In this document: one piece after another, positions 1-63,240 of the stretch
Numbering within the stretch: position 1 is the stretch's first letter
How the letters are laid out: each line of letters starts with the position of its first letter
Virus record (IMG/VR): IMGVR_UViG_3300025144_000001
Coordinates: 1-63,240 of that record
Source: a virus
Lineage: Duplodnaviria; Caudoviricetes
DNA: 63,240 bases
Direction: 5' to 3' (one strand)
Position numbers and translations under genes: made by a program
Notes under the pieces: model-generated
Databases searched by the model: none
The model's input: the letters and a program-made list of their open reading frames with translations, nothing else
Told to the model about the DNA's origin: nothing

Positions 1-121
1 ACCCCACACACCCCATACACCCCATCCACCGTTAGCTTGTCGTGGTGTGTTGTGGTTGGTGTTATGGCATCGTAATGTTTATTTATGACTATGATTATTA
101 TGATAGTGGTGGTTTTTAGGG

Positions 122-223
122 TTGGAGCGGTTGCGTTGCGTGAAGTGCGGGTATGAGTGGTTGCCACGTGTTGTGGAGCCTCGGGAATGTCCGAACTGTA
201 AGAGTCGGCGGTGGAAGGGATGA
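122..223 (+). CDS. Small zinc-ribbon protein (33 aa)
   Basis: Manual translation MERLRCVKCGYEWLPRVVEPRECPNCKSRRWKG. Two CxxC motifs; its stop overlaps the next ATG (ATGA). Confidence 0.7.
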   Translation: MERLRCVKCGYEWLPRVVEPRECPNCKSRRWKG

Positions 224-525
224 GTGTTTGCGCGAAGTGTGGCATTACCAATGAAAATTTGGTTAAGCATCATTTGGATTACACGAATAATGTTACGGAG
301 TTGTTGTGTCGATCATGTCATAGGAAACTCCATGTTAAGTTGAGGAAGAATGGAACGCGAATTTCGGGAGCAAAGGTCGTGATTGGAAGTATGAGGACGA
401 CTGTGGTTTTGCCGGATGAGTTGTGGGCGTGGTTGAAGAAACGTGCGATTGACGAGAAACGGGATTTGAATGACGTGATTGTGGAGGGTTTGGAGATTTT
501 TCGGTCGGGGGCTTCACCAGCATAG
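220..525 (+). CDS. HNH-like zinc domain fused to ribbon-helix-helix DNA-binding domain
   Basis: CAKCG...HHLDY...LCRSCH followed by RTTVVLPDELWAWLKKRA...LNDVIVEGL. Confidence 0.7.
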   Translation: MSVCAKCGITNENLVKHHLDYTNNVTELLCRSCHRKLHVKLRKNGTRISGAKVVIGSMRTTVVLPDELWAWLKKRAIDEKRDLNDVIVEGLEIFRSGASPA

Positions 526-705
526 GTGATTGCGGTTGGTGAAGAAGATGAAGGGGGCGGATGCGAAATGATGGGGATTTGTTCGGAATGTTGGTATATG
601 ACAACGAGAGGGAAACTGAAGCCAAAGGTTTTTAACTTTGAGATTGTGAACAAAGATGAATGTGAATGTTGCAAGACACATGGAATAATTGTAGTAGAGG
701 TTTAG
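526..705 (+). CDS. Small Cys-rich hypothetical protein
   Basis: Manual ORF with CSEC and CECC; start uncertain (GTG 526 or ATG 568). Confidence 0.4.
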   Translation: MIAVGEEDEGGGCEMMGICSECWYMTTRGKLKPKVFNFEIVNKDECECCKTHGIIVVEV

Positions 706-851
706 GGCTTCCGCTGTGGAAGGTGGTGCTTGAATGCGGAAAAGACGATGGGAGAACTTGAACCCGAGTCTCAGTTCAAGCGTTATCATTCACTAAACGC
801 AAATGACTTTGAAGTAACGGTTACGCAACTATTTAAATCGCACTCTGAAAT

Positions 852-1142
852 TTAGTATCGTCCGCCACCTGGAACGCGAACCCAATCACCCGCTCCGCCA
901 CGAGTACCTCCGGTTCCTGTGAGTCCACGTTCAATTTTACTCGGAGCTAAACCCTCTGCAAATTGCTTTTCAGCAGTTTTGACGGGTCCACCTGATGCCA
1001 TTCTACTTTGAGCTGCCGCTTTGATTTGTGTGGTTATGTTGTCGCGGGAGACGGGTGTTTTTACGCCGAAGTATGTGGTCGTGGCTTTTTTCTGGGTGCG
1101 GTTTAGTACATCGGTTAGTTTCCACGGGTTTGCCACAATCAT
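852..1142 (-). CDS. Hypothetical protein at the end of the tail module
   Basis: Coupled to the upstream ORF; no recognisable motif. Confidence 0.55.
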   Translation of the reverse strand: MIVANPWKLTDVLNRTQKKATTTYFGVKTPVSRDNITTQIKAAAQSRMASGGPVKTAEKQFAEGLAPSKIERGLTGTGGTRGGAGDWVRVPGGGRY

Positions 1143-1345
1143 TGTATGATCGCCTTGTGACGCGGCAGGAAATCGTTTAGTTTCGCTATTTCTTCAACCG
1201 TTAATGTTTCATTGAATTCGAGTTCGAAGCGGTAGTCAATGTCTTCCTCAACTATGTTGACGGCTATGGGGGTTTTGTTGATTGCGCGTTGACAAAACTT
1301 CGTAACCATTTCCGCGGTTATCCGCTTCACAAAAACTATTTTCAT
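1139..1345 (-). CDS. Hypothetical protein
   Basis: GGTGA SD; coupled start/stop. Confidence 0.6.
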   Translation of the reverse strand: MKIVFVKRITAEMVTKFCQRAINKTPIAVNIVEEDIDYRFELEFNETLTVEEIAKLNDFLPRHKAIIQ

Positions 1346-1467
1346 GTTTTTTTCACCACTTCAATATGTTTGTAGTCGATTATGAGTTGGGGGATTATGT
1401 GGGCGAGGCAGATGGGGTTTTCGCATTTGTCGCCGTTGAGTGGATACCAGCAGAATGGGCATTGCAT
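1342..1467 (-). CDS. Small zinc-finger protein (41 aa)
   Basis: Manual translation MQCPFCWYPLNGDKCENPICLAH...; AGGTGA SD. Confidence 0.55.
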   Translation of the reverse strand: MQCPFCWYPLNGDKCENPICLAHIIPQLIIDYKHIEVVKKT

Positions 1468-1481
1468 TTGTTTTTTCACCT

Positions 1482-3989
1482 TTAGATGTTCGATAAGAAT
1501 AGGATTGTGTATGCGCCGCTTGAGCTGAAATCGTGGACGACTTGGAGTATTTTAAGGTTTTTGAAGCCGAATGTTTCGTCGAGTAGCGGGATTTGTTGGC
1601 CGGGGTGTGCGGCTAACTGTAGCGGTATGATGATGCGGGTTGGGTATGTGAGGTTTGCTTCTTCACGTAATGCTGTGTCGCCGATGTCGGTGGCTTCCGT
1701 GCTTGAGCTAGTCCAATCGGTGTAGTCGCGGGTGTCGGGGCAGATTCCCCATGTTTCGGCTTGCGAGGTTGTGTCGTTGCGGGTGACGTTGCCGCCGCTG
1801 TAAAGTATGGTGATTTTATTCATTATGTCGCGGGCTGATTCGCTTAGTTGGAATTCGAGGCTTCGGTTCACGGTTACGGTTAAGTCGCTTGGATCGTTTT
1901 CCTCCTGATAAATGCGTAAGTTCGGTCTTCCCTCACCTGCGTCGATGCCTTCGTCCACCCGCCAACGCCAAGTCGCCGTAGCCGTGGATGCAATCCGCAT
2001 CAAACGCGTCCATGCAACCACAATCTTAATCCAATAGTTGCCGCTGTAAAGCGGTGTGCTTTTGCCAGTGTTTTGAATGTAGCGGGTTTGCGTTTCAATT
2101 TCGCTAACATAGGTGTCGCATAAACTATCTGCCGTGGTACTGCATTCTTGACTTGAGAAGTTTAACTGTGCACCGCGAAGAAGCGCGTAACCGCCGTAAT
2201 TGATGCCGACCACTTGAAGCTGACGGCTACCCGCGCGGTCTTTCGTGAAGTTGCGTTCAAGCACGATTCCGCGAATCCCCAACTCGAAGCGCCCGTCATT
2301 TTCAACCCAAACACGTATCTGGTCGAGTATGTTGAGGCGGTTATACTGTAAGCCATAGGGGTCAGGGAGGGTGAATGTGAATGTGGGGATGCCTAAGCCG
2401 CGGGTTTCGCTGATTTGAAGGCTTGTTGGATGCCAGTGAAAAAGCTGTGGCGGTTCATTGTCACGGAATGCTGATGTGAAATTGTAGGTTGCCCATGATG
2501 CACCGCTTATGGTTCCTGTGAAAGCGTTTGTGCTTTTGTCGGCGGTTGAGGTGCCTGTGCCTTCGCTGAACGGAAGCCAAAGTTGAAGGTTAGCGTTACT
2601 ACCGAATGTTTTAGCGTAATGCTGCGCGACTTCGGTTGTGGATAAGATGCGGCTGTAAATGCGAGGTTCATCCATTAAACCGTCGAACTGTTGGGTGGGT
2701 GAGTCGGTGTGAATTAAACCAATCAGCAACGCGTAATTGTTTTGGATTGGAGCGTCATTACCTGTACCAGTTGTCCATGACCCTGTAAGTGGTGTAGTGT
2801 TTCCGTTTAGGTAAATCGCGATACTTGCGCCTGTGCCGAAAGTATATGTGACAATGACATGATACGGCGTGTTAGCGGTCATGTTTGCGGTTGAGGTTGT
2901 GTAAATATGCCAAGCCGTGTCTGCGCTGTTACGGTAGCCAAACTCAAACTCATCATTTACCACACCAAGATAATAGTTGCAGCTATTTGTGTTGGCTACG
3001 TTAGGACGACCTTTAGCGAGCATACATTTTGAAGTATTCACGCTATACGGGTAAATCCATGCTTCAATGCTTATGTTTGATGCGTTTGCGAAGTCGAGTG
3101 CCGCGTTGTCGGGTACACTTACATAGTCGTTGGTGCCGTCGAAGTCCAAGCACCGGTTCAGCCTTATGCGGCTGTTCGTCATTTGTTCGACGCATATTTG
3201 CGGGCGGGTGTAGACGCTTTGGGTGCGTTTGCGGGGAGTCGGTACGTGTACGGTTACGCTTACCGTTGTGGGGGCTGTTGAATACTGCGTGTAAACAGAT
3301 GACGCGTGATTGTGCGTACGAACACGATACTGATAAGTGTTCCCCGGCGATACGCTGGTGTCCAAGTAACTTGTAACGTTTGCGTTTCGCGTAGTAATTT
3401 CAGTCCATGCGCCACCATTCGTGCTACGCTCAACGTGAAAGTCATCTTCATTGTCGGCTTCATCCGTCCACGAAACATTAATCGCGTTACCGCCTGACGC
3501 TTGATTCTGACAGTTCGACGGCGCATACAAAACAGTCGCATAAATACTGCAATCATACGCCATCCAATCGTCAACAGTTCCAAAAGGATCGCTTAAAGGA
3601 AGCGGGTCAGGACTAGTTCGGGCACGTCCCGTTTGATTGGTTGCGCCCGAATCATATTTTATTTGACCGTATCCACCTGTGATATGGATGATTAGCCATA
3701 AGGTTTGTGCTGAAACTTGTAAACCGCCACTATAACTATATGTGTACCAAGCCCATGTTGTTGTTACTGTTTGACCTGAACCTTGCCCAAGCAATGTGGC
3801 TGGTGAACCTGATGAATCAGCGTAGTAACCTGATGTATGCGTATCGTTTATACTAGCGTTTTCATATGCAGAGAGAGAGATGATTGCGCCACTTTTTGGC
3901 ATGGTGACTTTGCAGGCTAACTTACTGTTCGCCCAGCCAGCCCAATTGTAAGTTGAAGCACCGATCGTTGTTTTTCCAATCGTCGCCAT
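1482..3989 (-). CDS. Tail adhesin/hub protein with fibronectin type III and LamG/concanavalin-like lectin domains
   Basis: Fn3 (APSN...VSWTD...YQYRVR), LamG (LDFDGTNDYV...SIEAWI...FDGLMDEPRIYSRILS) and a C-terminal tail-hub-like region; lies downstream of the tape measure gene. Confidence 0.8.
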   Translation of the reverse strand: MATIGKTTIGASTYNWAGWANSKLACKVTMPKSGAIISLSAYENASINDTHTSGYYADSSGSPATLLGQGSGQTVTTTWAWYTYSYSGGLQVSAQTLWLIIHITGGYGQIKYDSGATNQTGRARTSPDPLPLSDPFGTVDDWMAYDCSIYATVLYAPSNCQNQASGGNAINVSWTDEADNEDDFHVERSTNGGAWTEITTRNANVTSYLDTSVSPGNTYQYRVRTHNHASSVYTQYSTAPTTVSVTVHVPTPRKRTQSVYTRPQICVEQMTNSRIRLNRCLDFDGTNDYVSVPDNAALDFANASNISIEAWIYPYSVNTSKCMLAKGRPNVANTNSCNYYLGVVNDEFEFGYRNSADTAWHIYTTSTANMTANTPYHVIVTYTFGTGASIAIYLNGNTTPLTGSWTTGTGNDAPIQNNYALLIGLIHTDSPTQQFDGLMDEPRIYSRILSTTEVAQHYAKTFGSNANLQLWLPFSEGTGTSTADKSTNAFTGTISGASWATYNFTSAFRDNEPPQLFHWHPTSLQISETRGLGIPTFTFTLPDPYGLQYNRLNILDQIRVWVENDGRFELGIRGIVLERNFTKDRAGSRQLQVVGINYGGYALLRGAQLNFSSQECSTTADSLCDTYVSEIETQTRYIQNTGKSTPLYSGNYWIKIVVAWTRLMRIASTATATWRWRVDEGIDAGEGRPNLRIYQEENDPSDLTVTVNRSLEFQLSESARDIMNKITILYSGGNVTRNDTTSQAETWGICPDTRDYTDWTSSSTEATDIGDTALREEANLTYPTRIIIPLQLAAHPGQQIPLLDETFGFKNLKILQVVHDFSSSGAYTILFLSNI

Positions 3990-3993
3990 ATGT

Positions 3994-5400
3994 TTACCAG
4001 CTTGTGCGTCTCAATGTTTCGCTGAAACTGCGGATTTGCTTCACAGCTTCCGCGCCGATTTGCGCGGGTGTTCGGCTGCCGCCGCCTTGCGCGTAACGGT
4101 ATGCGAAAAGCCAAACGCCGTTTGTCATGTTGCTCGGGGTCCACGTTAAAGTGTCGAATTTGCAGCCACCCCAATCCCAGAAGTTTCCCGCGTCGTCTCC
4201 ATAGTGGTCGCAGTTCGTCTTAACGGTTCGCGCGAAACCCATAATGTCGGTTGATGCGGCAATCGGTGAAGCCGTGTTGAAATACGCCACATTATCGAGG
4301 TCCGTGTCCCCCGCTTGCGCCTCCACACCATATGTACCCGCTTGCGCATCACGTTCCGTACCGTTGCGATTCCAGTAGCGCGGCGCAAAATTACTTGTGT
4401 TAAAAATGAATAAGTATTCCACCTGCGAAAGCTGCACGCCGTAATTATATGCTTGAAGCCAAATCCACGGTTTCCCACGCCACAACTCGTAATACAACGC
4501 AACACAATAACTGTTCGTTGTGCTTGACGGATACACAAGCCGCCCGAAAACATGATCTGACGCGCGGTACGGTGGACCCATCGGAATCTCTGGTCCCTCA
4601 CCGTAACTCGGCACAAGATCGTCAAGCGTTTCCTCGCTTCCGCCGCTGCTTTTAACGCGGAGTTGAAGTCTTCCCCAATTTACCCATGCGCTACCGTTGT
4701 AACCATCAATGTCAACGTGACCCTTGTATGTTGCCTCGTCATGGCGTGTCCGCAACTTAATTGTTTGGTTGTGAACCACAAGTTCCTTCGTATGCGTGGA
4801 ATCATATGCAACATTGATTTTCCCTAATCCCATATTCGATTCATCGCAGTCAAACCAAATCTCCGTGCGTTCAGGCGCAAGCACACATGGAATTGTACCG
4901 TCCGCGCCTACGCGGTTGAAATCCACCGTCTCACTCACATTTGATCCGCCAACACTCGTCGGCACAACAATGTCCCCCGTAATATTCCAATCGTTTTCAA
5001 GCCACTTCCAATCATACGCAATCTCACGCTTCCACTCATCCCGCTCCCCAATAATCAACGCCGTAAAACGGTACGGGTAGTATTGAGTGTAACCGCCGCG
5101 TTCACTAAACGTAAGCGGATTCATCAAAACGCCGTAACTGTTCTCGCGGATACCTGAAGGCGGATCAATCTCAATAATCCTGTTTCGACGCCATTCGCTT
5201 CGAAGCGAACCCGCATCCGTAGCCGCATTCGCACCCGTCAACGCCCCGCTGAAAACCCAAACCTCCGGTCCCTCATCCAAATCCTCCACAACGAAACCCG
5301 CACCCGCAAACTTTTCAACGCTTATATCTTTCGATGACTCAATCCGAAAATCACTCGGATTAATAGTGAAGGTGTACTGCCCAACTCGGACACTGCTCAA
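3994..5400 (-). CDS. Distal tail (Dit-like)/minor tail protein
   Basis: Immediately follows the tape measure gene; N-terminal FTINPSDF...V.LSG-type pattern. Confidence 0.6.
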   Translation of the reverse strand: MSSVRVGQYTFTINPSDFRIESSKDISVEKFAGAGFVVEDLDEGPEVWVFSGALTGANAATDAGSLRSEWRRNRIIEIDPPSGIRENSYGVLMNPLTFSERGGYTQYYPYRFTALIIGERDEWKREIAYDWKWLENDWNITGDIVVPTSVGGSNVSETVDFNRVGADGTIPCVLAPERTEIWFDCDESNMGLGKINVAYDSTHTKELVVHNQTIKLRTRHDEATYKGHVDIDGYNGSAWVNWGRLQLRVKSSGGSEETLDDLVPSYGEGPEIPMGPPYRASDHVFGRLVYPSSTTNSYCVALYYELWRGKPWIWLQAYNYGVQLSQVEYLFIFNTSNFAPRYWNRNGTERDAQAGTYGVEAQAGDTDLDNVAYFNTASPIAASTDIMGFARTVKTNCDHYGDDAGNFWDWGGCKFDTLTWTPSNMTNGVWLFAYRYAQGGGSRTPAQIGAEAVKQIRSFSETLRRTSW

Positions 5401-5460
5401 TACTCAATCACCTTTAACGAAAAATATCAAAAACCGTAACTAACCGCACAAAAACTATAA

Positions 5461-8415
5461 TTAGCTGCCAAGCGATTCAGTGTAAATCCAACGGGAAATC
5501 TCCACGCCGATAATCTTCACCAACTGCGCTAACTGTTCGCTCGGCATATTTCGCATAAACTCAAGGAAAGACGAATATGAGAAAGCCCATTTCTCCAATC
5601 CTTCGCGTCCTTCAGGGAAAATGTCTGGAATCACTGATTCTAATGCTTCGGCTCTGCTTGGGAGGTATGCGTAGCCCGGATAGCCTGATAATACTTGCCA
5701 AAGCCGATAGCGTGGAACCCATGTTTCCTTCACTTGTGTCCATGTGCCGCGTGGCCGCCGATATCCTGTTCTCACATTGCCCCCCACACCTGCTCCTCCT
5801 CCTCTTCCTTCTCCTCTACTTCCTCTTCCACCGAATACGCGGCTTTCATATTCTTCACGCGTTTCAGTTTGCGGTGGACCCTCCGTCCATGTCTTCGTAA
5901 CTGGATTCCAATACTCCGTAATCAAGTAACCCTCCTCCGTCCGCGTCCTCACTGGTTCAGGCGGTAAGTCCACATATTCACCGATTGCAGTCGCACTTTC
6001 CTCCGGCGTCAACGAGTACGGTAGCCATGCGGGAACGTTGCCGCGGAAGCCCGATGGCACAATTCCCTGCCACGGGTCATAGCCTAAACCTAAAGCTTCA
6101 CGCATCTGTCCGTAGGTGCCGTAAGCATAATATTGTTCCGTATACCATTCCTCGAAACGTCTCGGTGGCAATTGCGCTTGCGTGTACGCCCGCATTTCCT
6201 CGTATGTTGGTCGCGGGATCCATCCGCCTTCACGGAACCTCGGCATCATTCGCCACGCACGCCAAGCCGCTGACACATCTACGCCGAACTGCTCCCATGC
6301 CTGTCCGTACAAGCCTCTTGCACGCCTTCGCTCCGCATAAAACTCCTCACGCCACTGCCTCCCCGCTTGCCGACGCATCATCCATTGATTATACCGTTTC
6401 CAAAATTCGTATTGCTGCACTAGTTCTGGCGGCTGATATCCGTAACCCGCGTAACCGAATTGCCGTTCCATATATGTTAGTTGCGGTAAGCCACCGTAAA
6501 TTGCGCCAGTCGTAACCGCCCATCGTTGCGCGTACTGTTGTAATGCCGCCCACTCCGCACCCGTCGGTATCGCACCGTAAACTGGACCGCGTAAATATTG
6601 CTGCCGCTCCCACTGCTGTTGTTGCCACCGCTCCAAATATGACAACTGCGTTAAACCCCGACCATACATCAACGGCGCAAGCGGATCTACCGCACCCGCT
6701 CTTTCGGCTTGCCGTTGTAAAGTCCAAGCTCTTTCTTGGGGGCTAACTAGAGGACCCAATCCTCCGTAAGCTTGTGGCCATGGGAAACCCGCGGGGCCAA
6801 TTATGCCTCCGGCTGCAACATATGCTTGCGTACTAGTTGTCGGTGCCCCAGCGAATTGTCGAAGATACTCGGCGTAAAAAGGTTGGGCAACTTGCAGTCC
6901 CGCTCCTAACATCTCTAAGCCGAGGAATGTGTAAGCTATTGGGCCTGCCACTGCAGCTATGGGAGCTAATTGCGCGGCTGCACCAGCCCCCCTTCCAACT
7001 AAACTTGGAGCTAGGCGTTCAATACCCCACTCTAATCCACGTGCAGCCCAAGGTGCCGCCGCTACGCCAACATACGCACCAACCGCACCGTAGGCGGGAC
7101 CCATAAAACCAGTAACTTGTTCAGGTTGCGCACCCGCCGCTACTGCAATTTGCTGTTCAAGCCAAGTGCCACCGCGAAAACCAACCTCCCAACCAACAAA
7201 CGCACCCGCAAACCGCGCCGCACGCGCATACCATGGACGGGCTGTAGGTGCAAAAGCGGTTGGAACTTGTCGAGGTGGAATAAGTTGCTCATACGATATA
7301 TAACGTCCACCAGTTAATTCGGTTAAATATCGTCCACCAAAATTATAACTGGGAAACGCACTTGAAACTCCTAAAGGTATTACATCCGCTGTAAGCCCTA
7401 CACCTGCGAAACGTCCTCCTAACCTAGACATTACCCATGATGTTATTCGAGGCATCTGCCATTGAGCTAAAACACCTGCCCCAATCATTCCTCCACCTAA
7501 AGCCATTTGTTGGTATGCCTGCGTATACTCCGCAGCGGAAATCGGAATGCCAACGGTTTCCCGCGCAGCCAATGTTGCTAAATTCGACATAACCATTTCT
7601 AAGCCGGGTTGCATAAGCGAGATTGGACCCATCCACTGCATTGTCCGTCCAAGTCCACGCATTCCACCCCGCATTAAAGCTTGAATACCCCAGAAACCCA
7701 TCTGTCCGAAAGTCCACTCACCCAGCGAACTGACACCTATCTCCCCCCAAGTTGGAAATTGGTAAGGCCAAAACGCGGTGCTTGTCAATATGCGTTGTTG
7801 CGCCATCGGTCCCGTTTCCCAAGCTGCTTGAACATAAGGAGCCATAGCCGCAGCCGCGCCTAAACGCTGCTCCGCACCGTAAAACGGAAATCCCAATGCC
7901 CGTATAATTGCTGCTTGTGGAAAAGCGTAGGAAGCTAATTTTACGCCTCCCCAAGTTAACGCGGGACCCGTCCACTGTTGCTGAAACTGCCAGTACGCTG
8001 TTCTCGCACGTTCCGCTTCAATCTGCCCCATCCTATACGGGCTAATGTAACCGTACAAGCCCATGGTTCTTTCCGCGGCAGCAAGATCGTAAGTTAAGCC
8101 ATACCGCCCATAAGTCACATCTTGAAGTCGACCCGCATAAGTGAACTGCTCCCAACCCGCTGGTGTTGGAAGTAAGCCAGCTCGAGATGCCCGTTCATAC
8201 ATGCCGTAACCGTAAAACGGCGCTAAACCAATCGGTGTAAGCGGCATCCAAGCCATACTGCCCGCTAAACGCCTCATCTCCACTTCTTCGGGTATGTATG
8301 GAAACCGCGTTCTCCATTCTTCTCGGGCTTGCCCAGTTCGCACTAATAGTTCTTGTAGCCATTGCGGTAGGTCGCGGAAGTATTCGGGGGGTTCTTCGCG
8401 AACGGGTTCGCTCAA
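5461..8415 (-). CDS. Tape measure-like protein (984 aa)
   Basis: Long Ala/Gly-rich protein with hydrophobic segments, directly after the frameshifted tail chaperone; TTG start overlaps the chaperone extension stop. Confidence 0.7.
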   Translation of the reverse strand: MSEPVREEPPEYFRDLPQWLQELLVRTGQAREEWRTRFPYIPEEVEMRRLAGSMAWMPLTPIGLAPFYGYGMYERASRAGLLPTPAGWEQFTYAGRLQDVTYGRYGLTYDLAAAERTMGLYGYISPYRMGQIEAERARTAYWQFQQQWTGPALTWGGVKLASYAFPQAAIIRALGFPFYGAEQRLGAAAAMAPYVQAAWETGPMAQQRILTSTAFWPYQFPTWGEIGVSSLGEWTFGQMGFWGIQALMRGGMRGLGRTMQWMGPISLMQPGLEMVMSNLATLAARETVGIPISAAEYTQAYQQMALGGGMIGAGVLAQWQMPRITSWVMSRLGGRFAGVGLTADVIPLGVSSAFPSYNFGGRYLTELTGGRYISYEQLIPPRQVPTAFAPTARPWYARAARFAGAFVGWEVGFRGGTWLEQQIAVAAGAQPEQVTGFMGPAYGAVGAYVGVAAAPWAARGLEWGIERLAPSLVGRGAGAAAQLAPIAAVAGPIAYTFLGLEMLGAGLQVAQPFYAEYLRQFAGAPTTSTQAYVAAGGIIGPAGFPWPQAYGGLGPLVSPQERAWTLQRQAERAGAVDPLAPLMYGRGLTQLSYLERWQQQQWERQQYLRGPVYGAIPTGAEWAALQQYAQRWAVTTGAIYGGLPQLTYMERQFGYAGYGYQPPELVQQYEFWKRYNQWMMRRQAGRQWREEFYAERRRARGLYGQAWEQFGVDVSAAWRAWRMMPRFREGGWIPRPTYEEMRAYTQAQLPPRRFEEWYTEQYYAYGTYGQMREALGLGYDPWQGIVPSGFRGNVPAWLPYSLTPEESATAIGEYVDLPPEPVRTRTEEGYLITEYWNPVTKTWTEGPPQTETREEYESRVFGGRGSRGEGRGGGAGVGGNVRTGYRRPRGTWTQVKETWVPRYRLWQVLSGYPGYAYLPSRAEALESVIPDIFPEGREGLEKWAFSYSSFLEFMRNMPSEQLAQLVKIIGVEISRWIYTESLGS

Positions 8416-8896
8416 GTTGTTTCTCCTTTAGGTCGAATCATTTGTTTCTCAAGCTTCAACTGATTCAAAACGGTTTTCCATTCTTTGATCTCCGATTCCG
8501 TCATCTCCAAGACTTCGGGAACCGTAATGGGAATACCAATCCTGAAGGCCGTCGCCGCAATCTCTATGGCTTCGTCTCTGTCTCGGTCTTCCCTAACTTT
8601 TGTAAAAAATCGACATGTTCCTTCCGAATACGCGTCTTCGCATGAAGCGCCGCAATAACCGCGTAAAGCGACTCACCCATCTCACGAACATCCTTCTCGG
8701 ATAAATCGTGGAAATCCTTGTCGTCTCCACCTTTCACGCGGACGGTCTTCACTATCATGCGCAACTCCTCTTCGGCGGGGTCAACCCAACCGAAGGATTC
8801 ATAAAGCGCACGTCGCACTTCAATACGCTCGCCTCTTCGTGGTTCTCTGAACATGTATGTCTTTCCATCTAGCTCATGTTCCAAATTAAAGCACAC
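8412..8896 (-). CDS. Tail assembly chaperone long form (gpGT-like) made by -1 frameshift
   Basis: Slippery T-TTT-TTA at 8609-8603; the -1 frame is open to TGA at 8414-8412 and encodes ...ITVPEVLEMTESEIKEWKTVL... Confidence 0.8.
8564..8896 (-). CDS. Tail assembly chaperone (gpG-like, short form)
   Basis: Between tail tube and tape measure; real start may be TTG at 8884, after a GGAGGTG SD. Confidence 0.75.
   Translation of the reverse strand: MCFNLEHELDGKTYMFREPRRGERIEVRRALYESFGWVDPAEEELRMIVKTVRVKGGDDKDFHDLSEKDVREMGESLYAVIAALHAKTRIRKEHVDFLQKLGKTETETKP
8603..8609 (-). promoter_or_regulatory. -1 ribosomal frameshift slippery heptamer UUUUUUA
   Basis: In-frame X-XXY-YYZ pattern at the canonical G/GT position. 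Confidence 0.8.
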
Positions 8897-8930
8897 CTCC
8901 TCGGTTTGCTCATGCCTATAAAATAGGTTT

Positions 8931-9800
8931 TTATGCTAGGGTTACGTTTTTGGCGATGATGTCGTATATTTCAGCTATGTCGCCGCCGCCAACTGCATAT
9001 TCAATTACTTGGTTTTCCAAGTAGGCATCATCCCACGTGACGGTTTCACCAGTCGTTATGGTCCAAACAATGTCTTTCAACGTTGAATTCCTGAAGTAGC
9101 CGTCGTATGTCGTGCCTGTTTGCTGAATCGCTATGCGTCCACCCGCTTGATGTGGTCCCAACTTAAGCGCACCCATTGTTGCTTGTCCGCCGATCCAAAC
9201 TGGAAACGCGTTGTTGTTGACGCCTGCCATGATGAAGGCCCACTTCGGGGTGTCCGAGCCAATTGTCATGTTTGCACCTGTCATCGATGCGTGGTAACCC
9301 GTTGTTGCCGGGTCGGATGCTTCGGTTGCACCTGTTGGTGGGGATGTGTTGTATGTCGCCAGTCGTCCGATCACTTGCACGTCAGCGGTGACTAAGCCGT
9401 TTGCGCGGCAAACTATTGACGCTGTACCGATTCGGCAGCCAGTCATCGTCAAATAGTTTGTGGTTCCACCCAACGTTATCTTGCCGTACAGTGAAAACGT
9501 GGGTCCACGTGTTCCCGCAGCCGTTCCAACATTAAAGGCTTTCTTGAGGAAATTCAAGTCTTGCGGGAAATAGCTTATTCGCATTCCGCTGATTTGCTGT
9601 CCGTGCGGTACGGGGTTAGCTGCGTTGTCGCTTCCTAGAGCCCAAAACTGAGCTGGTCCAGCTCCGCTCGTCAGAGCGAAACGGGTTTCCAACCCAATCC
9701 ACAGTAACGTCGCATTCGCTGGAAAACTGTCTTCTGTGCTTTCTTCGACATACTGAAGCGCCGTAACGACATCTCGCTCACCTGTGTACGTTACACTCAT
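8931..9800 (-). CDS. Major tail tube protein
   Basis: Thr/Gly-rich beta protein (LQYVEEST...GCRIGTASI) located before the chaperone. Confidence 0.75.
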   Translation of the reverse strand: MSVTYTGERDVVTALQYVEESTEDSFPANATLLWIGLETRFALTSGAGPAQFWALGSDNAANPVPHGQQISGMRISYFPQDLNFLKKAFNVGTAAGTRGPTFSLYGKITLGGTTNYLTMTGCRIGTASIVCRANGLVTADVQVIGRLATYNTSPPTGATEASDPATTGYHASMTGANMTIGSDTPKWAFIMAGVNNNAFPVWIGGQATMGALKLGPHQAGGRIAIQQTGTTYDGYFRNSTLKDIVWTITTGETVTWDDAYLENQVIEYAVGGGDIAEIYDIIAKNVTLA

Positions 9801-9865
9801 TTTCTTTTCACTCCATTAATTTTGTCACATTGTGACTGCGAAAAATCGGGCATATACCTGAAAAA

Positions 9866-10396
9866 TTAGGTTACGCGGTGGTAAACCGCAACGATGAGAA
9901 CGTTGGATGCTAAAACATCGGGGCTTACTGAAGCATCTTCATTGAAGCCGCCGTCAATCTTGATATCGTCAACATCTATAGCGGAAGTGGGATATGTCCG
10001 TAAAATCCGACCAATCTCCTCTTCAACCAACCAACGTTCCTCCTTCCGCTGCCCCTTCGCCTGCTTTCCCGTCGCCAATGTTTTAAGCCGAATCTTAATG
10101 AGGTAGGTTTTCGTGTAGAGGCAGTGTTTCGGCGTGCCAAGGCTGAGAGTAATTGTGCGGTCTAGTCGGGAAGCATACATGTATAGGCGGTCGTCGGGTG
10201 TTGGGCGGACAACGGTTACTTGCGGGGAAGATATGGTTTCGTCGACGGGACTTGTTAGGAATTGAATTCCCGCTGTCGTTGCTCCGCTTTTTCTTTCGGC
10301 ATAACTGATTTCGCCACGAGTTGACGGTATCGCACCAGTGTCATTCCAATGATCTTTAAGTAGAAGCATTATCGCTAACTGCGGATCAAGGGGCAT
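9866..10396 (-). CDS. Tail completion/terminator-like protein
   Basis: Size and position just before the tail tube gene. Confidence 0.5.
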   Translation of the reverse strand: MPLDPQLAIMLLLKDHWNDTGAIPSTRGEISYAERKSGATTAGIQFLTSPVDETISSPQVTVVRPTPDDRLYMYASRLDRTITLSLGTPKHCLYTKTYLIKIRLKTLATGKQAKGQRKEERWLVEEEIGRILRTYPTSAIDVDDIKIDGGFNEDASVSPDVLASNVLIVAVYHRVT

Positions 10397-11022
10397 TAGG
10401 TTTTCACTCTCCGAATCAAAACTCTTTTCAAAAACGTGGTTCCCTTATACTGTCGCGGAAACGGGTAACCCTCCAAAATCTCAAATTCAATGTCCGCATA
10501 CACAATGCGGTCGTTGGTCGTAATCGTTTGGTCACCCGCCACTGTGACGCGCTTGTAATCGTCAACCGTGAAGCCTTCGCTGACAACAATTTCCTCCGTA
10601 TCCACGTCGTATGGACCGAAAACCTTGATGCTGGATTCAGTCCAAGTTATGACATCGTGGCCATAGTCCGTAGCCGTTGGATTTCCCGCGGTCGTTGAAG
10701 CCGCCGTATCCGTGTACGAAGCATTCGCCGCAGATGCGATGAAACAGTTAGCGGAGTCGAATGCGGGGGTGGAATCGCGGTAAACCTTGAAACTATCCGC
10801 AACATCACTCCAACTCAACGCAACACTACTTGTATTACCTGTTGTCGTAACCTTCGTGCAACTTGACGGCGTAGCCTCAACACTATCCGCGTCAAGACAC
10901 GTAATCTTGTAGTAGTAGGTGCCTACTGCAATGTTGCCACCCGTATTCGAAGCCGTAGCAGTCGGCGCACCATCAAATGTCGAACGCGACTTCAACGTAA
11001 CCGTGTTGCCGTGTGTTGCCAA
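10396..11022 (-). CDS. Head closure/head-tail joining protein with an inserted Fn3-like domain
   Basis: HGNTVTL N-terminus and DRIVY...EFEI C-terminus flank a GTYYYKITC...VALSWS...FKVYR...YTDT insert. True start probably TTG 11056 in another frame (see findings). Confidence 0.6.
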   Translation of the reverse strand: MATHGNTVTLKSRSTFDGAPTATASNTGGNIAVGTYYYKITCLDADSVEATPSSCTKVTTTGNTSSVALSWSDVADSFKVYRDSTPAFDSANCFIASAANASYTDTAASTTAGNPTATDYGHDVITWTESSIKVFGPYDVDTEEIVVSEGFTVDDYKRVTVAGDQTITTNDRIVYADIEFEILEGYPFPRQYKGTTFLKRVLIRRVKT

Positions 11023-11052
11023 AGCTCGCTTAAAAGCGGTTGAGCACTAAGC

Positions 11053-11691
11053 TCAACTACACCACCTCCCCAAAGCATCTTTCTTATTCATCCTCCTTCG
11101 TCTAAAATCAGGGTTCTTCCAATTTTTCAACATTGTTTTACTATTGATATCGGAGTATTTCTTTCGGGTATTTGGGTCAGCCCACCTTCGTAACATTACC
11201 TCACGTGCTATTCTACGTCTTTTTTCTCTATATTGTGGAGTCCTATGAGCTACAAGCATTTTTTCTCGAAAGAGAGGATCGTCCCACATTTTTCGGGATC
11301 TAATACCTTGGGCTTCGCTTACAGTAAGCGGAACCGTCTTAAGCCAATCTAAGGCATCCAACGCATTCTGTTTTTTTGTAATAAGATAGGGTAAAATCTC
11401 CTCTAGAATTTGCTTCAATACAAGTCGCCTATCAACATTAAGTACGTATAACGGTTTACGTTCGTAGGAATCGTGAGAATGAAATTTGGAACTATTATTC
11501 TTACGAAGATAGATATGGGCACCGTCTCCAATAATTTGTCTTGCTTTCTCCAAAAGTTGAACATCTGTGTTTCCAATTACAAAATTCCAACGCAAGTTCG
11601 TTCTCTTTTGGGGACGTGCCTTACTAATGCAGCCTTCTGTATCAATTAGACAAGCAAGCCATGCTTTGTCAATTTCATTCATAGTTACCAC
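11053..11691 (-). CDS. LAGLIDADG homing endonuclease with basic C-terminal repeats
   Basis: AWLACLIDTEGCI motif, IGNTD, PYLITKK; C-terminal W.DP..R repeats. Confidence 0.85.
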   Translation of the reverse strand: MVTMNEIDKAWLACLIDTEGCISKARPQKRTNLRWNFVIGNTDVQLLEKARQIIGDGAHIYLRKNNSSKFHSHDSYERKPLYVLNVDRRLVLKQILEEILPYLITKKQNALDALDWLKTVPLTVSEAQGIRSRKMWDDPLFREKMLVAHRTPQYREKRRRIAREVMLRRWADPNTRKKYSDINSKTMLKNWKNPDFRRRRMNKKDALGRWCS

Positions 11692-11789
11692 TCATTATTT
11701 TGAGCATATGGTCAAAATTTTAGACGCTTCCTCAGCACACATTGGGAGGACGAAACCTCCTCGGTTAACATGGAAATCCTTCTCGGATG

Positions 11790-12077
11790 CTAAAAATCAA
11801 ACACGTGGGCAAACGGATTTCGTCTTGCTAACCAGTCCCAGTTTGTGCGTCCGCCTTCCGCTAAACTGTGGCATCGATCGCATAGTGACCGTCCGTTTTC
11901 AACGGTGTCGTCGCCACCCCATGAAGTGGGGATTATGTGGTCGGCGTCGACGGTTCCCCCGCTTGGATCGTATAAGCCGCATCGCTGGCACGTGTAATTG
12001 TCCCGCTTCAAAATCTGTTCGCGTATTTCAGCTGGAAAACCGGGTCGTCTACGTCTACGCGGCGGTCGCGCAGCCAT
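11790..12077 (-). CDS. HNH endonuclease
   Basis: ILKRDNYTCQRCG...DHIIP...GG...N...LCDRCH. Confidence 0.9.
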   Translation of the reverse strand: MAARPPRRRRRPGFPAEIREQILKRDNYTCQRCGLYDPSGGTVDADHIIPTSWGGDDTVENGRSLCDRCHSLAEGGRTNWDWLARRNPFAHVFDF

Positions 12078-12433
12078 TAGTAGTCAATCTCGCCGATCGG
12101 CTGGTCATACGTAGTAATCGGCTTCTCTTCATATAAAGCGAATATTTCTTGCGCTTCCTCGAACCAACGTCCCTGCGGCGAATGGATTTCACGGTAGTCG
12201 TCGCCAATTGCTAGTGATTGGGGTTCACGGTTTTTGATTTCAATCGCGGTTAAAAGCGCACTTAAACGCTTAAAGTTGTTCGTATCAGTAGTTCCACTTA
12301 CACTATCTAAACCCGTCCGCTTCTTAATGTAAGCATCCTGCATATCAATCAAGTTTCCAACTACGGTAGCATTCAACGCAGTCGAGTCATAATCAACTAT
12401 CGCCTGCACGTCCGAAACACTACAAAACGCCAT
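12077..12433 (-). CDS. Head-tail adaptor (connector) protein
   Basis: AFCSVSDV N-terminus, helical, S..IGD motif; typical position. Confidence 0.7.
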   Translation of the reverse strand: MAFCSVSDVQAIVDYDSTALNATVVGNLIDMQDAYIKKRTGLDSVSGTTDTNNFKRLSALLTAIEIKNREPQSLAIGDDYREIHSPQGRWFEEAQEIFALYEEKPITTYDQPIGEIDY

Positions 12434-12447
12434 TTCAAATCACCTTT

Positions 12448-12594
12448 TTATTCTTCACTTTCCCAACGATAACCACATGAGCAATGGTGGTATTTCCCAA
12501 CGTGATGCTTCTCGGTTTTATGGCAGATATGTGCTCCGCTTGTCACGGCGCAATGGTCGCCGGGAGCCGCGTTCGTTAAGGCACATTGACTCAT
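12448..12594 (-). CDS. Small Cys/His-rich protein (48 aa)
   Basis: Manual translation MSQCALTNAAPGDHC...HICHKTEKHHVGKYHHCSCGYRW; fills the intergenic gap. Confidence 0.5.
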   Translation of the reverse strand: MSQCALTNAAPGDHCAVTSGAHICHKTEKHHVGKYHHCSCGYRWESEE

Positions 12595-12596
12595 TT

Positions 12597-13505
12597 TTAA
12601 ATCACTTTGAAGATTGTTTCAGCTATTTTTTCAGGGGTTAAACCGTAAAGACCGCGCAAATACTGTTGCGAGCCGACTTCATAGATGAATTTGTCGGGTA
12701 AGCCGATGCGCTTGAATTTTGCTTTTCGCCCCGATTCGCTAAGGTACTCGGCTACCGCTGAACCTAAACCGCCGATGACACTATGTTCCTCAACCGTGAA
12801 AATCACGCCAGTATCAAACACGGCTTTTCCGAGAATCGCATGGTCAAGCGGCTTAACCGTGTGCATCGAAATCAAACGCGGGTGAAAACTCCATTCCCGA
12901 AGTTTCTCCACGGCTTTCTTAGCGGTGTAAAGCATGTTACCCGTCGCAACGATTGTGAAGTCGCTTCCGTCGACGACGGTTATGCCTTTCCCAACTTCGA
13001 AATCGGGTCTTTCCACGTAAACCAAAGGCTCATTTGCGAGACGAATGTACATTGGCGTTTTCCATTCGACCGATGCTTCCGCCAACGCCGTAGCCTCAAA
13101 TATGTCACCGGGGCATACTACGGTCATGTTTGGAAGCGCACGCATAATCGCAATGTCTTCAGTGGGGTTATGCGTTATTCCCTGCGCACCGTAACATAAA
13201 CCTCCGCCTGACCCGACAAGCTTCACGGGTAAATTTTGTGCGCAAACATCAAGTTTAATTTGTTCGAAGCATCTTCCCGTTATGAACGGCGTAATCGCGT
13301 AGCAATACACGTTTTTGCCTGAAAGCGATAAGCCAGCCGCCACACCGACCATGTTTGCTTCTGCAACTCCGCAGTTGATGAAGCGGTCGGGTAAAGCTGA
13401 CTGAAACGGTTCGAAGAGGTTGAAGCCCATATCCGCTGATAGGAGGAAGATGTTAGGGTTATCTTTTGCCGATGAAAGTATGATGTTGAAGAATTCTTTT
13501 CTCAT
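12597..13505 (-). CDS. Transketolase, C-terminal (pyrimidine-binding) subunit
   Basis: RFINCGVAEANMVGVAAG, GITH, YIRL, TVKPLD, VEEH...GGLGS. Confidence 0.93.
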   Translation of the reverse strand: MRKEFFNIILSSAKDNPNIFLLSADMGFNLFEPFQSALPDRFINCGVAEANMVGVAAGLSLSGKNVYCYAITPFITGRCFEQIKLDVCAQNLPVKLVGSGGGLCYGAQGITHNPTEDIAIMRALPNMTVVCPGDIFEATALAEASVEWKTPMYIRLANEPLVYVERPDFEVGKGITVVDGSDFTIVATGNMLYTAKKAVEKLREWSFHPRLISMHTVKPLDHAILGKAVFDTGVIFTVEEHSVIGGLGSAVAEYLSESGRKAKFKRIGLPDKFIYEVGSQQYLRGLYGLTPEKIAETIFKVI

Positions 13506-13520
13506 TTATCTTCGGACCCG

Positions 13521-14312
13521 TCATTGCGACTCAGCGAAATCAAGTTCCTTCAACGCGGCTTCAAGTTGTTTTTCGTCGGGGCAAAGGTAATGCCATTCCA
13601 AACGGTCTTCCATAAACGATATGCCTTTCCCCTTCACCGTATGCGCGATAATAACGGTTGGTTTTTCGGGAACAAAGGGAACTCCGTCGAAAACATCGAT
13701 TAGCGCATCGAAGCTGTGTCCATCTACTTCCCGCACAATCCAACCGAAACTACGCCATTTCTCACCCAGTGGCTTCAAATTGTCAGTTCGACTGAATGCC
13801 CGCCACTTATTGTAATCCACAACTGCAATTAAGTTGTCAAGTTTACGTTGTGATGCAAATAACGCGGCTTCCCAAGTTGAACCCTCATCGCACTCTCCAT
13901 CACTGAGTAACACGAAGGTTCGGTTTCCCGCTAAAGCCATACCTGTGCCGATGCTTAAGCCATGTCCTAGTGAACCCGTTGTAACTTCAATTTCAGATGT
14001 GCAAACGGATGTTGGGTGTCCGGGTAAACGGCTTCCGTTACTGTGAAAGTTTTTCAGTTCGCTTCGATTAAGGATACCTTGATGTTCAAGAACCACATAT
14101 AACGCAAGTGCGGCATGACCTTTGCTTAAGATAAAGTGATCGTTTTCGCGAAGCACATGAAAGTACAACATGGTTAAAATTTCAACTGTTGAAAGCGAAG
14201 ACCCAATATGCGGCGTATGTGTTGCCGCTGATAACTGCACGATGTCACGTCGAATTTTAACCGCTAGTTCCTTCAGGTAACATGAACTGTGGATTTGACT
14301 TGAACCATTCAA
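13521..14312 (-). CDS. Transketolase, N-terminal (ThDP-binding) subunit
   Basis: HIGSSLS, LSKGH, GHP, TGSLGHGL, SDGECDEGSTWEA...DYN, TVKGKG; start uncertain. Confidence 0.93.
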   Translation of the reverse strand: MNGSSQIHSSCYLKELAVKIRRDIVQLSAATHTPHIGSSLSTVEILTMLYFHVLRENDHFILSKGHAALALYVVLEHQGILNRSELKNFHSNGSRLPGHPTSVCTSEIEVTTGSLGHGLSIGTGMALAGNRTFVLLSDGECDEGSTWEAALFASQRKLDNLIAVVDYNKWRAFSRTDNLKPLGEKWRSFGWIVREVDGHSFDALIDVFDGVPFVPEKPTVIIAHTVKGKGISFMEDRLEWHYLCPDEKQLEAALKELDFAESQ

Positions 14313-15204
14313 CGGTTTTCTTCAATCCTGCTTCCAAACTGAATTTCGGCTGCCAATTGAGGAATTGTTTAAGCTTAGTGTTGTCGGAAACCCATGTTTT
14401 CGGTTCGCGCCGTTCATCAAGCTTGTCGAATTGAAATATGTAAGTATCCGTTAGATTCATGATGATTTTCAGGACTTCCGTGACTGAATGCTGTTCACCG
14501 AAGCCGACATTGAAGATTTCCCCCGTGGTTGGCTTCTCAATCATGTTTGCGAGAACATCAACCACATCTTCGATGAAGATGAAGTCGCGGACTGCGTAGG
14601 GTTCGAAGAATGAAACCATCTCGTTTTTTAGTTGTGCGCGGATTAATGTCGGTATTAACCGTGTCGGAGCTTCATAGTACCCGTAGACTGAGAATAATCG
14701 TAGGATAGTGATTGGCAGTTTGTCGTTTAACGCTAATGTTCGACATAACGTGGTTGCAGTGGCTTTCGAGATGCCGTAAGTGTCAATTGGTTCAATCTCA
14801 TCGTTTTCCTTCATTGGTTTATCTTTCACACCGTACTCCGATGAGCTGCCCGTATATATGAAGTGGTTGAATCCAAGTTTTGCGCAGGCGTTTAGTAAGT
14901 TGTGTGTTCCCGTTATATTCGTGTCCATTATTGTGTCGAAGTCTTTTTGGGTACGTGGATATGCGCCGTGGGTTGCAAGATGAAGGATTACGTCGGGTTC
15001 GATTTCTTTAACTGCACTTGTGACGGCGGTTTCATCGCGGATATCAACTTCATAGTTGATTAGTGAGTTGTAAATGTCTTTGATTCGCCAAATCTTCGAC
15101 TGTGGCCTCGACATAGTATATAGGTCATATGGCATATCGATGAGTCGGCGAATAAGGTTGGCTGCTACGAAGCCAGTTGCACCCGTCACCAAAACCGTTT
15201 TCAA
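14257..15204 (-). CDS. NAD-dependent nucleotide-sugar epimerase/dehydratase/reductase (extended SDR)
   Basis: TGATGFVA, GSSSEYG, YGISK, RDFIFIEDV. Confidence 0.92.
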   Translation of the reverse strand: MKTVLVTGATGFVAANLIRRLIDMPYDLYTMSRPQSKIWRIKDIYNSLINYEVDIRDETAVTSAVKEIEPDVILHLATHGAYPRTQKDFDTIMDTNITGTHNLLNACAKLGFNHFIYTGSSSEYGVKDKPMKENDEIEPIDTYGISKATATTLCRTLALNDKLPITILRLFSVYGYYEAPTRLIPTLIRAQLKNEMVSFFEPYAVRDFIFIEDVVDVLANMIEKPTTGEIFNVGFGEQHSVTEVLKIIMNLTDTYIFQFDKLDERREPKTWVSDNTKLKQFLNWQPKFSLEAGLKKTVEWFKSNPQFMLPEGTSG

Positions 15205-15932
15205 CGGTTTCTCTCCAAAGGAGGAAGTTTACCCGTTTCAAGTAGAAAGTGCATTTTCTCGAGGGCTTGAGCGTAACCGCGAGTACCGGCAAAGTGAACC
15301 ACGTGAATTTCGTCAATGGAAAGGTTTTTGCAGGTTATTTCTTCGCCTACGACGGGGCGACCGTAGTTGAGTTCAGGGTGAAGTTCAATTGACCGCGCGT
15401 TTTCCTGCGAATAAAACATTTTATTGTAAATATATTGGTCGCTTCCCCAATGTTTCGGATCGTAACTATCCATTCCGAGGAATCCTGTGTTCCAGCACTT
15501 CATTGTATGGGGAAAATATTTGACTGCTGCGTTTAGAAGCGGTGGACCGTTTAGCCAGGGATTAAATTCCTTGTCTACGCAACCTGCAATGTTGAATAAG
15601 CGGAATTCGTTGAATCTGCCGAAGATTTCAGTGGGTCTTATGAAGCAAACATCGGGTTCAGTGTAAAGGATATTGCACGGCTGGCTTTCCCAAAGGCGAT
15701 GTATTTGATAGAATACGTCTTTCAATGCTATGTTCAGCGAAGTTACGGGAATTAACACATTTGCTTCCGTGAAAAGGATGTGTTCGTCTATGTCCTTTAG
15801 ATATTTGAAGGTGGATTGCGCGGATAAATCGTAAAGCTGCTTGCATATTTCGTATACACTTGCGCCTTCGGGAACATGGTAAAGTATCGAAACCCAAATA
15901 TTCCTAACTTTTCCCGCTGACAAATAATTCAC
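15201..15932 (-). CDS. Putative nucleotide-diphospho-sugar transferase (GT-A fold)
   Basis: ILYTEPDV (DxD-like), LNAAV, WGSDQYIYN, VVHFAG; sits in the sugar cassette. Confidence 0.6.
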   Translation of the reverse strand: MNYLSAGKVRNIWVSILYHVPEGASVYEICKQLYDLSAQSTFKYLKDIDEHILFTEANVLIPVTSLNIALKDVFYQIHRLWESQPCNILYTEPDVCFIRPTEIFGRFNEFRLFNIAGCVDKEFNPWLNGPPLLNAAVKYFPHTMKCWNTGFLGMDSYDPKHWGSDQYIYNKMFYSQENARSIELHPELNYGRPVVGEEITCKNLSIDEIHVVHFAGTRGYAQALEKMHFLLETGKLPPLERNR

Positions 15933-16529
15933 TTATATGCCATTCGAATTGCAAACTATGATGTAGCAGTTCCAAGGCTTTGCTGTGACGTTTTGTTCAA
16001 TGACTTTGAAGCCGTTTTCGAGGAGAAATGGAACAGCGTAACCGCCTTTCCCTTCAAAAGCCCCATTCACCCCCCATGTATCGTCGAACATTACGAAGCA
16101 TTTGTCGGCAACGAAATCAAGGAGTAACCGTGCAATTTCAAGATGTGACTTCTTGGAGTTCTCATTGTTCAACTCCAAACCATATTGCTTATACGTGTCT
16201 ATTTGCCCGATTACCGCTTTCGTATCTTTAATTTCATCGAAAATATAGTCGAAGCCGTCAAGGTAAGCGAAACATATTCTCTCATCTTTCGGAAAGATGT
16301 TTTTCAGGAAGTCTTCCGCTTTCATTTGAACGGCTATTGTGTTCGGTATCAATTTCGCGCGTTGATGAGCAACTATTTCGAAATCCACGCTGTAAAACTT
16401 CAAGTTATTTCTATGGCAAAAGTCAGCGAGAAAACAAGTGGAACCTCCGAAACGTTCGGAACCAACCTCTATGACGCTTCCTTTCAAACGGTTTTGATAT
16501 TTCTCAATTTCCCTAAATGGTGTGCCCAT
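15933..16529 (-). CDS. Class I SAM-dependent methyltransferase
   Basis: VIEVGSER.GGST, YSVD, FAYLDG, VMFDD. Confidence 0.75.
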   Translation of the reverse strand: MGTPFREIEKYQNRLKGSVIEVGSERFGGSTCFLADFCHRNNLKFYSVDFEIVAHQRAKLIPNTIAVQMKAEDFLKNIFPKDERICFAYLDGFDYIFDEIKDTKAVIGQIDTYKQYGLELNNENSKKSHLEIARLLLDFVADKCFVMFDDTWGVNGAFEGKGGYAVPFLLENGFKVIEQNVTAKPWNCYIIVCNSNGI

Positions 16530-17773
16530 TAATTTTCTCCGCCGACATAAATGACTTGCACACCCTCACGCCTTGGAATGTAACGCCATGGATCGATGAC
16601 GACACTACCTTGCGGAAACGGGAAATCAATCCATTCAGGATGCTTCGTGCCAATCAGGAAGACACTTGATTTAAAATTCGGTTTTTCCATGTCAACGTGA
16701 GGATCATACATAATGACGCTGTGGCCGCGTTCCTCGAGAATGTTTTTCAGTAGTATTGCGGGGCTTCCGACTATAATGTTTGTTTCAGGTTTGAAGGCTT
16801 TCCCCAAAATCACTTTGGGAAGCGGGTACTCATCCATTAAGTTAGCAAGCCATTCAGTTTGTTTCTCCCGCGCATTCATCACACTTTCAAACCAATCGTA
16901 ACTTAAACCAAGTTTACGGGCAAGCCATGACAACGCAATGTTGTCGCGGGGATGACAACCACCTCCATCACCTAGACCGCCGCTTAAATATTTCGGGGAT
17001 ATTACGCGGTCAGTTGCAAGCTTCAGCCCATCGGTTACAACGTCCACGTCGCAACCTGTTTTATGGCATATCTCCATCAATGTGTTTGCAAAAACGATTT
17101 TCATGCCGATAAACGTGTTATATGCAACTTTAATCAATTCCGCGTTTTCGACGGTTGTGCGGTAAAACGGCGCGTTGTTTATTGTGCGGTAAAACGCTTC
17201 CGCCTTTCTTGCGGCTTCCTCATCGTCTACGCCGAATAGGTTGAATTCAGGGTTTAGGAGGTCTCTGATGCAGGTTCCCATTGCGATGAAGAACGGGTTG
17301 TAGCAAAGCTTCACATGTTCATTTAGTAACGGTTTGATGTGTGTGCGGATCGTGGTGGGAAGCACGGTTGAAACAATTATTACTACGCGATCTACATGTT
17401 GCTCTGCAATTTCATCCGCTAAAGCTTCAATGCCTTTAATCAAGTAAGTGTAATCGAAGTCAACGCGCTCATCGGGTAAACGCGTTACACCCTCATATTT
17501 CTCGTGGTGAGGGGTTTGAATCGCAACGAAAATTAACTCGCATTCCCGAACAATATCTTTAAGCGATGTAAGGTGAATATGGCTTTTTTCGAGAAGTTCC
17601 TGCGCTCCTTCTTCTCGGTAAGGAATTTTGCGTTTCCGAACAATTTCAATTACGGTTGGGCTAACATCGTACCCTAGCACTTCGTAGCCTTTCGATTCAA
17701 TTGCTAGGGCGCAGGGTAACCCTAACTTACCTAATCCAACCCAACCGACTTTCACTTGGGAAGCCACATCCAC
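16529..17773 (-). CDS. UDP-glucose/GDP-mannose dehydrogenase family protein
   Basis: GLGKLG, AIQTP, STVLP, AELIK...N, GGGCHPRD, AFKPET. Confidence 0.93.
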   Translation of the reverse strand: MDVASQVKVGWVGLGKLGLPCALAIESKGYEVLGYDVSPTVIEIVRKRKIPYREEGAQELLEKSHIHLTSLKDIVRECELIFVAIQTPHHEKYEGVTRLPDERVDFDYTYLIKGIEALADEIAEQHVDRVVIIVSTVLPTTIRTHIKPLLNEHVKLCYNPFFIAMGTCIRDLLNPEFNLFGVDDEEAARKAEAFYRTINNAPFYRTTVENAELIKVAYNTFIGMKIVFANTLMEICHKTGCDVDVVTDGLKLATDRVISPKYLSGGLGDGGGCHPRDNIALSWLARKLGLSYDWFESVMNAREKQTEWLANLMDEYPLPKVILGKAFKPETNIIVGSPAILLKNILEERGHSVIMYDPHVDMEKPNFKSSVFLIGTKHPEWIDFPFPQGSVVIDPWRYIPRREGVQVIYVGGEN

Positions 17774-18489
17774 GGAAGCCGAATTTGTTTCCAGCGATTG
17801 ATGAAATTCGCAACCTTAATGATGTCTTGAACAAGTTGTGGCTGCAATTTCACCCATAATTGATTCACATTGTCGCGGGCACCCGCGTTTAAGCGGTCGC
17901 GGTGGGTTTCATCGATTACGGCTTTGCCAGCGGTGGGGTGAAGATGTTCAATGTAGATTTCAGGGTGGTAGCGGGCGCGATTGAGAGTTTTATGAATTGC
18001 GAATAGCCAATTGTCGCAGTAATCGCAACTGAAGTATGGAGGTGTAAAATAGCCGAGTATTTCGGCGAGTTTACGTCCGTAGAAGCCGAATGTTGCTAAT
18101 CGCTCATTTTGAAATCCGTCGCGGCCGTAAACGCAGAGTATTTTATCGTAGCATTTGTCGAATTCGTCGCGAACAATTGTGTCCCATCCTTTCGTGCGGA
18201 AGATGATGTCGTCGTTGCAATGCATGATGATGTCGCCGGAAGCTAATGGCAAACATTCATTCCATGTCTGCGCCAAAATCACGCGTTTGCCAATTCTCGC
18301 CTTTATTTGATTGCCGTAGACTTTCCTCATATCCTCAAACTGTTTTTGCGCGGTTACATCATCATCATCAATGCAAAAAACGCATTCAACATCCGTAGGT
18401 TTGTCTGCGTTGTAGAGTGCTGAATGAAACATAGCAAGCATATTTTGCGGTCGCTTACGCGTAGGACAGAGAAGACTTATCCTAACCAA
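17752..18489 (-). CDS. Glycosyltransferase family 2
   Basis: ISLLCPTRKR, IDDDD, NDDIIF, YCDNW; start reassigned to TTG after an AGGTG SD. Confidence 0.85.
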   Translation of the reverse strand: MVRISLLCPTRKRPQNMLAMFHSALYNADKPTDVECVFCIDDDDVTAQKQFEDMRKVYGNQIKARIGKRVILAQTWNECLPLASGDIIMHCNDDIIFRTKGWDTIVRDEFDKCYDKILCVYGRDGFQNERLATFGFYGRKLAEILGYFTPPYFSCDYCDNWLFAIHKTLNRARYHPEIYIEHLHPTAGKAVIDETHRDRLNAGARDNVNQLWVKLQPQLVQDIIKVANFINRWKQIRLPWMWLPK

Positions 18490-18550
18490 AAAAATACACC
18501 TGCGAACGCGATGAAAAGTGAAAATATGATTCATCATTCTCCTTTCGGAG

Positions 18551-19324
18551 TCAGGGAACGTCAGGTGGAAAGTAGGGTGACGCGCCACATTGAGGACATT
18601 TCAAAACTTGTCCTTCAGAAAGTTTGTAGTGAAGATTGCATTTCGCGCAGATCCATTCGCCTTCGAACCCGCTGACTTTCTCCCACATGTCTTGGTAGTA
18701 TTGCCGTTGTTTGCGGGTTCTTTCGCGTGAACGGAGCATATGTAGGAAACGGATTTGCTTTTCACCTAAATCCGCTTTGCGATAATGATGGAAGAAATAT
18801 TTTTCTTCCGCGTCGTAAAGCGAATAATGATTATATTTGTAGTGTAAGCCAAGAACTTTACGGAATAGGCGCGGGGTTGCTTCAAATGTGATGTCGATTA
18901 AACCTACATGTTCCTGCCAATCTGTAAGCGTAACAGTAAACCAATCGCATTCGTCCCGCGCAATCATACCTTTAATTTTCTCGGCAACGCCAGGTAGAAG
19001 CGCAAACTGTTCATGTCCATCAATCCAAAGTACCCAATCGTTGTCAGGTACAATCTCCAAATATTTATTACGTTTCGAAACTTCGTCTTTCCAAAGTCCA
19101 CGAACATATAGGAGTGGCATACCGACTTTACGGCATTGCTCATCCATAATCTCAATGGTGCCGTCGTCACTCCACCAAGCCTCATTCGGCTCACGCGGAA
19201 AAGTTTCATATGCACCGTCGATTACAAGCACGATGTCGGCGAAGTCGAAGACGCTGCGAACGCTTAGAAGCGCGGTGGCGGCTTCCTTGTAAACATTAAA
19301 GCAAGCCCATACGCGTGGCATCAA
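18551..19324 (-). CDS. Glycosyltransferase family 2-like protein with C-terminal zinc ribbon
   Basis: VLVIDG, SDDGT, KRN, WVLWIDGHE, RLFR; CAKC...CPQC. Confidence 0.8.
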   Translation of the reverse strand: MMPRVWACFNVYKEAATALLSVRSVFDFADIVLVIDGAYETFPREPNEAWWSDDGTIEIMDEQCRKVGMPLLYVRGLWKDEVSKRNKYLEIVPDNDWVLWIDGHEQFALLPGVAEKIKGMIARDECDWFTVTLTDWQEHVGLIDITFEATPRLFRKVLGLHYKYNHYSLYDAEEKYFFHHYRKADLGEKQIRFLHMLRSRERTRKQRQYYQDMWEKVSGFEGEWICAKCNLHYKLSEGQVLKCPQCGASPYFPPDVP

Positions 19325-19482
19325 CGGCGGTCGCCAAGTTTAACCGCAACAGTTTTCGAATGGTCAAGCCACGGAAACTTCTTATGCTTACCCTGATGAT
19401 AACAGAGCCAACAGATGCCTGAACCTTTAAAGAAATCATGTTCGTTTCTAACTTTTTTGCAAATGACACATCGCCTAAACAT
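19321..19482 (-). CDS. Small zinc-finger protein (53 aa)
   Basis: Manual translation MFRRCVICKK...GICWLCY...; stop overlaps the next start. Confidence 0.55.
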   Translation of the reverse strand: MFRRCVICKKVRNEHDFFKGSGICWLCYHQGKHKKFPWLDHSKTVAVKLGDRR

Positions 19483-19488
19483 AGAAGT

Positions 19489-19962
19489 TCACCGTTTGAG
19501 TTCTTCATTCTCAGAGCGTTTAATCATGTTACAGTTGGCGCATAAAATTTGAAAACCATCGGGGTAGTTATTCTTCTTCAACCAACTGTAAAGATTGTGT
19601 TCCCCGATACTCCGTGCATGTTTGCGTCCTCCGCCGTCTATATGATCTATTTGAAGTGCTCGCGTATCATTGAATCCACAGTATCTACAACATAGATTTG
19701 ATGAGTAATGTTGCATGACTTTAAGTCTTAATTTCGACATCCATCTTCGGGTACGTCGTAAACATTGTTCTCTATGTTGCACATGGTATTTCTTCATGCG
19801 TTTTAACGCTTCAGTTCTATGAGCATGATAATAATTGTTAGTTCTTTTTGCGTTACAAGCGTTACAAGTATTATTCCATTGTTTTCTTAATGATGGAGAC
19901 CAATTTGCTTCATTCAAAACTTTCCCGCATATATGGCAATGCGCGGGTCGTTTAGCAATCAC
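19489..19962 (-). CDS. HNH homing endonuclease
   Basis: CRYCG...LQIDHIDGGG...QILCANCN; N-terminal CxxC pairs. Confidence 0.88.
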   Translation of the reverse strand: MIAKRPAHCHICGKVLNEANWSPSLRKQWNNTCNACNAKRTNNYYHAHRTEALKRMKKYHVQHREQCLRRTRRWMSKLRLKVMQHYSSNLCCRYCGFNDTRALQIDHIDGGGRKHARSIGEHNLYSWLKKNNYPDGFQILCANCNMIKRSENEELKR

Positions 19963-19980
19963 TCATCATCACTTTGAAAA

Positions 19981-20004
19981 CGGAAAGGAAAGAAAAAAGA
20001 GGGG
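19981..20004 (-). terminator. Pyrimidine/oligo-T archaeal terminator candidate after the capsid gene
   Basis: Minus strand CCCCTCTTTTTTCTTTCCTTTCCG, about 70 nt after the capsid stop. Confidence 0.5.
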
Positions 20005-20074
20005 TGTTTTTCAGTTGTTTCCCGACAGGAAAATTGTATCAGTTGTTAGTGAAGCACTGAAGGGAAACGCAGAC

Positions 20075-20920
20075 CTAAATGGCTGACAATTGGCATATAG
20101 CGTTTGTGTCCCAATGTCGCGGTAGTATGCGTTCCAAAACGTAGCCGTGGATTCCACCCATTTCGTCAGTCCACTCGATGTGCTTCAAGGGTAGGCTTAC
20201 TACGATGTCGCCCCATCCTGGTCCCGCCTCTACCATTAGACCCGTGCCATCGGTTAAGTCAGGTGTAGCCATAACTGTGTCGCTGATGAAGCCACATTTC
20301 TTCACCCAATCCATCGCTGGGATACCTGTGCTTGAGAACACAGTTCCTAATTGCGTGAATTGAGTCGGGTTGAGAGCCATATGGTATGGGGGTTCCCAGT
20401 TTTGAGCCATCATCAACGCAACTGCACCGTCTACAGCTGCAACCACGTTTGTGGCTGTGCCGAAGTCAGCGCTAGTTGAGTAGTTTTGACCCGCATCTCG
20501 GTATAAGCCGTTAATGTCGTAGTTTGTTCCGTTCGCCGAGTAGCCTTGGAACAATAGGTCGTCTTCAAGTTGACCAACCCTATAGGTGGCTGATGCGACA
20601 ACTTGCGTGTCAAGTGGTGTTTGAGTTGTTCGACTTGCTTCAGCCTTAATGTAGTCAATATCGAATTCCTTGTGTAGCGTAGGTATGGGTTTCGTGGTTG
20701 GAGCCAAGTTCGTGATGTCGAAGCTTGTTCCAGGTGTTGGCCATTTGAATTCGAGTTTAGCGGCGCTTACCTCAGTCATCGTGTAGTATGTAACTGCGTC
20801 TTTAATGCCTACGTCATATGTTGCGGGGTAAAGTTTTCTTCCCTTACCCACTACTTGTCGGGCTGCAACTTTAAAGGCATCGTCAATAGCCTTAAACTGT
20901 TCCGCTGTTAAAGCTGCCAT
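20075..20920 (-). CDS. Major capsid protein, encapsulin/Linocin M18-like HK97 fold
   Basis: LTAEQFKAID...ARQ...GR, PIPTLHKEF...EASR...PLD...A...V..LEDDLLF.G; follows scaffold and decoration genes. Confidence 0.85.
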   Translation of the reverse strand: MAALTAEQFKAIDDAFKVAARQVVGKGRKLYPATYDVGIKDAVTYYTMTEVSAAKLEFKWPTPGTSFDITNLAPTTKPIPTLHKEFDIDYIKAEASRTTQTPLDTQVVASATYRVGQLEDDLLFQGYSANGTNYDINGLYRDAGQNYSTSADFGTATNVVAAVDGAVALMMAQNWEPPYHMALNPTQFTQLGTVFSSTGIPAMDWVKKCGFISDTVMATPDLTDGTGLMVEAGPGWGDIVVSLPLKHIEWTDEMGGIHGYVLERILPRHWDTNAICQLSAI

Positions 20921-20932
20921 GTTGTTTCACCT

Positions 20933-21475
20933 TTAAATGTAGGAAAGCACCATGACGAAATCTTCCGTAGTTCCGCCTAAAACGGTTTCCATTGCTACTC
21001 CGACTACTTGTCCGCCCGGAGGCTTTGAGCCAGATTCAGTACATGCCGCTGAACCTGCCGCTGAACCTAAGACTGTTGTGCTGCCCGCTGTTACAACCAC
21101 GTCAATCGCGACCGCTAGTGCTACAAGTCCGTTAGCCGCGCCGATCAATGTGTCACCGCATGTAAGGTTTGTTGCGGTTCGCGCTTTAATGACGAAGTGT
21201 CCACCGAACAAGATTGGAACCATGTCGTTGGCTGTGTAAGCCGTTGTTATTGCGTGTCCGTCAGTGTAGTAGTTGCCCGCTTGCTCGTATCCAACCCATC
21301 CGAGAGGGTTGTCCGTTGCTGCGGCGAGAACCACTATTCCCGAATCATCAGTCGCGTATTTTACAAGTCTTCCAGGAGCAACGTTTGTCGCAGTGACCAC
21401 TCGTTTCACTACTACTAATGGGTCGCCTGTAACTATGATTTGATTTGCTGGTTCAATTAATCCGCAATCCGCCAT
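20933..21475 (-). CDS. Capsid decoration/cement protein
   Basis: Ala/Gly/Thr-rich; PGRLV, GD.L, VVGVAME; directly upstream of the capsid gene. Confidence 0.65.
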   Translation of the reverse strand: MADCGLIEPANQIIVTGDPLVVVKRVVTATNVAPGRLVKYATDDSGIVVLAAATDNPLGWVGYEQAGNYYTDGHAITTAYTANDMVPILFGGHFVIKARTATNLTCGDTLIGAANGLVALAVAIDVVVTAGSTTVLGSAAGSAACTESGSKPPGGQVVGVAMETVLGGTTEDFVMVLSYI

Positions 21476-21485
21476 GATATATCAC

Positions 21486-21896
21486 CTAATCAATCCATTC
21501 CTTCTTTTCTGCGTCCCAATGGAAGTTAGACGACGTAATCGACTGAGCGTCACCGCGTTGAACTGAAACTTTCGGTTTACCCGATGTCAACTTAACGATT
21601 TTAAGTTCGTCAAGCGACATTTTTTCCAATTCATCTTTAGTGAAGCCCGTTATCTCCAAGAGTTCGCTGACAATTGCATCTGTTTCAGCCTTAACCTTCG
21701 CTTTCGCGATAGCGTCGAGGCTGTCAGTTGCAACCTTCAACTTCTCTTCGAGAACCTTCTTTTCGCCTTCAAGCGTAGCAACCTTCTGCTCCAACTCCGT
21801 TTTCACGGCGGTTAGAGAGTCGATTTCCGCTTGAACGGTCGCCTTAGCTTCCTTTTTCAGAGCTTCGACATTAACCGATTTACATTCATCAGTCAT
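21486..21896 (-). CDS. Scaffolding-like coiled-coil protein
   Basis: E/K-rich coiled coil located before the decoration and capsid genes. Confidence 0.6.
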   Translation of the reverse strand: MTDECKSVNVEALKKEAKATVQAEIDSLTAVKTELEQKVATLEGEKKVLEEKLKVATDSLDAIAKAKVKAETDAIVSELLEITGFTKDELEKMSLDELKIVKLTSGKPKVSVQRGDAQSITSSNFHWDAEKKEWID

Positions 21897-22025
21897 GTCG
21901 AATCACCTATGGGATTTATGAGACTCGTCCAAACTTTGTCGAACGAGGTCGTTGTGACTATGATGAAAGCGTCAACCCTACCGGGTTACCGTTAAGAGTA
22001 AGCGTGAAAAAAGTGGAGAATGCGG

Positions 22026-22538
22026 TTAGATTTGAATCCGCTTCTCCAAGGTTTTTAGGACAGCTTGATGGTCGATGTCGCATATTTCATCCGGAAACTT
22101 TGCCTTATCAAAGACTTCGGGAAACTCCATGATTGCCGCATCTATTTCCATGTGGAGTTCCACGAGTTCGTCGGTTGGAAGGCTTTCGAAACGTTCGCAC
22201 CATGAGGCTTCTGCGTCTTTGCCTTTCCGCAATGGCGCGATAGCCCGCTTAACGATTCCCTCCATTGTTGCGGCTGGAATCCATTGGGCTTTCTTGTTGA
22301 TGGCGATTAAGTAGACGATACGCTTCACTTTCAACGCGTTACTTATGCCGTCGCGTTTAATCGCGTTGACTAAGCACCGTACTTTCGCCATGCCTTCCTT
22401 CTCCTTGCATTGAGGGTACACTAAGTCTCCGCCTAAGACTGCTTCGAACTCATCAATGTCTTTTTCATCCACGTCGATATCTAATATTTTCATTGGTGTA
22501 TCACCATGATTACGTTTCCAAAACTTCAGCATTTCCAC
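22026..22538 (-). CDS. Hypothetical protein
   Basis: Lies within the operon; no motif recognised. Confidence 0.6.
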   Translation of the reverse strand: MEMLKFWKRNHGDTPMKILDIDVDEKDIDEFEAVLGGDLVYPQCKEKEGMAKVRCLVNAIKRDGISNALKVKRIVYLIAINKKAQWIPAATMEGIVKRAIAPLRKGKDAEASWCERFESLPTDELVELHMEIDAAIMEFPEVFDKAKFPDEICDIDHQAVLKTLEKRIQI

Positions 22539-22542
22539 ATCA

Positions 22543-22749
22543 CTACTGTTTCAGCGGTTTTGAATGCTCTTCTATCCAAGATGAAGATTTATCGGATTTC
22601 TCTTCAAAAAGCGTCTGCACCTTGTATCCTTTGCCTCCACAACTTCCACAAGGAATCTTAACCCAAACTTCAGGCGATATAGGATACAATCGTGCTTTCC
22701 AGTATCCAGTTCCACTACAACTTCCGCACAAAATTTTCGCTTCAGTCAA
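22543..22749 (-). CDS. DnaJ-type zinc-finger protein
   Basis: Two CxxCxGxG motifs (CGSCSGTG, CGSCGGKG). Confidence 0.7.
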   Translation of the reverse strand: MTEAKILCGSCSGTGYWKARLYPISPEVWVKIPCGSCGGKGYKVQTLFEEKSDKSSSWIEEHSKPLKQ

Positions 22750-23771
22750 TTCTCATTCACCTCGCATTTGCCAGTTTCACATTCATCACCTTTAGGTTTT
22801 AGTCGGGCTTGAAGCCAACCGCAAAGTTTTTCAGCGTTTTTCTTTGGAAGACCTTTATGTTTCATTTGCCATTGAACGCAATCGTTAAATCCTTTCCATC
22901 TTCCGAATGGATCGTTGCCGACTTCAGGTTGCGGTTGATCCACACCGATTCCGCATAACGGTAGTGAACATCTGCCTTTCTCAACGATGGCTACATGGTC
23001 GAGTTTAAGGTCGGTTTCAACGAGATCATATTTATGCTCGTTCCAGTTGCCTTCCTTCTCCTCGAAAACATGGTAGTAGCCGATGCTGACATCCCTTAAT
23101 TCACCGCGTTTAACCGCGTCGATAAGCGATTGAGGTGCAACCTTCTTGTTAATCGTTAAACGCGCCTTAATCTTCGCATCCTTAAACTCCTCAACATACG
23201 CGGTTCCCATAATATCCTTAGTAGTCATCACCACTCCTTCAGGTGGATGCGCTAAGTCGAGTCGAAGAATGAGGGGCATTTCGGTTTGCAGTAGTGCGGC
23301 GCGTTCAAGCACTTTTGCGGGGCGGTATATTTTGCCTTCGTGGAATGGGAAAACTCCTTCACGCGCAATAACTGCGTCAACGGCCAAGTAGTCGGCTGTT
23401 TCAGTCATGTTTAAAGCGTCAGCATCAACGTTTGCGGTTTCGCTGTCGAAGTTTTTAAGCAAGCATTTCTCGCAGTGCGTCTTCGATGTTTCATCTGTCT
23501 TCTCCGATGTCACTTGAAACGATTCGCGGTTTTCAAACGGCACTTCGTCAACGATGCCACGCCAAACAAACTCGTAGTCACCAGCATCCATGTCTACGTT
23601 GACGAGGAAACGGTAGCCTTCAGCCGTCTTCTTCGGAACGTAGGAGTGAATTTCCTTACCGTCTTTCTCAACGGTCAACTTCAACTCCGACGGCTCATAC
23701 TGCTTATTCTCCTCGGTTTCAAACACTTTCACTACACGGGAGAAAATCTCGCCTTTCTTACATTCAATCAC
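22746..23771 (-). CDS. Prohead maturation protease (DUF2213-like) with extra N- and C-terminal domains
   Basis: AREGV, HP, GELRDVSIGY, DHVAIVEKGRC. Confidence 0.85.
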   Translation of the reverse strand: MIECKKGEIFSRVVKVFETEENKQYEPSELKLTVEKDGKEIHSYVPKKTAEGYRFLVNVDMDAGDYEFVWRGIVDEVPFENRESFQVTSEKTDETSKTHCEKCLLKNFDSETANVDADALNMTETADYLAVDAVIAREGVFPFHEGKIYRPAKVLERAALLQTEMPLILRLDLAHPPEGVVMTTKDIMGTAYVEEFKDAKIKARLTINKKVAPQSLIDAVKRGELRDVSIGYYHVFEEKEGNWNEHKYDLVETDLKLDHVAIVEKGRCSLPLCGIGVDQPQPEVGNDPFGRWKGFNDCVQWQMKHKGLPKKNAEKLCGWLQARLKPKGDECETGKCEVNEN

Positions 23772-25252
23772 TTTTCATCACGATTCTTTACTGTGAATTT
23801 CTTCTTTTCGGTTTTAACATCCAACTTAAAATCAAGTTCAATCGTTTCGTCAATCAACATGAATTTTTTATCTTGAACCGATTCAACATTAAATTCGACG
23901 GGTCTAATTTCAATCGGCAAGATCGCGGTTCGCGGTTCGCTTTCCTTAAACTCAATCGGTAAAACCGCTGTTTTCGCTTCAAGTATTGAGATTGGTAGAA
24001 CGCTTTGTTTTCGTGTGGGTGGAACGAATATGCGGCCAACGCCGCCCGTTGGTGGGGGTGTTGGTGGAGGTTGTGCTTCAGTGGTTAGGTATGCGTCGGT
24101 TGAGTGGCTTAATGTGTAGGTTGCTTTAAGTAAACTGTTCGTGGTATGGGATTTAGTTTGTGTCTTTAATAGTAACGCGTTTGTCGAATGAGTTTTTGTG
24201 GCAACTAACTTTAGGAATGAGTTGGTGGTATGCGCCTTCGAGAAAGTGGCTTTAAGTAACGCGTTTGTAGAATGGGTTTTGGTTTGAGTTTTCTTCAGTA
24301 ACGCGTTGGCTGTATGAGTTTTTACGCCTCTTAAGAGTAAATTCGTATTGGTTGTATGGGTTTTGGTGGCGGTTTTTAGGAGTAATGCGTTTACGGTGTG
24401 AGTTTTCGTTTGAGTCTTTAATAGAAGCGCATTCGTCGCGTGAGCTTTGGGTACTCTTGAAATTAAGTAGGCGTTCGTTGTATGTGTCTTGGTTGTTCTT
24501 TTTACCAGTAGTGCATTGGTTGTATGGGCTTTTGTTAGAGTTTTCTTCAGTAAAGCGTTTGTGGTGTGAGCTTTGGATGTGGTTTTCTTGAGAAGCGTGT
24601 TTGTTGTATGCGTTTTAGTGTATTGTGCTCCTGCTGCTTCGTTCAGTGTTTGCGGACAATAGAAGTAACTTTTGTTGTCGGTTGCAGCGGTGCCGTCAGC
24701 TGTGAAAGTTGTTGTGCCTTCATAATAATCGGTCGCCGTGTACTCAGTGGATTTCGCGTTGTTAATGAGCCACCATTCTTCGACGACAATGCGATCGTTC
24801 AGTTGGATGCTGAAGTTGCCAGAGGCACCCGTCGCAGTTATAACGCATTCCTTTTGGCTGGTCCCATGTTCGGTTCCGCATGAAGTTGCAACTATGATGG
24901 TTTTAACATTGCCGGAACCGTTGCGCCAAACATAAACAAATGTGTCGTGGTACAGGTTCATGCTGGTGCTGGATTCTTTGATGCCGATGCCGACTTGATA
25001 TCCCGCTTGTCCACCCGTCAATGTTTGCGCGGCAAGAGCGGGACCGACGAAGATTCGCGCAAGCGTGTACGCTGCTCCAGCACTATTATATGCACCTACC
25101 TGCGAAGTCTCCAATGTTCCCGCGGCAGTCGTCATGTCCTTCGCAGTGTTCTTATCCGATGGAACTGTTGGAAACCCGTCAGTACGTGTGCTTGCTTTAC
25201 CCGTTGGACCCGCTGACGCGTCGGAGCTGCGGAAGTAATATGTTGTTGCCAC
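23768..25252 (-). CDS. Virion fibre-like protein with 14-aa repeats
   Basis: N-terminal beta domain, 13 copies of TKxHTTNALLxKxx, then a Pro-rich linker. Confidence 0.7.
   Translation of the reverse strand: MATTYYFRSSDASAGPTGKASTRTDGFPTVPSDKNTAKDMTTAAGTLETSQVGAYNSAGAAYTLARIFVGPALAAQTLTGGQAGYQVGIGIKESSTSMNLYHDTFVYVWRNGSGNVKTIIVATSCGTEHGTSQKECVITATGASGNFSIQLNDRIVVEEWWLINNAKSTEYTATDYYEGTTTFTADGTAATDNKSYFYCPQTLNEAAGAQYTKTHTTNTLLKKTTSKAHTTNALLKKTLTKAHTTNALLVKRTTKTHTTNAYLISRVPKAHATNALLLKTQTKTHTVNALLLKTATKTHTTNTNLLLRGVKTHTANALLKKTQTKTHSTNALLKATFSKAHTTNSFLKLVATKTHSTNALLLKTQTKSHTTNSLLKATYTLSHSTDAYLTTEAQPPPTPPPTGGVGRIFVPPTRKQSVLPISILEAKTAVLPIEFKESEPRTAILPIEIRPVEFNVESVQDKKFMLIDETIELDFKLDVKTEKKKFTVKNRDEK
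24074..24619 (-). repeat. 13 tandem 42-bp (14-aa) degenerate coding repeats
   Basis: TKTHTTNTLLKKTT / SKAHTTNALLKKTL / ... / TLSHSTDAYLTTEA. Confidence 0.9.
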
Positions 25253-25255
25253 GGC

Positions 25256-25642
25256 TTACATCTTCCTCCAATTCCAGCCGTGATGGTTGCCCCATGCAAC
25301 ACCTTCCGCATCCATTCGCTCTTTGAACTCCCGATATTCGGGGTTCGCCAAGATGAGACTGCGGATTTCACCTATTGAATCTAACTTCTTATCTGTTGGG
25401 GATAATCTGCCGCAATGGAATAGGCGGCATTGACATGGACGAATTTCATATATCGTGCATTGATTGTTGTCATCCAAAAACGGGCATGTTTCGCCCAAAA
25501 GTTTGAAACGGTTTTCCCTAATCTTCTCGTATTGAAGTTTAATTCCCGTTGCTTCTTCGATTAGCCGAATCTCTTCACTTGTAACAACCATTCCGAAGAA
25601 CAGTTTTCTGCAGCATTCGGCGCATCGGAAGCATTGAATCAC
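25256..25642 (-). CDS. YkgJ/CxxCxxCC cysteine-cluster (Fe-S or Zn) protein
   Basis: CFRCAECC...CPFL...CTIYEIRPCQCRLF. Confidence 0.85.
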   Translation of the reverse strand: MIQCFRCAECCRKLFFGMVVTSEEIRLIEEATGIKLQYEKIRENRFKLLGETCPFLDDNNQCTIYEIRPCQCRLFHCGRLSPTDKKLDSIGEIRSLILANPEYREFKERMDAEGVAWGNHHGWNWRKM

Positions 25643-25691
25643 TTGAAAACACCATTGTATTGACCCGATGACGATTGTATTCGCTTTTCGG

Positions 25692-26069
25692 CTACTTTAA
25701 CTCGAAATCATATCCTTCAAACGAAGGGGGACCATAAGGCTCCGGCAGTTTATCCCATGCCGAAGCAAACAGTACGCGGTCGTCTTCGTGAATATACATT
25801 ACCGCTTGAATGTTGCCTTCCTTAACGGTTTTCTGCCAACCCAATAAAACAATCCGCTGTAAACCTTCACCCGCCCGCATCACGGTTCTAATCCTGAAGA
25901 TCAACCGCTTCTTCGGATCATCGAAAAAAAGGCGGTACTTAACCACGTCATCTTCAACCAAATCGAAAAACATCAACTTGCTACGGTCAATATCAGCATA
26001 CTTAGCAGTCTTCCCATCCTTCTCCTGCCAAAGTTCACCGCCATCACTGTAAACGGCTCTCCACCGCAT
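25692..26069 (-). CDS. Hypothetical viral protein
   Basis: MRWRAVYSDG...RLIFR...LLGWQ; start reassigned to avoid overlap. Confidence 0.6.
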   Translation of the reverse strand: MRWRAVYSDGGELWQEKDGKTAKYADIDRSKLMFFDLVEDDVVKYRLFFDDPKKRLIFRIRTVMRAGEGLQRIVLLGWQKTVKEGNIQAVMYIHEDDRVLFASAWDKLPEPYGPPSFEGYDFELK

Positions 26070-26097
26070 ACTCTCAATATTCAACGGTGAAAAACCC

Positions 26098-26646
26098 CTA
26101 TGTTTCATCGTATTGGAACGTGAAGGTTTCTTGCGCCGTGGCACCTGGGGAAGCCGTGTCACCGTTCACAACTATTTGATATACGAAGTAGTCGCCGAAG
26201 TCACCTGTGTCCGGGTTCGATATGGAACCAGCAAGGGATAATGTTGAACCGCTAGTCCATGCGAAGACGTTAGTTGGGTTGGCGGATAAATTTGCGTAGT
26301 TAGTTGTGTTAAGCACAGTACCCGTATCGCCAGCCGTGCCTGTAGCCTGCACATATGCAGAAGCGTTGTTTCCAACGCAAGTGACACCTGTACCTAAACT
26401 GTTCGTGCCGTCACTATACCATTTCAAGTTGTTTATCGTTCCCGTAGGCGTGGTGTCCGCGCTTAGTCGAGTAACTATCCAATAGGAGTATTTTGTATTT
26501 CCAGCGACGATGGGAATTGGGTTGGCTGTTGGGTTGCCTGTTGGAGTTACACCGTCATCCGTACATGCGCGAGTATTCAACGTGGTTATATCCGTCTTCG
26601 TAGGTGTTGCGCCGTGATGTCTTCTAATAGTTACTGTTGCTACCAT
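26098..26646 (-). CDS. Virion structural protein (Thr/Gly/Asn-rich)
   Basis: Composition; YSYW, INNLKWY, C-terminal FQYDE; GAGGTGA SD. Confidence 0.65.
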   Translation of the reverse strand: MVATVTIRRHHGATPTKTDITTLNTRACTDDGVTPTGNPTANPIPIVAGNTKYSYWIVTRLSADTTPTGTINNLKWYSDGTNSLGTGVTCVGNNASAYVQATGTAGDTGTVLNTTNYANLSANPTNVFAWTSGSTLSLAGSISNPDTGDFGDYFVYQIVVNGDTASPGATAQETFTFQYDET

Positions 26647-26671
26647 TTTTTATTTCACCTCGTTTTAACTT

Positions 26672-26977
26672 TCATTCATCAAACCATGAAACAATAATCC
26701 TTCCAGCCATCTTACCTTTGACGCGAAATGTCATCCCGAAACCTTCATTTGGCTTCAAATGTGTTGGAAGCGTTTTATCAATATCAATATCAATATTAAT
26801 ATCAACATCAACATCAACATCATACGCCGTATGCTCCCCATCATTCCACGCGTAAACTTTAAATTCGCCTTGCTGACCCTTCCGAAAACGACGTTTAAAC
26901 TCCTTCAACTCGTTATCGTTTTCGTCGTAGAAGTTGATTTTTGCAGGCATTCGTTTCACCTTAATATTTGAAGTCAA
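26672..26977 (-). CDS. Small Ig-like hypothetical protein
   Basis: VYAWNDGE...LKPNE pattern; includes a low-complexity DVDVDINIDID tract. Confidence 0.5.
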   Translation of the reverse strand: MTSNIKVKRMPAKINFYDENDNELKEFKRRFRKGQQGEFKVYAWNDGEHTAYDVDVDVDINIDIDIDKTLPTHLKPNEGFGMTFRVKGKMAGRIIVSWFDE

Positions 26978-27707
26978 TCAGTTGGTAACAGCCGTAAGCA
27001 TCCTTCTGATTCGATGCCGTGGTCCACGGCTTCTCCCGTTTCAAATCCAAAAAATGCATACATGAAGCCGTAGCATCCAACCAAATCTTGTAACCGAACT
27101 GCCGCGCGGTCAAACAATAGCCGTAATCTTCACTCGCCACATTATCGTAAAGCGGATAAAAGTTCACGCGATGATCTTGAATGATGCGTTGCGACAAACA
27201 TAAGCACCCCGCCGAAGTCATGTTAACTTCACCATACGGGCGCAACGCGGTTTTACGCCAAATTATTTTTCCAGTATCGGGGTGAACCCACTTCGACGCT
27301 AGAAACACGCCTTCAGGATACGCCCGTAAATACGCGCCACCAACAATATCCTCACCATGCAATGTTAAACGATCAATTATGTCATGGTCGTTGGGCCAAC
27401 AGTCGTGATCGAAGAATATCGCGTAGTCGGGGTTTAGGTGGCGAGCGCGGGTTAGTAGCAGTTGCCGGATGTGAGCGATTGGTTCGTATGGGGATTTTGC
27501 GTAGTCGCGAACTCGACTGCGGAACCATACGCGGATGATTTCGTGTGGACGCTTGAATTTCGTGAGGCGTTCAAGCGTGTTGTCGCGACTGTTGTTTTCG
27601 GCGAATATTACGCGTTCAGGCTGCGGGTCCAAGCGGTAAAGATGCCCGAAAAGTGTAGGTAATAGTGACGCGCAATTGTAAATTGGAATGAGGAGGATAG
27701 CGTTCAA
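26961..27707 (-). CDS. Glycosyltransferase family 2 (paralog B)
   Basis: IPIYN, ENNSRDNT, FFDHD, SEDYGYC. Confidence 0.88.
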   Translation of the reverse strand: MNAILLIPIYNCASLLPTLFGHLYRLDPQPERVIFAENNSRDNTLERLTKFKRPHEIIRVWFRSRVRDYAKSPYEPIAHIRQLLLTRARHLNPDYAIFFDHDCWPNDHDIIDRLTLHGEDIVGGAYLRAYPEGVFLASKWVHPDTGKIIWRKTALRPYGEVNMTSAGCLCLSQRIIQDHRVNFYPLYDNVASEDYGYCLTARQFGYKIWLDATASCMHFLDLKREKPWTTASNQKDAYGCYQLIDFKY

Positions 27708-28501
27708 AATGTAAAATCCTCGTATTCGCGGACGGTTTCATTCCATCTACCAGGTTTAGCCGCCCACGGCTTCTTACGGTTACTATCCCAGTGATGGTGA
27801 ATATCCACGGACGCATCCAAGTAAACGCGGTAGCCAAAACGCCTCGCAGTTAAACAGTAGCCGTAATCCTCACTTGCCATCGGATCTAGTTCAGTTGGAA
27901 GCGGATAGAAGTTTACGCGGCGGTCTTGAATGATTTTTCGGCTTAAACACAAGCATCCGCCTGAAGTCATTGCGACTTCACCGTAATCTAGGAAAGATTT
28001 AGGTGGATGTGTGCGAAGTTCGTATTTACCGCCTTCCTTAGCATCGTCCCATTTCGACGCTATGAGTGGTGTTATGATGGTTTGATCGTTAACGATTTGA
28101 ATGGATTCAGGATAAATGCGGAGGTACATGCCGCCTACAATATCTTCGTTCCATTCGGTTAGCCGTGTGATTAAGTCGCGGGATTTGATGAACATGTCGT
28201 GGTCGAGGTAGATGGCGAAGTCAGGGTTTAAGTAGCGTGTTTTCGTCAGTAAGATTTGACGTGCAATCGCAATGGTTGCGTAGGGGTTTCCAAGGCGTTT
28301 AACCGCATCTTTGGCGAACCTTGCGCGGATAAGCTCGTATGGACGTTTAAACCGCTTGATTTTCTCAACTGTGTCGTCAGTTGAATTGTTTTCCAAAAAA
28401 ATGTATTTGCTTGGCTGAGGGTTAAGACGATAGTAGAAGCTAAAAGTGCTAGGTAACACTTTTCCGGCATTATAAACCGGAATCAAGAAAACAACATTCA
28501 T
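27704..28501 (-). CDS. Glycosyltransferase family 2 (paralog A)
   Basis: IPVYN, ENNSTDDT, YLDHD, SEDYGYC. Confidence 0.88.
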   Translation of the reverse strand: MNVVFLIPVYNAGKVLPSTFSFYYRLNPQPSKYIFLENNSTDDTVEKIKRFKRPYELIRARFAKDAVKRLGNPYATIAIARQILLTKTRYLNPDFAIYLDHDMFIKSRDLITRLTEWNEDIVGGMYLRIYPESIQIVNDQTIITPLIASKWDDAKEGGKYELRTHPPKSFLDYGEVAMTSGGCLCLSRKIIQDRRVNFYPLPTELDPMASEDYGYCLTARRFGYRVYLDASVDIHHHWDSNRKKPWAAKPGRWNETVREYEDFTF

Positions 28502-28516
28502 AAAAACGAGGAAAAG

Positions 28517-29866
28517 TTAGGTTGCGGGTTCTCCCTCTTCAGCCTTCTCTTTCGGTTGTTTTTGACCTTGCATTAATTGAAACTGCATTTGTTGGGCTTT
28601 GACACGTTCCACGCCGAGTACGATTTCGCCGTCAGTAATATGCGGTAAACCTAGTTCGTCACGTATTTCGTTAACCGTCTTGTAGCTTGTTTCACGTTCC
28701 CGTGCGCGACTTTCATTCCATCGCGCCACGGACTTCTGTATTTCAGCCATTTTCAACGGTGGATTCCACTCCAACGTGTAGTCCACTTTATCTACATCGG
28801 CTTGTCCGCTTGCAATAATGTCGTCGATGACGGAGCGGATGAACGGTTCATAGCGCATTTGGTTGTCGCTTATCGTTTTGAAGTATTTGCGTTCGTTGAT
28901 TTCGCTTCCACTAATGGAACCCGCTTCTGCACCGCGTAAAATCGGTTTGGGAATGTCACTACCCATCGCTATTGATTCGAGGAAGATTTCGTAGAATTGT
29001 TCGGGGGGTAACGCTATGCCTTCCGCGCCGATGAACTTCAAGTTGTTAGGTTCCGCTAAAGCAATTAATGTTCGACGGTGAAGGGGGCCAATTTGGTCTT
29101 TAATTATGGTTTTCAACTGGTCTTTCGTTGTGCCACGTTGAGCGGTTAGAAGAGCAATACAACCGTAACGCCAATATGTCATCGCAGTTGAATATCGAAC
29201 ACAACGAAGCATCACAATGTCATCAAAAACGGGATATAGCGCACTAATGCCTTTCCAAACACTATCGCTAAGTCTAACAACACAATGGATAATGTTGCTA
29301 TAATGAACATCAAGCTGATACTCTTTCTTGCCCAGGTAACGGTCGATGTGATATGTTTTTGGATGACCAAAATTCAAACTGTTTTGATCCGTATCAATAT
29401 CGGCGGGTTCCTTGACGGTTATCGCGGAAATCGGATAAGCTTCAATGTCAACAAGTTTCCCTCCGTCTTTCCTCTCCTCTCGCAAACCCGTTGTTGACGA
29501 CCCTTCGTAGCCTTTAACGATAACGCTCCAACCGTCTCGTCGTTCAAAAACGCAGGCTTGTGTAAAAATGTTTTTCGCGTTAATTTTCGCTAATTCCGCT
29601 TGAATCTTCTCGTCGAAATCCTTCGCTTTTGTCTTATCGCCATGCGGAACCACTTTGAACCAAGAATCAAAAACATCGTGCGCTACACCGACGACGATTC
29701 GTTCCGCAACTGGTTCCCGTTCAACCAAGTATTTGAGGTTCGAGAGGGAGGGTGAATCGCCGAACGAGGGTTCTTGAACTGTAGCGTCACGTAAGCCTAC
29801 GAAAATCGACGGCAAAGCACTGTCTAACGCGATGGCAGCCGCTTTACTTCCTCTCTTTTTAACCAA
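28517..29866 (-). CDS. Portal protein (DUF1073-like)
   Basis: Follows the large terminase; R.DG.S, VH.S..IH, GIS.L, IPK.IL.G, NE.R..LGL. Confidence 0.85.
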   Translation of the reverse strand: MVKKRGSKAAAIALDSALPSIFVGLRDATVQEPSFGDSPSLSNLKYLVEREPVAERIVVGVAHDVFDSWFKVVPHGDKTKAKDFDEKIQAELAKINAKNIFTQACVFERRDGWSVIVKGYEGSSTTGLREERKDGGKLVDIEAYPISAITVKEPADIDTDQNSLNFGHPKTYHIDRYLGKKEYQLDVHYSNIIHCVVRLSDSVWKGISALYPVFDDIVMLRCVRYSTAMTYWRYGCIALLTAQRGTTKDQLKTIIKDQIGPLHRRTLIALAEPNNLKFIGAEGIALPPEQFYEIFLESIAMGSDIPKPILRGAEAGSISGSEINERKYFKTISDNQMRYEPFIRSVIDDIIASGQADVDKVDYTLEWNPPLKMAEIQKSVARWNESRARERETSYKTVNEIRDELGLPHITDGEIVLGVERVKAQQMQFQLMQGQKQPKEKAEEGEPAT

Positions 29867-29877
29867 AATAAATCACT

Positions 29878-31122
29878 TTAAACTGCAACTATCGCATCCC
29901 ACGGCGTTGACTGTTGATTAAACCAAGCCGCCAACGCCAACGCAATAACACAATCATCGGTTAAACCGCTTGGAGCTTGGTAAGTTGTTGTTCCGCCTTC
30001 AGTTTGCTTGTAACTGAAGCTTTTTAGTTCTTCAATTAAAATGCGGGTTTCATCGCATTCGGGATAACTTATCTCGACTTGTTCCAAGCATAACATTAAC
30101 TTGTGAATAAGCTCGTTCTTCCGAGTATTACTTTTTGCATCATAACCGTCAACCGAAACGCCTTCGGAAATCAATTCATCAAAAACAGGTGATCCTGGTC
30201 CCCGAGAATCAATTCCAATAAGAGCGTTATTCCAATATTGACTTAACGCTTTTAGGTCGTCGATTTGAATGTTCCAATCAGCCTGCCAACGTTTGATTCC
30301 GCAAACATGCCCCGATGAATCCATTATTATGTCAACGGCGTAGTCATGAGTTTTCGCTAAGTCCACGCCAATCACATATCTTTCATGTGGTTGTGGTGTA
30401 CCCAATGAATTGCCTTTTTTACAGGCTTCAATTGACGCATTAGTGAAAGCTGTACCTATGTTTTCCTTGAATTGCGCTAAAACATCGCGCTCATAAATCC
30501 ACTGTGGCAAATCTTTTTTTAACTGTTCAAACTCTTCCTTTGAAAGGTGGGGATTAATGGTGGATGGAGCATGGAAGCTTTTATACGGGTTTTTAATAGG
30601 GTCATATGGATCTAAGCCTTGTCGCCAAACCTTGTAAAACCAATTATGACCTTTCGGCGTACTGATGAAAACCGCTTTCCCACCCGTTTTTATAAGTGTG
30701 CTTCGAAGCGCATACCATGATGCTGCTTTCACTTTCGCAGCTTCATCGACGACAATTAGGTGTATTCCGCGTCCAGTTAAGTGGTCGGGAGCATCAGCAG
30801 TCTTGAATGTTATTCTACTTTTGTTCTTGAGGTAAACGATGTAGTCAACATTGTTGATTTTCGCAATGAGTTCGCTAGGTAGGAAATCTGGAATGTATTC
30901 CCAACCGATTTTTGTTTGTTCGAAAACTGGTGCAACCCACCAAACGAGTGAGTTGGGGTTGAGAAGCGCGAACCTTATGGCTTCATTTACTGCAGCAACG
31001 GTTTTTCCCGCTTTCGTCCCCCAAGCTAAAACTTTGAAGCGTGCGGGGTGATCGTGAAATTCTCTCTGCGCATCGTGTGGTGAATAAGGAATAACGATTT
31101 CCTTAGTTTCAACTTGACTCAA
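29878..31122 (-). CDS. terL: Terminase large subunit
   Basis: PH.AQ, GTKAGKT (Walker A), VVDEAA (Walker B), STPKG.NWFY, GVDLA, DDCVIALALA. Confidence 0.95.
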   Translation of the reverse strand: MSQVETKEIVIPYSPHDAQREFHDHPARFKVLAWGTKAGKTVAAVNEAIRFALLNPNSLVWWVAPVFEQTKIGWEYIPDFLPSELIAKINNVDYIVYLKNKSRITFKTADAPDHLTGRGIHLIVVDEAAKVKAASWYALRSTLIKTGGKAVFISTPKGHNWFYKVWRQGLDPYDPIKNPYKSFHAPSTINPHLSKEEFEQLKKDLPQWIYERDVLAQFKENIGTAFTNASIEACKKGNSLGTPQPHERYVIGVDLAKTHDYAVDIIMDSSGHVCGIKRWQADWNIQIDDLKALSQYWNNALIGIDSRGPGSPVFDELISEGVSVDGYDAKSNTRKNELIHKLMLCLEQVEISYPECDETRILIEELKSFSYKQTEGGTTTYQAPSGLTDDCVIALALAAWFNQQSTPWDAIVAV

Positions 31123-31567
31123 GCGCCTTCACGCATTCGCCTTGATGTTTCTGGCCGCATTTGGTGCAGAGGGGCAAATCTCCCGCGTATTTGATAACAT
31201 ACTCAACTTTATCGGCTGAACGAACTTCTTTGGGAACCACTTCAAGGCGAGTACGATCTAAGTTGCCGATTATTCCGAGTAGTTGCGGTAAAACAGCTCT
31301 CATTTTCACGTCGTCTTTATCTGTTGATTCGTAAAGTTTCCAAGCTTCTTTTTTCGTCATGTCTAAACTAGCGAGCGTTTCTTCAACGATGCTTTCATAG
31401 TCGATTTTCGCGTCTTTCCATTCATCCTTGATTTTCTTCCAATGATTAAGGACCGTGTTTTCGTGAACGCCGAGATGCGCCGCTATGTCTTTGTTCTTCC
31501 AGCCTTGAAGCCGAAGCTTCAAAATCGTTTGGTCAAACTCAATTTCATCCGGTGTCATAAAAATCAC
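31109..31567 (-). CDS. Terminase small subunit (HTH)
   Basis: GWKNKDIAAHLGVHENTV helix-turn-helix; immediately upstream of the large terminase. Confidence 0.7.
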   Translation of the reverse strand: MIFMTPDEIEFDQTILKLRLQGWKNKDIAAHLGVHENTVLNHWKKIKDEWKDAKIDYESIVEETLASLDMTKKEAWKLYESTDKDDVKMRAVLPQLLGIIGNLDRTRLEVVPKEVRSADKVEYVIKYAGDLPLCTKCGQKHQGECVKALESS

Positions 31568-31773
31568 GTCGTAAGCGGATTATCGTCGTTCTCTTCTTGT
31601 TCCGCCGTCTTGTTTTGAAGCGCGAGCAACGTGTTGTACTTCCTATTGAATTCAACGATGGTTTTCTGCGATTTTCCGTAAACCGAAATCAGATAGAAGT
31701 ATTCAATGGCTCTTGCGAGGAAGTATAAGCCGACGCAAAACGCAAGGAAGCTTAACGCGTAAAACAAAATCAT
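31564..31773 (-). CDS. Small membrane protein
   Basis: N-terminal hydrophobic helix and acidic tail. Confidence 0.55.
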   Translation of the reverse strand: MILFYALSFLAFCVGLYFLARAIEYFYLISVYGKSQKTIVEFNRKYNTLLALQNKTAEQEENDDNPLTT

Positions 31774-31888
31774 TTTCGAATGCGTCCTTCAATCCAATTC
31801 AATACTTCGCAGAAACCCATTGTGATGAATGTGACGGCTACGCCGATCAATATGCCGTAAAGGAATGATAGCAGTTCGATGGGCATTG

Positions 31889-32077
31889 TTAACTTCGCTT
31901 CCCAATTGTCAACTTGCGAACGCGGAAATTCTTTTTGTCAGCGTCAAAAGTGGTTCGGCAAGCGCGGCAACGATCCATGTGAAGCTTATTACCCGCGCCG
32001 CAGCGACGGCAAAACTTCTTCTTCAAACGCTCCTGCGCTAAAACCCGTAATGCTGGCTGCTCACGGAAACTCGGCAT
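31889..32077 (-). CDS. rpl40e: Ribosomal protein eL40 (L40e) homolog
   Basis: MP...LAQERLKKKFCRRCGAGN...RCRAC...NFRVRK matches the archaeal L40e C4 zinc-finger pattern, with a short insertion. Confidence 0.75.
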   Translation of the reverse strand: MPSFREQPALRVLAQERLKKKFCRRCGAGNKLHMDRCRACRTTFDADKKNFRVRKLTIGKRS

Positions 32078-32078
32078 G

Positions 32079-32157
32079 TTCGCTGCACTTTATATATGTT
32101 TGCTAACGTTGAACACGGTGCGGGTCACTTTCACTACACTTTATATAGTTTCGCTAA
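32079..32157 (-). promoter_or_regulatory. Duplicated 28-bp BRE/TATA-like element upstream of the eL40 gene
   Basis: TTAGCGAAACTATATAAAGTGTAGTGAA (32157-32130) and TTAGCAAACATATATAAAGTGCAGCGAA (32106-32079); 23/28 identical. Confidence 0.65.
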
Positions 32158-32888
32158 TGGTGAATGCGACGGTATTTTGCGGGTCGGAAGCCGAAAAGAA
32201 GCTTCAACGCGTTAAAAGTCCAGTACATGTAGGTAAAAGCGTAGGTATATAAACGATACCTGCATGGCGATTCATAAACATAATAGTTACTTGGCAAACA
32301 TCCAACCTTGAATCCCATTCGACTCAAGCGGTAGACGTATTCGTTATCTTCAACGCTTTCCAAATCTTCGCGAAAACCCTTCGAAGCAGCGAACACTTCA
32401 CGGCGGACTGCGAGAAAGTCACCGCAGCCGGAGCCGAGTAGGCGGTAGCGTAGGTTGAGCAGTTCATGCATGAAGCGGTCCATGAATAGCTCACGTTCGG
32501 GGTGTACCCGTAGGTTGCAGGTAACAGCGTCAAAGTTATCGGCCAATAGTATGATTGACATGAGGTAGGTGTCAAATGGCACCAATACATCGGGGTCCAC
32601 GAAGAAGATGAATTTGCCACTACTCGCTTCCGCACCTTTATTCCGCGCTTTCCCAAAACTTAACACGCCTCCATCATACGGCACAATAACATCCGCATAT
32701 TTCCGCGCAATTGCCATCGACTGATCGGTGCAACCTTCGTCCACAACTATTAGTTCGGGGTTGCAACCGTATTTGGTCAAACTTTTTAGTTGACGAAGCG
32801 TTCTTTCGAGACATCTCGCTTCATTATAAATGTGAATAACTACACTAACAACCGAAAAACTTGCGGAACCTATCTTGGTATTTTCCAT
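32154..32888 (-). CDS. Glycosyltransferase family 2
   Basis: VSVVIHIYNE, IVVDEGCTD, ARNKGA, FVDPD, GFREDL..VED. Confidence 0.88.
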   Translation of the reverse strand: MENTKIGSASFSVVSVVIHIYNEARCLERTLRQLKSLTKYGCNPELIVVDEGCTDQSMAIARKYADVIVPYDGGVLSFGKARNKGAEASSGKFIFFVDPDVLVPFDTYLMSIILLADNFDAVTCNLRVHPERELFMDRFMHELLNLRYRLLGSGCGDFLAVRREVFAASKGFREDLESVEDNEYVYRLSRMGFKVGCLPSNYYVYESPCRYRLYTYAFTYMYWTFNALKLLFGFRPAKYRRIHH

Positions 32889-33045
32889 AAACGCCGCCGA
32901 GTAAAGCGCATAGAAGTAAGCCCGTTGAGCCGACTGCAAGTATTTGCTGGAAGCTTAATCCCCAAACAATGTAAATCGTAGTCCAAATGCTTCCCCAAAA
33001 AGTGATGTTTGCAACGGTGTCGGCGAACCATCTGCGGAGGTTCAA
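32845..33045 (-). CDS. AlaE (L-alanine exporter)-like small membrane protein
   Basis: ADTVA.ITF...GLS.QQ.L...YGKYQD.FR resembles a single AlaE repeat. Confidence 0.5.
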   Translation of the reverse strand: MNLRRWFADTVANITFWGSIWTTIYIVWGLSFQQILAVGSTGLLLCALLGGVYGKYQDRFRKFFGC

Positions 33046-33875
33046 CGTTTCTTAGTTTCCTCTTCTTCCTCGGGCAAAAGTGCTTTCAACCGTTCTTCTT
33101 CGGCTTTTTGGCGTTTCTCCCTTTCTTTCTCGCACTGCTTTTCCGTATGCGTCTTGTCATGTAGGAAGTGAAAGAGTTGTTCGTTGAAGAATTCGTAGAT
33201 GCGGTGGATTGGTGAGAAGTATCCGAGGTGTGTTATTGGGCTTCCCCAACCGGCCACGTCCATGCGGGAAGGTATTCCGAGGAATTCAAGTTCGTCTTTC
33301 GTGAAAACCGCGCCGCCTGAATTGCCGAAGATTATTTGCGCGTTGCTCATCCAGTAGTCTTTGTAGTCGATTTCGTCGCCTTGGTGCGTTATTATTCCTT
33401 TCGTTAGGATTGGGTCGTGGAGCATTGCGCATCCAACGGCAAAAACTTCGTCGCCAATCGTTAATTGTTTAGCCTTCTCGCTTGAACATAGTTTAGCAAC
33501 GTATTGTGCTTGCTTCTTTGTGCGAAGCTTCAATAAAGCCATGTCGTGATCCTTGTCATAGGCCACAATGTCGGCATCAACGCTGTAGTTTACAGGTCTA
33601 TGTCCCGGAAGCACATTCTCGTAATCGAAAAACTCGACAACCACAACTTTACGGTACTCACGTTTAACATCGCGACCAACCGCGGAGTCCCATTCCTTCT
33701 TGACGGATAACGCATCCTCGATGACGTGATGGCATGTTATCACGTAGGTGCTGTATTTACTCGGGGTATCTTCGTTTGGTTCACTGTAAATTATGGTTCC
33801 GCTTCCACCAGCCTTATCCGTCTTCACTCGCACTTGCGTGAAAAGCACTTTCCGATGTAGCTCTTCTAATTCCAT
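33042..33875 (-). CDS. Trypsin-like serine protease
   Basis: GSG, TCHHV (His), DMALL (Asp), GNSGG (Ser); C-terminal coiled coil; no signal peptide. Confidence 0.9.
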   Translation of the reverse strand: MELEELHRKVLFTQVRVKTDKAGGSGTIIYSEPNEDTPSKYSTYVITCHHVIEDALSVKKEWDSAVGRDVKREYRKVVVVEFFDYENVLPGHRPVNYSVDADIVAYDKDHDMALLKLRTKKQAQYVAKLCSSEKAKQLTIGDEVFAVGCAMLHDPILTKGIITHQGDEIDYKDYWMSNAQIIFGNSGGAVFTKDELEFLGIPSRMDVAGWGSPITHLGYFSPIHRIYEFFNEQLFHFLHDKTHTEKQCEKEREKRQKAEEERLKALLPEEEEETKKR

Positions 33876-34025
33876 GTTTCAACTCTCCCTAATTTTACAA
33901 TACTCACAAAACTTAGCCAAAATAGTGAAATAGTCAAACCATGAAAGCGATGCTTTATTCAATTCCAACCGTACATCGCATTCACCATCTTCAATCAAGT
34001 CGTAAATACATTTTGCGTTTGCCAT

Positions 34026-34250
34026 TTATTTCGCCAACATTAGGCTTATTGCGGTTAATAGCCATCCACCTATTACGCAGCTATACCATATGTCGCGGGC
34101 AACTTCGTAGCGCACGTTGAAGCAAAACGGCATTTCGAAAAGCGGCTCATTCCACGCCTTTTTAATCCACATTATCTCAATCTGGTAAAGCCCGACTATA
34201 GTTAATATTCCGCCTAAAGCCGCGCCTAAAACCCACCACAACGCAATCAC
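34026..34250 (-). CDS. Two-TM membrane protein
   Basis: Two hydrophobic segments. Confidence 0.55.
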   Translation of the reverse strand: MIALWWVLGAALGGILTIVGLYQIEIMWIKKAWNEPLFEMPFCFNVRYEVARDIWYSCVIGGWLLTAISLMLAK

Positions 34251-34471
34251 GCAATATACATGGTTTGGCTTTTCAACTGCCGCTTAATGTGGAAGAAGAC
34301 TTCCGCGTTTGCCCAACGCTTATCTTCAATGTAGTTTATGACATCTTCTTCTTGTCCAAACGGCTTGTAAAGCAAAACGAAGTCACGATAAACATCACGG
34401 CTCTCGCCGACAATTAAAATGAAATAGTAGTCGTCGGTTAAACGGCATAGCCACTCTTCTTTAGCTTGCAT
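34247..34471 (-). CDS. Hypothetical protein
   Basis: Coupled ORF. Confidence 0.5.
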   Translation of the reverse strand: MQAKEEWLCRLTDDYYFILIVGESRDVYRDFVLLYKPFGQEEDVINYIEDKRWANAEVFFHIKRQLKSQTMYIA

Positions 34472-34535
34472 TTAGGGCACAACCTACGATTCCTTTTCGA
34501 AACGAAAACACAGTGGCACCAAGCACAACGAAGAT

Positions 34536-34700
34536 TCATTGCTTTTTATGTCGTACGAACGATGCTCCACCGATTGCGCCGAGTGCGATGCAACCAGCGG
34601 CTAAAGCGTTTCCATCTATGCCCTGCATATTCGCGTTGGCGATAAGGTAGACTATCGCGAAGATTGCCGCTAAACCGAGAACGAATTTATATTTGTCCAA
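34536..34700 (-). CDS. Small two-TM holin-like protein (54 aa)
   Basis: Manual translation MDKYKFVLGLAAIFAIVYLIANANMQGIDGNALAAGCIALGAIGGASFVRHKKQ; basic C-terminus. Confidence 0.55.
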   Translation of the reverse strand: MDKYKFVLGLAAIFAIVYLIANANMQGIDGNALAAGCIALGAIGGASFVRHKKQ

Positions 34701-34712
34701 TGTTTACCATCC

Positions 34713-35006
34713 TTAAAGGAATGTAAAGAGTTTTCGGAATCTACGTGGCACGTCAGGCAGATCGTCGATGAACAAACCCATGCCGAAGTAGAATGCTTCA
34801 GGTATTGGAACGTAAAGCATCAGTAGCAATCCAACCCAGAAGTGGTGGGTTACATCGAGTATTCGCGCTAAAAGTCCTTGAATGATTGGATTCCGCTTCT
34901 TAAACCATTTACTAGCGGTTATGCCTTGGTCAAGCCTCTTACCGAAGCCACGTCCAAAAGTGAAGCCAATTACAATCCATGTGGCAGATAAAAGATTCAT
35001 GTCCAT
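34713..35006 (-). CDS. Membrane protein
   Basis: Hydrophobic segments with HHFWVG...GLFIDD motif; GGAGGTGA SD. Confidence 0.6.
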   Translation of the reverse strand: MDMNLLSATWIVIGFTFGRGFGKRLDQGITASKWFKKRNPIIQGLLARILDVTHHFWVGLLLMLYVPIPEAFYFGMGLFIDDLPDVPRRFRKLFTFL

Positions 35007-35014
35007 CTGTCAAT

Positions 35015-36325
35015 TCACCTCCGAAGATTCACAGCATTCCAAATGTCAACACATCCAAAACCGCTATCGTTATTCGGTGCGTCACCAAGTATACGTGCAG
35101 TTTGCTTAATCCTACTCGTATAAATTGATGCTAACTCACCATTCGGGTAAGCTTCCATAAGCAAAGCGATTGCGCCAGCGGTGTGCGGTTGCGCGGGACT
35201 TGTGCCACGGCAAACGATATAACCGAAGCTTGTATCTGCAACCAAAATTCGCTCCGCATCCTCAACCAGCATATACCGGGGATAACGAAGCCGCCCACGG
35301 TCGAACAAGTATTCGTCGCCGAATTTGCGGTATTGTTGTCCGCCACCGGGTGACATAACGAAGTATGGCGGTGGTCCCCGTGAACTGAAGTTTGCGATTG
35401 CGTCGGGGTATGGATTGCGAATGGCTAATGCGCCTGTTGCGATTGCGCCTAGATTCGCCATGTCGGCGGGACAGCCAATCGACGGATAACGTTGCCCACC
35501 CCAACCGGGCTTAAACACACCTTGCTTCCAACCGCTATTACCCATACTGACGCTGAAAACCATACGTGGATTAACTGCAAAAGCTTTCTCGAGAACATGA
35601 TGAAGGTCTTCACTACACCGCGAACTACCCCAACTCGCAAGCATAATGTCGGGTTTATGCGCGATTGCGCGGTCAATCCCCCTGTAAATCACGTTTAACG
35701 TGGTGCTTCCTGAAGCGGGGAAGACTTTGACGCTCACTACTTTTGCGTCGGGTGCGACGGTGAGGAAAATGCTTTGCATTCCCGGCCCGTGAAAATGACG
35801 TGCGATAGGAGAGTTTTCGGGAGAATTATACGGATACTTGAATGCAATTTCTTCCGCCAAATACTTGCCTTTTAGCAACGGGTGTTTCGGGTTGCTTCCC
35901 GTATCCAAAACCGCGCCGACAATGTTTTTTCCAGTTAAACCAACTTGCCATGCTTTGTCCGCACCGATATACTTGGCGGTTTCACCCATCGTTACGGTAA
36001 TGCCTGTGCTTGGCGGAGGCTCAAGCTTAACCGTAATATTCTCGAAAACACCTTCTATTTCCTTAAAGTCTTTAAGAAGTGCTAGGAGATCAGCGCGAAT
36101 GTGAACGACGAAATGCGCCATTTCAAGCGATTCAAGTTTGTCGAAGCTAATGAACATGTAGTCGCCGAATAGACGCCCCCAGCGAGTGTCTAATACACTA
36201 TTCACTAGGTCAGCTACGGCTTCCGCCTCATCAAAATATTCAGGTGCAACACGAATAATGAATTCAGCTTTACGTCGATCTAAAATTGCCCGTTCAACCT
36301 GTGGCTCAAAAAACACGTCGTACAC
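35015..36325 (-). CDS. Subtilisin-like (S8) serine protease with N-terminal propeptide
   Basis: AVLDTG (Asp), HG (His), GNSG, FSSRGP, GTSPAQPHTAG (Ser); no signal peptide. Confidence 0.9.
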   Translation of the reverse strand: MYDVFFEPQVERAILDRRKAEFIIRVAPEYFDEAEAVADLVNSVLDTRWGRLFGDYMFISFDKLESLEMAHFVVHIRADLLALLKDFKEIEGVFENITVKLEPPPSTGITVTMGETAKYIGADKAWQVGLTGKNIVGAVLDTGSNPKHPLLKGKYLAEEIAFKYPYNSPENSPIARHFHGPGMQSIFLTVAPDAKVVSVKVFPASGSTTLNVIYRGIDRAIAHKPDIMLASWGSSRCSEDLHHVLEKAFAVNPRMVFSVSMGNSGWKQGVFKPGWGGQRYPSIGCPADMANLGAIATGALAIRNPYPDAIANFSSRGPPPYFVMSPGGGQQYRKFGDEYLFDRGRLRYPRYMLVEDAERILVADTSFGYIVCRGTSPAQPHTAGAIALLMEAYPNGELASIYTSRIKQTARILGDAPNNDSGFGCVDIWNAVNLRR

Positions 36326-36340
36326 CTTTTAAGCGCGAAA

Positions 36341-36510
36341 ACATGGGGAGAAATTAGCCGATACCCGCCGCAGTAATCAAGTCTCGAAACTCAACGCTCT
36401 CCCAAACGTTAAGAGGAACAAGACGCTACAGGGAACCCCATGTGGAGTTAAGGCGTGGGTGGCACTCCGTTTACTACGGCTACCACTCCAAAACGCCGTT
36501 ATACTCCATA
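36341..36510 (-). ncRNA. Predicted structured RNA (long hairpin plus multibranch domain); ncRNA or 5' leader
   Basis: Several complementary stems whose G-U pairs favour the minus strand; one GNRA tetraloop. Confidence 0.55.
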
Positions 36511-36537
36511 CTTAATTATGTCGAGAACTTCGATTGA

Positions 36538-36873
36538 TTAAGCTTGAATGTGACCGCATTTCTCGCATATTTTCTCGTTGGTAGCGGGGTCGAAAGCAAT
36601 CTTATCATGTTTGCAATGGGAACATATTTCAATGATTATCTTCCTTGTGGGGTAGCGGGTGAAGTAGGATTGGTAGGTGAGTAATAGTCGCCGCATTCGT
36701 CGGGCATATTTGTTCCAACTGTTGCGGCGGGCTTGTTCGCGGCAGTCGGGGCAATATTTAACATGTGTGGCTTTCGGCGGAACGGTTAAACGCCTGTTGC
36801 AAATTTGCTCCCGACCATTCCGAACTACGACACCACGGCAAAACACTACGCGTACACCCTGCTTCCGTTTCAC
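36538..36873 (-). CDS. Zinc-finger protein with C-terminal TFIIB-type zinc ribbon
   Basis: YCPDC and CSHCKHDKIAFDPATNEKICEKCG (CxxC...D...E..CxxCG). Confidence 0.65.
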   Translation of the reverse strand: MKRKQGVRVVFCRGVVVRNGREQICNRRLTVPPKATHVKYCPDCREQARRNSWNKYARRMRRLLLTYQSYFTRYPTRKIIIEICSHCKHDKIAFDPATNEKICEKCGHIQA

Positions 36874-37499
36874 GATGCTTCATCCATCCATTGTTTTAAC
36901 GCGTCTAACGTGACAGTTGACGACCAAACATCGTGACCGACATTGAGAATTACATGTAATGGTCCAGCATTTGGGTTAGGTTCGAGTAATTGAAAGATTT
37001 TGCAATGAGTTTCATGTGCGGGTTTATCAAGTACCCCATGGATGAGGAAGACATTGTATTTCATGAATTTTTTGCGTTTGATTGGTGGTAGGTGTGGTGT
37101 GGATAGTAGCGCGATGTTTGTGATTGATGGTTTTTGCGCGTTAAGTTGCGAAAGCGCGAGAATTGCGCCCGCTGAATGTCCGACCAAAAACGTTTTCGGT
37201 TTTCCGAAAATCCGCCTCACCCACGCGCAAACATTGTCAACCCAACGGTCGCCCCACCGAAAAATTTGACCGTAGCGAAGCACAAGCACGCGGAAACCTT
37301 CGTCAACGAAGAAGTCGACTGCGCGAAGCTCATCATCGTTGAAGTGGCTGAAACCTTTACTATTAACCTTATCCACGCTATAGCGAATCTTCAAGCCACC
37401 CATAAACAACACAATAGTTCCTGCACACGCATCCTTCTCCAACGCAAGCACTTCAACGGGACCATAAATCCCATTGCTTGTGGGTGTCCAAACTTGCAT
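36870..37499 (-). CDS. Alpha/beta hydrolase
   Basis: GHSAG nucleophile elbow, HGVLD, GH. Confidence 0.8.
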   Translation of the reverse strand: MQVWTPTSNGIYGPVEVLALEKDACAGTIVLFMGGLKIRYSVDKVNSKGFSHFNDDELRAVDFFVDEGFRVLVLRYGQIFRWGDRWVDNVCAWVRRIFGKPKTFLVGHSAGAILALSQLNAQKPSITNIALLSTPHLPPIKRKKFMKYNVFLIHGVLDKPAHETHCKIFQLLEPNPNAGPLHVILNVGHDVWSSTVTLDALKQWMDEAS

Positions 37500-37675
37500 G
37501 GCTTAAAAATCTCCAGTAAAAAACTTGATTAGTAATTTGATATAGAAGCAGAAACCAATTATGCCACCGCATATTGTAAAGAGGGGGAATGTGTTGAGGA
37601 GACAATCAAAAGCGTAACTACTGAGACCGAATACAAATGGGGTTAATACAACGCACCACAAAAATAAGAGGGGAT

Positions 37676-38290
37676 TCACGGCTCGCATTCCTCCACAATT
37701 TGTTTCCATTTGGCGACTTTTTCTTCCTCGGTTTTCATTTCGCTCCATCGAATGTTGTATTTCTTCATCATGTGTTGGAATAGTCGACGCAGAAAGTGGC
37801 TGTCCGCGAGTTGGTAACCTAATAATCGCGCGTATTCGCTGTCGCCTTTCAAACGCAAATGTCGATCCTCCTTCTCCATGATCTCGTAACGTCCGCTGTC
37901 CTTCAACGCCAACACAGTTAATACGCAAGCCAAACTTTCACATGGCACATCGGGCCACCCTTCACCACACGCAAAACCCTGCCAAACATGTGCAATCTCA
38001 TGGCCCAACACGGCGAAATACCATTCCGCATACATGTAACTAAGCTTCGGCTCATAGTAACCGCGTGTCGCAAGGCAATCCACATTCAACTGTATGCCAT
38101 TGTGGTTTGCATTGCCACCCACCGTTAAGTCGGGAAGCAATTTGATTTGTATGGTTTCGGGGTATTCCCAACCCAGTCGTCGGCGGTAGCAAGCGTGAAT
38201 CATCGGCGCATAGCGGATGTACGGGATTAACATATCATGGAGTTCCACAGGGTAAAACCATTCAAACATCTTATACTTCAACTCAGCCAA
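37676..38290 (-). CDS. Zincin-like metallopeptidase domain protein
   Basis: GHEIAH (HExxH) with downstream ESLA. Confidence 0.65.
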   Translation of the reverse strand: MAELKYKMFEWFYPVELHDMLIPYIRYAPMIHACYRRRLGWEYPETIQIKLLPDLTVGGNANHNGIQLNVDCLATRGYYEPKLSYMYAEWYFAVLGHEIAHVWQGFACGEGWPDVPCESLACVLTVLALKDSGRYEIMEKEDRHLRLKGDSEYARLLGYQLADSHFLRRLFQHMMKKYNIRWSEMKTEEEKVAKWKQIVEECEP

Positions 38291-38292
38291 AG

Positions 38293-38547
38293 TTAATTTC
38301 CCCTCTTCATCTCGAAGCTAATTTTCTCGCCGTTAATTTCAACGGTTAATTCACCAGTATCCCAAATCTCGATGATTACAGTTGAAAAAGGCGAAAATAC
38401 TCGTAAACCCGTTTTCACACCGTCAACATAGTCGTATATTTGACTTGGACCGCTTCTCCAAGTACGATATCCTTCTTTAGTGACTGTGGAAGGTTTAGTT
38501 TCGGTTAGGAATTTTGCAATGAATCGTTTTCGCTTCAATTCAGTCAT
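38293..38547 (-). CDS. Hypothetical protein
   Basis: AGGTGA SD; in operon. Confidence 0.55.
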   Translation of the reverse strand: MTELKRKRFIAKFLTETKPSTVTKEGYRTWRSGPSQIYDYVDGVKTGLRVFSPFSTVIIEIWDTGELTVEINGEKISFEMKRGN

Positions 38548-38557
38548 TTTTTCACCT

Positions 38558-39100
38558 TTAAAAATATTCGACGTAGAATATTGTTACGAATGCGTCGTAG
38601 TGGCCGGCGTAGTCAGTTGCGTTGACCGCCGCTATCTTCGTGAAGATTGGTGTGTCGATGTCGATGTTGATTGCGTTGCCGGCGGGGAAGAATTGCGGCT
38701 TGTATAGGTCGCTTACACCGACGCATTGATGGTAGGAATCCCTTTGCACGTAAAATAGATAGTCGCGCTTCAAACTTTCAGCGAAACAGTATTGCGGTTC
38801 ATCATAGCGGATTAGTTGTTTTTTATAGATTTTGTCGGCATGCCATCCATCCGTGTAATCGAAGTATTCGTGGCCAGTATGCTTACCGTATTTCTTAATG
38901 TTCGGGTTTAAACTGACGGCGAGATATATTTCCGCGTTGCTTTCGATGTAGCCGTCGCAAAGCGTGTAGCCGTCGAAGCCGATTATCCCGATTTTCCTGT
39001 CGGTTTTCCAAACATCCTTAATGAAAACCTCACTCGTATGAGGCTTCAAGTAGCCGAAGTGGAAAACTGGGTATCGCTTAACATTATCATTCTGCGTCAT
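38558..39100 (-). CDS. Hypothetical protein
   Basis: Coupled ORF, 180 aa. Confidence 0.6.
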   Translation of the reverse strand: MTQNDNVKRYPVFHFGYLKPHTSEVFIKDVWKTDRKIGIIGFDGYTLCDGYIESNAEIYLAVSLNPNIKKYGKHTGHEYFDYTDGWHADKIYKKQLIRYDEPQYCFAESLKRDYLFYVQRDSYHQCVGVSDLYKPQFFPAGNAINIDIDTPIFTKIAAVNATDYAGHYDAFVTIFYVEYF

Positions 39101-39309
39101 TCTTCAATCCACTCGTACATTCGTCCTGTCCGTAAATCACATGACCCCTTTGCAAAGGAGATCAAGTTGCTCCATGTATGAAATTCGTCAATATCCTTCC
39201 ATTTGATCCACCAATAGGGAACGCGGATAAGGTAGAAGGGCAGTAGAAGCCAATAGTGTAGTGTTTCCTTCCAACCGAATTTCTTAACCCATCTGCCTTT
39301 AGTAATCAT
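39097..39309 (-). CDS. Hypothetical Trp-rich protein
   Basis: Coupled ORF. Confidence 0.5.
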   Translation of the reverse strand: MITKGRWVKKFGWKETLHYWLLLPFYLIRVPYWWIKWKDIDEFHTWSNLISFAKGSCDLRTGRMYEWIEE

Positions 39310-39320
39310 TTCACTTCACG

Positions 39321-42068
39321 CTACTTTAATTCTTTAAGTCGCTTCACAATTTCATCGTGACTAACATCGGGAAACACGTGTTTCGAATAATCTTCCTCGT
39401 CGACTGCACCTACGATTTCGGTTCCAAGCTCCTTACTCATCTTCACGTAATCCTTGAAGTCCTTCCACAAGTTTTGATAGCCGATTTGGGGAATGATAAT
39501 TTTTTGAAATTTCTCTTCGCGTGCTGCGTCGAGTTTTCCCGCGCCTCGTTTGGGTTGAATGCCGCCGACAAGACCAGCTTTGCCGTTCATGGATACTTTA
39601 CCAGTCATGCAGATGTTGGGTGATGCGGGTGTTTTTGTTAAGGCACTTATCATCGCCATTAAAATTGCCATTCCTGCACTTGGCCCCGAAGCTTTTTGCG
39701 TGTCGATGTCCACGCCTTCGCTTGGGGAAAGCATGTGTACGTAAATGTCGAAGTCCATGATGTTCAGGCAGTGCTTGCGCAAATATGTGCGTCCAATCCG
39801 CGCTGACTCCTTAATGCTTTCATTAACGGTTCCGTAAACCTCGATTACGCCTTCATTCTTCTTTATTGCTGGGAAGATTTGGCATTCAATCGGCAGCACC
39901 ATTCCCGTTTGCCCTTCGCTATCAGTGGCTAAACCAAATGTTTTCCCGACTTCCGGCTGACCGCTACGATATATGGCCTGCATCTGTCGAAGCTCCCGCA
40001 TCTCATCTGTCTCCGCCTTCTTCTCAAATGCCTTCTCCAAATGAAACAGGCGAATCTTCCACTTCTCCGGCGTAATGTTCGCGTAAACCCCATGCAAATC
40101 CTTTTCATTATTGTTCACCGTTTTGTTTAACGCAAGTATCTGTTGAATCCGCGTAAACTCGTCCTTCCACGCTAACCGAATGTCCTTGATCTTCTCCGGA
40201 AACATTCCACTAACAGCGTCCACAAGCTTCATCGTAGCCTGAATCTCCTTCGCACGCAAACTATTCGCATCAAGCACAACATCCGCTATGATTCGCGGCG
40301 AAAACGTCTTTTGAAGGAAAATCTTCATCGCTGAATCCGTGGTAACTTCATCATGTAAATGCTCCTTCACATAGCCCAAGTGAACCGCTAAAACCTCACG
40401 TTTCTCCTCAACCGATTTCGGATATGGAAACTCGAATTGGCGACTGAGCCTATCTTTCACGCCGGGATCGATGATGTCGAGGCGGTTAGTTGCACCGATA
40501 ACGACAACATTTCCCAATGGGTTAAAACCGTCGAGTTCCGCGAGAAGCGCAGCAGTTACAGTTTGAGATACTCCTGCATCGCCGAAGCGGGATCCACGTA
40601 TAGGTGCAAGTGCATCAATTTCGTCGAGGAAAAGTATGCTCGGCGCATGTTTCTTAGCGTTTGCGAACACGTCCCGCACACCCTTCTCGCTTTCACCAAC
40701 CAAACCCGTCATAAGTGACGGTCCTTTAACAAGGAAGAAGTTCACTTGATTCTCATTCGCAATCGCTTTCGCGAGAAGTGTTTTTCCGGTTCCTGGTGGT
40801 CCGTGGAACAAAAAGCCCTTGGGCGGTCTGTATCCGACTTTGCGGGCTTGATCCGCGTCCATTGCAAGCATGATTTCCTTGATTACATTGGGTTTAACGT
40901 CGTGCAGTCCACCGATGTCTTTGTAGCGTTCCCACGACTTCACCATTTGATGCGCTTCTTTCGCGGAAGCAGTCATTTCGCGTTCCGTGTACGCGATTAC
41001 TTTAGGGATTATTTTCGCGAAGTCATTGTACTCGTATTTCGGCGGTTCAAGTTTTGCGGCTTCACCTGACTTGAACATGGATTCGTGGATTGGTTTCTCC
41101 TTCTCTTCGACGAGATATTGGAATGTTTTTATAATGTTGTCGGGTACAACTTGTGTGTGTCCACGTGTGCGAAACGCTTCCTCCATCTTCTGCAAAATCT
41201 TCTCATCTTCAAATCCTTCGATATGATACTTTGCGCATTGACGGTTTATCAGTTCAAGCAACATTGGCCGCGTGATGCCTAAATCCAAGTCGAGGATTGC
41301 ACTTCGCCGTCGAATTGTCTCGAGAAGCGACTCGTACTTATCCGTTGAAAAAATAATGATGCTACGAAAATCTTTCGCCTGAAGCAAATCAATCTTCTGC
41401 AAAATTGTGCCTTGAACCTTCTGATCTTCACCGCTTTCATCGCTCGCCTGCTCCCAACGCCCGCCTTTCTTCGCGAAATTCTGCGCTTCATCAATCAAGC
41501 AAACCGTCGGTGTCGCAATAACCTCGTTAAGCATTTGCGCCACCTTGCGTGAAGATTCGCCGTACCACATGGTGTATATTTCGCTTGCCATGATGACTTT
41601 CGGGTTGACGATGTAGCCGTCTTTCAATCCACGTTCAAAGGCTTCCCGCTGAATTGCCTTCACCAAAAACGTTTTACCTGTACCACTTGCGCCTTTAACA
41701 CAAAACACTTTCGGCGGCGGATTCTTCAACTGTTCCCGTAACTTCGGGTCGCGCAAAACCCAATAATGCACACTCGTAAGCAAAACGCTTTTCTCAGTAT
41801 CGCGACCGACAACTTCGTTAAGCGTAACATGGGGAAAATCAGGTTTAACGCGATATTGCATACTCCACTTCTGCACTTTCTTCATACGCTTCTTCTCCGA
41901 AAGAAGACTGAATCGATGAAACCTGTATTCTTTCGAAGTTAGGTGAATCAACGGGCGATACAATACGCGGAACCATTTATGGCGATACCAATAGAATTGG
42001 GCTAAAGGCGCTTCCACCACATCCATGTAGGCTTTATCCGCGTCTTTTGGTTGCCAAGGTTTCCTCAT
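39321..42068 (-). CDS. Tandem AAA+ (Cdc48/p97-like) ATPase fused to a Lon-type (S16) protease domain
   Basis: D1 GASGTGKT/CLIDE; D2 DIGGL, GPPGTGKT, LFLDEID, GATNRLD; C-terminal GPSAG...TG...VGGI...K..AA Ser-Lys protease. Confidence 0.9.
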   Translation of the reverse strand: MRKPWQPKDADKAYMDVVEAPLAQFYWYRHKWFRVLYRPLIHLTSKEYRFHRFSLLSEKKRMKKVQKWSMQYRVKPDFPHVTLNEVVGRDTEKSVLLTSVHYWVLRDPKLREQLKNPPPKVFCVKGASGTGKTFLVKAIQREAFERGLKDGYIVNPKVIMASEIYTMWYGESSRKVAQMLNEVIATPTVCLIDEAQNFAKKGGRWEQASDESGEDQKVQGTILQKIDLLQAKDFRSIIIFSTDKYESLLETIRRRSAILDLDLGITRPMLLELINRQCAKYHIEGFEDEKILQKMEEAFRTRGHTQVVPDNIIKTFQYLVEEKEKPIHESMFKSGEAAKLEPPKYEYNDFAKIIPKVIAYTEREMTASAKEAHQMVKSWERYKDIGGLHDVKPNVIKEIMLAMDADQARKVGYRPPKGFLFHGPPGTGKTLLAKAIANENQVNFFLVKGPSLMTGLVGESEKGVRDVFANAKKHAPSILFLDEIDALAPIRGSRFGDAGVSQTVTAALLAELDGFNPLGNVVVIGATNRLDIIDPGVKDRLSRQFEFPYPKSVEEKREVLAVHLGYVKEHLHDEVTTDSAMKIFLQKTFSPRIIADVVLDANSLRAKEIQATMKLVDAVSGMFPEKIKDIRLAWKDEFTRIQQILALNKTVNNNEKDLHGVYANITPEKWKIRLFHLEKAFEKKAETDEMRELRQMQAIYRSGQPEVGKTFGLATDSEGQTGMVLPIECQIFPAIKKNEGVIEVYGTVNESIKESARIGRTYLRKHCLNIMDFDIYVHMLSPSEGVDIDTQKASGPSAGMAILMAMISALTKTPASPNICMTGKVSMNGKAGLVGGIQPKRGAGKLDAAREEKFQKIIIPQIGYQNLWKDFKDYVKMSKELGTEIVGAVDEEDYSKHVFPDVSHDEIVKRLKELK

Positions 42069-42658
42069 TTAGACAACCACCTATTCAGAAGATTGATTTT
42101 TTGTTCCGTTGAAATTTGCTGTATCGTAAAAGCATGTAGTTTTCGGTGGCAGTCCTTGCAAAGAAGAATTAAGTTGTTCAAATTATTGTTATTTTTATCC
42201 ATGTCAATGTGATGGATATCTAAGCGTGAAGAACATCGACATTTTCTACAGGTCTTGTCTCGGTCAGATGCTCTTACAGCGTTTTCACCATGTCGATAAC
42301 GAAGAAAACTTTCATGTATCTGTTTTGGGTGTGTCAACCGATAGCGTGTAGCGTTTAACTTGACTTTTTCGGGATTTCTCCTCATCCAATCTATTGTATA
42401 TCGGATATTCTTTTCTCTATTTTTATAGTAGGTTTTTCGACGTAACGCCTTGATCTCATTGGGATTTGCTTTTGCGTACTTTTTCTGGCGTTCATTTATT
42501 TCTTTGCGATGGGTTTGCTTATATTGTCGCCGCTTGTCTTTATTCGCCAAGTAGTATCGGTGCATATACTCTTTGTAGTAATGAGGATGGTTCCTGACCC
42601 ATTGTTTCATATAGTCACGATGTCGCTTTCTTTTTTCTTCTAGCGAAGCCAAGTCCAT
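42065..42658 (-). CDS. HNH homing endonuclease
   Basis: Basic N-terminus, then RDKTCRKC...IHHID...NN...NLILLCKDCH; start reassigned to ATG 42658. Confidence 0.85.
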   Translation of the reverse strand: MDLASLEEKRKRHRDYMKQWVRNHPHYYKEYMHRYYLANKDKRRQYKQTHRKEINERQKKYAKANPNEIKALRRKTYYKNREKNIRYTIDWMRRNPEKVKLNATRYRLTHPKQIHESFLRYRHGENAVRASDRDKTCRKCRCSSRLDIHHIDMDKNNNNLNNLILLCKDCHRKLHAFTIQQISTEQKINLLNRWLSK

Positions 42659-43728
42659 ATATCCACCAATCCGTAGATGATTGAGCCGATGAGTGCGGCG
42701 ACGATGAAGATGATTAGCAGTAGTATGGCCCAGCCTGCGTATTGTCCCATGCGCATTTGTCCGCGTTGCCGTCGGTCGCGTACTTCGATGATTGCGAATG
42801 CAATGAAGTAGCCGGCGAGTGATCCCCAAAAGATTTTGCTGCAGATGAACCATACGAGTGGGTCGAGGATGTATGCGATTGCGGGGTGGCTTTCCCAAAT
42901 GTTTGTGGCTGCGATTTTCACATTGCCCTCAAGTGTGCCGGTTGAGGTTGCGAATGCATATTGCATTTCAAGCAGTATGCCAGTCGCTTGGTCCCACCAC
43001 CAATCGATTTTAGCGCCGATGTCGACGTATTGGATGTGGATTGTGTTGCGGATTGCGCCGAAGTAAATGCGGTACTGCGTGTCGGTCACGTACATGCTTG
43101 AACCGCGGTTTAACGCTACGCCCTTCCTTAAGCTTATTGCGGTGAAGATTTGGTTGTAGACTGGGAAGCCGATGTCACTTTGGTAGACGGTGACGTATCC
43201 GTATTCAACATTTTGACTGAGGAGTGGAAAGATCGTTTGGTAAGTTACGTTGTAAACGGTTGTTGTGCGGTTGACAAGTTTAACGGTTGGCGGACCGTAG
43301 CCGTAGGGCGAGTAGCTGGTAACATTATAGGATTCCGTCACATTCTCAACCATTCGGTATGAAGTCCACTGCTGCCCGAAACCGCTGAAAGTGTTTTCAA
43401 GTGCGGTCGTAATGTTCGGCGAGTTGTCGGTTATTGTGATGTTCATGGTTTCGGTTACAAGTTTCGGCGCTATTACGGAGCCGTTTTCGAGGAAATATGT
43501 TGCGGTGAAGTAAACCTTCGTCTTCGCCGTCACGTTTAAAACATCAAGTTGAACACCCACAATTTCCGGCAACCAATCCGGCATATTAACTGCATACGCT
43601 ACGCCGTCGCCAACCTTCACACCTGCAAAATAGTTGGCGCCGAAACAAAGCGGAAAAACTGAGCAACTGAAAGCGAGGATGCTAAGGAAGAGCGAAAAAA
43701 CAATAATTTGCACTTGCTTACCTTTCAT
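42640..43728 (-). CDS. Secreted/membrane-anchored surface protein
   Basis: Signal peptide, GVKVGD..Y and WDQATGILLE motifs, many N-x-S/T sequons, C-terminal TM helices. Confidence 0.75.
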   Translation of the reverse strand: MKGKQVQIIVFSLFLSILAFSCSVFPLCFGANYFAGVKVGDGVAYAVNMPDWLPEIVGVQLDVLNVTAKTKVYFTATYFLENGSVIAPKLVTETMNITITDNSPNITTALENTFSGFGQQWTSYRMVENVTESYNVTSYSPYGYGPPTVKLVNRTTTVYNVTYQTIFPLLSQNVEYGYVTVYQSDIGFPVYNQIFTAISLRKGVALNRGSSMYVTDTQYRIYFGAIRNTIHIQYVDIGAKIDWWWDQATGILLEMQYAFATSTGTLEGNVKIAATNIWESHPAIAYILDPLVWFICSKIFWGSLAGYFIAFAIIEVRDRRQRGQMRMGQYAGWAILLLIIFIVAALIGSIIYGLVDIWTWLR

Positions 43729-44272
43729 AGGGTTAACCTCGTTTGAGATTGCGGATTTGCTAGTCGTTGTCGCGCGATTTCGCAGTATTCAAGGCTTTCG
43801 CTTGGAGATCCGCGTAAAAACGTGGAGGCATCCGCACAATGAATCTTATTAATGAGTTCCGCTAACTCTTTCATTGGGTGGATTTGCTCCTTTCATGTCT
43901 TTCAAGCGAGGGAAGCGTGACGGGGGCAACTTCACCTACTCAAGTTCGTACCCGCATTTAGGGCATTTAATGATGAGGGGTTTTTCTTTCAGACAAAAGA
44001 TACAATGATATTCGGGTTTTCGCCTCGACATAGTCATGCTGTAGTCATGTTTTCCAGTTGGACTAAACTGACATTCATCATCCATGTTTTTTCACCTTAA
44101 GTTTATTGTGATTAACGTTATGTACGCGATTTTGAAGAGGGTTTTCAAGTTTATCATCCGAGACTTAAACTTACGTAAACCAATCCAATCGGGCGTGTGA
44201 AAAATTATCCAATCCCAAATCGCATCCAACGTAACCAACATGAAGATTGCAACCTTCGACACAAACAACCAA

Positions 44273-44734
44273 TCAAGCATTTGGAAAATCCCTCTCGAAA
44301 CTGTTTTTGAATTCGGTTATGGTTCGGTAAATTTTAGTGGCGAATCTGAAAATCCAAACGCTCGGCTTCTCCCGCGTGAATATTACGAATGTAGGTATGT
44401 TCAAATCATGGTTCGCCCAAAAGATTTCCATAGCGGTTCCCTGCACAGGCTGAGGAATGTAGGCGACCACTGCATCTGACTTACGGATAGCCACCATGTC
44501 ATCGCTAACAACTTTCTCCCGAAACTCAGGAACTTCGCGCCAAGATAAGTCAATAACCCAGTCTCCATCTTTCTTCCAAGCATATCCTTTTCCTTCGAGA
44601 AACGGCACTTCGAAAAGCCAAGGATCATATACTTCGTATCCTTTCTCGATGAGCCAATTGCGCAAAACATCGCGGTATTCTTGCCGGTCCTCTCGTTTCT
44701 CAATCGGTCCCGCTAAATACACGCGTTTACTCAT
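44273..44734 (-). CDS. Nucleoside 2-deoxyribosyltransferase/N-glycosidase family protein
   Basis: VYLAGPI, YDP, D..AIRKSDAVVA, GTAMEI. Confidence 0.85.
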   Translation of the reverse strand: MSKRVYLAGPIEKREDRQEYRDVLRNWLIEKGYEVYDPWLFEVPFLEGKGYAWKKDGDWVIDLSWREVPEFREKVVSDDMVAIRKSDAVVAYIPQPVQGTAMEIFWANHDLNIPTFVIFTREKPSVWIFRFATKIYRTITEFKNSFERDFPNA

Positions 44735-44930
44735 TCTTCTTTCAGCCACTCCAAAACTTCCTCAGCGACTGCTTTCATGCCCGTCTTTATCGGTGCAAGT
44801 ACATTGAATGGATAGTCTTTTTCCAATTGAGAGAGCTTCATTATCTCTTCAAGTCGCTTCCGCATTGCTTCACACCACTTCTCAATTTCCTTCGCATCAA
44901 AAAACTCGTAACCGCTAATGGGATCTTCAA
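44731..44930 (-). pseudogene. Frameshifted paralog of the 59759-59974 gene
   Basis: TTG-MKIP... in one frame and ...EKWCEAMRKRLEEI...VAEEVLEWLKEE in the -1 frame; T-TTT-TTG at 44904-44898. Confidence 0.55.
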
Positions 44931-45331
44931 TTCTTTTCTTTCTCCCTTTCCAACAAAATTACCGCAATCAAACTGTAAACACTCAAATCCTTCAAAGTGT
45001 CCGAAAGCGATTCCCCGACCGCATCCGGCTTACCCTTCGCCAACTCCACAATACGGGACCATTTATCGCTCATACGCACCAAACAGCCATGAAACGCTGG
45101 AATCCCAAATCGTTCACACTCTTTGAAATTGCTTAATGGATCGTCGTTCGCGTAATTCGAATTCTTCCGGCTATGCAAATCCGCAATCTCATCAAGCAAT
45201 GCGTAAAAGCGTGAATGTCCATGCATCGGTTTTTTCAATATTTTCATCATCCTTTCAAGTTCGGCATCACATGTTCTGTAACCGCAATCACGCCGACAGT
45301 TCGGGTACTCACTTTCATGTTCGCATTTCAT
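44927..45331 (-). CDS. DUF1599/nucleotide-modification-associated domain protein
   Basis: KNSNY...DPLSNF...VRMSDKWSR...ESLSDTLKDLSVY. Confidence 0.75.
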   Translation of the reverse strand: MKCEHESEYPNCRRDCGYRTCDAELERMMKILKKPMHGHSRFYALLDEIADLHSRKNSNYANDDPLSNFKECERFGIPAFHGCLVRMSDKWSRIVELAKGKPDAVGESLSDTLKDLSVYSLIAVILLEREKEKN

Positions 45332-45561
45332 TTTTTATCCCAACCACATCTCAAAACGCGGTAAGTCTTCTTCATGTCGGGGGTGTACTTACCGCCTTTC
45401 TCGCACTCCTTGCATACTGACCACGCCCAAGCCGCCCAACCGACCTCATATGGAATCCATTTCCCACATAGTCCGCAGTGGGTTCCAACCGTCAAATACT
45501 GCACGATCCAAAACGATATTTTCCATGCTAACCAACGCCAAAAACGATCGACTAACTTCAT
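45328..45561 (-). CDS. Small zinc-finger protein
   Basis: CGLC and CKEC. Confidence 0.5.
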   Translation of the reverse strand: MKLVDRFWRWLAWKISFWIVQYLTVGTHCGLCGKWIPYEVGWAAWAWSVCKECEKGGKYTPDMKKTYRVLRCGWDKK

Positions 45562-45728
45562 TTCAACCGCCTTTTCTCACATTAGCGTCTTGGTGAATTT
45601 TATAGTGGTGATATCTGCAAAGAGGCGCAAGATTTTCTCGCGAGTTGTTCTGTCGCTTTCCATCAATGTGATGAATATGTTCAGCATCGCAACCACAAAT
45701 CCTACAAACGTAAAATCGCGCCCACAAC

Positions 45729-47252
45729 CTACTCAGCCCCCGTCAACCTATATTTCGGGTGAACCAAATCTTCCGCGAACAATTGACCCTTCAAATACAT
45801 TTTCTGAAAAACCTTCTGAAACTCCTCCGTCGAGTAACCTGCTGCAACCGCTAATTCTTGAAGTTCTTCTCGACTTCGCGGCCCATTCTCCAATGCATCC
45901 TCTATAACTTCGTTAAGTTTGGGTTTGGTGGAAATAGTTGTAGTTGGTGTGGGGGGTTGTTTTCCATTCATTGTCGAAACTTTTTCCAGTATTTCGTTAG
46001 ACGGAGAGATTAGTGGAGTTTGTATTGACCCCCCACCTTGACTACTACTAATTTCACCGGGGATTATGAGGTAGCGGCGTCGGTCAGTTGGATCGGGTTC
46101 CAATAGTATTAAACCAGCGGCCTCTAGTGCGGGTTCAATTTGGTCGTGCCACTTCCATTTCGGCAGTGGCTTGTGGTACACTTCGCGGTAGGTCTTTTGC
46201 ACGGTCTTGACTTCAACGCCGGTTTCGTATTTTTGCAATAACGGTTGAATTACCCGTAGGTACACGTTATAGTTTCCTGGGCTGATTCCGAGTTGGTTTG
46301 GTTTGCTGATTTCTTGGTAAAGTTGCCAGGCTTGCTCTCCGTCTTCAGTGGTTGCGGTGATGGTGGGGATTTTTCCCTCGGTTTTTCGCCGTGGGCTTTT
46401 CAAGAGGGCGATTGCGTTTGTTAGGCTTATTAGACGTTTGAAGTCTCGCATTGATCTTGCACTTAGAGTGTTGTTGTCGGTGTATTTTAACGCCAAATCT
46501 CCTGCTGTTGGAAACGATACCACGCGTCCGCACTGGTTGTCCCGTATGTCTCGGATGTATTTCATCAAGTATTGGCGGTATTGGCTTCCGCTGATTGTTC
46601 CATCATATTTGTACGGATTTATTGCTCGGTGGCTTATGAGGGCGATTGACTTGAATATTTTTTCCTCCTCTTCACCGGGGGTTAGGATGAAGCTTCTGGT
46701 GGCTTGCTCCTCGCTTACGTTAAGTTTAGCTGTGCAGAAGATTACTGCGGGCCAGCCGCGTAGGATTACTGTTTTTGTGCGGAGTCTTCCTTTCCCCATT
46801 TTGTCGGTTATCTTATACTTTAGTTCGAAGTCGTCGTGGCTTAACAGCGGTTTTAGCCTCTCCAATAGTTGGTCGTTGGGTTGATCGAGGAAGATGAGAA
46901 TTTTACGCGTTAACTCCACTATGACTTCATGTGCTTCCTTGTCATATTTGCCGTATTCATGGAAGAATGCGGTCGCCGATGCACCGGCAAGTTTCAGTAA
47001 GTCTTCTTTCGGGAAAAGGTGCGCTATTTGGAGGACATCATGTGTTTTCCCGATGCTTGTGTCGCCTTTCATTAGAATGTTCAGTTGGTCCTCGGCGCTA
47101 TATGCGCTTAACATTGCTAGGAATGTGATGAGTTTTGTTGCGCGGTCATGCTTGATAGTTTGGGAAAGCACTTTTTCCGCAAGCTCCAACGGGTCCAACT
47201 GCTCCGCTGCAGCTAGATCGCCGTCGTTTTCCCCTAACTCAAATTCACTCAT
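45729..47252 (-). CDS. P-loop ATPase, probable replicative helicase, with C-terminal winged helix
   Basis: GDTSIGKT Walker A, LIFLDQ Walker B, TRS, RDFKR; low-complexity linker then wHTH-like tail. Confidence 0.7.
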   Translation of the reverse strand: MSEFELGENDGDLAAAEQLDPLELAEKVLSQTIKHDRATKLITFLAMLSAYSAEDQLNILMKGDTSIGKTHDVLQIAHLFPKEDLLKLAGASATAFFHEYGKYDKEAHEVIVELTRKILIFLDQPNDQLLERLKPLLSHDDFELKYKITDKMGKGRLRTKTVILRGWPAVIFCTAKLNVSEEQATRSFILTPGEEEEKIFKSIALISHRAINPYKYDGTISGSQYRQYLMKYIRDIRDNQCGRVVSFPTAGDLALKYTDNNTLSARSMRDFKRLISLTNAIALLKSPRRKTEGKIPTITATTEDGEQAWQLYQEISKPNQLGISPGNYNVYLRVIQPLLQKYETGVEVKTVQKTYREVYHKPLPKWKWHDQIEPALEAAGLILLEPDPTDRRRYLIIPGEISSSQGGGSIQTPLISPSNEILEKVSTMNGKQPPTPTTTISTKPKLNEVIEDALENGPRSREELQELAVAAGYSTEEFQKVFQKMYLKGQLFAEDLVHPKYRLTGAE

Positions 47253-47290
47253 GCTTTCAAATCAACCCCATACCTGAAAACATGTTTTTG

Positions 47291-47320
47291 CGTCATTTCG
47301 TCATTTGTCATTCGTCATTT
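47291..47320. repeat. Four tandem (C)GTCATT(T) repeats, iteron-like
   Basis: CGTCATTT-CGTCATTT-GTCATT-CGTCATTT directly upstream of the helicase-like gene. Confidence 0.75.
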
Positions 47321-47327
47321 CACCGTT

Positions 47328-48014
47328 TTATATTGGGGATGGTGTGAGTGGGGTTGGTTTTTGCGGGATGGGGCATTGGTTGCGGTAGTGGCAGTTGGTG
47401 CATTTGTATGGTTTGGGTGGGATTGGTTGGGCGGTGCCGTTGTAGGTGTCGATTATGGTGTTGAGGTTACGTTCGACTACGGCTTCGTGGAATGGTACAT
47501 ATATGGGTTCGTCGATGGGGCGGCTATCTTTGCTGCTTAAGTAGTGGATTTCGTGTTGTGATGCAATTTGAAAAGGGCGGTAAATTATGATTTTTGGGAG
47601 AAGTGGCTTTAAGATCCATGCGTATATTTGAACTTGGAAGATGTAGGGGCTTGCGTAGAACCAATCCAACCCAGCGCCAGCGGTTGTTTTAACTTCAATT
47701 ATTATGAAGTTCCAGTAATGTAGGCGGAAGTCGTCGATGTCTCCGAAAATGTCAAAGTTCCTTAACTGTCGGTGAAAATATTTCTGTCCCTTCTTAAACT
47801 TTGATTCAACCTTAAAGTATTGTAGGGCGTTCCAAACACCTTGTTCCCGCGGGCTTTTCGGCCGTGAAGTCGCCCACTTATGTATCTCGGTTCCACGGTT
47901 ATGCGCTTTCGTTGACGGCGGGTAAACTCCGTGCAATTGAAACAAACATTGTTGGCTACAGTAAAACCATCTGCTCAATGTGGATGCATGTGCTTCAACT
48001 AGCATTTCACTCAT
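47328..48014 (-). CDS. Cas4-like PD-(D/E)xK exonuclease with Fe-S cluster
   Basis: YC, GTEIH, GDID, IEVKT, QVQIY, CTNC.....C; not CRISPR-linked. Confidence 0.85.
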   Translation of the reverse strand: MSEMLVEAHASTLSRWFYCSQQCLFQLHGVYPPSTKAHNRGTEIHKWATSRPKSPREQGVWNALQYFKVESKFKKGQKYFHRQLRNFDIFGDIDDFRLHYWNFIIIEVKTTAGAGLDWFYASPYIFQVQIYAWILKPLLPKIIIYRPFQIASQHEIHYLSSKDSRPIDEPIYVPFHEAVVERNLNTIIDTYNGTAQPIPPKPYKCTNCHYRNQCPIPQKPTPLTPSPI

Positions 48015-48122
48015 TCCAATGTTAGCCTCCGTATTAGCGGTGTGAACGTGCATATGATCGCGAGCAAGGCAACCCACGCTACGATAACCGCAACTTGCAC
48101 CGCCATGTCGTGGAACACCCAG

Positions 48123-49220
48123 TCAACCAAACTCATCTAACTTCACCATGAAATCGGCTAGTCGGTTACGCGCCATCTCACAGTAGTCGCGGTTAATGTC
48201 TACGCCTATCCATCGGCGATTCAGTTTCGCCGCAACCAGACAAGTCGTACCGCTACCGCAGAAAGGATCAAGCACAATGCCGTCGGGCGGACACGCGGCT
48301 TTAATCGGCATAACGCAGAGATCCTCGGGGAAAACTGCGAAGTGAGCATCCTTAAACGGCTTAGTGTTAATCGACCAAAAATCACCGGGATTAGCACCGT
48401 CAGGATGAAATCCGTCTTCATTGAAGTAGCCTGAATGTCGGCCTCCAATTGCATATTGCCCGCTTTCACTCTTGTAAACGTCGCCGGGGTTTTTGCCAAG
48501 CGGCTTTGGCCATCTTTCATGTGGTCCAATTGATTTATCATGGGGACCGCCGAGATATTTTGTTTGTTTTCTCCCGTCATATTGATGTGGTTGCCGTATC
48601 GCATCCAAATCAAAGTAGTATTTGCGGTTCTTCACGAAATGGTAGATGCGCTCCGTCTTCTCCGTCAACCGATCTCGAACGCTTTCAGGCATAGCATTAC
48701 TTTTATACCACGTTATTTCATTCCGCAAAATCCACCCGTCTTCCTGCAGGGCGATGGCGACACGGGCGGGAATCATCAACTTCTGCTTCGGAGTCAACCA
48801 ATTAGACAAAGGTTCGCGGTGAACTAATCCTTTCGCATCATCACAGGAGAAGAATCCTTTATTGGTTAGTTGTTCCGAGCTAGACCCTAAATCGCTTTTG
48901 CTTCTACCCGTTACACTTCCATAATATGTGTCGCCTAGCACGAGGTACATGGAACCGTCTTTCCGCAACACACGCCGCAATTCACGGCAAACTGCTACGA
49001 GATGCTGAATGTAAAGCGATGGGTGAGGCTCAAGACCCAACTGACCACGCCAAGCACCACACCAAATTGCTTCCGTACTTGAACCGTAATCCCTCAATCC
49101 CCAATACGGCGGACTTGTCATAATCACGTGAATGGATTCGTCTGGTAATTGCTTCGTAAAAGCCATTACGTCTGAGCAATGGATTTTATTCACAAGGTCA
49201 ACAAGGCTCGATGCCGTCAC
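48123..49220 (-). CDS. DNA methyltransferase, beta class (N4-cytosine likely)
   Basis: TSPPY precedes DPFCGSGTT; HFAVFP. Confidence 0.92.
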   Translation of the reverse strand: MTASSLVDLVNKIHCSDVMAFTKQLPDESIHVIMTSPPYWGLRDYGSSTEAIWCGAWRGQLGLEPHPSLYIQHLVAVCRELRRVLRKDGSMYLVLGDTYYGSVTGRSKSDLGSSSEQLTNKGFFSCDDAKGLVHREPLSNWLTPKQKLMIPARVAIALQEDGWILRNEITWYKSNAMPESVRDRLTEKTERIYHFVKNRKYYFDLDAIRQPHQYDGRKQTKYLGGPHDKSIGPHERWPKPLGKNPGDVYKSESGQYAIGGRHSGYFNEDGFHPDGANPGDFWSINTKPFKDAHFAVFPEDLCVMPIKAACPPDGIVLDPFCGSGTTCLVAAKLNRRWIGVDINRDYCEMARNRLADFMVKLDEFG

Positions 49221-49411
49221 CTCCGTTTAGTTTCACCTACTTGCTTGTTTTGCGTTTCGGCGTGTCGAGGCGGAAGATTACGTAGCATATGAGCAGCATG
49301 ATGAACCATACGAGTGGGATGAGTGTGATTGGGATTTCCGCGAAGCAAGCTACTGCGATTAGGAGTAGTAAATAAATTTCAAGGAACGATAGCAGTTGAC
49401 CCATTCCCCAT

Positions 49412-50233
49412 TCATTCGCTTATGTGTATGTCGTATCGGTAGGGGTCGATTTCGATGACTGCTATGCCGATTTTGCTCGGTTCCAAGTTTTTCTTTTCAA
49501 TGTAGCTTGTGGTGCCGACTTGATGTCCGCGCAAGAAGCCGCCGGTTAAAACGTAGGCTTTCTTATATTCCCGTATTTTAGTGGATGTCGGGTTGTGCTG
49601 TAAGCCTAATTGTATTTTGCGCCAGCCTTGTAAGTGGTGGATGTGCCCCATTAGGTAGATGTCGGCGATGTAGTCGTCGGCTATGTCTTCGAGTCGGTTT
49701 GTTGCGCCGCCTAGTCGTCTTCCCGAATAGTATCCGTGTGTGCTGAATATTGTCAGTCCACGTTTGTCGTGGCCAGCCGTTCTTTGTTTCCATCGGGTGT
49801 TCATCATTTGTAGATGTGTGAAAGCTTCCCAACCGAGATATTTGACACCTAACGGCTTACATAGGTCTTCAATCACATAGTCGTGAAAGTGCCGTTTCCG
49901 AAGAACATCATCATGGTTGCCGACATGCAAACCGATGCAACGGTCTTTAATCTTCTCAAACTGCTCGTATATTTCCCCGTACTGTTGGTCGGGAATCATG
50001 CAGTTCACATCTACTTCCGCGTAGTCCCATCGTTTCTCGTCGTGGCTTGGAACAATGCTGTCACCGTAGTCGCCCATGCCAATCCAAAAGCACTTCGGGT
50101 CCCGCTTAATCCACTCGATGATTTCAATGAGCTTCGCCCAATCGCAGTTCTTATGTCCGCGATGGATGTCGCCTAATGGGACAAGTCGAACCAGTTCACC
50201 CTCACAATCAATTGTGAACCTATGAATTTCCAA
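49412..50233 (-). CDS. Calcineurin-like metallophosphoesterase
   Basis: GDIH, GD, GNHD, HG, GHIH. Confidence 0.9.
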   Translation of the reverse strand: MEIHRFTIDCEGELVRLVPLGDIHRGHKNCDWAKLIEIIEWIKRDPKCFWIGMGDYGDSIVPSHDEKRWDYAEVDVNCMIPDQQYGEIYEQFEKIKDRCIGLHVGNHDDVLRKRHFHDYVIEDLCKPLGVKYLGWEAFTHLQMMNTRWKQRTAGHDKRGLTIFSTHGYYSGRRLGGATNRLEDIADDYIADIYLMGHIHHLQGWRKIQLGLQHNPTSTKIREYKKAYVLTGGFLRGHQVGTTSYIEKKNLEPSKIGIAVIEIDPYRYDIHISE

Positions 50234-50785
50234 TCACTCATCTTTCTCCTTTTGTTTTCTTTCTTCACGTCGAATCTGCTTCATTCTTTCAACGGTTAAA
50301 AAACTTGAACGGGGGTCGTTGAACGGTTGGTCGTTGAGGTTTCCACGCATGTATTCAATGAACGACCAAAGCCATTTGCGGAATCCGTAGCGGTTGTTTT
50401 CGATTTCAGCCCATTGTATCAGGTCTTCGGCGATGTGGATGACTGCGTAGCCCATTCGGTCGCGTAATATGTGGTCGGTTACGTTGTCGCGGTCAATCTG
50501 TTTGGCGTCCTCGTGGGGTTTTCCGTCAACGTAGATTGCGACTTTATCTTTTTCATACAGGAAATCGGGTTTCGTACCCTTTCGGCCAGTTTCAACTTGC
50601 ACGTCCTCGGTGAACTCTATGAAGTGTTGCGGTTGGTTGTTCGGGGGTGGGGTGGGTTCAAGTTTGAATGCGGTGTCGCTGTAAAGAAATTTCCGTACGC
50701 GCATCTCGAGGCTTGTGTCCTGCGGAATCTTGCGCGGATCTATTTTCTGGGCGACAATCGGGTATAATGCGTAGCTTCTACTCAT
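50234..50785 (-). CDS. Vsr/DUF559-like endonuclease
   Basis: PDF...AIYVDG.PH...DRD...D..LR..GY.VIHI. Confidence 0.75.
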   Translation of the reverse strand: MSRSYALYPIVAQKIDPRKIPQDTSLEMRVRKFLYSDTAFKLEPTPPPNNQPQHFIEFTEDVQVETGRKGTKPDFLYEKDKVAIYVDGKPHEDAKQIDRDNVTDHILRDRMGYAVIHIAEDLIQWAEIENNRYGFRKWLWSFIEYMRGNLNDQPFNDPRSSFLTVERMKQIRREERKQKEKDE

Positions 50786-51571
50786 TCACTTATCCTCATA
50801 TTTTTCGTAATAGCGCCTAATCTGACAGTCGTAGACTTCGAGGTTGCCCTTTTCAGCGAATGCGATTACAAGTGTGTCCCCAGTCATTGCGAGTCCAACA
50901 AGTCTTTTACGGGCTTCCGCAACGCAGCGCGCGGCCATTTGGTCGCGTTCGGCTTCACTTATTTCAACCGCAACATGCGGCTTCAACACAAACTCACTCA
51001 TCGCATTAGCCTCTCCTGCAACTTATCCAACAGTGGGCAATCGTAACGAAAATCGCAGTATGTGCAACTCCACCAATCGAGGTGGTCTCGCATATAATTG
51101 CAGTCCTCCTTTAGTCCTTCGGGTGGTAGTCGCTTCTTCCGCATGGCCGTCGCTTCCACTCTTCCAGTTTGTTCGGGTTCATTTTCCGAATAAAATCAGC
51201 GTAACCGCATGGAAATATGGCGCAGGTGTTGCAATTGCGACTTTCATCAAATAGCTTACTCATTTTCAATACCCCGCTTTCCTTAGTTTATCCAATGCTT
51301 GTTTCCGCGTTAAACCTTCCTTCCTCATCAGGTCGCGGATCATGTCTTTCAAATCGCATTTACGCGCTGGCATCCTGTTTCACTTTCACTACGAGTATTG
51401 CTTGTTCGGGATCCCATTCTTCGGGGTTCGGTGTGCTTCGGCACCGCTTCAACTTGAAGTAGTATCGGCCGTAATCGTCTTTACCGCAAACTTGAACGGT
51501 TGCGATTCCCAATGTTCCTACGCCAAGTCGATCACGAATGCGACGGCACATTCCATCCGCCACACAATCGC

Positions 51572-51919
51572 TCATGCTTGTGGACTCCCAATGGTTCGCT
51601 TCGGTCCCTGCTTCTTCAATTCGTCATCGATGGCTTGGCTTAGTTCGCCTTTCGTGAACGATTCGGGGTCTTTGATTCCAAGGCGTTTGGCGAATGCGAT
51701 CTGCTTCGGTGTGGGGAAATATTCAGTTCCTTCGGGTGGTAATGGTTTGTGTGGTTGTGCCGCCGTTTGAGGGGTCGATGGCATTATAACCCCGGGGGGA
51801 TGCTTTTCAGGCACATTCACCGATTGACCCTCTTGCGGTTTCGGCACGGACACCGTTATCATGTATGTGCGGTCGGCTGAAATCCATTGGTGAATAATCT
51901 TCCACTCGGTTTCGCTCAT
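51572..51919 (-). CDS. Hypothetical protein with PTPKQI..A..LG helical motif
   Basis: C-terminal PTPKQIAFAKRLGI...TKGELSQAID. Confidence 0.55.
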   Translation of the reverse strand: MSETEWKIIHQWISADRTYMITVSVPKPQEGQSVNVPEKHPPGVIMPSTPQTAAQPHKPLPPEGTEYFPTPKQIAFAKRLGIKDPESFTKGELSQAIDDELKKQGPKRTIGSPQA

Positions 51920-52356
51920 TCGCTACCATCCTTCCAAGTAGTCACATACCTTCAACGCAACGGCAAGTGCGCATACGCTACCGCTGGCACCGCAGAGAAA
52001 TGGGCTGAGAAGGAGGGAAAGTGCGAAGAAGGCGGAGATAGTGGCGCATCCTGAAGCTATAGTTATTGCGTATCGCAGTAACCTATTTTTCACTCTCATG
52101 TTTTATCATCCCTCATTTTAACAGTCGAGCTTTTTTCGAGTTGAGGTGTACTTGGACACTTCTATGAGAGCTAGGGCAAGCGTTGGAAAATACCTGTGTT
52201 CACAATCGAAATCTGAGTAGAGGATGTAGCCGTTGCGTACTCGCTTCAAGTGAAAGACTAATTCGACGCCATTTTCATCGAATGTTTCTATAGTGAGGAA
52301 TTGAAACATTTTTGGTCGGAGAAGGTGACGAGTGTGAGGGATGGTTTAAGTATGTG

Positions 52357-52593
52357 TCAGGTTTTGTTTGTCGGTGTATGCTTGGGAAAAATGAGAAATT
52401 TGCGGATGTCATCTTTATCCCGCGCCACATGAATTAGGTCATGTGCTTCAAGCCACTTCACGATGACGCTGGCTTCCTGTCGGCTGATGTCGAGGCGCGC
52501 GGAGATTCCTTCGTAATCTAGTTTTCCTTCGCGTAAAAGGTGGTAGTACAACTGTGCGCGGCTGTCTGGACACAACCTCAAGAATCGAAGCAA
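52357..52593 (-). CDS. Winged-helix (MarR-like) DNA-binding protein
   Basis: ISARLDISRQEAS.IV..LE...LI...D..D.R. Confidence 0.65.
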   Translation of the reverse strand: MLRFLRLCPDSRAQLYYHLLREGKLDYEGISARLDISRQEASVIVKWLEAHDLIHVARDKDDIRKFLIFPKHTPTNKT

Positions 52594-52597
52594 ATCT

Positions 52598-52978
52598 TCA
52601 GCCGAAAAGTTTCAAGTCCTCCTTCAACTTGTCGTTTAGGGTGGGGTTGACTAGGTTTTTGCCGAGAAGGCCTTGGCGTTTCAATGTGTGTTCCAGCACA
52701 TTGGCGTCGTAGTCGAGTTTACGCTTCCACTTCTTGAGCCAAACCTGTCGGTGTTTGCGGTTTGGAAGCTTATTGGCGTTAATCAACGTGTAAATGTTCG
52801 CGTGCGCGCAGTCCTGATGCTTCACCAGCACATATTCGTTTCGCCAGCGACCAAGACGGGCACCGACAATATGCGGCTCCAAATGTACGAGGCGACCAAC
52901 CTCCCTGGCCGATGCTACTCCGCCAAGCCGACGTAACGCCAAAATCAAATCCAAATCCGGCGAATTCAAATAATTCAA
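52598..52978 (-). CDS. HTH-like basic protein
   Basis: ASAREVG...VGARL. Confidence 0.5.
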   Translation of the reverse strand: MNYLNSPDLDLILALRRLGGVASAREVGRLVHLEPHIVGARLGRWRNEYVLVKHQDCAHANIYTLINANKLPNRKHRQVWLKKWKRKLDYDANVLEHTLKRQGLLGKNLVNPTLNDKLKEDLKLFG

Positions 52979-54319
52979 AGCTCAATCACTCTTGTTCAAG
53001 TCTTCTCCTACTTCTCTCTCTTTCTGCAATTATCTTAGTGACAATTTCAACAACATCTTTGTATGTTGCACCAGGTTCAAATTCTATAATTATTTTCATG
53101 TGTTTCTTCTCACCTCTGCAAGATGCGTTCTTTCCATAGTTTCTACATCCCTGAGCGCGCGAATGGTTGATCTTCAAGGTACGTTCCGTAAAACAATATC
53201 ACGAAGCATATTGTAGTTAGCACACCAAGTATTGTAGTGAAAACTGGATCGTTCGGTATTTGGTCGGGATGGAATACACGCAAGCATAATGCTGCCAAAA
53301 GCGGAAAGCCAATTAAGCCGATTTTCTGTAGCATCGAACCCTCTTCTTCATCGCGTTGATCTCGCGAAATCATTTTCCATATTCCTCCAAAAATTCTTCT
53401 AATTGGTTAGTCTATTTTCCTCCAGTATCCGCAGTAGTTGCCGAATTGGCGTTTGAATTGGTTGAGGTCGCCTTCGAACTGCGCGCGTACAACCACTTGG
53501 TCACTTGTGCTGGCACAAGCGTCTATCACTAATACGCGGCCGCGACGGTGAAGCCAATCCTTAATCGTGTCTATGCGTTCACGGTTCCGATTCATGTAAA
53601 CAACGAACTGCCATAAACTCATCCGATCCTCACCAAACCTTTCTCAATCAACCCTACAACCAGCATGACTATGCAAATCGCAATGCCTAACCCCGCAACA
53701 ACATAAGTCTCCAAAACCCACCTTCTCAAGGCTTCTCCCTCACCTTAAAATAACGACATTTACTTGCTTTCTCATTCCCGTTGAATAAGCAAGATTCATC
53801 GCTCAGTGGGATACGGTTACAAATATAGTAGTGTATTCGACGCTCATACCGAACAGTTTCCGCTTGTTCCCGTCTATATTTACAATTTCTAATTCTCTCG
53901 CTCATCTTATTTCTCCCTCGCCTATCAATCTTGACACTCATTTTCTTTGTGGCTTAGGTAAACGTCTAGGTATCCGAAACTTTGCCCACACCGACATTTG
54001 TATGGATAAGCATCATACCCGCATTCTGCACAGTAACCAGATTCCTCATCGTAATCAGGATTTCCACATGCAGGACATTTCGTTTCTTTAGTTTCGCTCA
54101 TTCGCGTCCAGCTCCTTTCTATTCCTGTGGTAAGTTGTGCAACATTGCCTAACTCCACTTACGAGTCCTTCTTGATTTTGAAGTTGTATCCGATTGTAGT
54201 GATGGTAATTCAAGTAATTATCGTAGGCATCCTGCTTATTAAGGTTTCGTTCATCGTGAACATTCGTTGAACTTCCCGAACCGCAAGCATTATTAGATTT
54301 GACATCAATCTGTTTAAGC

Positions 54320-54451
54320 ATGGAAGATCGGACAACCATTTCATGCGAGCGCAAGACTAAGGAGAGGTTGGAGGGTCTCTTTCCACGTCGTATGGAGTGG
54401 GATGAGTTTTTGAACTGGGTTGCGGATAAAATGGAGAGGGAGAGGAGGTGA
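54320..54451 (+). CDS. Ribbon-helix-helix (CopG-like) regulator (43 aa)
   Basis: Manual translation MEDRTTISCERKTKERLEGL...EWDEFLNWVAD. Confidence 0.65.
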   Translation: MEDRTTISCERKTKERLEGLFPRRMEWDEFLNWVADKMERERR

Positions 54452-54460
54452 GAGAGAAAG

Positions 54461-54772
54461 ATGGGAAGACTTCATAATGTTGCTTGCGTCGTTGCGGCCA
54501 GCTCTGGCGCATTAAACTTCACCCTTGCATTCTTCTACGGATTGATTTCGCAGCGAATCATCTCCAAACTTGACATTCCCTTCAGTGATGGTGAGGCGTA
54601 TCTCCGTGTTCTGGATCAAATTGACATGGCTATGGCTCCGCATATTTGGATGAGTGACCTTTCTATGCTTCTCGGCATCATCTGTCTAGTTGCTGTCGGG
54701 ACCGCCACGTTCACCATACGCCTTAAACCCCGCGCGTATTGCGTTGAATGTGGTGCGAAGATTGAGGCATGA
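54461..54772 (+). CDS. Membrane protein with C-terminal zinc ribbon
   Basis: Two hydrophobic segments; YCVECGAKI; GGAGGTGA SD. Confidence 0.6.
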   Translation: MGRLHNVACVVAASSGALNFTLAFFYGLISQRIISKLDIPFSDGEAYLRVLDQIDMAMAPHIWMSDLSMLLGIICLVAVGTATFTIRLKPRAYCVECGAKIEA

Positions 54773-54781
54773 TATCACCAT

Positions 54782-54805
54782 TTATGGAACATATATGTTC
54801 CATAA
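54782..54805. promoter_or_regulatory. Perfect 24-bp palindrome; candidate recombination site or operator
   Basis: TTATGGAACATA|TATGTTCCATAA, intergenic, about 220 bp upstream of the integrase. Confidence 0.7.
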
Positions 54806-55023
54806 GCCTTCATGGCGCATCGAAAGATATAAGTTCACTTCCAAATAATGAATGAAAGACGTTGCTAAATCTAAACGAACTATTTGCGTAAAAAAGGTTG
54901 AGAGGTGAATGATCGAAATACAATTTTTAAGCGATTATAAGGCAAAAAGGCGTTAATCACTGGATACGATGGGGGGAAAGGCTAATAATGGTGTTGCCTG
55001 ATAGTCTTTTGGGGTAATTTAGG

Positions 55024-56031
55024 TTGGAGCGTTGGTTGAGTCGGCTGTCGGCGGGTAGTGGTAGGGTTCGCCGTTACGCGTTTTTGGCGTTTTGTCGTGC
55101 TTTGAATGTTTCACCTGAAGTGCTTTTGGATGAGGCTAAGGCGGACGGCTACTTTGTTTTGGATTTGATTCAGGATTATGTGAAGGCTTATCCTGGGACT
55201 TTGCGTTACAAGAAGCGGATTTACGGGGACCTGTGCAGTTTCTTTCTTCATAACCGTTGTGCGCTTCCGCGGGATCGTTTTCAAGTTCGCGGTGATAAGC
55301 TTCCTGTGGTTCCGCGTTTGACGCCGGCCGATGTGCGGTCGATTGCTTTGATGGCGGGGTTGCGTGATCGCTCGATGGTTATGTGTGGGTTTATGGGTTT
55401 CATGGGGATAAGGGAGCTTTTGCACATGAATACACAATGGTCCAACATTAAGCCGCAACTCGAGGGAGATTTGGTTCGCGTTGATTTTCCACAGGGCCGT
55501 AAGTCGAATTCAGCGCCGTACTACACGTTGTTTGGCGGCGATGCGTTGCAGTGTTTGCGTGAGTATTTGGGTAAGGTTCGCGGGTTCGGTGATGGTCCCG
55601 TTTGGACGGTTAAGGGGGGTTCACCTATTTCAAGCAACGCGTATTGGGGGGCTTGGACGACGCTTACGCAGCGGCTGCTGCTTCGACCGAAACCGAATCG
55701 TGAGCGGCGGTGTTACGGCGTGAATATTCATGAGATGCGAGATTTGGCGCGGAGTGTTTGGCATAAGTCGGGTGCAGATAAGGATGTGGCTGAGTTTATG
55801 ATGGGTCATACGGTTGACCGAAACAAGTACGATAAGATCTACACCTTGGACCCGGAATGGGTTAAATCCGAGTATATGAAGGCTTTACCGTACCTGAATA
55901 TTTTTTCGCGCCAAGAAGCGTCGAAGGAAGCAAGCGAGGAATTAAAGCAGATGCGCGAAGAATTGTCGAAGATGCGGGAAGCCTTCAAACTCCTAAAAGA
56001 CCGCAACATCCTTGATTACGATCTACTTTAA
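55024..56031 (+). CDS. Tyrosine recombinase/integrase
   Basis: RDRSM, GRK, HEMR (HxxR), MGH, Y; C-terminal coiled coil; box I Arg appears substituted. Confidence 0.85.
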   Translation: MERWLSRLSAGSGRVRRYAFLAFCRALNVSPEVLLDEAKADGYFVLDLIQDYVKAYPGTLRYKKRIYGDLCSFFLHNRCALPRDRFQVRGDKLPVVPRLTPADVRSIALMAGLRDRSMVMCGFMGFMGIRELLHMNTQWSNIKPQLEGDLVRVDFPQGRKSNSAPYYTLFGGDALQCLREYLGKVRGFGDGPVWTVKGGSPISSNAYWGAWTTLTQRLLLRPKPNRERRCYGVNIHEMRDLARSVWHKSGADKDVAEFMMGHTVDRNKYDKIYTLDPEWVKSEYMKALPYLNIFSRQEASKEASEELKQMREELSKMREAFKLLKDRNILDYDLL

Positions 56032-56142
56032 GAAAGCTATCCCTCTAGTTTATCTAGTATCCCTAAAAGCGATAAATCACTTGCTTTATAAAGCGTTTGC
56101 TTTAGATAGAGTCCTCCCTACGTTCTCCCACTCCAAAACACT

Positions 56143-56649
56143 TCAACTTAACTTCTCTGCAATAAACCTTTCAGTATTATATTTTATCGGTATCCAACCT
56201 AATTTTTCGCATAGTTGACGTTGTAACTTGTCAACTTCTTCTTTGGTTGGAGTGTAACTGTCTTTCGCCGCATATAATTCGACCATAATCTTACACATTG
56301 GCTTTGCGACACGTTTTAGCTCTCCAATAAGCTGATCGCGCTCGTCGTTATCCAGAAACATGAAGATGTAATTAGCCAAAATAATATCAACGCTGTTGTT
56401 AGGTAGTGGAATGGGGTCATGTCCCAAAGTAATCTTCATTCCAAAGTCGTCAACCATATCTAAAGGAAAGATTTGGCATCCATGATTCTCCATGAATTTT
56501 GAATTTCGACCGTTACCACAACCGATATCAATGACAAAGGGTTGCCTCCGTTCCCGAATAAGAAGCTTCCAATTCTTACGGAGATACGGGGTCTCCCTTT
56601 TCCTTCCACAGCGAACACAATATTTTCCATTTAGATACAAGCGTGTCAT
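56143..56649 (-). CDS. Class I SAM-dependent methyltransferase
   Basis: VIDIGCGNGRN, PLPNNSVDII, ELKRVAKP. Confidence 0.85.
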   Translation of the reverse strand: MTRLYLNGKYCVRCGRKRETPYLRKNWKLLIRERRQPFVIDIGCGNGRNSKFMENHGCQIFPLDMVDDFGMKITLGHDPIPLPNNSVDIILANYIFMFLDNDERDQLIGELKRVAKPMCKIMVELYAAKDSYTPTKEEVDKLQRQLCEKLGWIPIKYNTERFIAEKLS

Positions 56650-58459
56650 TCCTCAATCCCTCTCTAGAGGTACTTACATTTACCTCACTTGGTCCCGCTT
56701 CACCGCGGCCCAATGCCCACATAGCAGTTGAACCCCGACGAATCCCGTCCTAAACGCCCGCACTTTCGCTTTACCGTTCTCCTGCACCGCTTCCCGCTTC
56801 TCACTGTTACATTTACGGCAAAACCACAAATCACTCAACCGCGATACCTCCGAGACGTAACTTTAATCCCATGCGCTTCAAGCCATTTCGTAACCAACTC
56901 CTCCTCACCTGGCTCAATCTCAATCCGCACCACACGCTTACCGTTACCATCCAAAATCTCCGCAAAAGTTCCATGAAATAACGTTATTTTTGTTGTCACG
57001 CTTCAAACCCCAATTGCGTGTAGATGAGCTGAATCTTCGATGCGCGTAGCGATGAAATTGGCTCCAAGATGTAGTATTGTCCACAGTCAGAACATTGAAA
57101 CAGCCGAATATCTTCGATTCCCGTGACATAGCGTAGACGTGGATTGTTTTCGTCAATACATCTATTCTTCTTCATGGTTCATGCCTCGCATAGTCTGGGA
57201 ACCTTAAAAGCAATTGTCGCGCAGTTAAGGTTTTGAGGTTTACATCCCATTCGAATCCCGCGTCATCCAACCAAAAGCCGTAATAGCTTTTCTGTTGTGG
57301 ATTGTTATTGTGGTACCAAAGTATCCTTCCGCTATCCAACTCTAACCTCACAATCTTTCCTTCCCATGGTTTCGGTTTTTTGGGGCATATGCCCGATTTT
57401 TTAGACTCAATCGGTGGGATATACTTCGATGCACAAACTCCGAAAGATGTCCCATGATTAAACTTTCCTTGATTTGCGTATCTTACCTTTGATCGTTCTT
57501 CCGCCGTCGATTTCAGTTTTCTCATATGCTTCTGCCTCTCCAATAATAATCTAACAGTTGTCTTAAAGCTATAAGATGCCTTTGTTTGAATGAAATGTAA
57601 TCATCCTTACCATCATTAAATTTTGCGCCATACTTTGCCAATCTCCACAATCGCGCAAACACTTGGTGAGAAGTCATTTTTACCGCATCCTCGACTCTTA
57701 TCGCTATTTTTGTTGGTTCATGAAAATTTTCGCCTAAAATTATTTCTCCTATCTCTCGAATAAATTCGTCTTCATTCACTCTCTCGCGCTTGCTCATATT
57801 ATAACCTCACAAATTTGAGATATTCATGTTTTTTCCACCATGCCTTAAGGTACATTTTTATCCAAATCCCAACGCCTATATGTTCTTAACGATTTTCGAG
57901 GAGACAGTTCTTCTAGGAACTTTAAGAATCTCAGGTATGGGAAATCTAGTTTAACCCCTATTGCAATGCTTGTGTTTAAGATTGACTTGACTTCTCCCTC
58001 TACGGTTTCAACGGTTCTTTGAATTGCCCAATCTATGATTTCATCAACGTGACTGAATTCCCATAATTGCTTTTTGATTTCAGGGTACTCTTGAAGCGTC
58101 TTTTCATTGACTTTGTACCCGAGCATCTTCTCGAAAACCTCCTCTTTTATCCTATCGTAATTCATATTACCGTCACGTCGTTTATTGCATGGTTTAGTTC
58201 TTCGATGAATTTTCCCCTCACTCTGGGTCAGGTAGTGTCTTTAGTGCTTGAACCGCTTCTCGGAACCACCAAGAAGTCTTAATGTATATTGGTCCGACTA
58301 ACGGAAACACGGGTTCACGTTTCAATAGTAGCACGTAGCAATGATCATCGTTTATGATTTGGGCTCTGCCACCCCATTCATCAGCTAATGTCAATACAGG
58401 TTTTGCTTTCTCCCCGTTCTCCAAGTGCACTTCCTCGTCGGTTTGCACGATTTTATACA

Positions 58460-59038
58460 TTATTTCACCTCCTTGCTTCGTTCAAGTCTTCGTTTGTCAA
58501 TGCTCACCTGTTCTTGTACGAATATCGGGACTTTGACATTTGTTTCATGCACCGCATTCCAATATATATTTGCGTCGTGTCGAAACACATGGTCCCAAAA
58601 CCCTGTTTTCAACTCATCCCCGTAGCGTGTGCCTTCGCTTTCCTTAGCTTTCTTTTCAATCCACCAAGCCGCAAAAGCCTTTTTGCTAAGGTTCCGCGCT
58701 TTCTCGTACTTCTCAATGCTTTCCGCAAACTCCTGCTTACCTTGCTCAATCTGCTGCTGGTACGCTTGAATGTGCGACTCGTATCCTCTACGGATCTCCG
58801 GCGAAACAGGTTTACCGTCCAATACGGCCCTGACAACCGCGTTTTGATGCTCGTCTAAAATTGCTAAGTTTCGCTTCAACTCTTCATCGCGTCTACGGTC
58901 GTAATCGTTCTTGGCTCGCTGGCTCATACCTGCATACTGCGATGGCGAACAATCTTCAAAAATCGTAAACGGCTCGTAGCCTTTTGCGCGCTTCCAATCC
59001 TCTAAACTCATTTCCCACGGCTCAGTCATTACTATCAT
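58460..59038 (-). CDS. Hypothetical helical protein
   Basis: EPWEM...H..AV..A...GKPV; GGAGG SD. Confidence 0.6.
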   Translation of the reverse strand: MIVMTEPWEMSLEDWKRAKGYEPFTIFEDCSPSQYAGMSQRAKNDYDRRRDEELKRNLAILDEHQNAVVRAVLDGKPVSPEIRRGYESHIQAYQQQIEQGKQEFAESIEKYEKARNLSKKAFAAWWIEKKAKESEGTRYGDELKTGFWDHVFRHDANIYWNAVHETNVKVPIFVQEQVSIDKRRLERSKEVK

Positions 59039-59457
59039 CCTCCAATGTAGATTGTATGTCCTACTTCTGGCGGGATCTCGTAGATGTCGGTTTCTTGAAT
59101 CTTCCGAGCCACTAAAACCTTAAAGTTGTAGTCGGTTCGATCCCTGAAACTTCCTTCTACGAATCTATTCCATATTTCGTTTTCGATTTTCGACTGCACA
59201 TCTTCCGTTATTTTCCGGTGGACATGCACATATCGGTTTCCACCCGCTAAGATTTCACCGCTTACTGGGTCCCTGTCGATATCCTCGAATTGCGCAGCTA
59301 TCTCGTCGACCTTAACCGTGGCTGGTCCGTTCTCGTAACTTACGTTTATGCTTTCGCCCAAACTGTAGCGGTCGCATCTAACGCTAAATCTAACTCGCGG
59401 GAATTTCTTCTTTAGTATCTGCCTCATCTCTTTCGCTGCTTCTGTAACATCCTTCAT
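59035..59457 (-). CDS. Large-polyvalent-protein-associated (LPD29-like) domain protein
   Basis: AKEMR..LKKKFP..FSVR...YS.G.SI.V...GP. Confidence 0.65.
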   Translation of the reverse strand: MKDVTEAAKEMRQILKKKFPRVRFSVRCDRYSLGESINVSYENGPATVKVDEIAAQFEDIDRDPVSGEILAGGNRYVHVHRKITEDVQSKIENEIWNRFVEGSFRDRTDYNFKVLVARKIQETDIYEIPPEVGHTIYIGG

Positions 59458-59619
59458 TCCGCTATTCCTCCCTAAATTTTGGCTGGCAATCTTCGCATAC
59501 AGCCCTAATCTTCGGTGGCGAAACGCGAAAGTCTATCATGCTCGATCTGTCGGTTCTCTCAATCGTTTTTCGGCAAATTGGACAACGCATAAACTGATGT
59601 CCTGGTCGATCTAACTTGC

Positions 59620-59769
59620 TCATTCCGCTTTAACCTCCAAACCCAACGCTTCCCGCAGTAGCTTGTTCACGGCCGCGCTGAAGCTTGGTATGTGTTCGCA
59701 TGTTTTCCGGTACGCTTCCACCGCGTCATGCACCTGATCGCTGAAATAAACCGTCTGCCTATGCACCAT
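59620..59769 (-). CDS. Ribbon-helix-helix protein (49 aa)
   Basis: Manual translation MVHRQTVYFSDQVHDAVEAYR...SFSAAVNKLLREAL. Confidence 0.65.
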   Translation of the reverse strand: MVHRQTVYFSDQVHDAVEAYRKTCEHIPSFSAAVNKLLREALGLEVKAE

Positions 59770-59974
59770 CTTTCAGCCACTCCAAAACTTCCTGTGCTAC
59801 ATAACGGGTTTCCAGTCTGGCACCCATATTCGTATACCTTTCCGCTTTCTCAATAATTTCTTCAAGATGCTTCCGTAACGCTTCACGCCACTCATCAACC
59901 TCAAACTCATCGTAACAATGCTTGTGCTCAAGCCAGAAAGATTTCTTTGGAAACTTCATTTTTTCCACGCTCAC
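59759..59974 (-). CDS. Small hypothetical protein, first gene of an early transcript
   Basis: Paralog of 44731-44930; TATA box about 30 nt upstream. Confidence 0.65.
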   Translation of the reverse strand: MSVEKMKFPKKSFWLEHKHCYDEFEVDEWREALRKHLEEIIEKAERYTNMGARLETRYVAQEVLEWLKDGA

Positions 59975-59997
59975 ACTTAACCCATATCATACGCTCG

Positions 59998-60011
59998 CTT
60001 ATAAACTTTCG
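59998..60011 (-). promoter_or_regulatory. Archaeal BRE-TATA promoter
   Basis: CGAAAG-TTTATAAG at leaderless distance from GTG 59974. Confidence 0.7.
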
Positions 60012-60058
60012 TTAATCCTCCGACCCATAAAAAACGGGTTTCGCGTTACTCACGCTCA

Positions 60059-60505
60059 TCAAGGAGGATTCTCGAACGGGTTTTTAGGTTCCGGGTTCGC
60101 CGCATCCCAAACAGCCATTATTCGGTCTTCTTCCTCCCTGGCTTTCCTATTGAGGTCGCTTTGTACTTGCCACCGATAATTCTTTCTAGCTTTTTCGTAA
60201 GCGTCTTTTCGCGTCAAATATTCATGATATGCGTCCACTAGATCCCATCTTTGACCGTCGAAAACTTTGATATTTGCCTTTTCAAATGATCCTACCCAAT
60301 AGCAGTGTTCCAACTCGCCACCGTCATTTTTATAGCAAGGGATGCCGTACAAGTATTTGGTTCCCTCACTCGCGAAAGCTATTACAACGGGTCTATGTTC
60401 ACTATACCTATCGTTTTTCTCTAATATCGTCTTGAACGAAGCTGTTCTTACAATCTCTCTAGCTTCATCAATCGTTACATTTTTTCCCTTCATTGTTCGA
60501 GTCAC
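60059..60505 (-). CDS. Hypothetical protein
   Basis: GGAGGTG SD; 148 aa. Confidence 0.6.
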   Translation of the reverse strand: MTRTMKGKNVTIDEAREIVRTASFKTILEKNDRYSEHRPVVIAFASEGTKYLYGIPCYKNDGGELEHCYWVGSFEKANIKVFDGQRWDLVDAYHEYLTRKDAYEKARKNYRWQVQSDLNRKAREEEDRIMAVWDAANPEPKNPFENPP

Positions 60506-60733
60506 CTCCTACATATACACTCCTTTCGCCGCATAATCCTGCTGTAGGTCCCATGCGAGTACGCATTCAGCCGCCGCAATCGTCGCATCCGCATGCATCA
60601 AAAACCAACGCTCCACAAAAATCATAGTAGTCGCCTCACTTCCGCAATTATCTCCTCGTTCGACAGTTCGCGCTTCAGCATCCCAACTGCACGCCGCAAC
60701 AACGCACGGCCCGCCAAAGTCAAATTATCCATT

Positions 60734-61036
60734 TTACATTATCTCCGCATCGACATATTCCGCGAACATGCGCAAACGCGAATGTACTTGTGTTATATCG
60801 TAGTTTCCGCATAACGCGTTTATTGGAACGCGAAACAGGTTGTCGAACCTGACGCTCGCAACCGCATCATACGTCTTCGCCAAAACCGCGTGCATAACCT
60901 CGTGGTTGACGATCCTTTCAACGCTACCGAAAAGCTCCTCATCCATGTCGGTCAAGTGAATCACATCCGCGCAAATATTGTAATGGCTAACCGCTTTACC
61001 CGTCGCCGACGGCACATTAACCACGTAATCGGTCAT
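60734..61036 (-). CDS. Small HExxH metalloprotease-like protein
   Basis: NHEVMHAVL. Confidence 0.5.
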   Translation of the reverse strand: MTDYVVNVPSATGKAVSHYNICADVIHLTDMDEELFGSVERIVNHEVMHAVLAKTYDAVASVRFDNLFRVPINALCGNYDITQVHSRLRMFAEYVDAEIM

Positions 61037-61867
61037 AGTTACGAAACCTCCCGCTTTAACCCTAATTTCTCGAGGAGTTCAAGCTCTGTCAAATTAACGA
61101 TGAAATCTGGTATCTTATCTTCTGGTACTTGCCTTCCTTCAATCTCTTTGTAATACGCCGCAGCAATATGCCATTTTCCGTCTCTTTCCCGCGTTAAGCA
61201 GTATATCTTCCAACCCTGATCGGTCATCGCGCACTTACACTCCTAACGCTTTACCCAGCAGGTACACGAATGTTTCAATGTTCGCTAAAACTTGATGCGC
61301 AAGCTCCTGGTCCCGCACAAGCTCCAAAATCCAACCCATCGACCACAACCAAAACTCATAAATCATCCGCGCTTAAACCTCCATGTAAACCCGCATTCAT
61401 TCAACTCACCAACCATGATGCTTGGCTTTCGTCTGCTGGCACTCCTAACTCTTTAGCGGCCCTAATCAACCCATCAATCAATGCTTGGATTCGCTGCACT
61501 TGGTAAACTGTCGCAAACATCTTCTTCATAGTCGACGTAAACAGTAAAGTCTCGACAACCTTAGCCGCTTGATCCTTGGCTTCTGTCAACATTTGCTTGC
61601 CTTGCTCATACGCTTTTTGCTCAATTTCCGTTAACTCTTCCTGTGTCGATTCGTAAAACGGTCCCCTCTCAAAATTCGCTTTCACCTTCATTTTTCATCT
61701 GTCTCCGTAAAGCTTAAACAAACATGCTTCTTTCTCGCTCCAATCCTCAACCTGGAAAAGCACGTCAATCAATTCGCGCTCTGGCTTCCATTCACCGTTT
61801 TTCCCAATTGCTTTCTCGAAATGCATCATTCCCTCACACACTCACACCTAACACTATATCGCCCCCA

Positions 61868-61876
61868 CTTATAAAC
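61868..61876 (-). promoter_or_regulatory. TATA box (GTTTATAAG)
   Basis: Same 9-mer as at 59998 and 62866; similar downstream GATAT..GTTA.GTGTGAG. Confidence 0.6.
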
Positions 61877-62095
61877 ATTATCTTTAAAGCCTACAAAGTC
61901 CTTTGTTGGTGTTTAATGTGGCTACGGGGGGCGGGGGATACGAAATTGTATTCGTTTGTTTCGCTTCGTATTACTGTATTGGTCCCGCAAATACATAATA
62001 TTGTGCATTCAAGTACATAATTGCGCTCTCTCATGTCTGTGGCTTTAACGAATATGATAGCCCACTATAACTTATAGAGAAAAAAGGAGAGAAGT

Positions 62096-62455
62096 TTAAG
62101 CTTTCCCGTTTGCTTTGAGGCTTGCGATGGCCGCGTCTAGCTTGCTGCGGTGAGTCTCCAAGTCGTTGAGGATTAAGGATCGTGTTTCGTCAGGAGCGCG
62201 CAAATAGGCTTCCTCTATTATCTTTGCTAGTGTTTGGTCGCTTGTGGCGTATTCGCCAGCTAGGAGTTTGACGACTCCCATCTCGCTTAAGTTGATTAGA
62301 GAGCCCACTATTGCGTTGATGTTTGGGCGCGGCACGCGTTCACCCTTCGCCCTCGCAACCTTAACACTCTCGCCCTGCTCCCTCTCAACCTGATCGTGCA
62401 AAAGGTGGATGAGGTCTTTCCGCGCTTGCTTACTCACATACTCGACATACGACAA
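62096..62455 (-). CDS. Hypothetical helical protein, possible regulator
   Basis: 119-aa ORF in the early region. Confidence 0.55.
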   Translation of the reverse strand: MSYVEYVSKQARKDLIHLLHDQVEREQGESVKVARAKGERVPRPNINAIVGSLINLSEMGVVKLLAGEYATSDQTLAKIIEEAYLRAPDETRSLILNDLETHRSKLDAAIASLKANGKA

Positions 62456-62865
62456 TCTTACAGCCCTCTCTTACTCTTCATGTAAGAAAGCTAGTATTGG
62501 TTCTTTGTTGTAAACGTAGTCATTGATACCTTCAAAAGTTGTAGTGTAGCTATATCCGGCTGTAACTCTACCATCATATACGACGTGAATTTCGTATGCG
62601 AATCCTTTACCTAGCTCAAGTTCGAAGATTCGCTTCATCATGTGTTTGCACCTGACACAAACCCTTTCTTATGAAGTCCTTGCCTACAACGAACACAGGT
62701 ATAACGATGTTTCTGACAGATTAAACGACAACCGCACCGACAGGTACATCTACGCTTTCTATAAGCTCTACTCATTCCCTCACGGATCTTCTTTGCTCTC
62801 CAAGCCCAGTATGCCTCACTATGGCTCATGCGCTTGCACCTGGCAAACAGTATAGGGCTCTCTTG

Positions 62866-62874
62866 CTTATAAAC
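62866..62874 (-). promoter_or_regulatory. TATA box (GTTTATAAG)
   Basis: Upstream of the leftward early genes. Confidence 0.55.
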
Positions 62875-63240
62875 CTAGCGGCGAAAGTAATAGAGGGCTA
62901 TCCTACGATTTATTGGATGCGCAGGAATCGCTGGAGATAGAGGACTAATCCTTCGAAAGGGAAAGAGTGTTGAGAAAACCGTTTTCGGTAGGTTGTCTCG
63001 ACTTTCGGATGCTGTGAAACGATATGGGACGCTATGAAACGATATGATGATATGGCTATAACGCTGTTATAAAAAACAAAAAATCCTTCAGCCTTCAATC
63101 CCCGTACACCTGCTTCCTCCACCATACTCCGAAACCCTTGGCTCCAAACCTCTCGCCCTTCCAAGCGTCCTTCCCCGTTTGCGGCCGCGCCCTTCACCCT
63201 CCTTCACGCCAATGACCCGCTTCCACCACCACAGCTTCCA

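What the first reader, a model, noticed from the sequence alone, without database searches (positions are those of the whole stretch)
39321..42068. Virus-encoded Cdc48-like double-AAA ATPase fused to a Lon protease domain
Seen: two complete AAA modules (GASGTGKT/CLIDE; GPPGTGKT/FLDEID/GATNR), the second strongly Cdc48/PAN-like, then a Lon-type domain with GPSAG serine and a downstream Lys. Established: canonical LonA/LonB carry one AAA module, and archaeal Cdc48 works in trans with the 20S proteasome. Inference: a one-chain unfoldase-protease that could destroy host defence or regulatory proteins. I do not recognise this architecture from viruses.
Basis: partly seen in the sequence, partly recalled or inferred. 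Interest (0 to 1): 0.8.

Follow-up and report, generated by a model that had tools for sequence, protein, structure and literature searches.

The report
Viral copy of archaeal Cdc48-Lon protease
An archaeal tailed virus carries an intact gene for a protein-destroying machine built from two Cdc48-type motor modules fused to a Lon protease, but this design turns out to be a widespread and apparently undescribed cellular archaeal protein family rather than a viral invention.

Summary
ORF 39321-42068 (-) encodes a 915-aa protein with two classical AAA modules and a Lon_C protease domain. All ATPase motifs are intact, and the Ser797/Lys845 dyad aligns with solved Lon structures. The window is an IMG/VR tailed-virus record with portal and large terminase.

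Collinear ~900-aa homologues (37-47% identity) form a cellular archaeal family:
- One copy in 22 of 26 genomes of one Thermoproteota class.
- 28 of 201 genomes in a Bathyarchaeia-labelled class.
- A Nitrososphaerales form with an extra C-terminal peptidase-like domain.

In carriers it is the only Lon-domain gene found. A membrane-protein gene always lies directly upstream.

The viral copy is not a recent capture. It sits in a separate, long-branched clade, and differences between strains fall mostly at third codon positions. I found no second viral example.

Most likely it is a working hexameric ATP-dependent protease kept as an accessory gene. Its targets are unknown. I found no paper describing this architecture.

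The parts
39321..42068 (-). Whole ORF, 915 aa plus stop: N-terminal helical region, AAA D1, AAA D2, helical linker, Lon protease domain
41739..42068 (-). Residues 1-110: aromatic/basic helical N-terminal region. It has no Pfam family and stands where Cdc48 has its N domain. W27 and R34 are nearly invariant in the family.
   Evidence: helices 12-74 and 90-113, block pLDDT 49-94
40944..41726 (-). Residues 115-375: AAA module D1. Walker A GASGTGKT is at 41670-41693, pore loop MWYGES at 41553-41570, Walker B CLIDEA at 41484-41501, FSTDKY (T242) at 41334-41351, IRRRS (R254/R255) at 41301-41315.
   Evidence: K132 in 103/103 rows, D193 100/103, E194 95/103, R254 and R255 95/103
40209..40916 (-). Residues 385-620: AAA module D2, classical clade. 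Walker A GPPGTGKT is at 40779-40802, pore loop GLVGESE at 40686-40706 (Leu-Val-Gly, no aromatic residue), Walker B FLDEID at 40614-40631, second region of homology GATNR...DRLSRQ at 40437-40496.
   Evidence: K429, D482, E483, N528 and R540 all 103/103
39969..40208 (-). Residues 621-700: helical linker between the D2 lid and the protease domain. Its last helix aligns with the helix that precedes the protease domain of Thermococcus LonB (3k1j).
39441..39962 (-). Residues 703-876: Lon_C (S16) protease domain. The catalytic Ser797 codon is 39678-39680 (GPSAG), Thr822 lies in CMTGK at 39597-39611, and the catalytic Lys845 codon is 39534-39536 (GKLDAA).
   Evidence: S797, T822 and K845 103/103; P796 102/103
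42640..43728 (-). 362-aa predicted membrane protein upstream. It has an N-terminal hydrophobic segment at 8-26, a C-terminal one at 333-351 and 8 NxS/T sequons. It is a candidate partner by position and topology only; homology to the cellular upstream proteins is not shown.
42065..42658 (-). HNH endonuclease gene between the membrane-protein gene and the protease gene. The start at 42658 is my inference. It overlaps the protease start by 4 bases.
   Evidence: PF01844, E 4e-5

Best explanation
The ORF is an intact viral member of an uncharacterised archaeal protein family, and selection is maintaining it. In this family a Lon-type Ser-Lys protease domain is driven by two stacked classical-clade AAA modules (Cdc48/VAT-like D1 and D2), not by the single HCLR-clade AAA+ module of LonA, LonB, LonC or LonBA. 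By homology with VAT/p97 and Lon (inferred), six chains would form a D1 ring on a D2 ring on a Lon chamber. Substrates would be gripped by the pore loops (D1 Trp168-Tyr169-Gly170, D2 Leu456-Val457-Gly458), unfolded with ATP and cleaved at Ser797/Lys845. In cells the family looks like the lineage's housekeeping Lon. It is single-copy, it is the only Lon-domain gene in carriers, and it always lies beside a membrane-protein gene, which suggests work at the membrane. The virus keeps one copy as an accessory gene in its non-structural region. That copy lies downstream of its own membrane-protein gene, with an HNH gene between them. It presumably lets the virus run its own ATP-dependent proteolysis during infection. 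Shown: architecture, motif integrity, family distribution, clade placement, codon-level constraint. Inferred: hexamer, activity, membrane coupling. Unknown: substrates.
For: Architecture and motifs. The closest solved ATPases are VAT (5vc7, 5g4g; E about 1e-88, two stretches) and Cdc48/p97. Foldseek of the AF2 model (pLDDT 82.9, pTM 0.55) puts p97, Cdc48, Rix7 and NVL on top. The protease domain is closest to Thermococcus LonB 3k1j (E 9.5e-17) and Meiothermus LonA, with Ser and Lys aligned. Family: 84 clusters follow the query's own (P0003-P0086); 82 of them list both PF00004 and PF05362, mostly about 900-910 aa with 92-100% coverage. Distribution: one copy each in 22 of 26 genomes of the class of G001; 53 of 401 in a phylum sample; 28 of 201 in the class of G396. 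Only Lon in carriers: the LonB model TIGR00764 finds nothing else in the 22 carriers of the G001 class. In the G396 class, 1 of 12 strong carriers has another Lon hit against 102 of 173 non-carriers (Fisher p = 6.5e-4). Upstream membrane-protein gene: 17 of 17 clade-B loci, 7 of 7 Nitrososphaerales loci, plus L169 and L177. Hydropathy was run on 13 of these 26 proteins. Constraint in the virus: 19 of 23 listed strain differences inside the gene fall at third codon positions (40 of 481 rows were shown). Related contigs occur in 4 sediment runs from 4 studies. Accessory status: the nearest terminase relatives (41-43% identity, proviruses in G396, G094 and G366) lie in genomes with no match to the protease query.
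Against: No biochemical data exist for any family member. The D2 pore loop of the viral copy lacks an aromatic residue (Leu-Val-Gly), which may weaken grip. The Ser-Lys spacing is 47 residues, not the 42 reported as constant in described Lon subfamilies (passages). The effect of the 5-residue insertion next to the catalytic Lys is unknown. Membrane coupling rests on gene position and topology alone. hhalign found no significant similarity between the two cellular upstream families, nor between them and the viral 362-aa protein, and BLASTP against the Nitrososphaerales upstream protein was not significant. The viral pair is interrupted by an HNH gene. The complementary distribution with canonical Lon may reflect only one or two ancestral events, because related genomes share labels, and the genomes are MAGs of unknown completeness. 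The host of the virus is not established.
Confidence: 0.62

Rival explanations
1. Host-takeover or counter-defence protease. The viral enzyme is specialised to unfold and destroy particular host defence, regulatory or surface proteins. The upstream membrane protein may act as adaptor or tether.
For: The gene sits in the non-structural part of the genome among modification and nuclease genes: HNH, N6/N4 methylase, nucleoside deoxyribosyltransferase. It is divergent from all cellular copies (at most 47% identity), as expected for a specialised paralogue. It is under codon-level constraint. An S8 subtilase, an alpha/beta hydrolase and an HExxH protein lie 1-6 kb downstream.
Against: No target, adaptor or degron is identified. 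There is no match to a known anti-defence family. PADLOC matches are generic AAA (IetA on D2 only) or weak (BrxL 2.5e-6). Nothing separates this reading from general proteostasis.
Confidence: 0.2
2. Proteostasis helper. The virus carries a Lon-type housekeeping protease to supplement or replace the host's protein quality control, or to recycle amino acids while host synthesis is shut down. No specific targets are involved.
For: The cellular family behaves like the sole housekeeping Lon of its carriers. All catalytic residues are kept. Giant viruses also encode Lon-type proteases, which are the top BFVD matches (L7RFX4, K7YGL9).
Against: The viral copy is not close to any cellular copy. Related proviruses by terminase lie in genomes without a match, so the gene is dispensable for that wider lineage.
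Confidence: 0.2
3. Virion assembly or maturation protease, or chaperone for structural or membrane proteins of the virus.
For: Tailed viruses need maturation proteases. A glycoprotein-like membrane protein is encoded just upstream.
Against: The gene lies 8-10 kb from the portal/terminase/DUF2213 block (22.7-31.1 kb). DUF2213 there already marks the usual head-maturation position. I know of no tailed virus that uses a Lon-AAA machine for maturation (recalled, not searched).
Confidence: 0.07
4. Virus-borne defence or superinfection-exclusion module, for example analogous to IetAS (an AAA ATPase plus an S8 protease).
For: PADLOC IetA models match D2 (E 1.3e-38), and an S8 subtilase lies at 35015-36325.
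Against: NCBIfam IteA scores 114.8 bits against a cut-off of 510, while CDC48 and PAN models score higher. The cellular homologue matches IetA equally well, so the signal is generic classical AAA. The subtilase is five genes away.
Confidence: 0.05
5. Unfoldase or remodeller with a dead or vestigial protease domain, or a decaying passenger gene.
For: The Ser-Lys spacing is unusual (47 residues) and the D2 pore loop is non-aromatic.
Against: S797, T822 and K845 are invariant in 103 of 103 rows, as are all D2 ATPase residues. The frame is open over 915 codons. Strain differences are mostly at third codon positions.
Confidence: 0.05

Closest known systems
LonB (archaeal membrane-bound Lon; Thermococcus onnurineus 3k1j, Archaeoglobus 1z0w)
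   Same: It has a C-terminal S16 protease domain with a Ser-Lys dyad and is the best PDB sequence match for residues 677-868 (E 9.5e-17). The ATPase and protease are in one chain. LonB is probably the protein this family replaces in carriers.
   Different: LonB has one HCLR-clade AAA+ module with a membrane anchor inserted in it, and Asp before the catalytic Ser (passages). This protein has two classical AAA modules, no predicted transmembrane segment, Pro before the Ser, and a Ser-Lys spacing of 47 rather than 42.
LonA (Meiothermus taiwanensis 4ypm/5e7s, E. coli Lon)
   Same: It shares the GPSAG-type active-site motif with Pro before Ser, the aligned catalytic Lys and the Lon_C fold.
   Different: There is no LON N-terminal substrate-binding domain (no such Pfam hit). 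The ATPase clade and module number differ, and 5 residues are inserted before the Lys.
VAT / Cdc48 / p97
   Same: Tandem classical AAA D1-D2, collinear with profile positions 165-638 of TIGR01243. These are the best solved-structure matches. D1 has an aromatic pore loop.
   Different: There is no double-psi-barrel N domain (no PF02359 or PF02933; helices in the model). The score is far below the family cut-off (222.8 against 802.65). The C terminus is a protease domain, not a proteasome-docking tail, so proteolysis would be in cis rather than through the 20S proteasome.
FtsH (classical AAA fused to an M41 metalloprotease, membrane-anchored)
   Same: It is the other case of a classical-clade AAA motor fused to a protease. 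NCBIfam FtsH matches D2 at E 1.7e-50. It is a possible functional analogy at the membrane (my inference).
   Different: FtsH has a single AAA module, a zinc metalloprotease domain and its own N-terminal transmembrane helices.
Virus-encoded Lon-type proteins (giant-virus LonA-type proteins; phrog_15585; 'Lon protease'-like ATPases of crenarchaeal viruses)
   Same: These are viral genes with a Lon domain or Lon-like ATPase: BFVD L7RFX4 and K7YGL9, phrog_15585 matching residues 704-867, and the table of predicted Lon-type ATPases in PMC4124505 (passages).
   Different: None shows the tandem classical AAA plus Lon_C arrangement. The crenarchaeal virus ORFs listed are 210-443 codons long by their ORF names.

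Membership tests
Lon proteases (MEROPS S16) in general | Lon_C proteolytic domain above the family threshold | tested here: met
   PF05362, 74.1 bits against a cut-off of 21.1, residues 703-876
Lon proteases (MEROPS S16) in general | Catalytic Ser-Lys dyad aligned with that of solved Lon proteases | tested here: met
   S797 aligns with the GPSAG Ser and K845 with the KLLAA Lys of 5e7s/4ypm. Both are invariant in 103/103 family rows.
Described Lon subfamilies A, B, C and BA | One AAA+ module of the HCLR clade before the protease domain (PMC9569914, passages) | tested here: not met
   There are two PF00004 modules. The best structures are VAT/Cdc48/p97, with two stretches each.
Described Lon subfamilies A, B, C and BA | Catalytic Ser and Lys separated by exactly 42 residues (PMC9569914, passages) | tested here: not met
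   47 residues lie between S797 and K845. HMMER shows the 5-residue insertion.
LonB | Membrane anchor inside the AAA+ module; Asp before the catalytic Ser | tested here: not met
   No hydrophobic segment reaches the threshold in P0001. Pro796 precedes the Ser (102/103 rows). TIGR00764 scores 80.6 bits against a cut-off of 516.6.
LonA | N-terminal LON substrate-binding domain; score above the TIGR00763 cut-off | tested here: not met
   No LON-domain Pfam hit appears among the 25 best of 48 families shown. TIGR00763 scores 78.6 bits against 608.
Cdc48/VAT/p97 | Tandem classical AAA D1-D2 | tested here: met
Cdc48/VAT/p97 | N-terminal double-psi barrel plus beta-clam domain; score above the family cut-off | tested here: not met
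   No PF02359 or PF02933 in P0001, while true Cdc48 hits carry them. TIGR01243 scores 222.8 bits against 802.65. The N terminus is helical in the model.
Archaeal AAA-AAA-Lon_C family (defined here; not named in the literature I searched) | Full-length collinear homology (N region, D1, D2, linker, Lon_C) with the family's invariant residues | tested here: met
   37-47% identity over 92-100% of the query. Alignments A1 and A2. The query falls in clade A with 100% SH-aLRT support in two trees.
Archaeal AAA-AAA-Lon_C family (defined here) | Membrane-protein gene directly upstream | tested here: inconclusive
   It is present in 26 of 26 non-viral loci examined. In the window a 362-aa membrane protein is upstream but separated by an HNH gene, and homology is not shown.
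IetA/IteA anti-phage ATPase | Score above the NCBIfam equivalog cut-off | tested here: not met
   NF042959 scores 114.8 bits against 510. The PADLOC IetA match covers D2 only and is equally strong for the cellular homologue.
ATP-dependent hexameric protease (function) | Hexamer formation and ATP-dependent proteolysis | not testable with these tools
No biochemistry was found in the papers searched.

The most novel reading that the evidence does not exclude
The virus carries a portable two-gene, membrane-coupled degradation machine. It would consist of a glycosylated membrane protein that tethers or feeds a Cdc48-Lon chimera, which extracts proteins from the host membrane and destroys them in one chain. 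That would be ERAD-like extraction fused to proteolysis. The virus could use it to remove host surface or membrane proteins, such as receptors, S-layer anchors or membrane-bound defence sensors. The cellular relatives would be a fifth Lon subfamily that displaced LonB in Bathyarchaeia-type archaea.
Probability: 0.12. Interest if true: 0.85.

Novelty: new variant of a known kind. Interest (0 to 1): 0.55.

Why it matters
Described Lon proteases pair the S16 protease domain with one HCLR-clade AAA+ module, and archaeal Cdc48 hands substrates to a separate 20S proteasome. This family joins a Cdc48-type double ring directly to a Lon chamber. It appears to stand in for LonB in a large, uncultured and ecologically abundant group of sediment archaea. 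That makes it a natural experiment in motor-protease modularity. It can be tested by expression, an S797A trap and cryo-EM. It also raises the question of how membrane targeting is supplied once the LonB anchor is gone. For virology, this is the only tailed-virus contig I could find that encodes a complete ATP-dependent Lon-type protease of this design. The gene is under selective constraint across sediment samples, so it is a candidate for virus-driven remodelling of the archaeal proteome.

Tried and rejected
Recent capture from a Bathyarchaeia-type host: rejected. The query is outside clade B in both trees and at most 47% identical to any hit.

More viral examples:
- The search for related loci with the single protein found none.
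- With alignment A1 it returned 58 loci, none full-length.
- A clade-A motif pattern gave 0 IMG/VR hits.
- The same genome-contig scan was also saturated and gave one full-length locus, L060.
- The terminase found no close IMG/VR relatives.

Viral nature of other clade-A contigs is undetermined. L169 carries sugar-nucleotide and AAA genes. L177 and L169 neighbours had no PHROG hits. Only 3 window proteins matched the 18 metagenome loci.

Homology of the upstream membrane proteins is not shown:
- F1 against F9: hhalign probability 0.3%, not significant.
- F1 against the viral 362-aa protein: E 0.07, not significant.
- BLASTP against the Nitrososphaerales 441-aa protein was not significant.
- The viral protein has a single relative, a 93% identical variant.
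- ESM Atlas gave only sub-threshold leads to 217-254-aa Bathyarchaeota hypothetical proteins (features 0.87; TM 0.39-0.42 by query, 0.59-0.62 by row).

A link between the window's 204-aa HExxH protein and the BSP domain fused in Nitrososphaerales is not supported. Only the HExxH motif aligns.

Host assignment: only the terminase is shared with proviruses in G396, G094 and G366, so the host is left open.

Expression: no RNA holder was listed.

Read laying: bins over the HNH gene had little or no contig cover in X2 and X3, but no contig joins across it. I draw nothing from that.

Literature: searches found no description of a tandem-AAA Lon. I read passages only, in PMC10541130, PMC9569914, PMC2605481 and PMC4124505. 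The 2008 architecture table in PMC2605481 lists no AAA-AAA-Lon_C. Supplements were closed and not requested. The extended gene tables of PMC10541130 and Additional file 1 of PMC2605481 could bear on the 'not in print' claim.

Tools not available:
- The search of protein representatives.
- The search of earlier findings (closed; one search was my own parameter slip).
- Complex prediction.
- The genome search on metagenome loci.

Full report
**1. Observation**

The minus-strand ORF 39321..42068 is open for 915 codons. Pfam finds two AAA (PF00004) stretches and a Lon_C domain at residues 703-876. NCBIfam aligns residues 71-567 to positions 165-638 of the CDC48 model. That is D1 plus D2 without the Cdc48 N domain, at 222.8 bits against a cut-off of 802.65. 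PAN, FtsH and LonB models match parts of the protein.

The window is a complete IMG/VR virus record of 63,240 bases, linear, CheckV 83% complete. Portal (PF06381), large terminase (PF03237) and DUF2213 lie at 22.7-31.1 kb. A DNA methylase, an HNH endonuclease and a nucleoside deoxyribosyltransferase lie on either side of the gene. Nearly all genes are on one strand and GC content is even. The gene is therefore inside a tailed-virus genome, not on a host flank.

**2. Catalytic integrity**

I aligned 103 family rows.
- Invariant in 103 of 103: D1 Walker A Lys132; D2 Lys429, Asp482, Glu483, sensor-1 Asn528 and Arg540; Lon Ser797, Thr822 and Lys845.
- Pro796 precedes the Ser in 102 of 103.
- D1 Asp193 is kept in 100 rows, Glu194 in 95, and Arg254/Arg255 in 95 each.

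HMMER alignment to Meiothermus LonA (5e7s, 4ypm) puts Ser797 on the GPSAG serine. It puts Lys845 on the catalytic lysine after a 5-residue insertion. So 47 residues separate the dyad, where the described subfamilies have 42 (passages of PMC9569914).

The D1 pore loop is aromatic (Met-Trp-Tyr-Gly). The D2 pore loop is Leu-Val-Gly in the viral copy, Trp-Val-Gly in some clade-A relatives, and x-Tyr-Gly in clade B.

An AlphaFold2 model built on a 54-row alignment has mean pLDDT 82.9 and pTM 0.55. It shows a helical N region, two AAA folds, a helical linker and a Lon fold. Foldseek puts p97, Cdc48, Rix7 and NVL on top in the PDB. Sequence search puts VAT first.

**3. The architecture is cellular and widespread**

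A full-length search returned 84 clusters after the query's own (P0003-P0086). Of these, 82 list both PF00004 and PF05362. Most are about 900-910 aa, at 37-47% identity over 92-100% of the query. Many are labelled Bathyarchaeia or Bathyarchaeota, and they sit on contigs of up to 1.47 Mb. Below them come plain Cdc48 proteins covering about half of the query.

I then searched genomes with the C-terminal 346 residues.

| Genome set | Genomes with a match |
|---|---|
| Class of G001 (a Thermoproteota MAG) | 22 of 26, one match each, in frames of about 900-957 aa (one cut at a contig end) |
| Sample of that phylum | 53 of 401 |
| Class of G396 | 28 of 201 |

The class of G396 also holds G045 and G101. 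Their proteins equal P0029 (last 850 residues) and P0030 (exactly), which NCBI labels as Bathyarchaeia.

A motif scan of metagenomes gave 18 loci, 17 of which encode relatives at 39-46% identity. Seven of them carry an 1120-1163-aa form with an added C-terminal BSP (PF04450) domain. Their context is plainly cellular: GH38 mannosidase, 2-hydroxyacid dehydrogenase and Lrp/AsnC regulators. They are labelled Nitrososphaerales and lie on contigs of up to 195 kb.

**4. Where the viral copy sits**

I built two trees rooted on Cdc48. The first has 108 rows with LG+G4. I left out family rows under 780 aa and partial loci. The second has 35 rows with LG+C20. Both recover the same two groups.
- Clade B (100% SH-aLRT) holds all genome-derived copies and has short branches.
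- Clade A (100% SH-aLRT) is long-branched. It holds the query (sister to P0003, support 90-91), P0004-P0007, P0021, P0065, L169, L177 and the nested Nitrososphaerales group.

The viral gene is therefore neither a recent capture nor nested among Bathyarchaeia-type copies. The direction of transfer is unknown, and so are the contexts of its nearest relatives, which sit on 5-kb contigs.

**5. Rarity in viruses**

- No full-length relative appeared among IMG/VR loci, though the generic patterns saturated that scan.
- The clade-A motif gave 0 IMG/VR hits.
- 9 of 50,697 GenBank phage records have weak matches to the Lon_C part only.
- PHROGs match the parts separately and never the whole.
- BFVD's best matches are giant-virus LonA-type proteins.
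- The virus itself has no close IMG/VR relative by terminase.
- The nearest terminases (41-43% identity) are in proviruses of three genomes that gave no match to the protease query, and these share little else with the window.

I read the gene as an accessory gene of this virus.

**6. Constraint**

Contigs of four sediment metagenome runs from four studies hold the stretch or variants of it. X1, at 0.96 of the sampled words, may be the source sample. Laid at 85% likeness or more, 19 of the 23 listed differences inside the gene fall at third codon positions (40 of 481 rows were shown). Variants also lack small neighbouring ORFs. X3 joins 39099 to 39321 and X2 joins 38282 to 38558.

**7. Clues to function from the cellular family**

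(a) *It is the only Lon in carriers.* The LonB model TIGR00764 finds no gene over its cut-off in the 26 genomes of the G001 class. In all 22 carriers, its only hit is the AAA-AAA-Lon gene itself.

In the G396 class, 115 of 201 genomes have a Lon hit at E 1e-30 or better. Only 1 of the 12 strong carriers does (a fragment in G506), against 102 of 173 non-carriers (Fisher p = 6.5e-4).

The 16 weaker carriers hold a more divergent subfamily in 928-1004-aa frames. They mostly co-occur with another Lon (12 of 16). Taking all 28 carriers together, the contrast is not significant (p = 0.22). Related genomes share these states, so the number of independent events is small.

(b) *A membrane-protein gene lies directly at the 5' side.* This held in every non-viral locus I examined.
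- Family F1 (238-270 aa) in 12 loci.
- Family F9 (about 270-298 aa) in 5 loci.
- A 423-441-aa protein in 7 Nitrososphaerales loci.
- Small three-segment proteins in L169 and L177.

Hydropathy was run on 13 of these 26 proteins. Each of those has an N-terminal hydrophobic segment or several segments, and most have a C-terminal hairpin with a short basic loop.

The window has a 362-aa protein of the same topology at 42640-43728, with 8 NxS/T sequons. An HNH gene separates it from the protease gene. Sequence and profile comparisons do not show homology among these proteins. ESM Atlas gives only sub-threshold leads to Bathyarchaeota proteins of F1-like size. The membrane link is therefore an inference from position and topology. 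The complex predictor was unavailable.

**8. Comparison with the known and novelty**

It works like a Lon or FtsH-type self-compartmentalised protease with a Cdc48/VAT-type double motor. It fails defining features of each described Lon subfamily: one HCLR-clade module, the 42-residue dyad spacing, and the LonA N domain or the LonB anchor. It also fails those of Cdc48: the N domain and the family score. The rows are in Membership tests.

Six full-text searches and passages of four papers gave no description of this architecture. Supplements could not be seen. Databases carry the proteins as 'AAA family ATPase'.

I rate it a new variant of a known kind. The viral copy is a rare accessory instance of a cellular family, not a viral invention.

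**9. Verdict**

My best explanation has confidence 0.62: a functional hexameric ATP-dependent protease of an undescribed Cdc48-Lon family, kept by the virus as an accessory gene, possibly working with a membrane partner, with unknown targets. Interest is 0.55.

Noticed in passing
window 42065-42658 (-): An HNH endonuclease gene (PF01844, E 4e-5) lies between the membrane-protein gene and the protease gene and overlaps both ends. It could be a homing-type insertion that splits a former gene pair. Contig cover over it was low in two other runs, but no contig bridged it.
   Followed up: partly
window 35015-38290 (-): A hydrolase-rich stretch lies just downstream of the protease gene. It holds an S8 subtilase (35015-36325; PF00082 2.5e-24; phrog_3677), a weak alpha/beta-hydrolase (36870-37499) and a 204-aa protein with an HEIAH motif (37676-38290). 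The last has only sub-threshold M1 and BSP matches.
   Followed up: partly
L173:3888-7250 (-), also L162, L164, L165, L174, L175, L176: A Nitrososphaerales-labelled form of the family (1120-1163 aa) carries an extra C-terminal BSP-like domain (PF04450, 8.3e-15) with an invariant HEIDH motif. That would put two different protease types on one double-AAA chain.
   Followed up: partly
G001-G026 (class of G001): No canonical LonB was found in any of 26 genomes of this Thermoproteota class. The AAA-AAA-Lon gene is the only Lon-domain hit in 22 of them. This suggests displacement of LonB.
   Followed up: partly
P0080 (1261 aa) and P0065 (1241 aa): One clade-B member lists intein and LAGLIDADG domains (PF14890, PF14528). 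P0065 is another over-long variant. Neither was examined further.
   Followed up: no
L169:3332-4826 (-) and L177:24-1092 (+): In one clade-A subgroup the gene is preceded by a separate single-AAA protein (PF00004, about 1e-19) and a small protein with three hydrophobic segments. This is a different upstream arrangement from clade B.
   Followed up: partly
window 13521-17773 (-): The virus carries sugar-nucleotide genes: a UDP-glucose/GDP-mannose dehydrogenase at 16529-17773, and an ORF at 14257-15204 that matches (26% identity) the stretch of L169 that encodes an NAD-dependent epimerase. This is of interest given the many N-glycosylation sequons in the 362-aa membrane protein.
   Followed up: no
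window 38282-38558 and 39099-39321: Contigs from other sediment runs join across these stretches. Related strains therefore lack the 84-aa ORF (38293-38547) or the 70-aa ORF (39097-39309) next to the protease gene.
   Followed up: partly
window 1482-8415 (-) and 23768-25252, 45729-47252 (-): An 835-aa protein has Laminin_G_3 and fn3 domains (probably a fibre or adhesin). The large ORFs of 468, 984, 494 and 507 aa have no Pfam or PHROG family.
   Followed up: no
P0006: A clade-A member on an 89-kb contig is labelled Candidatus Nealsonbacteria (a CPR bacterium). This could be mis-binning of an archaeal or viral contig, or a bacterial occurrence. It was not resolved.
   Followed up: no
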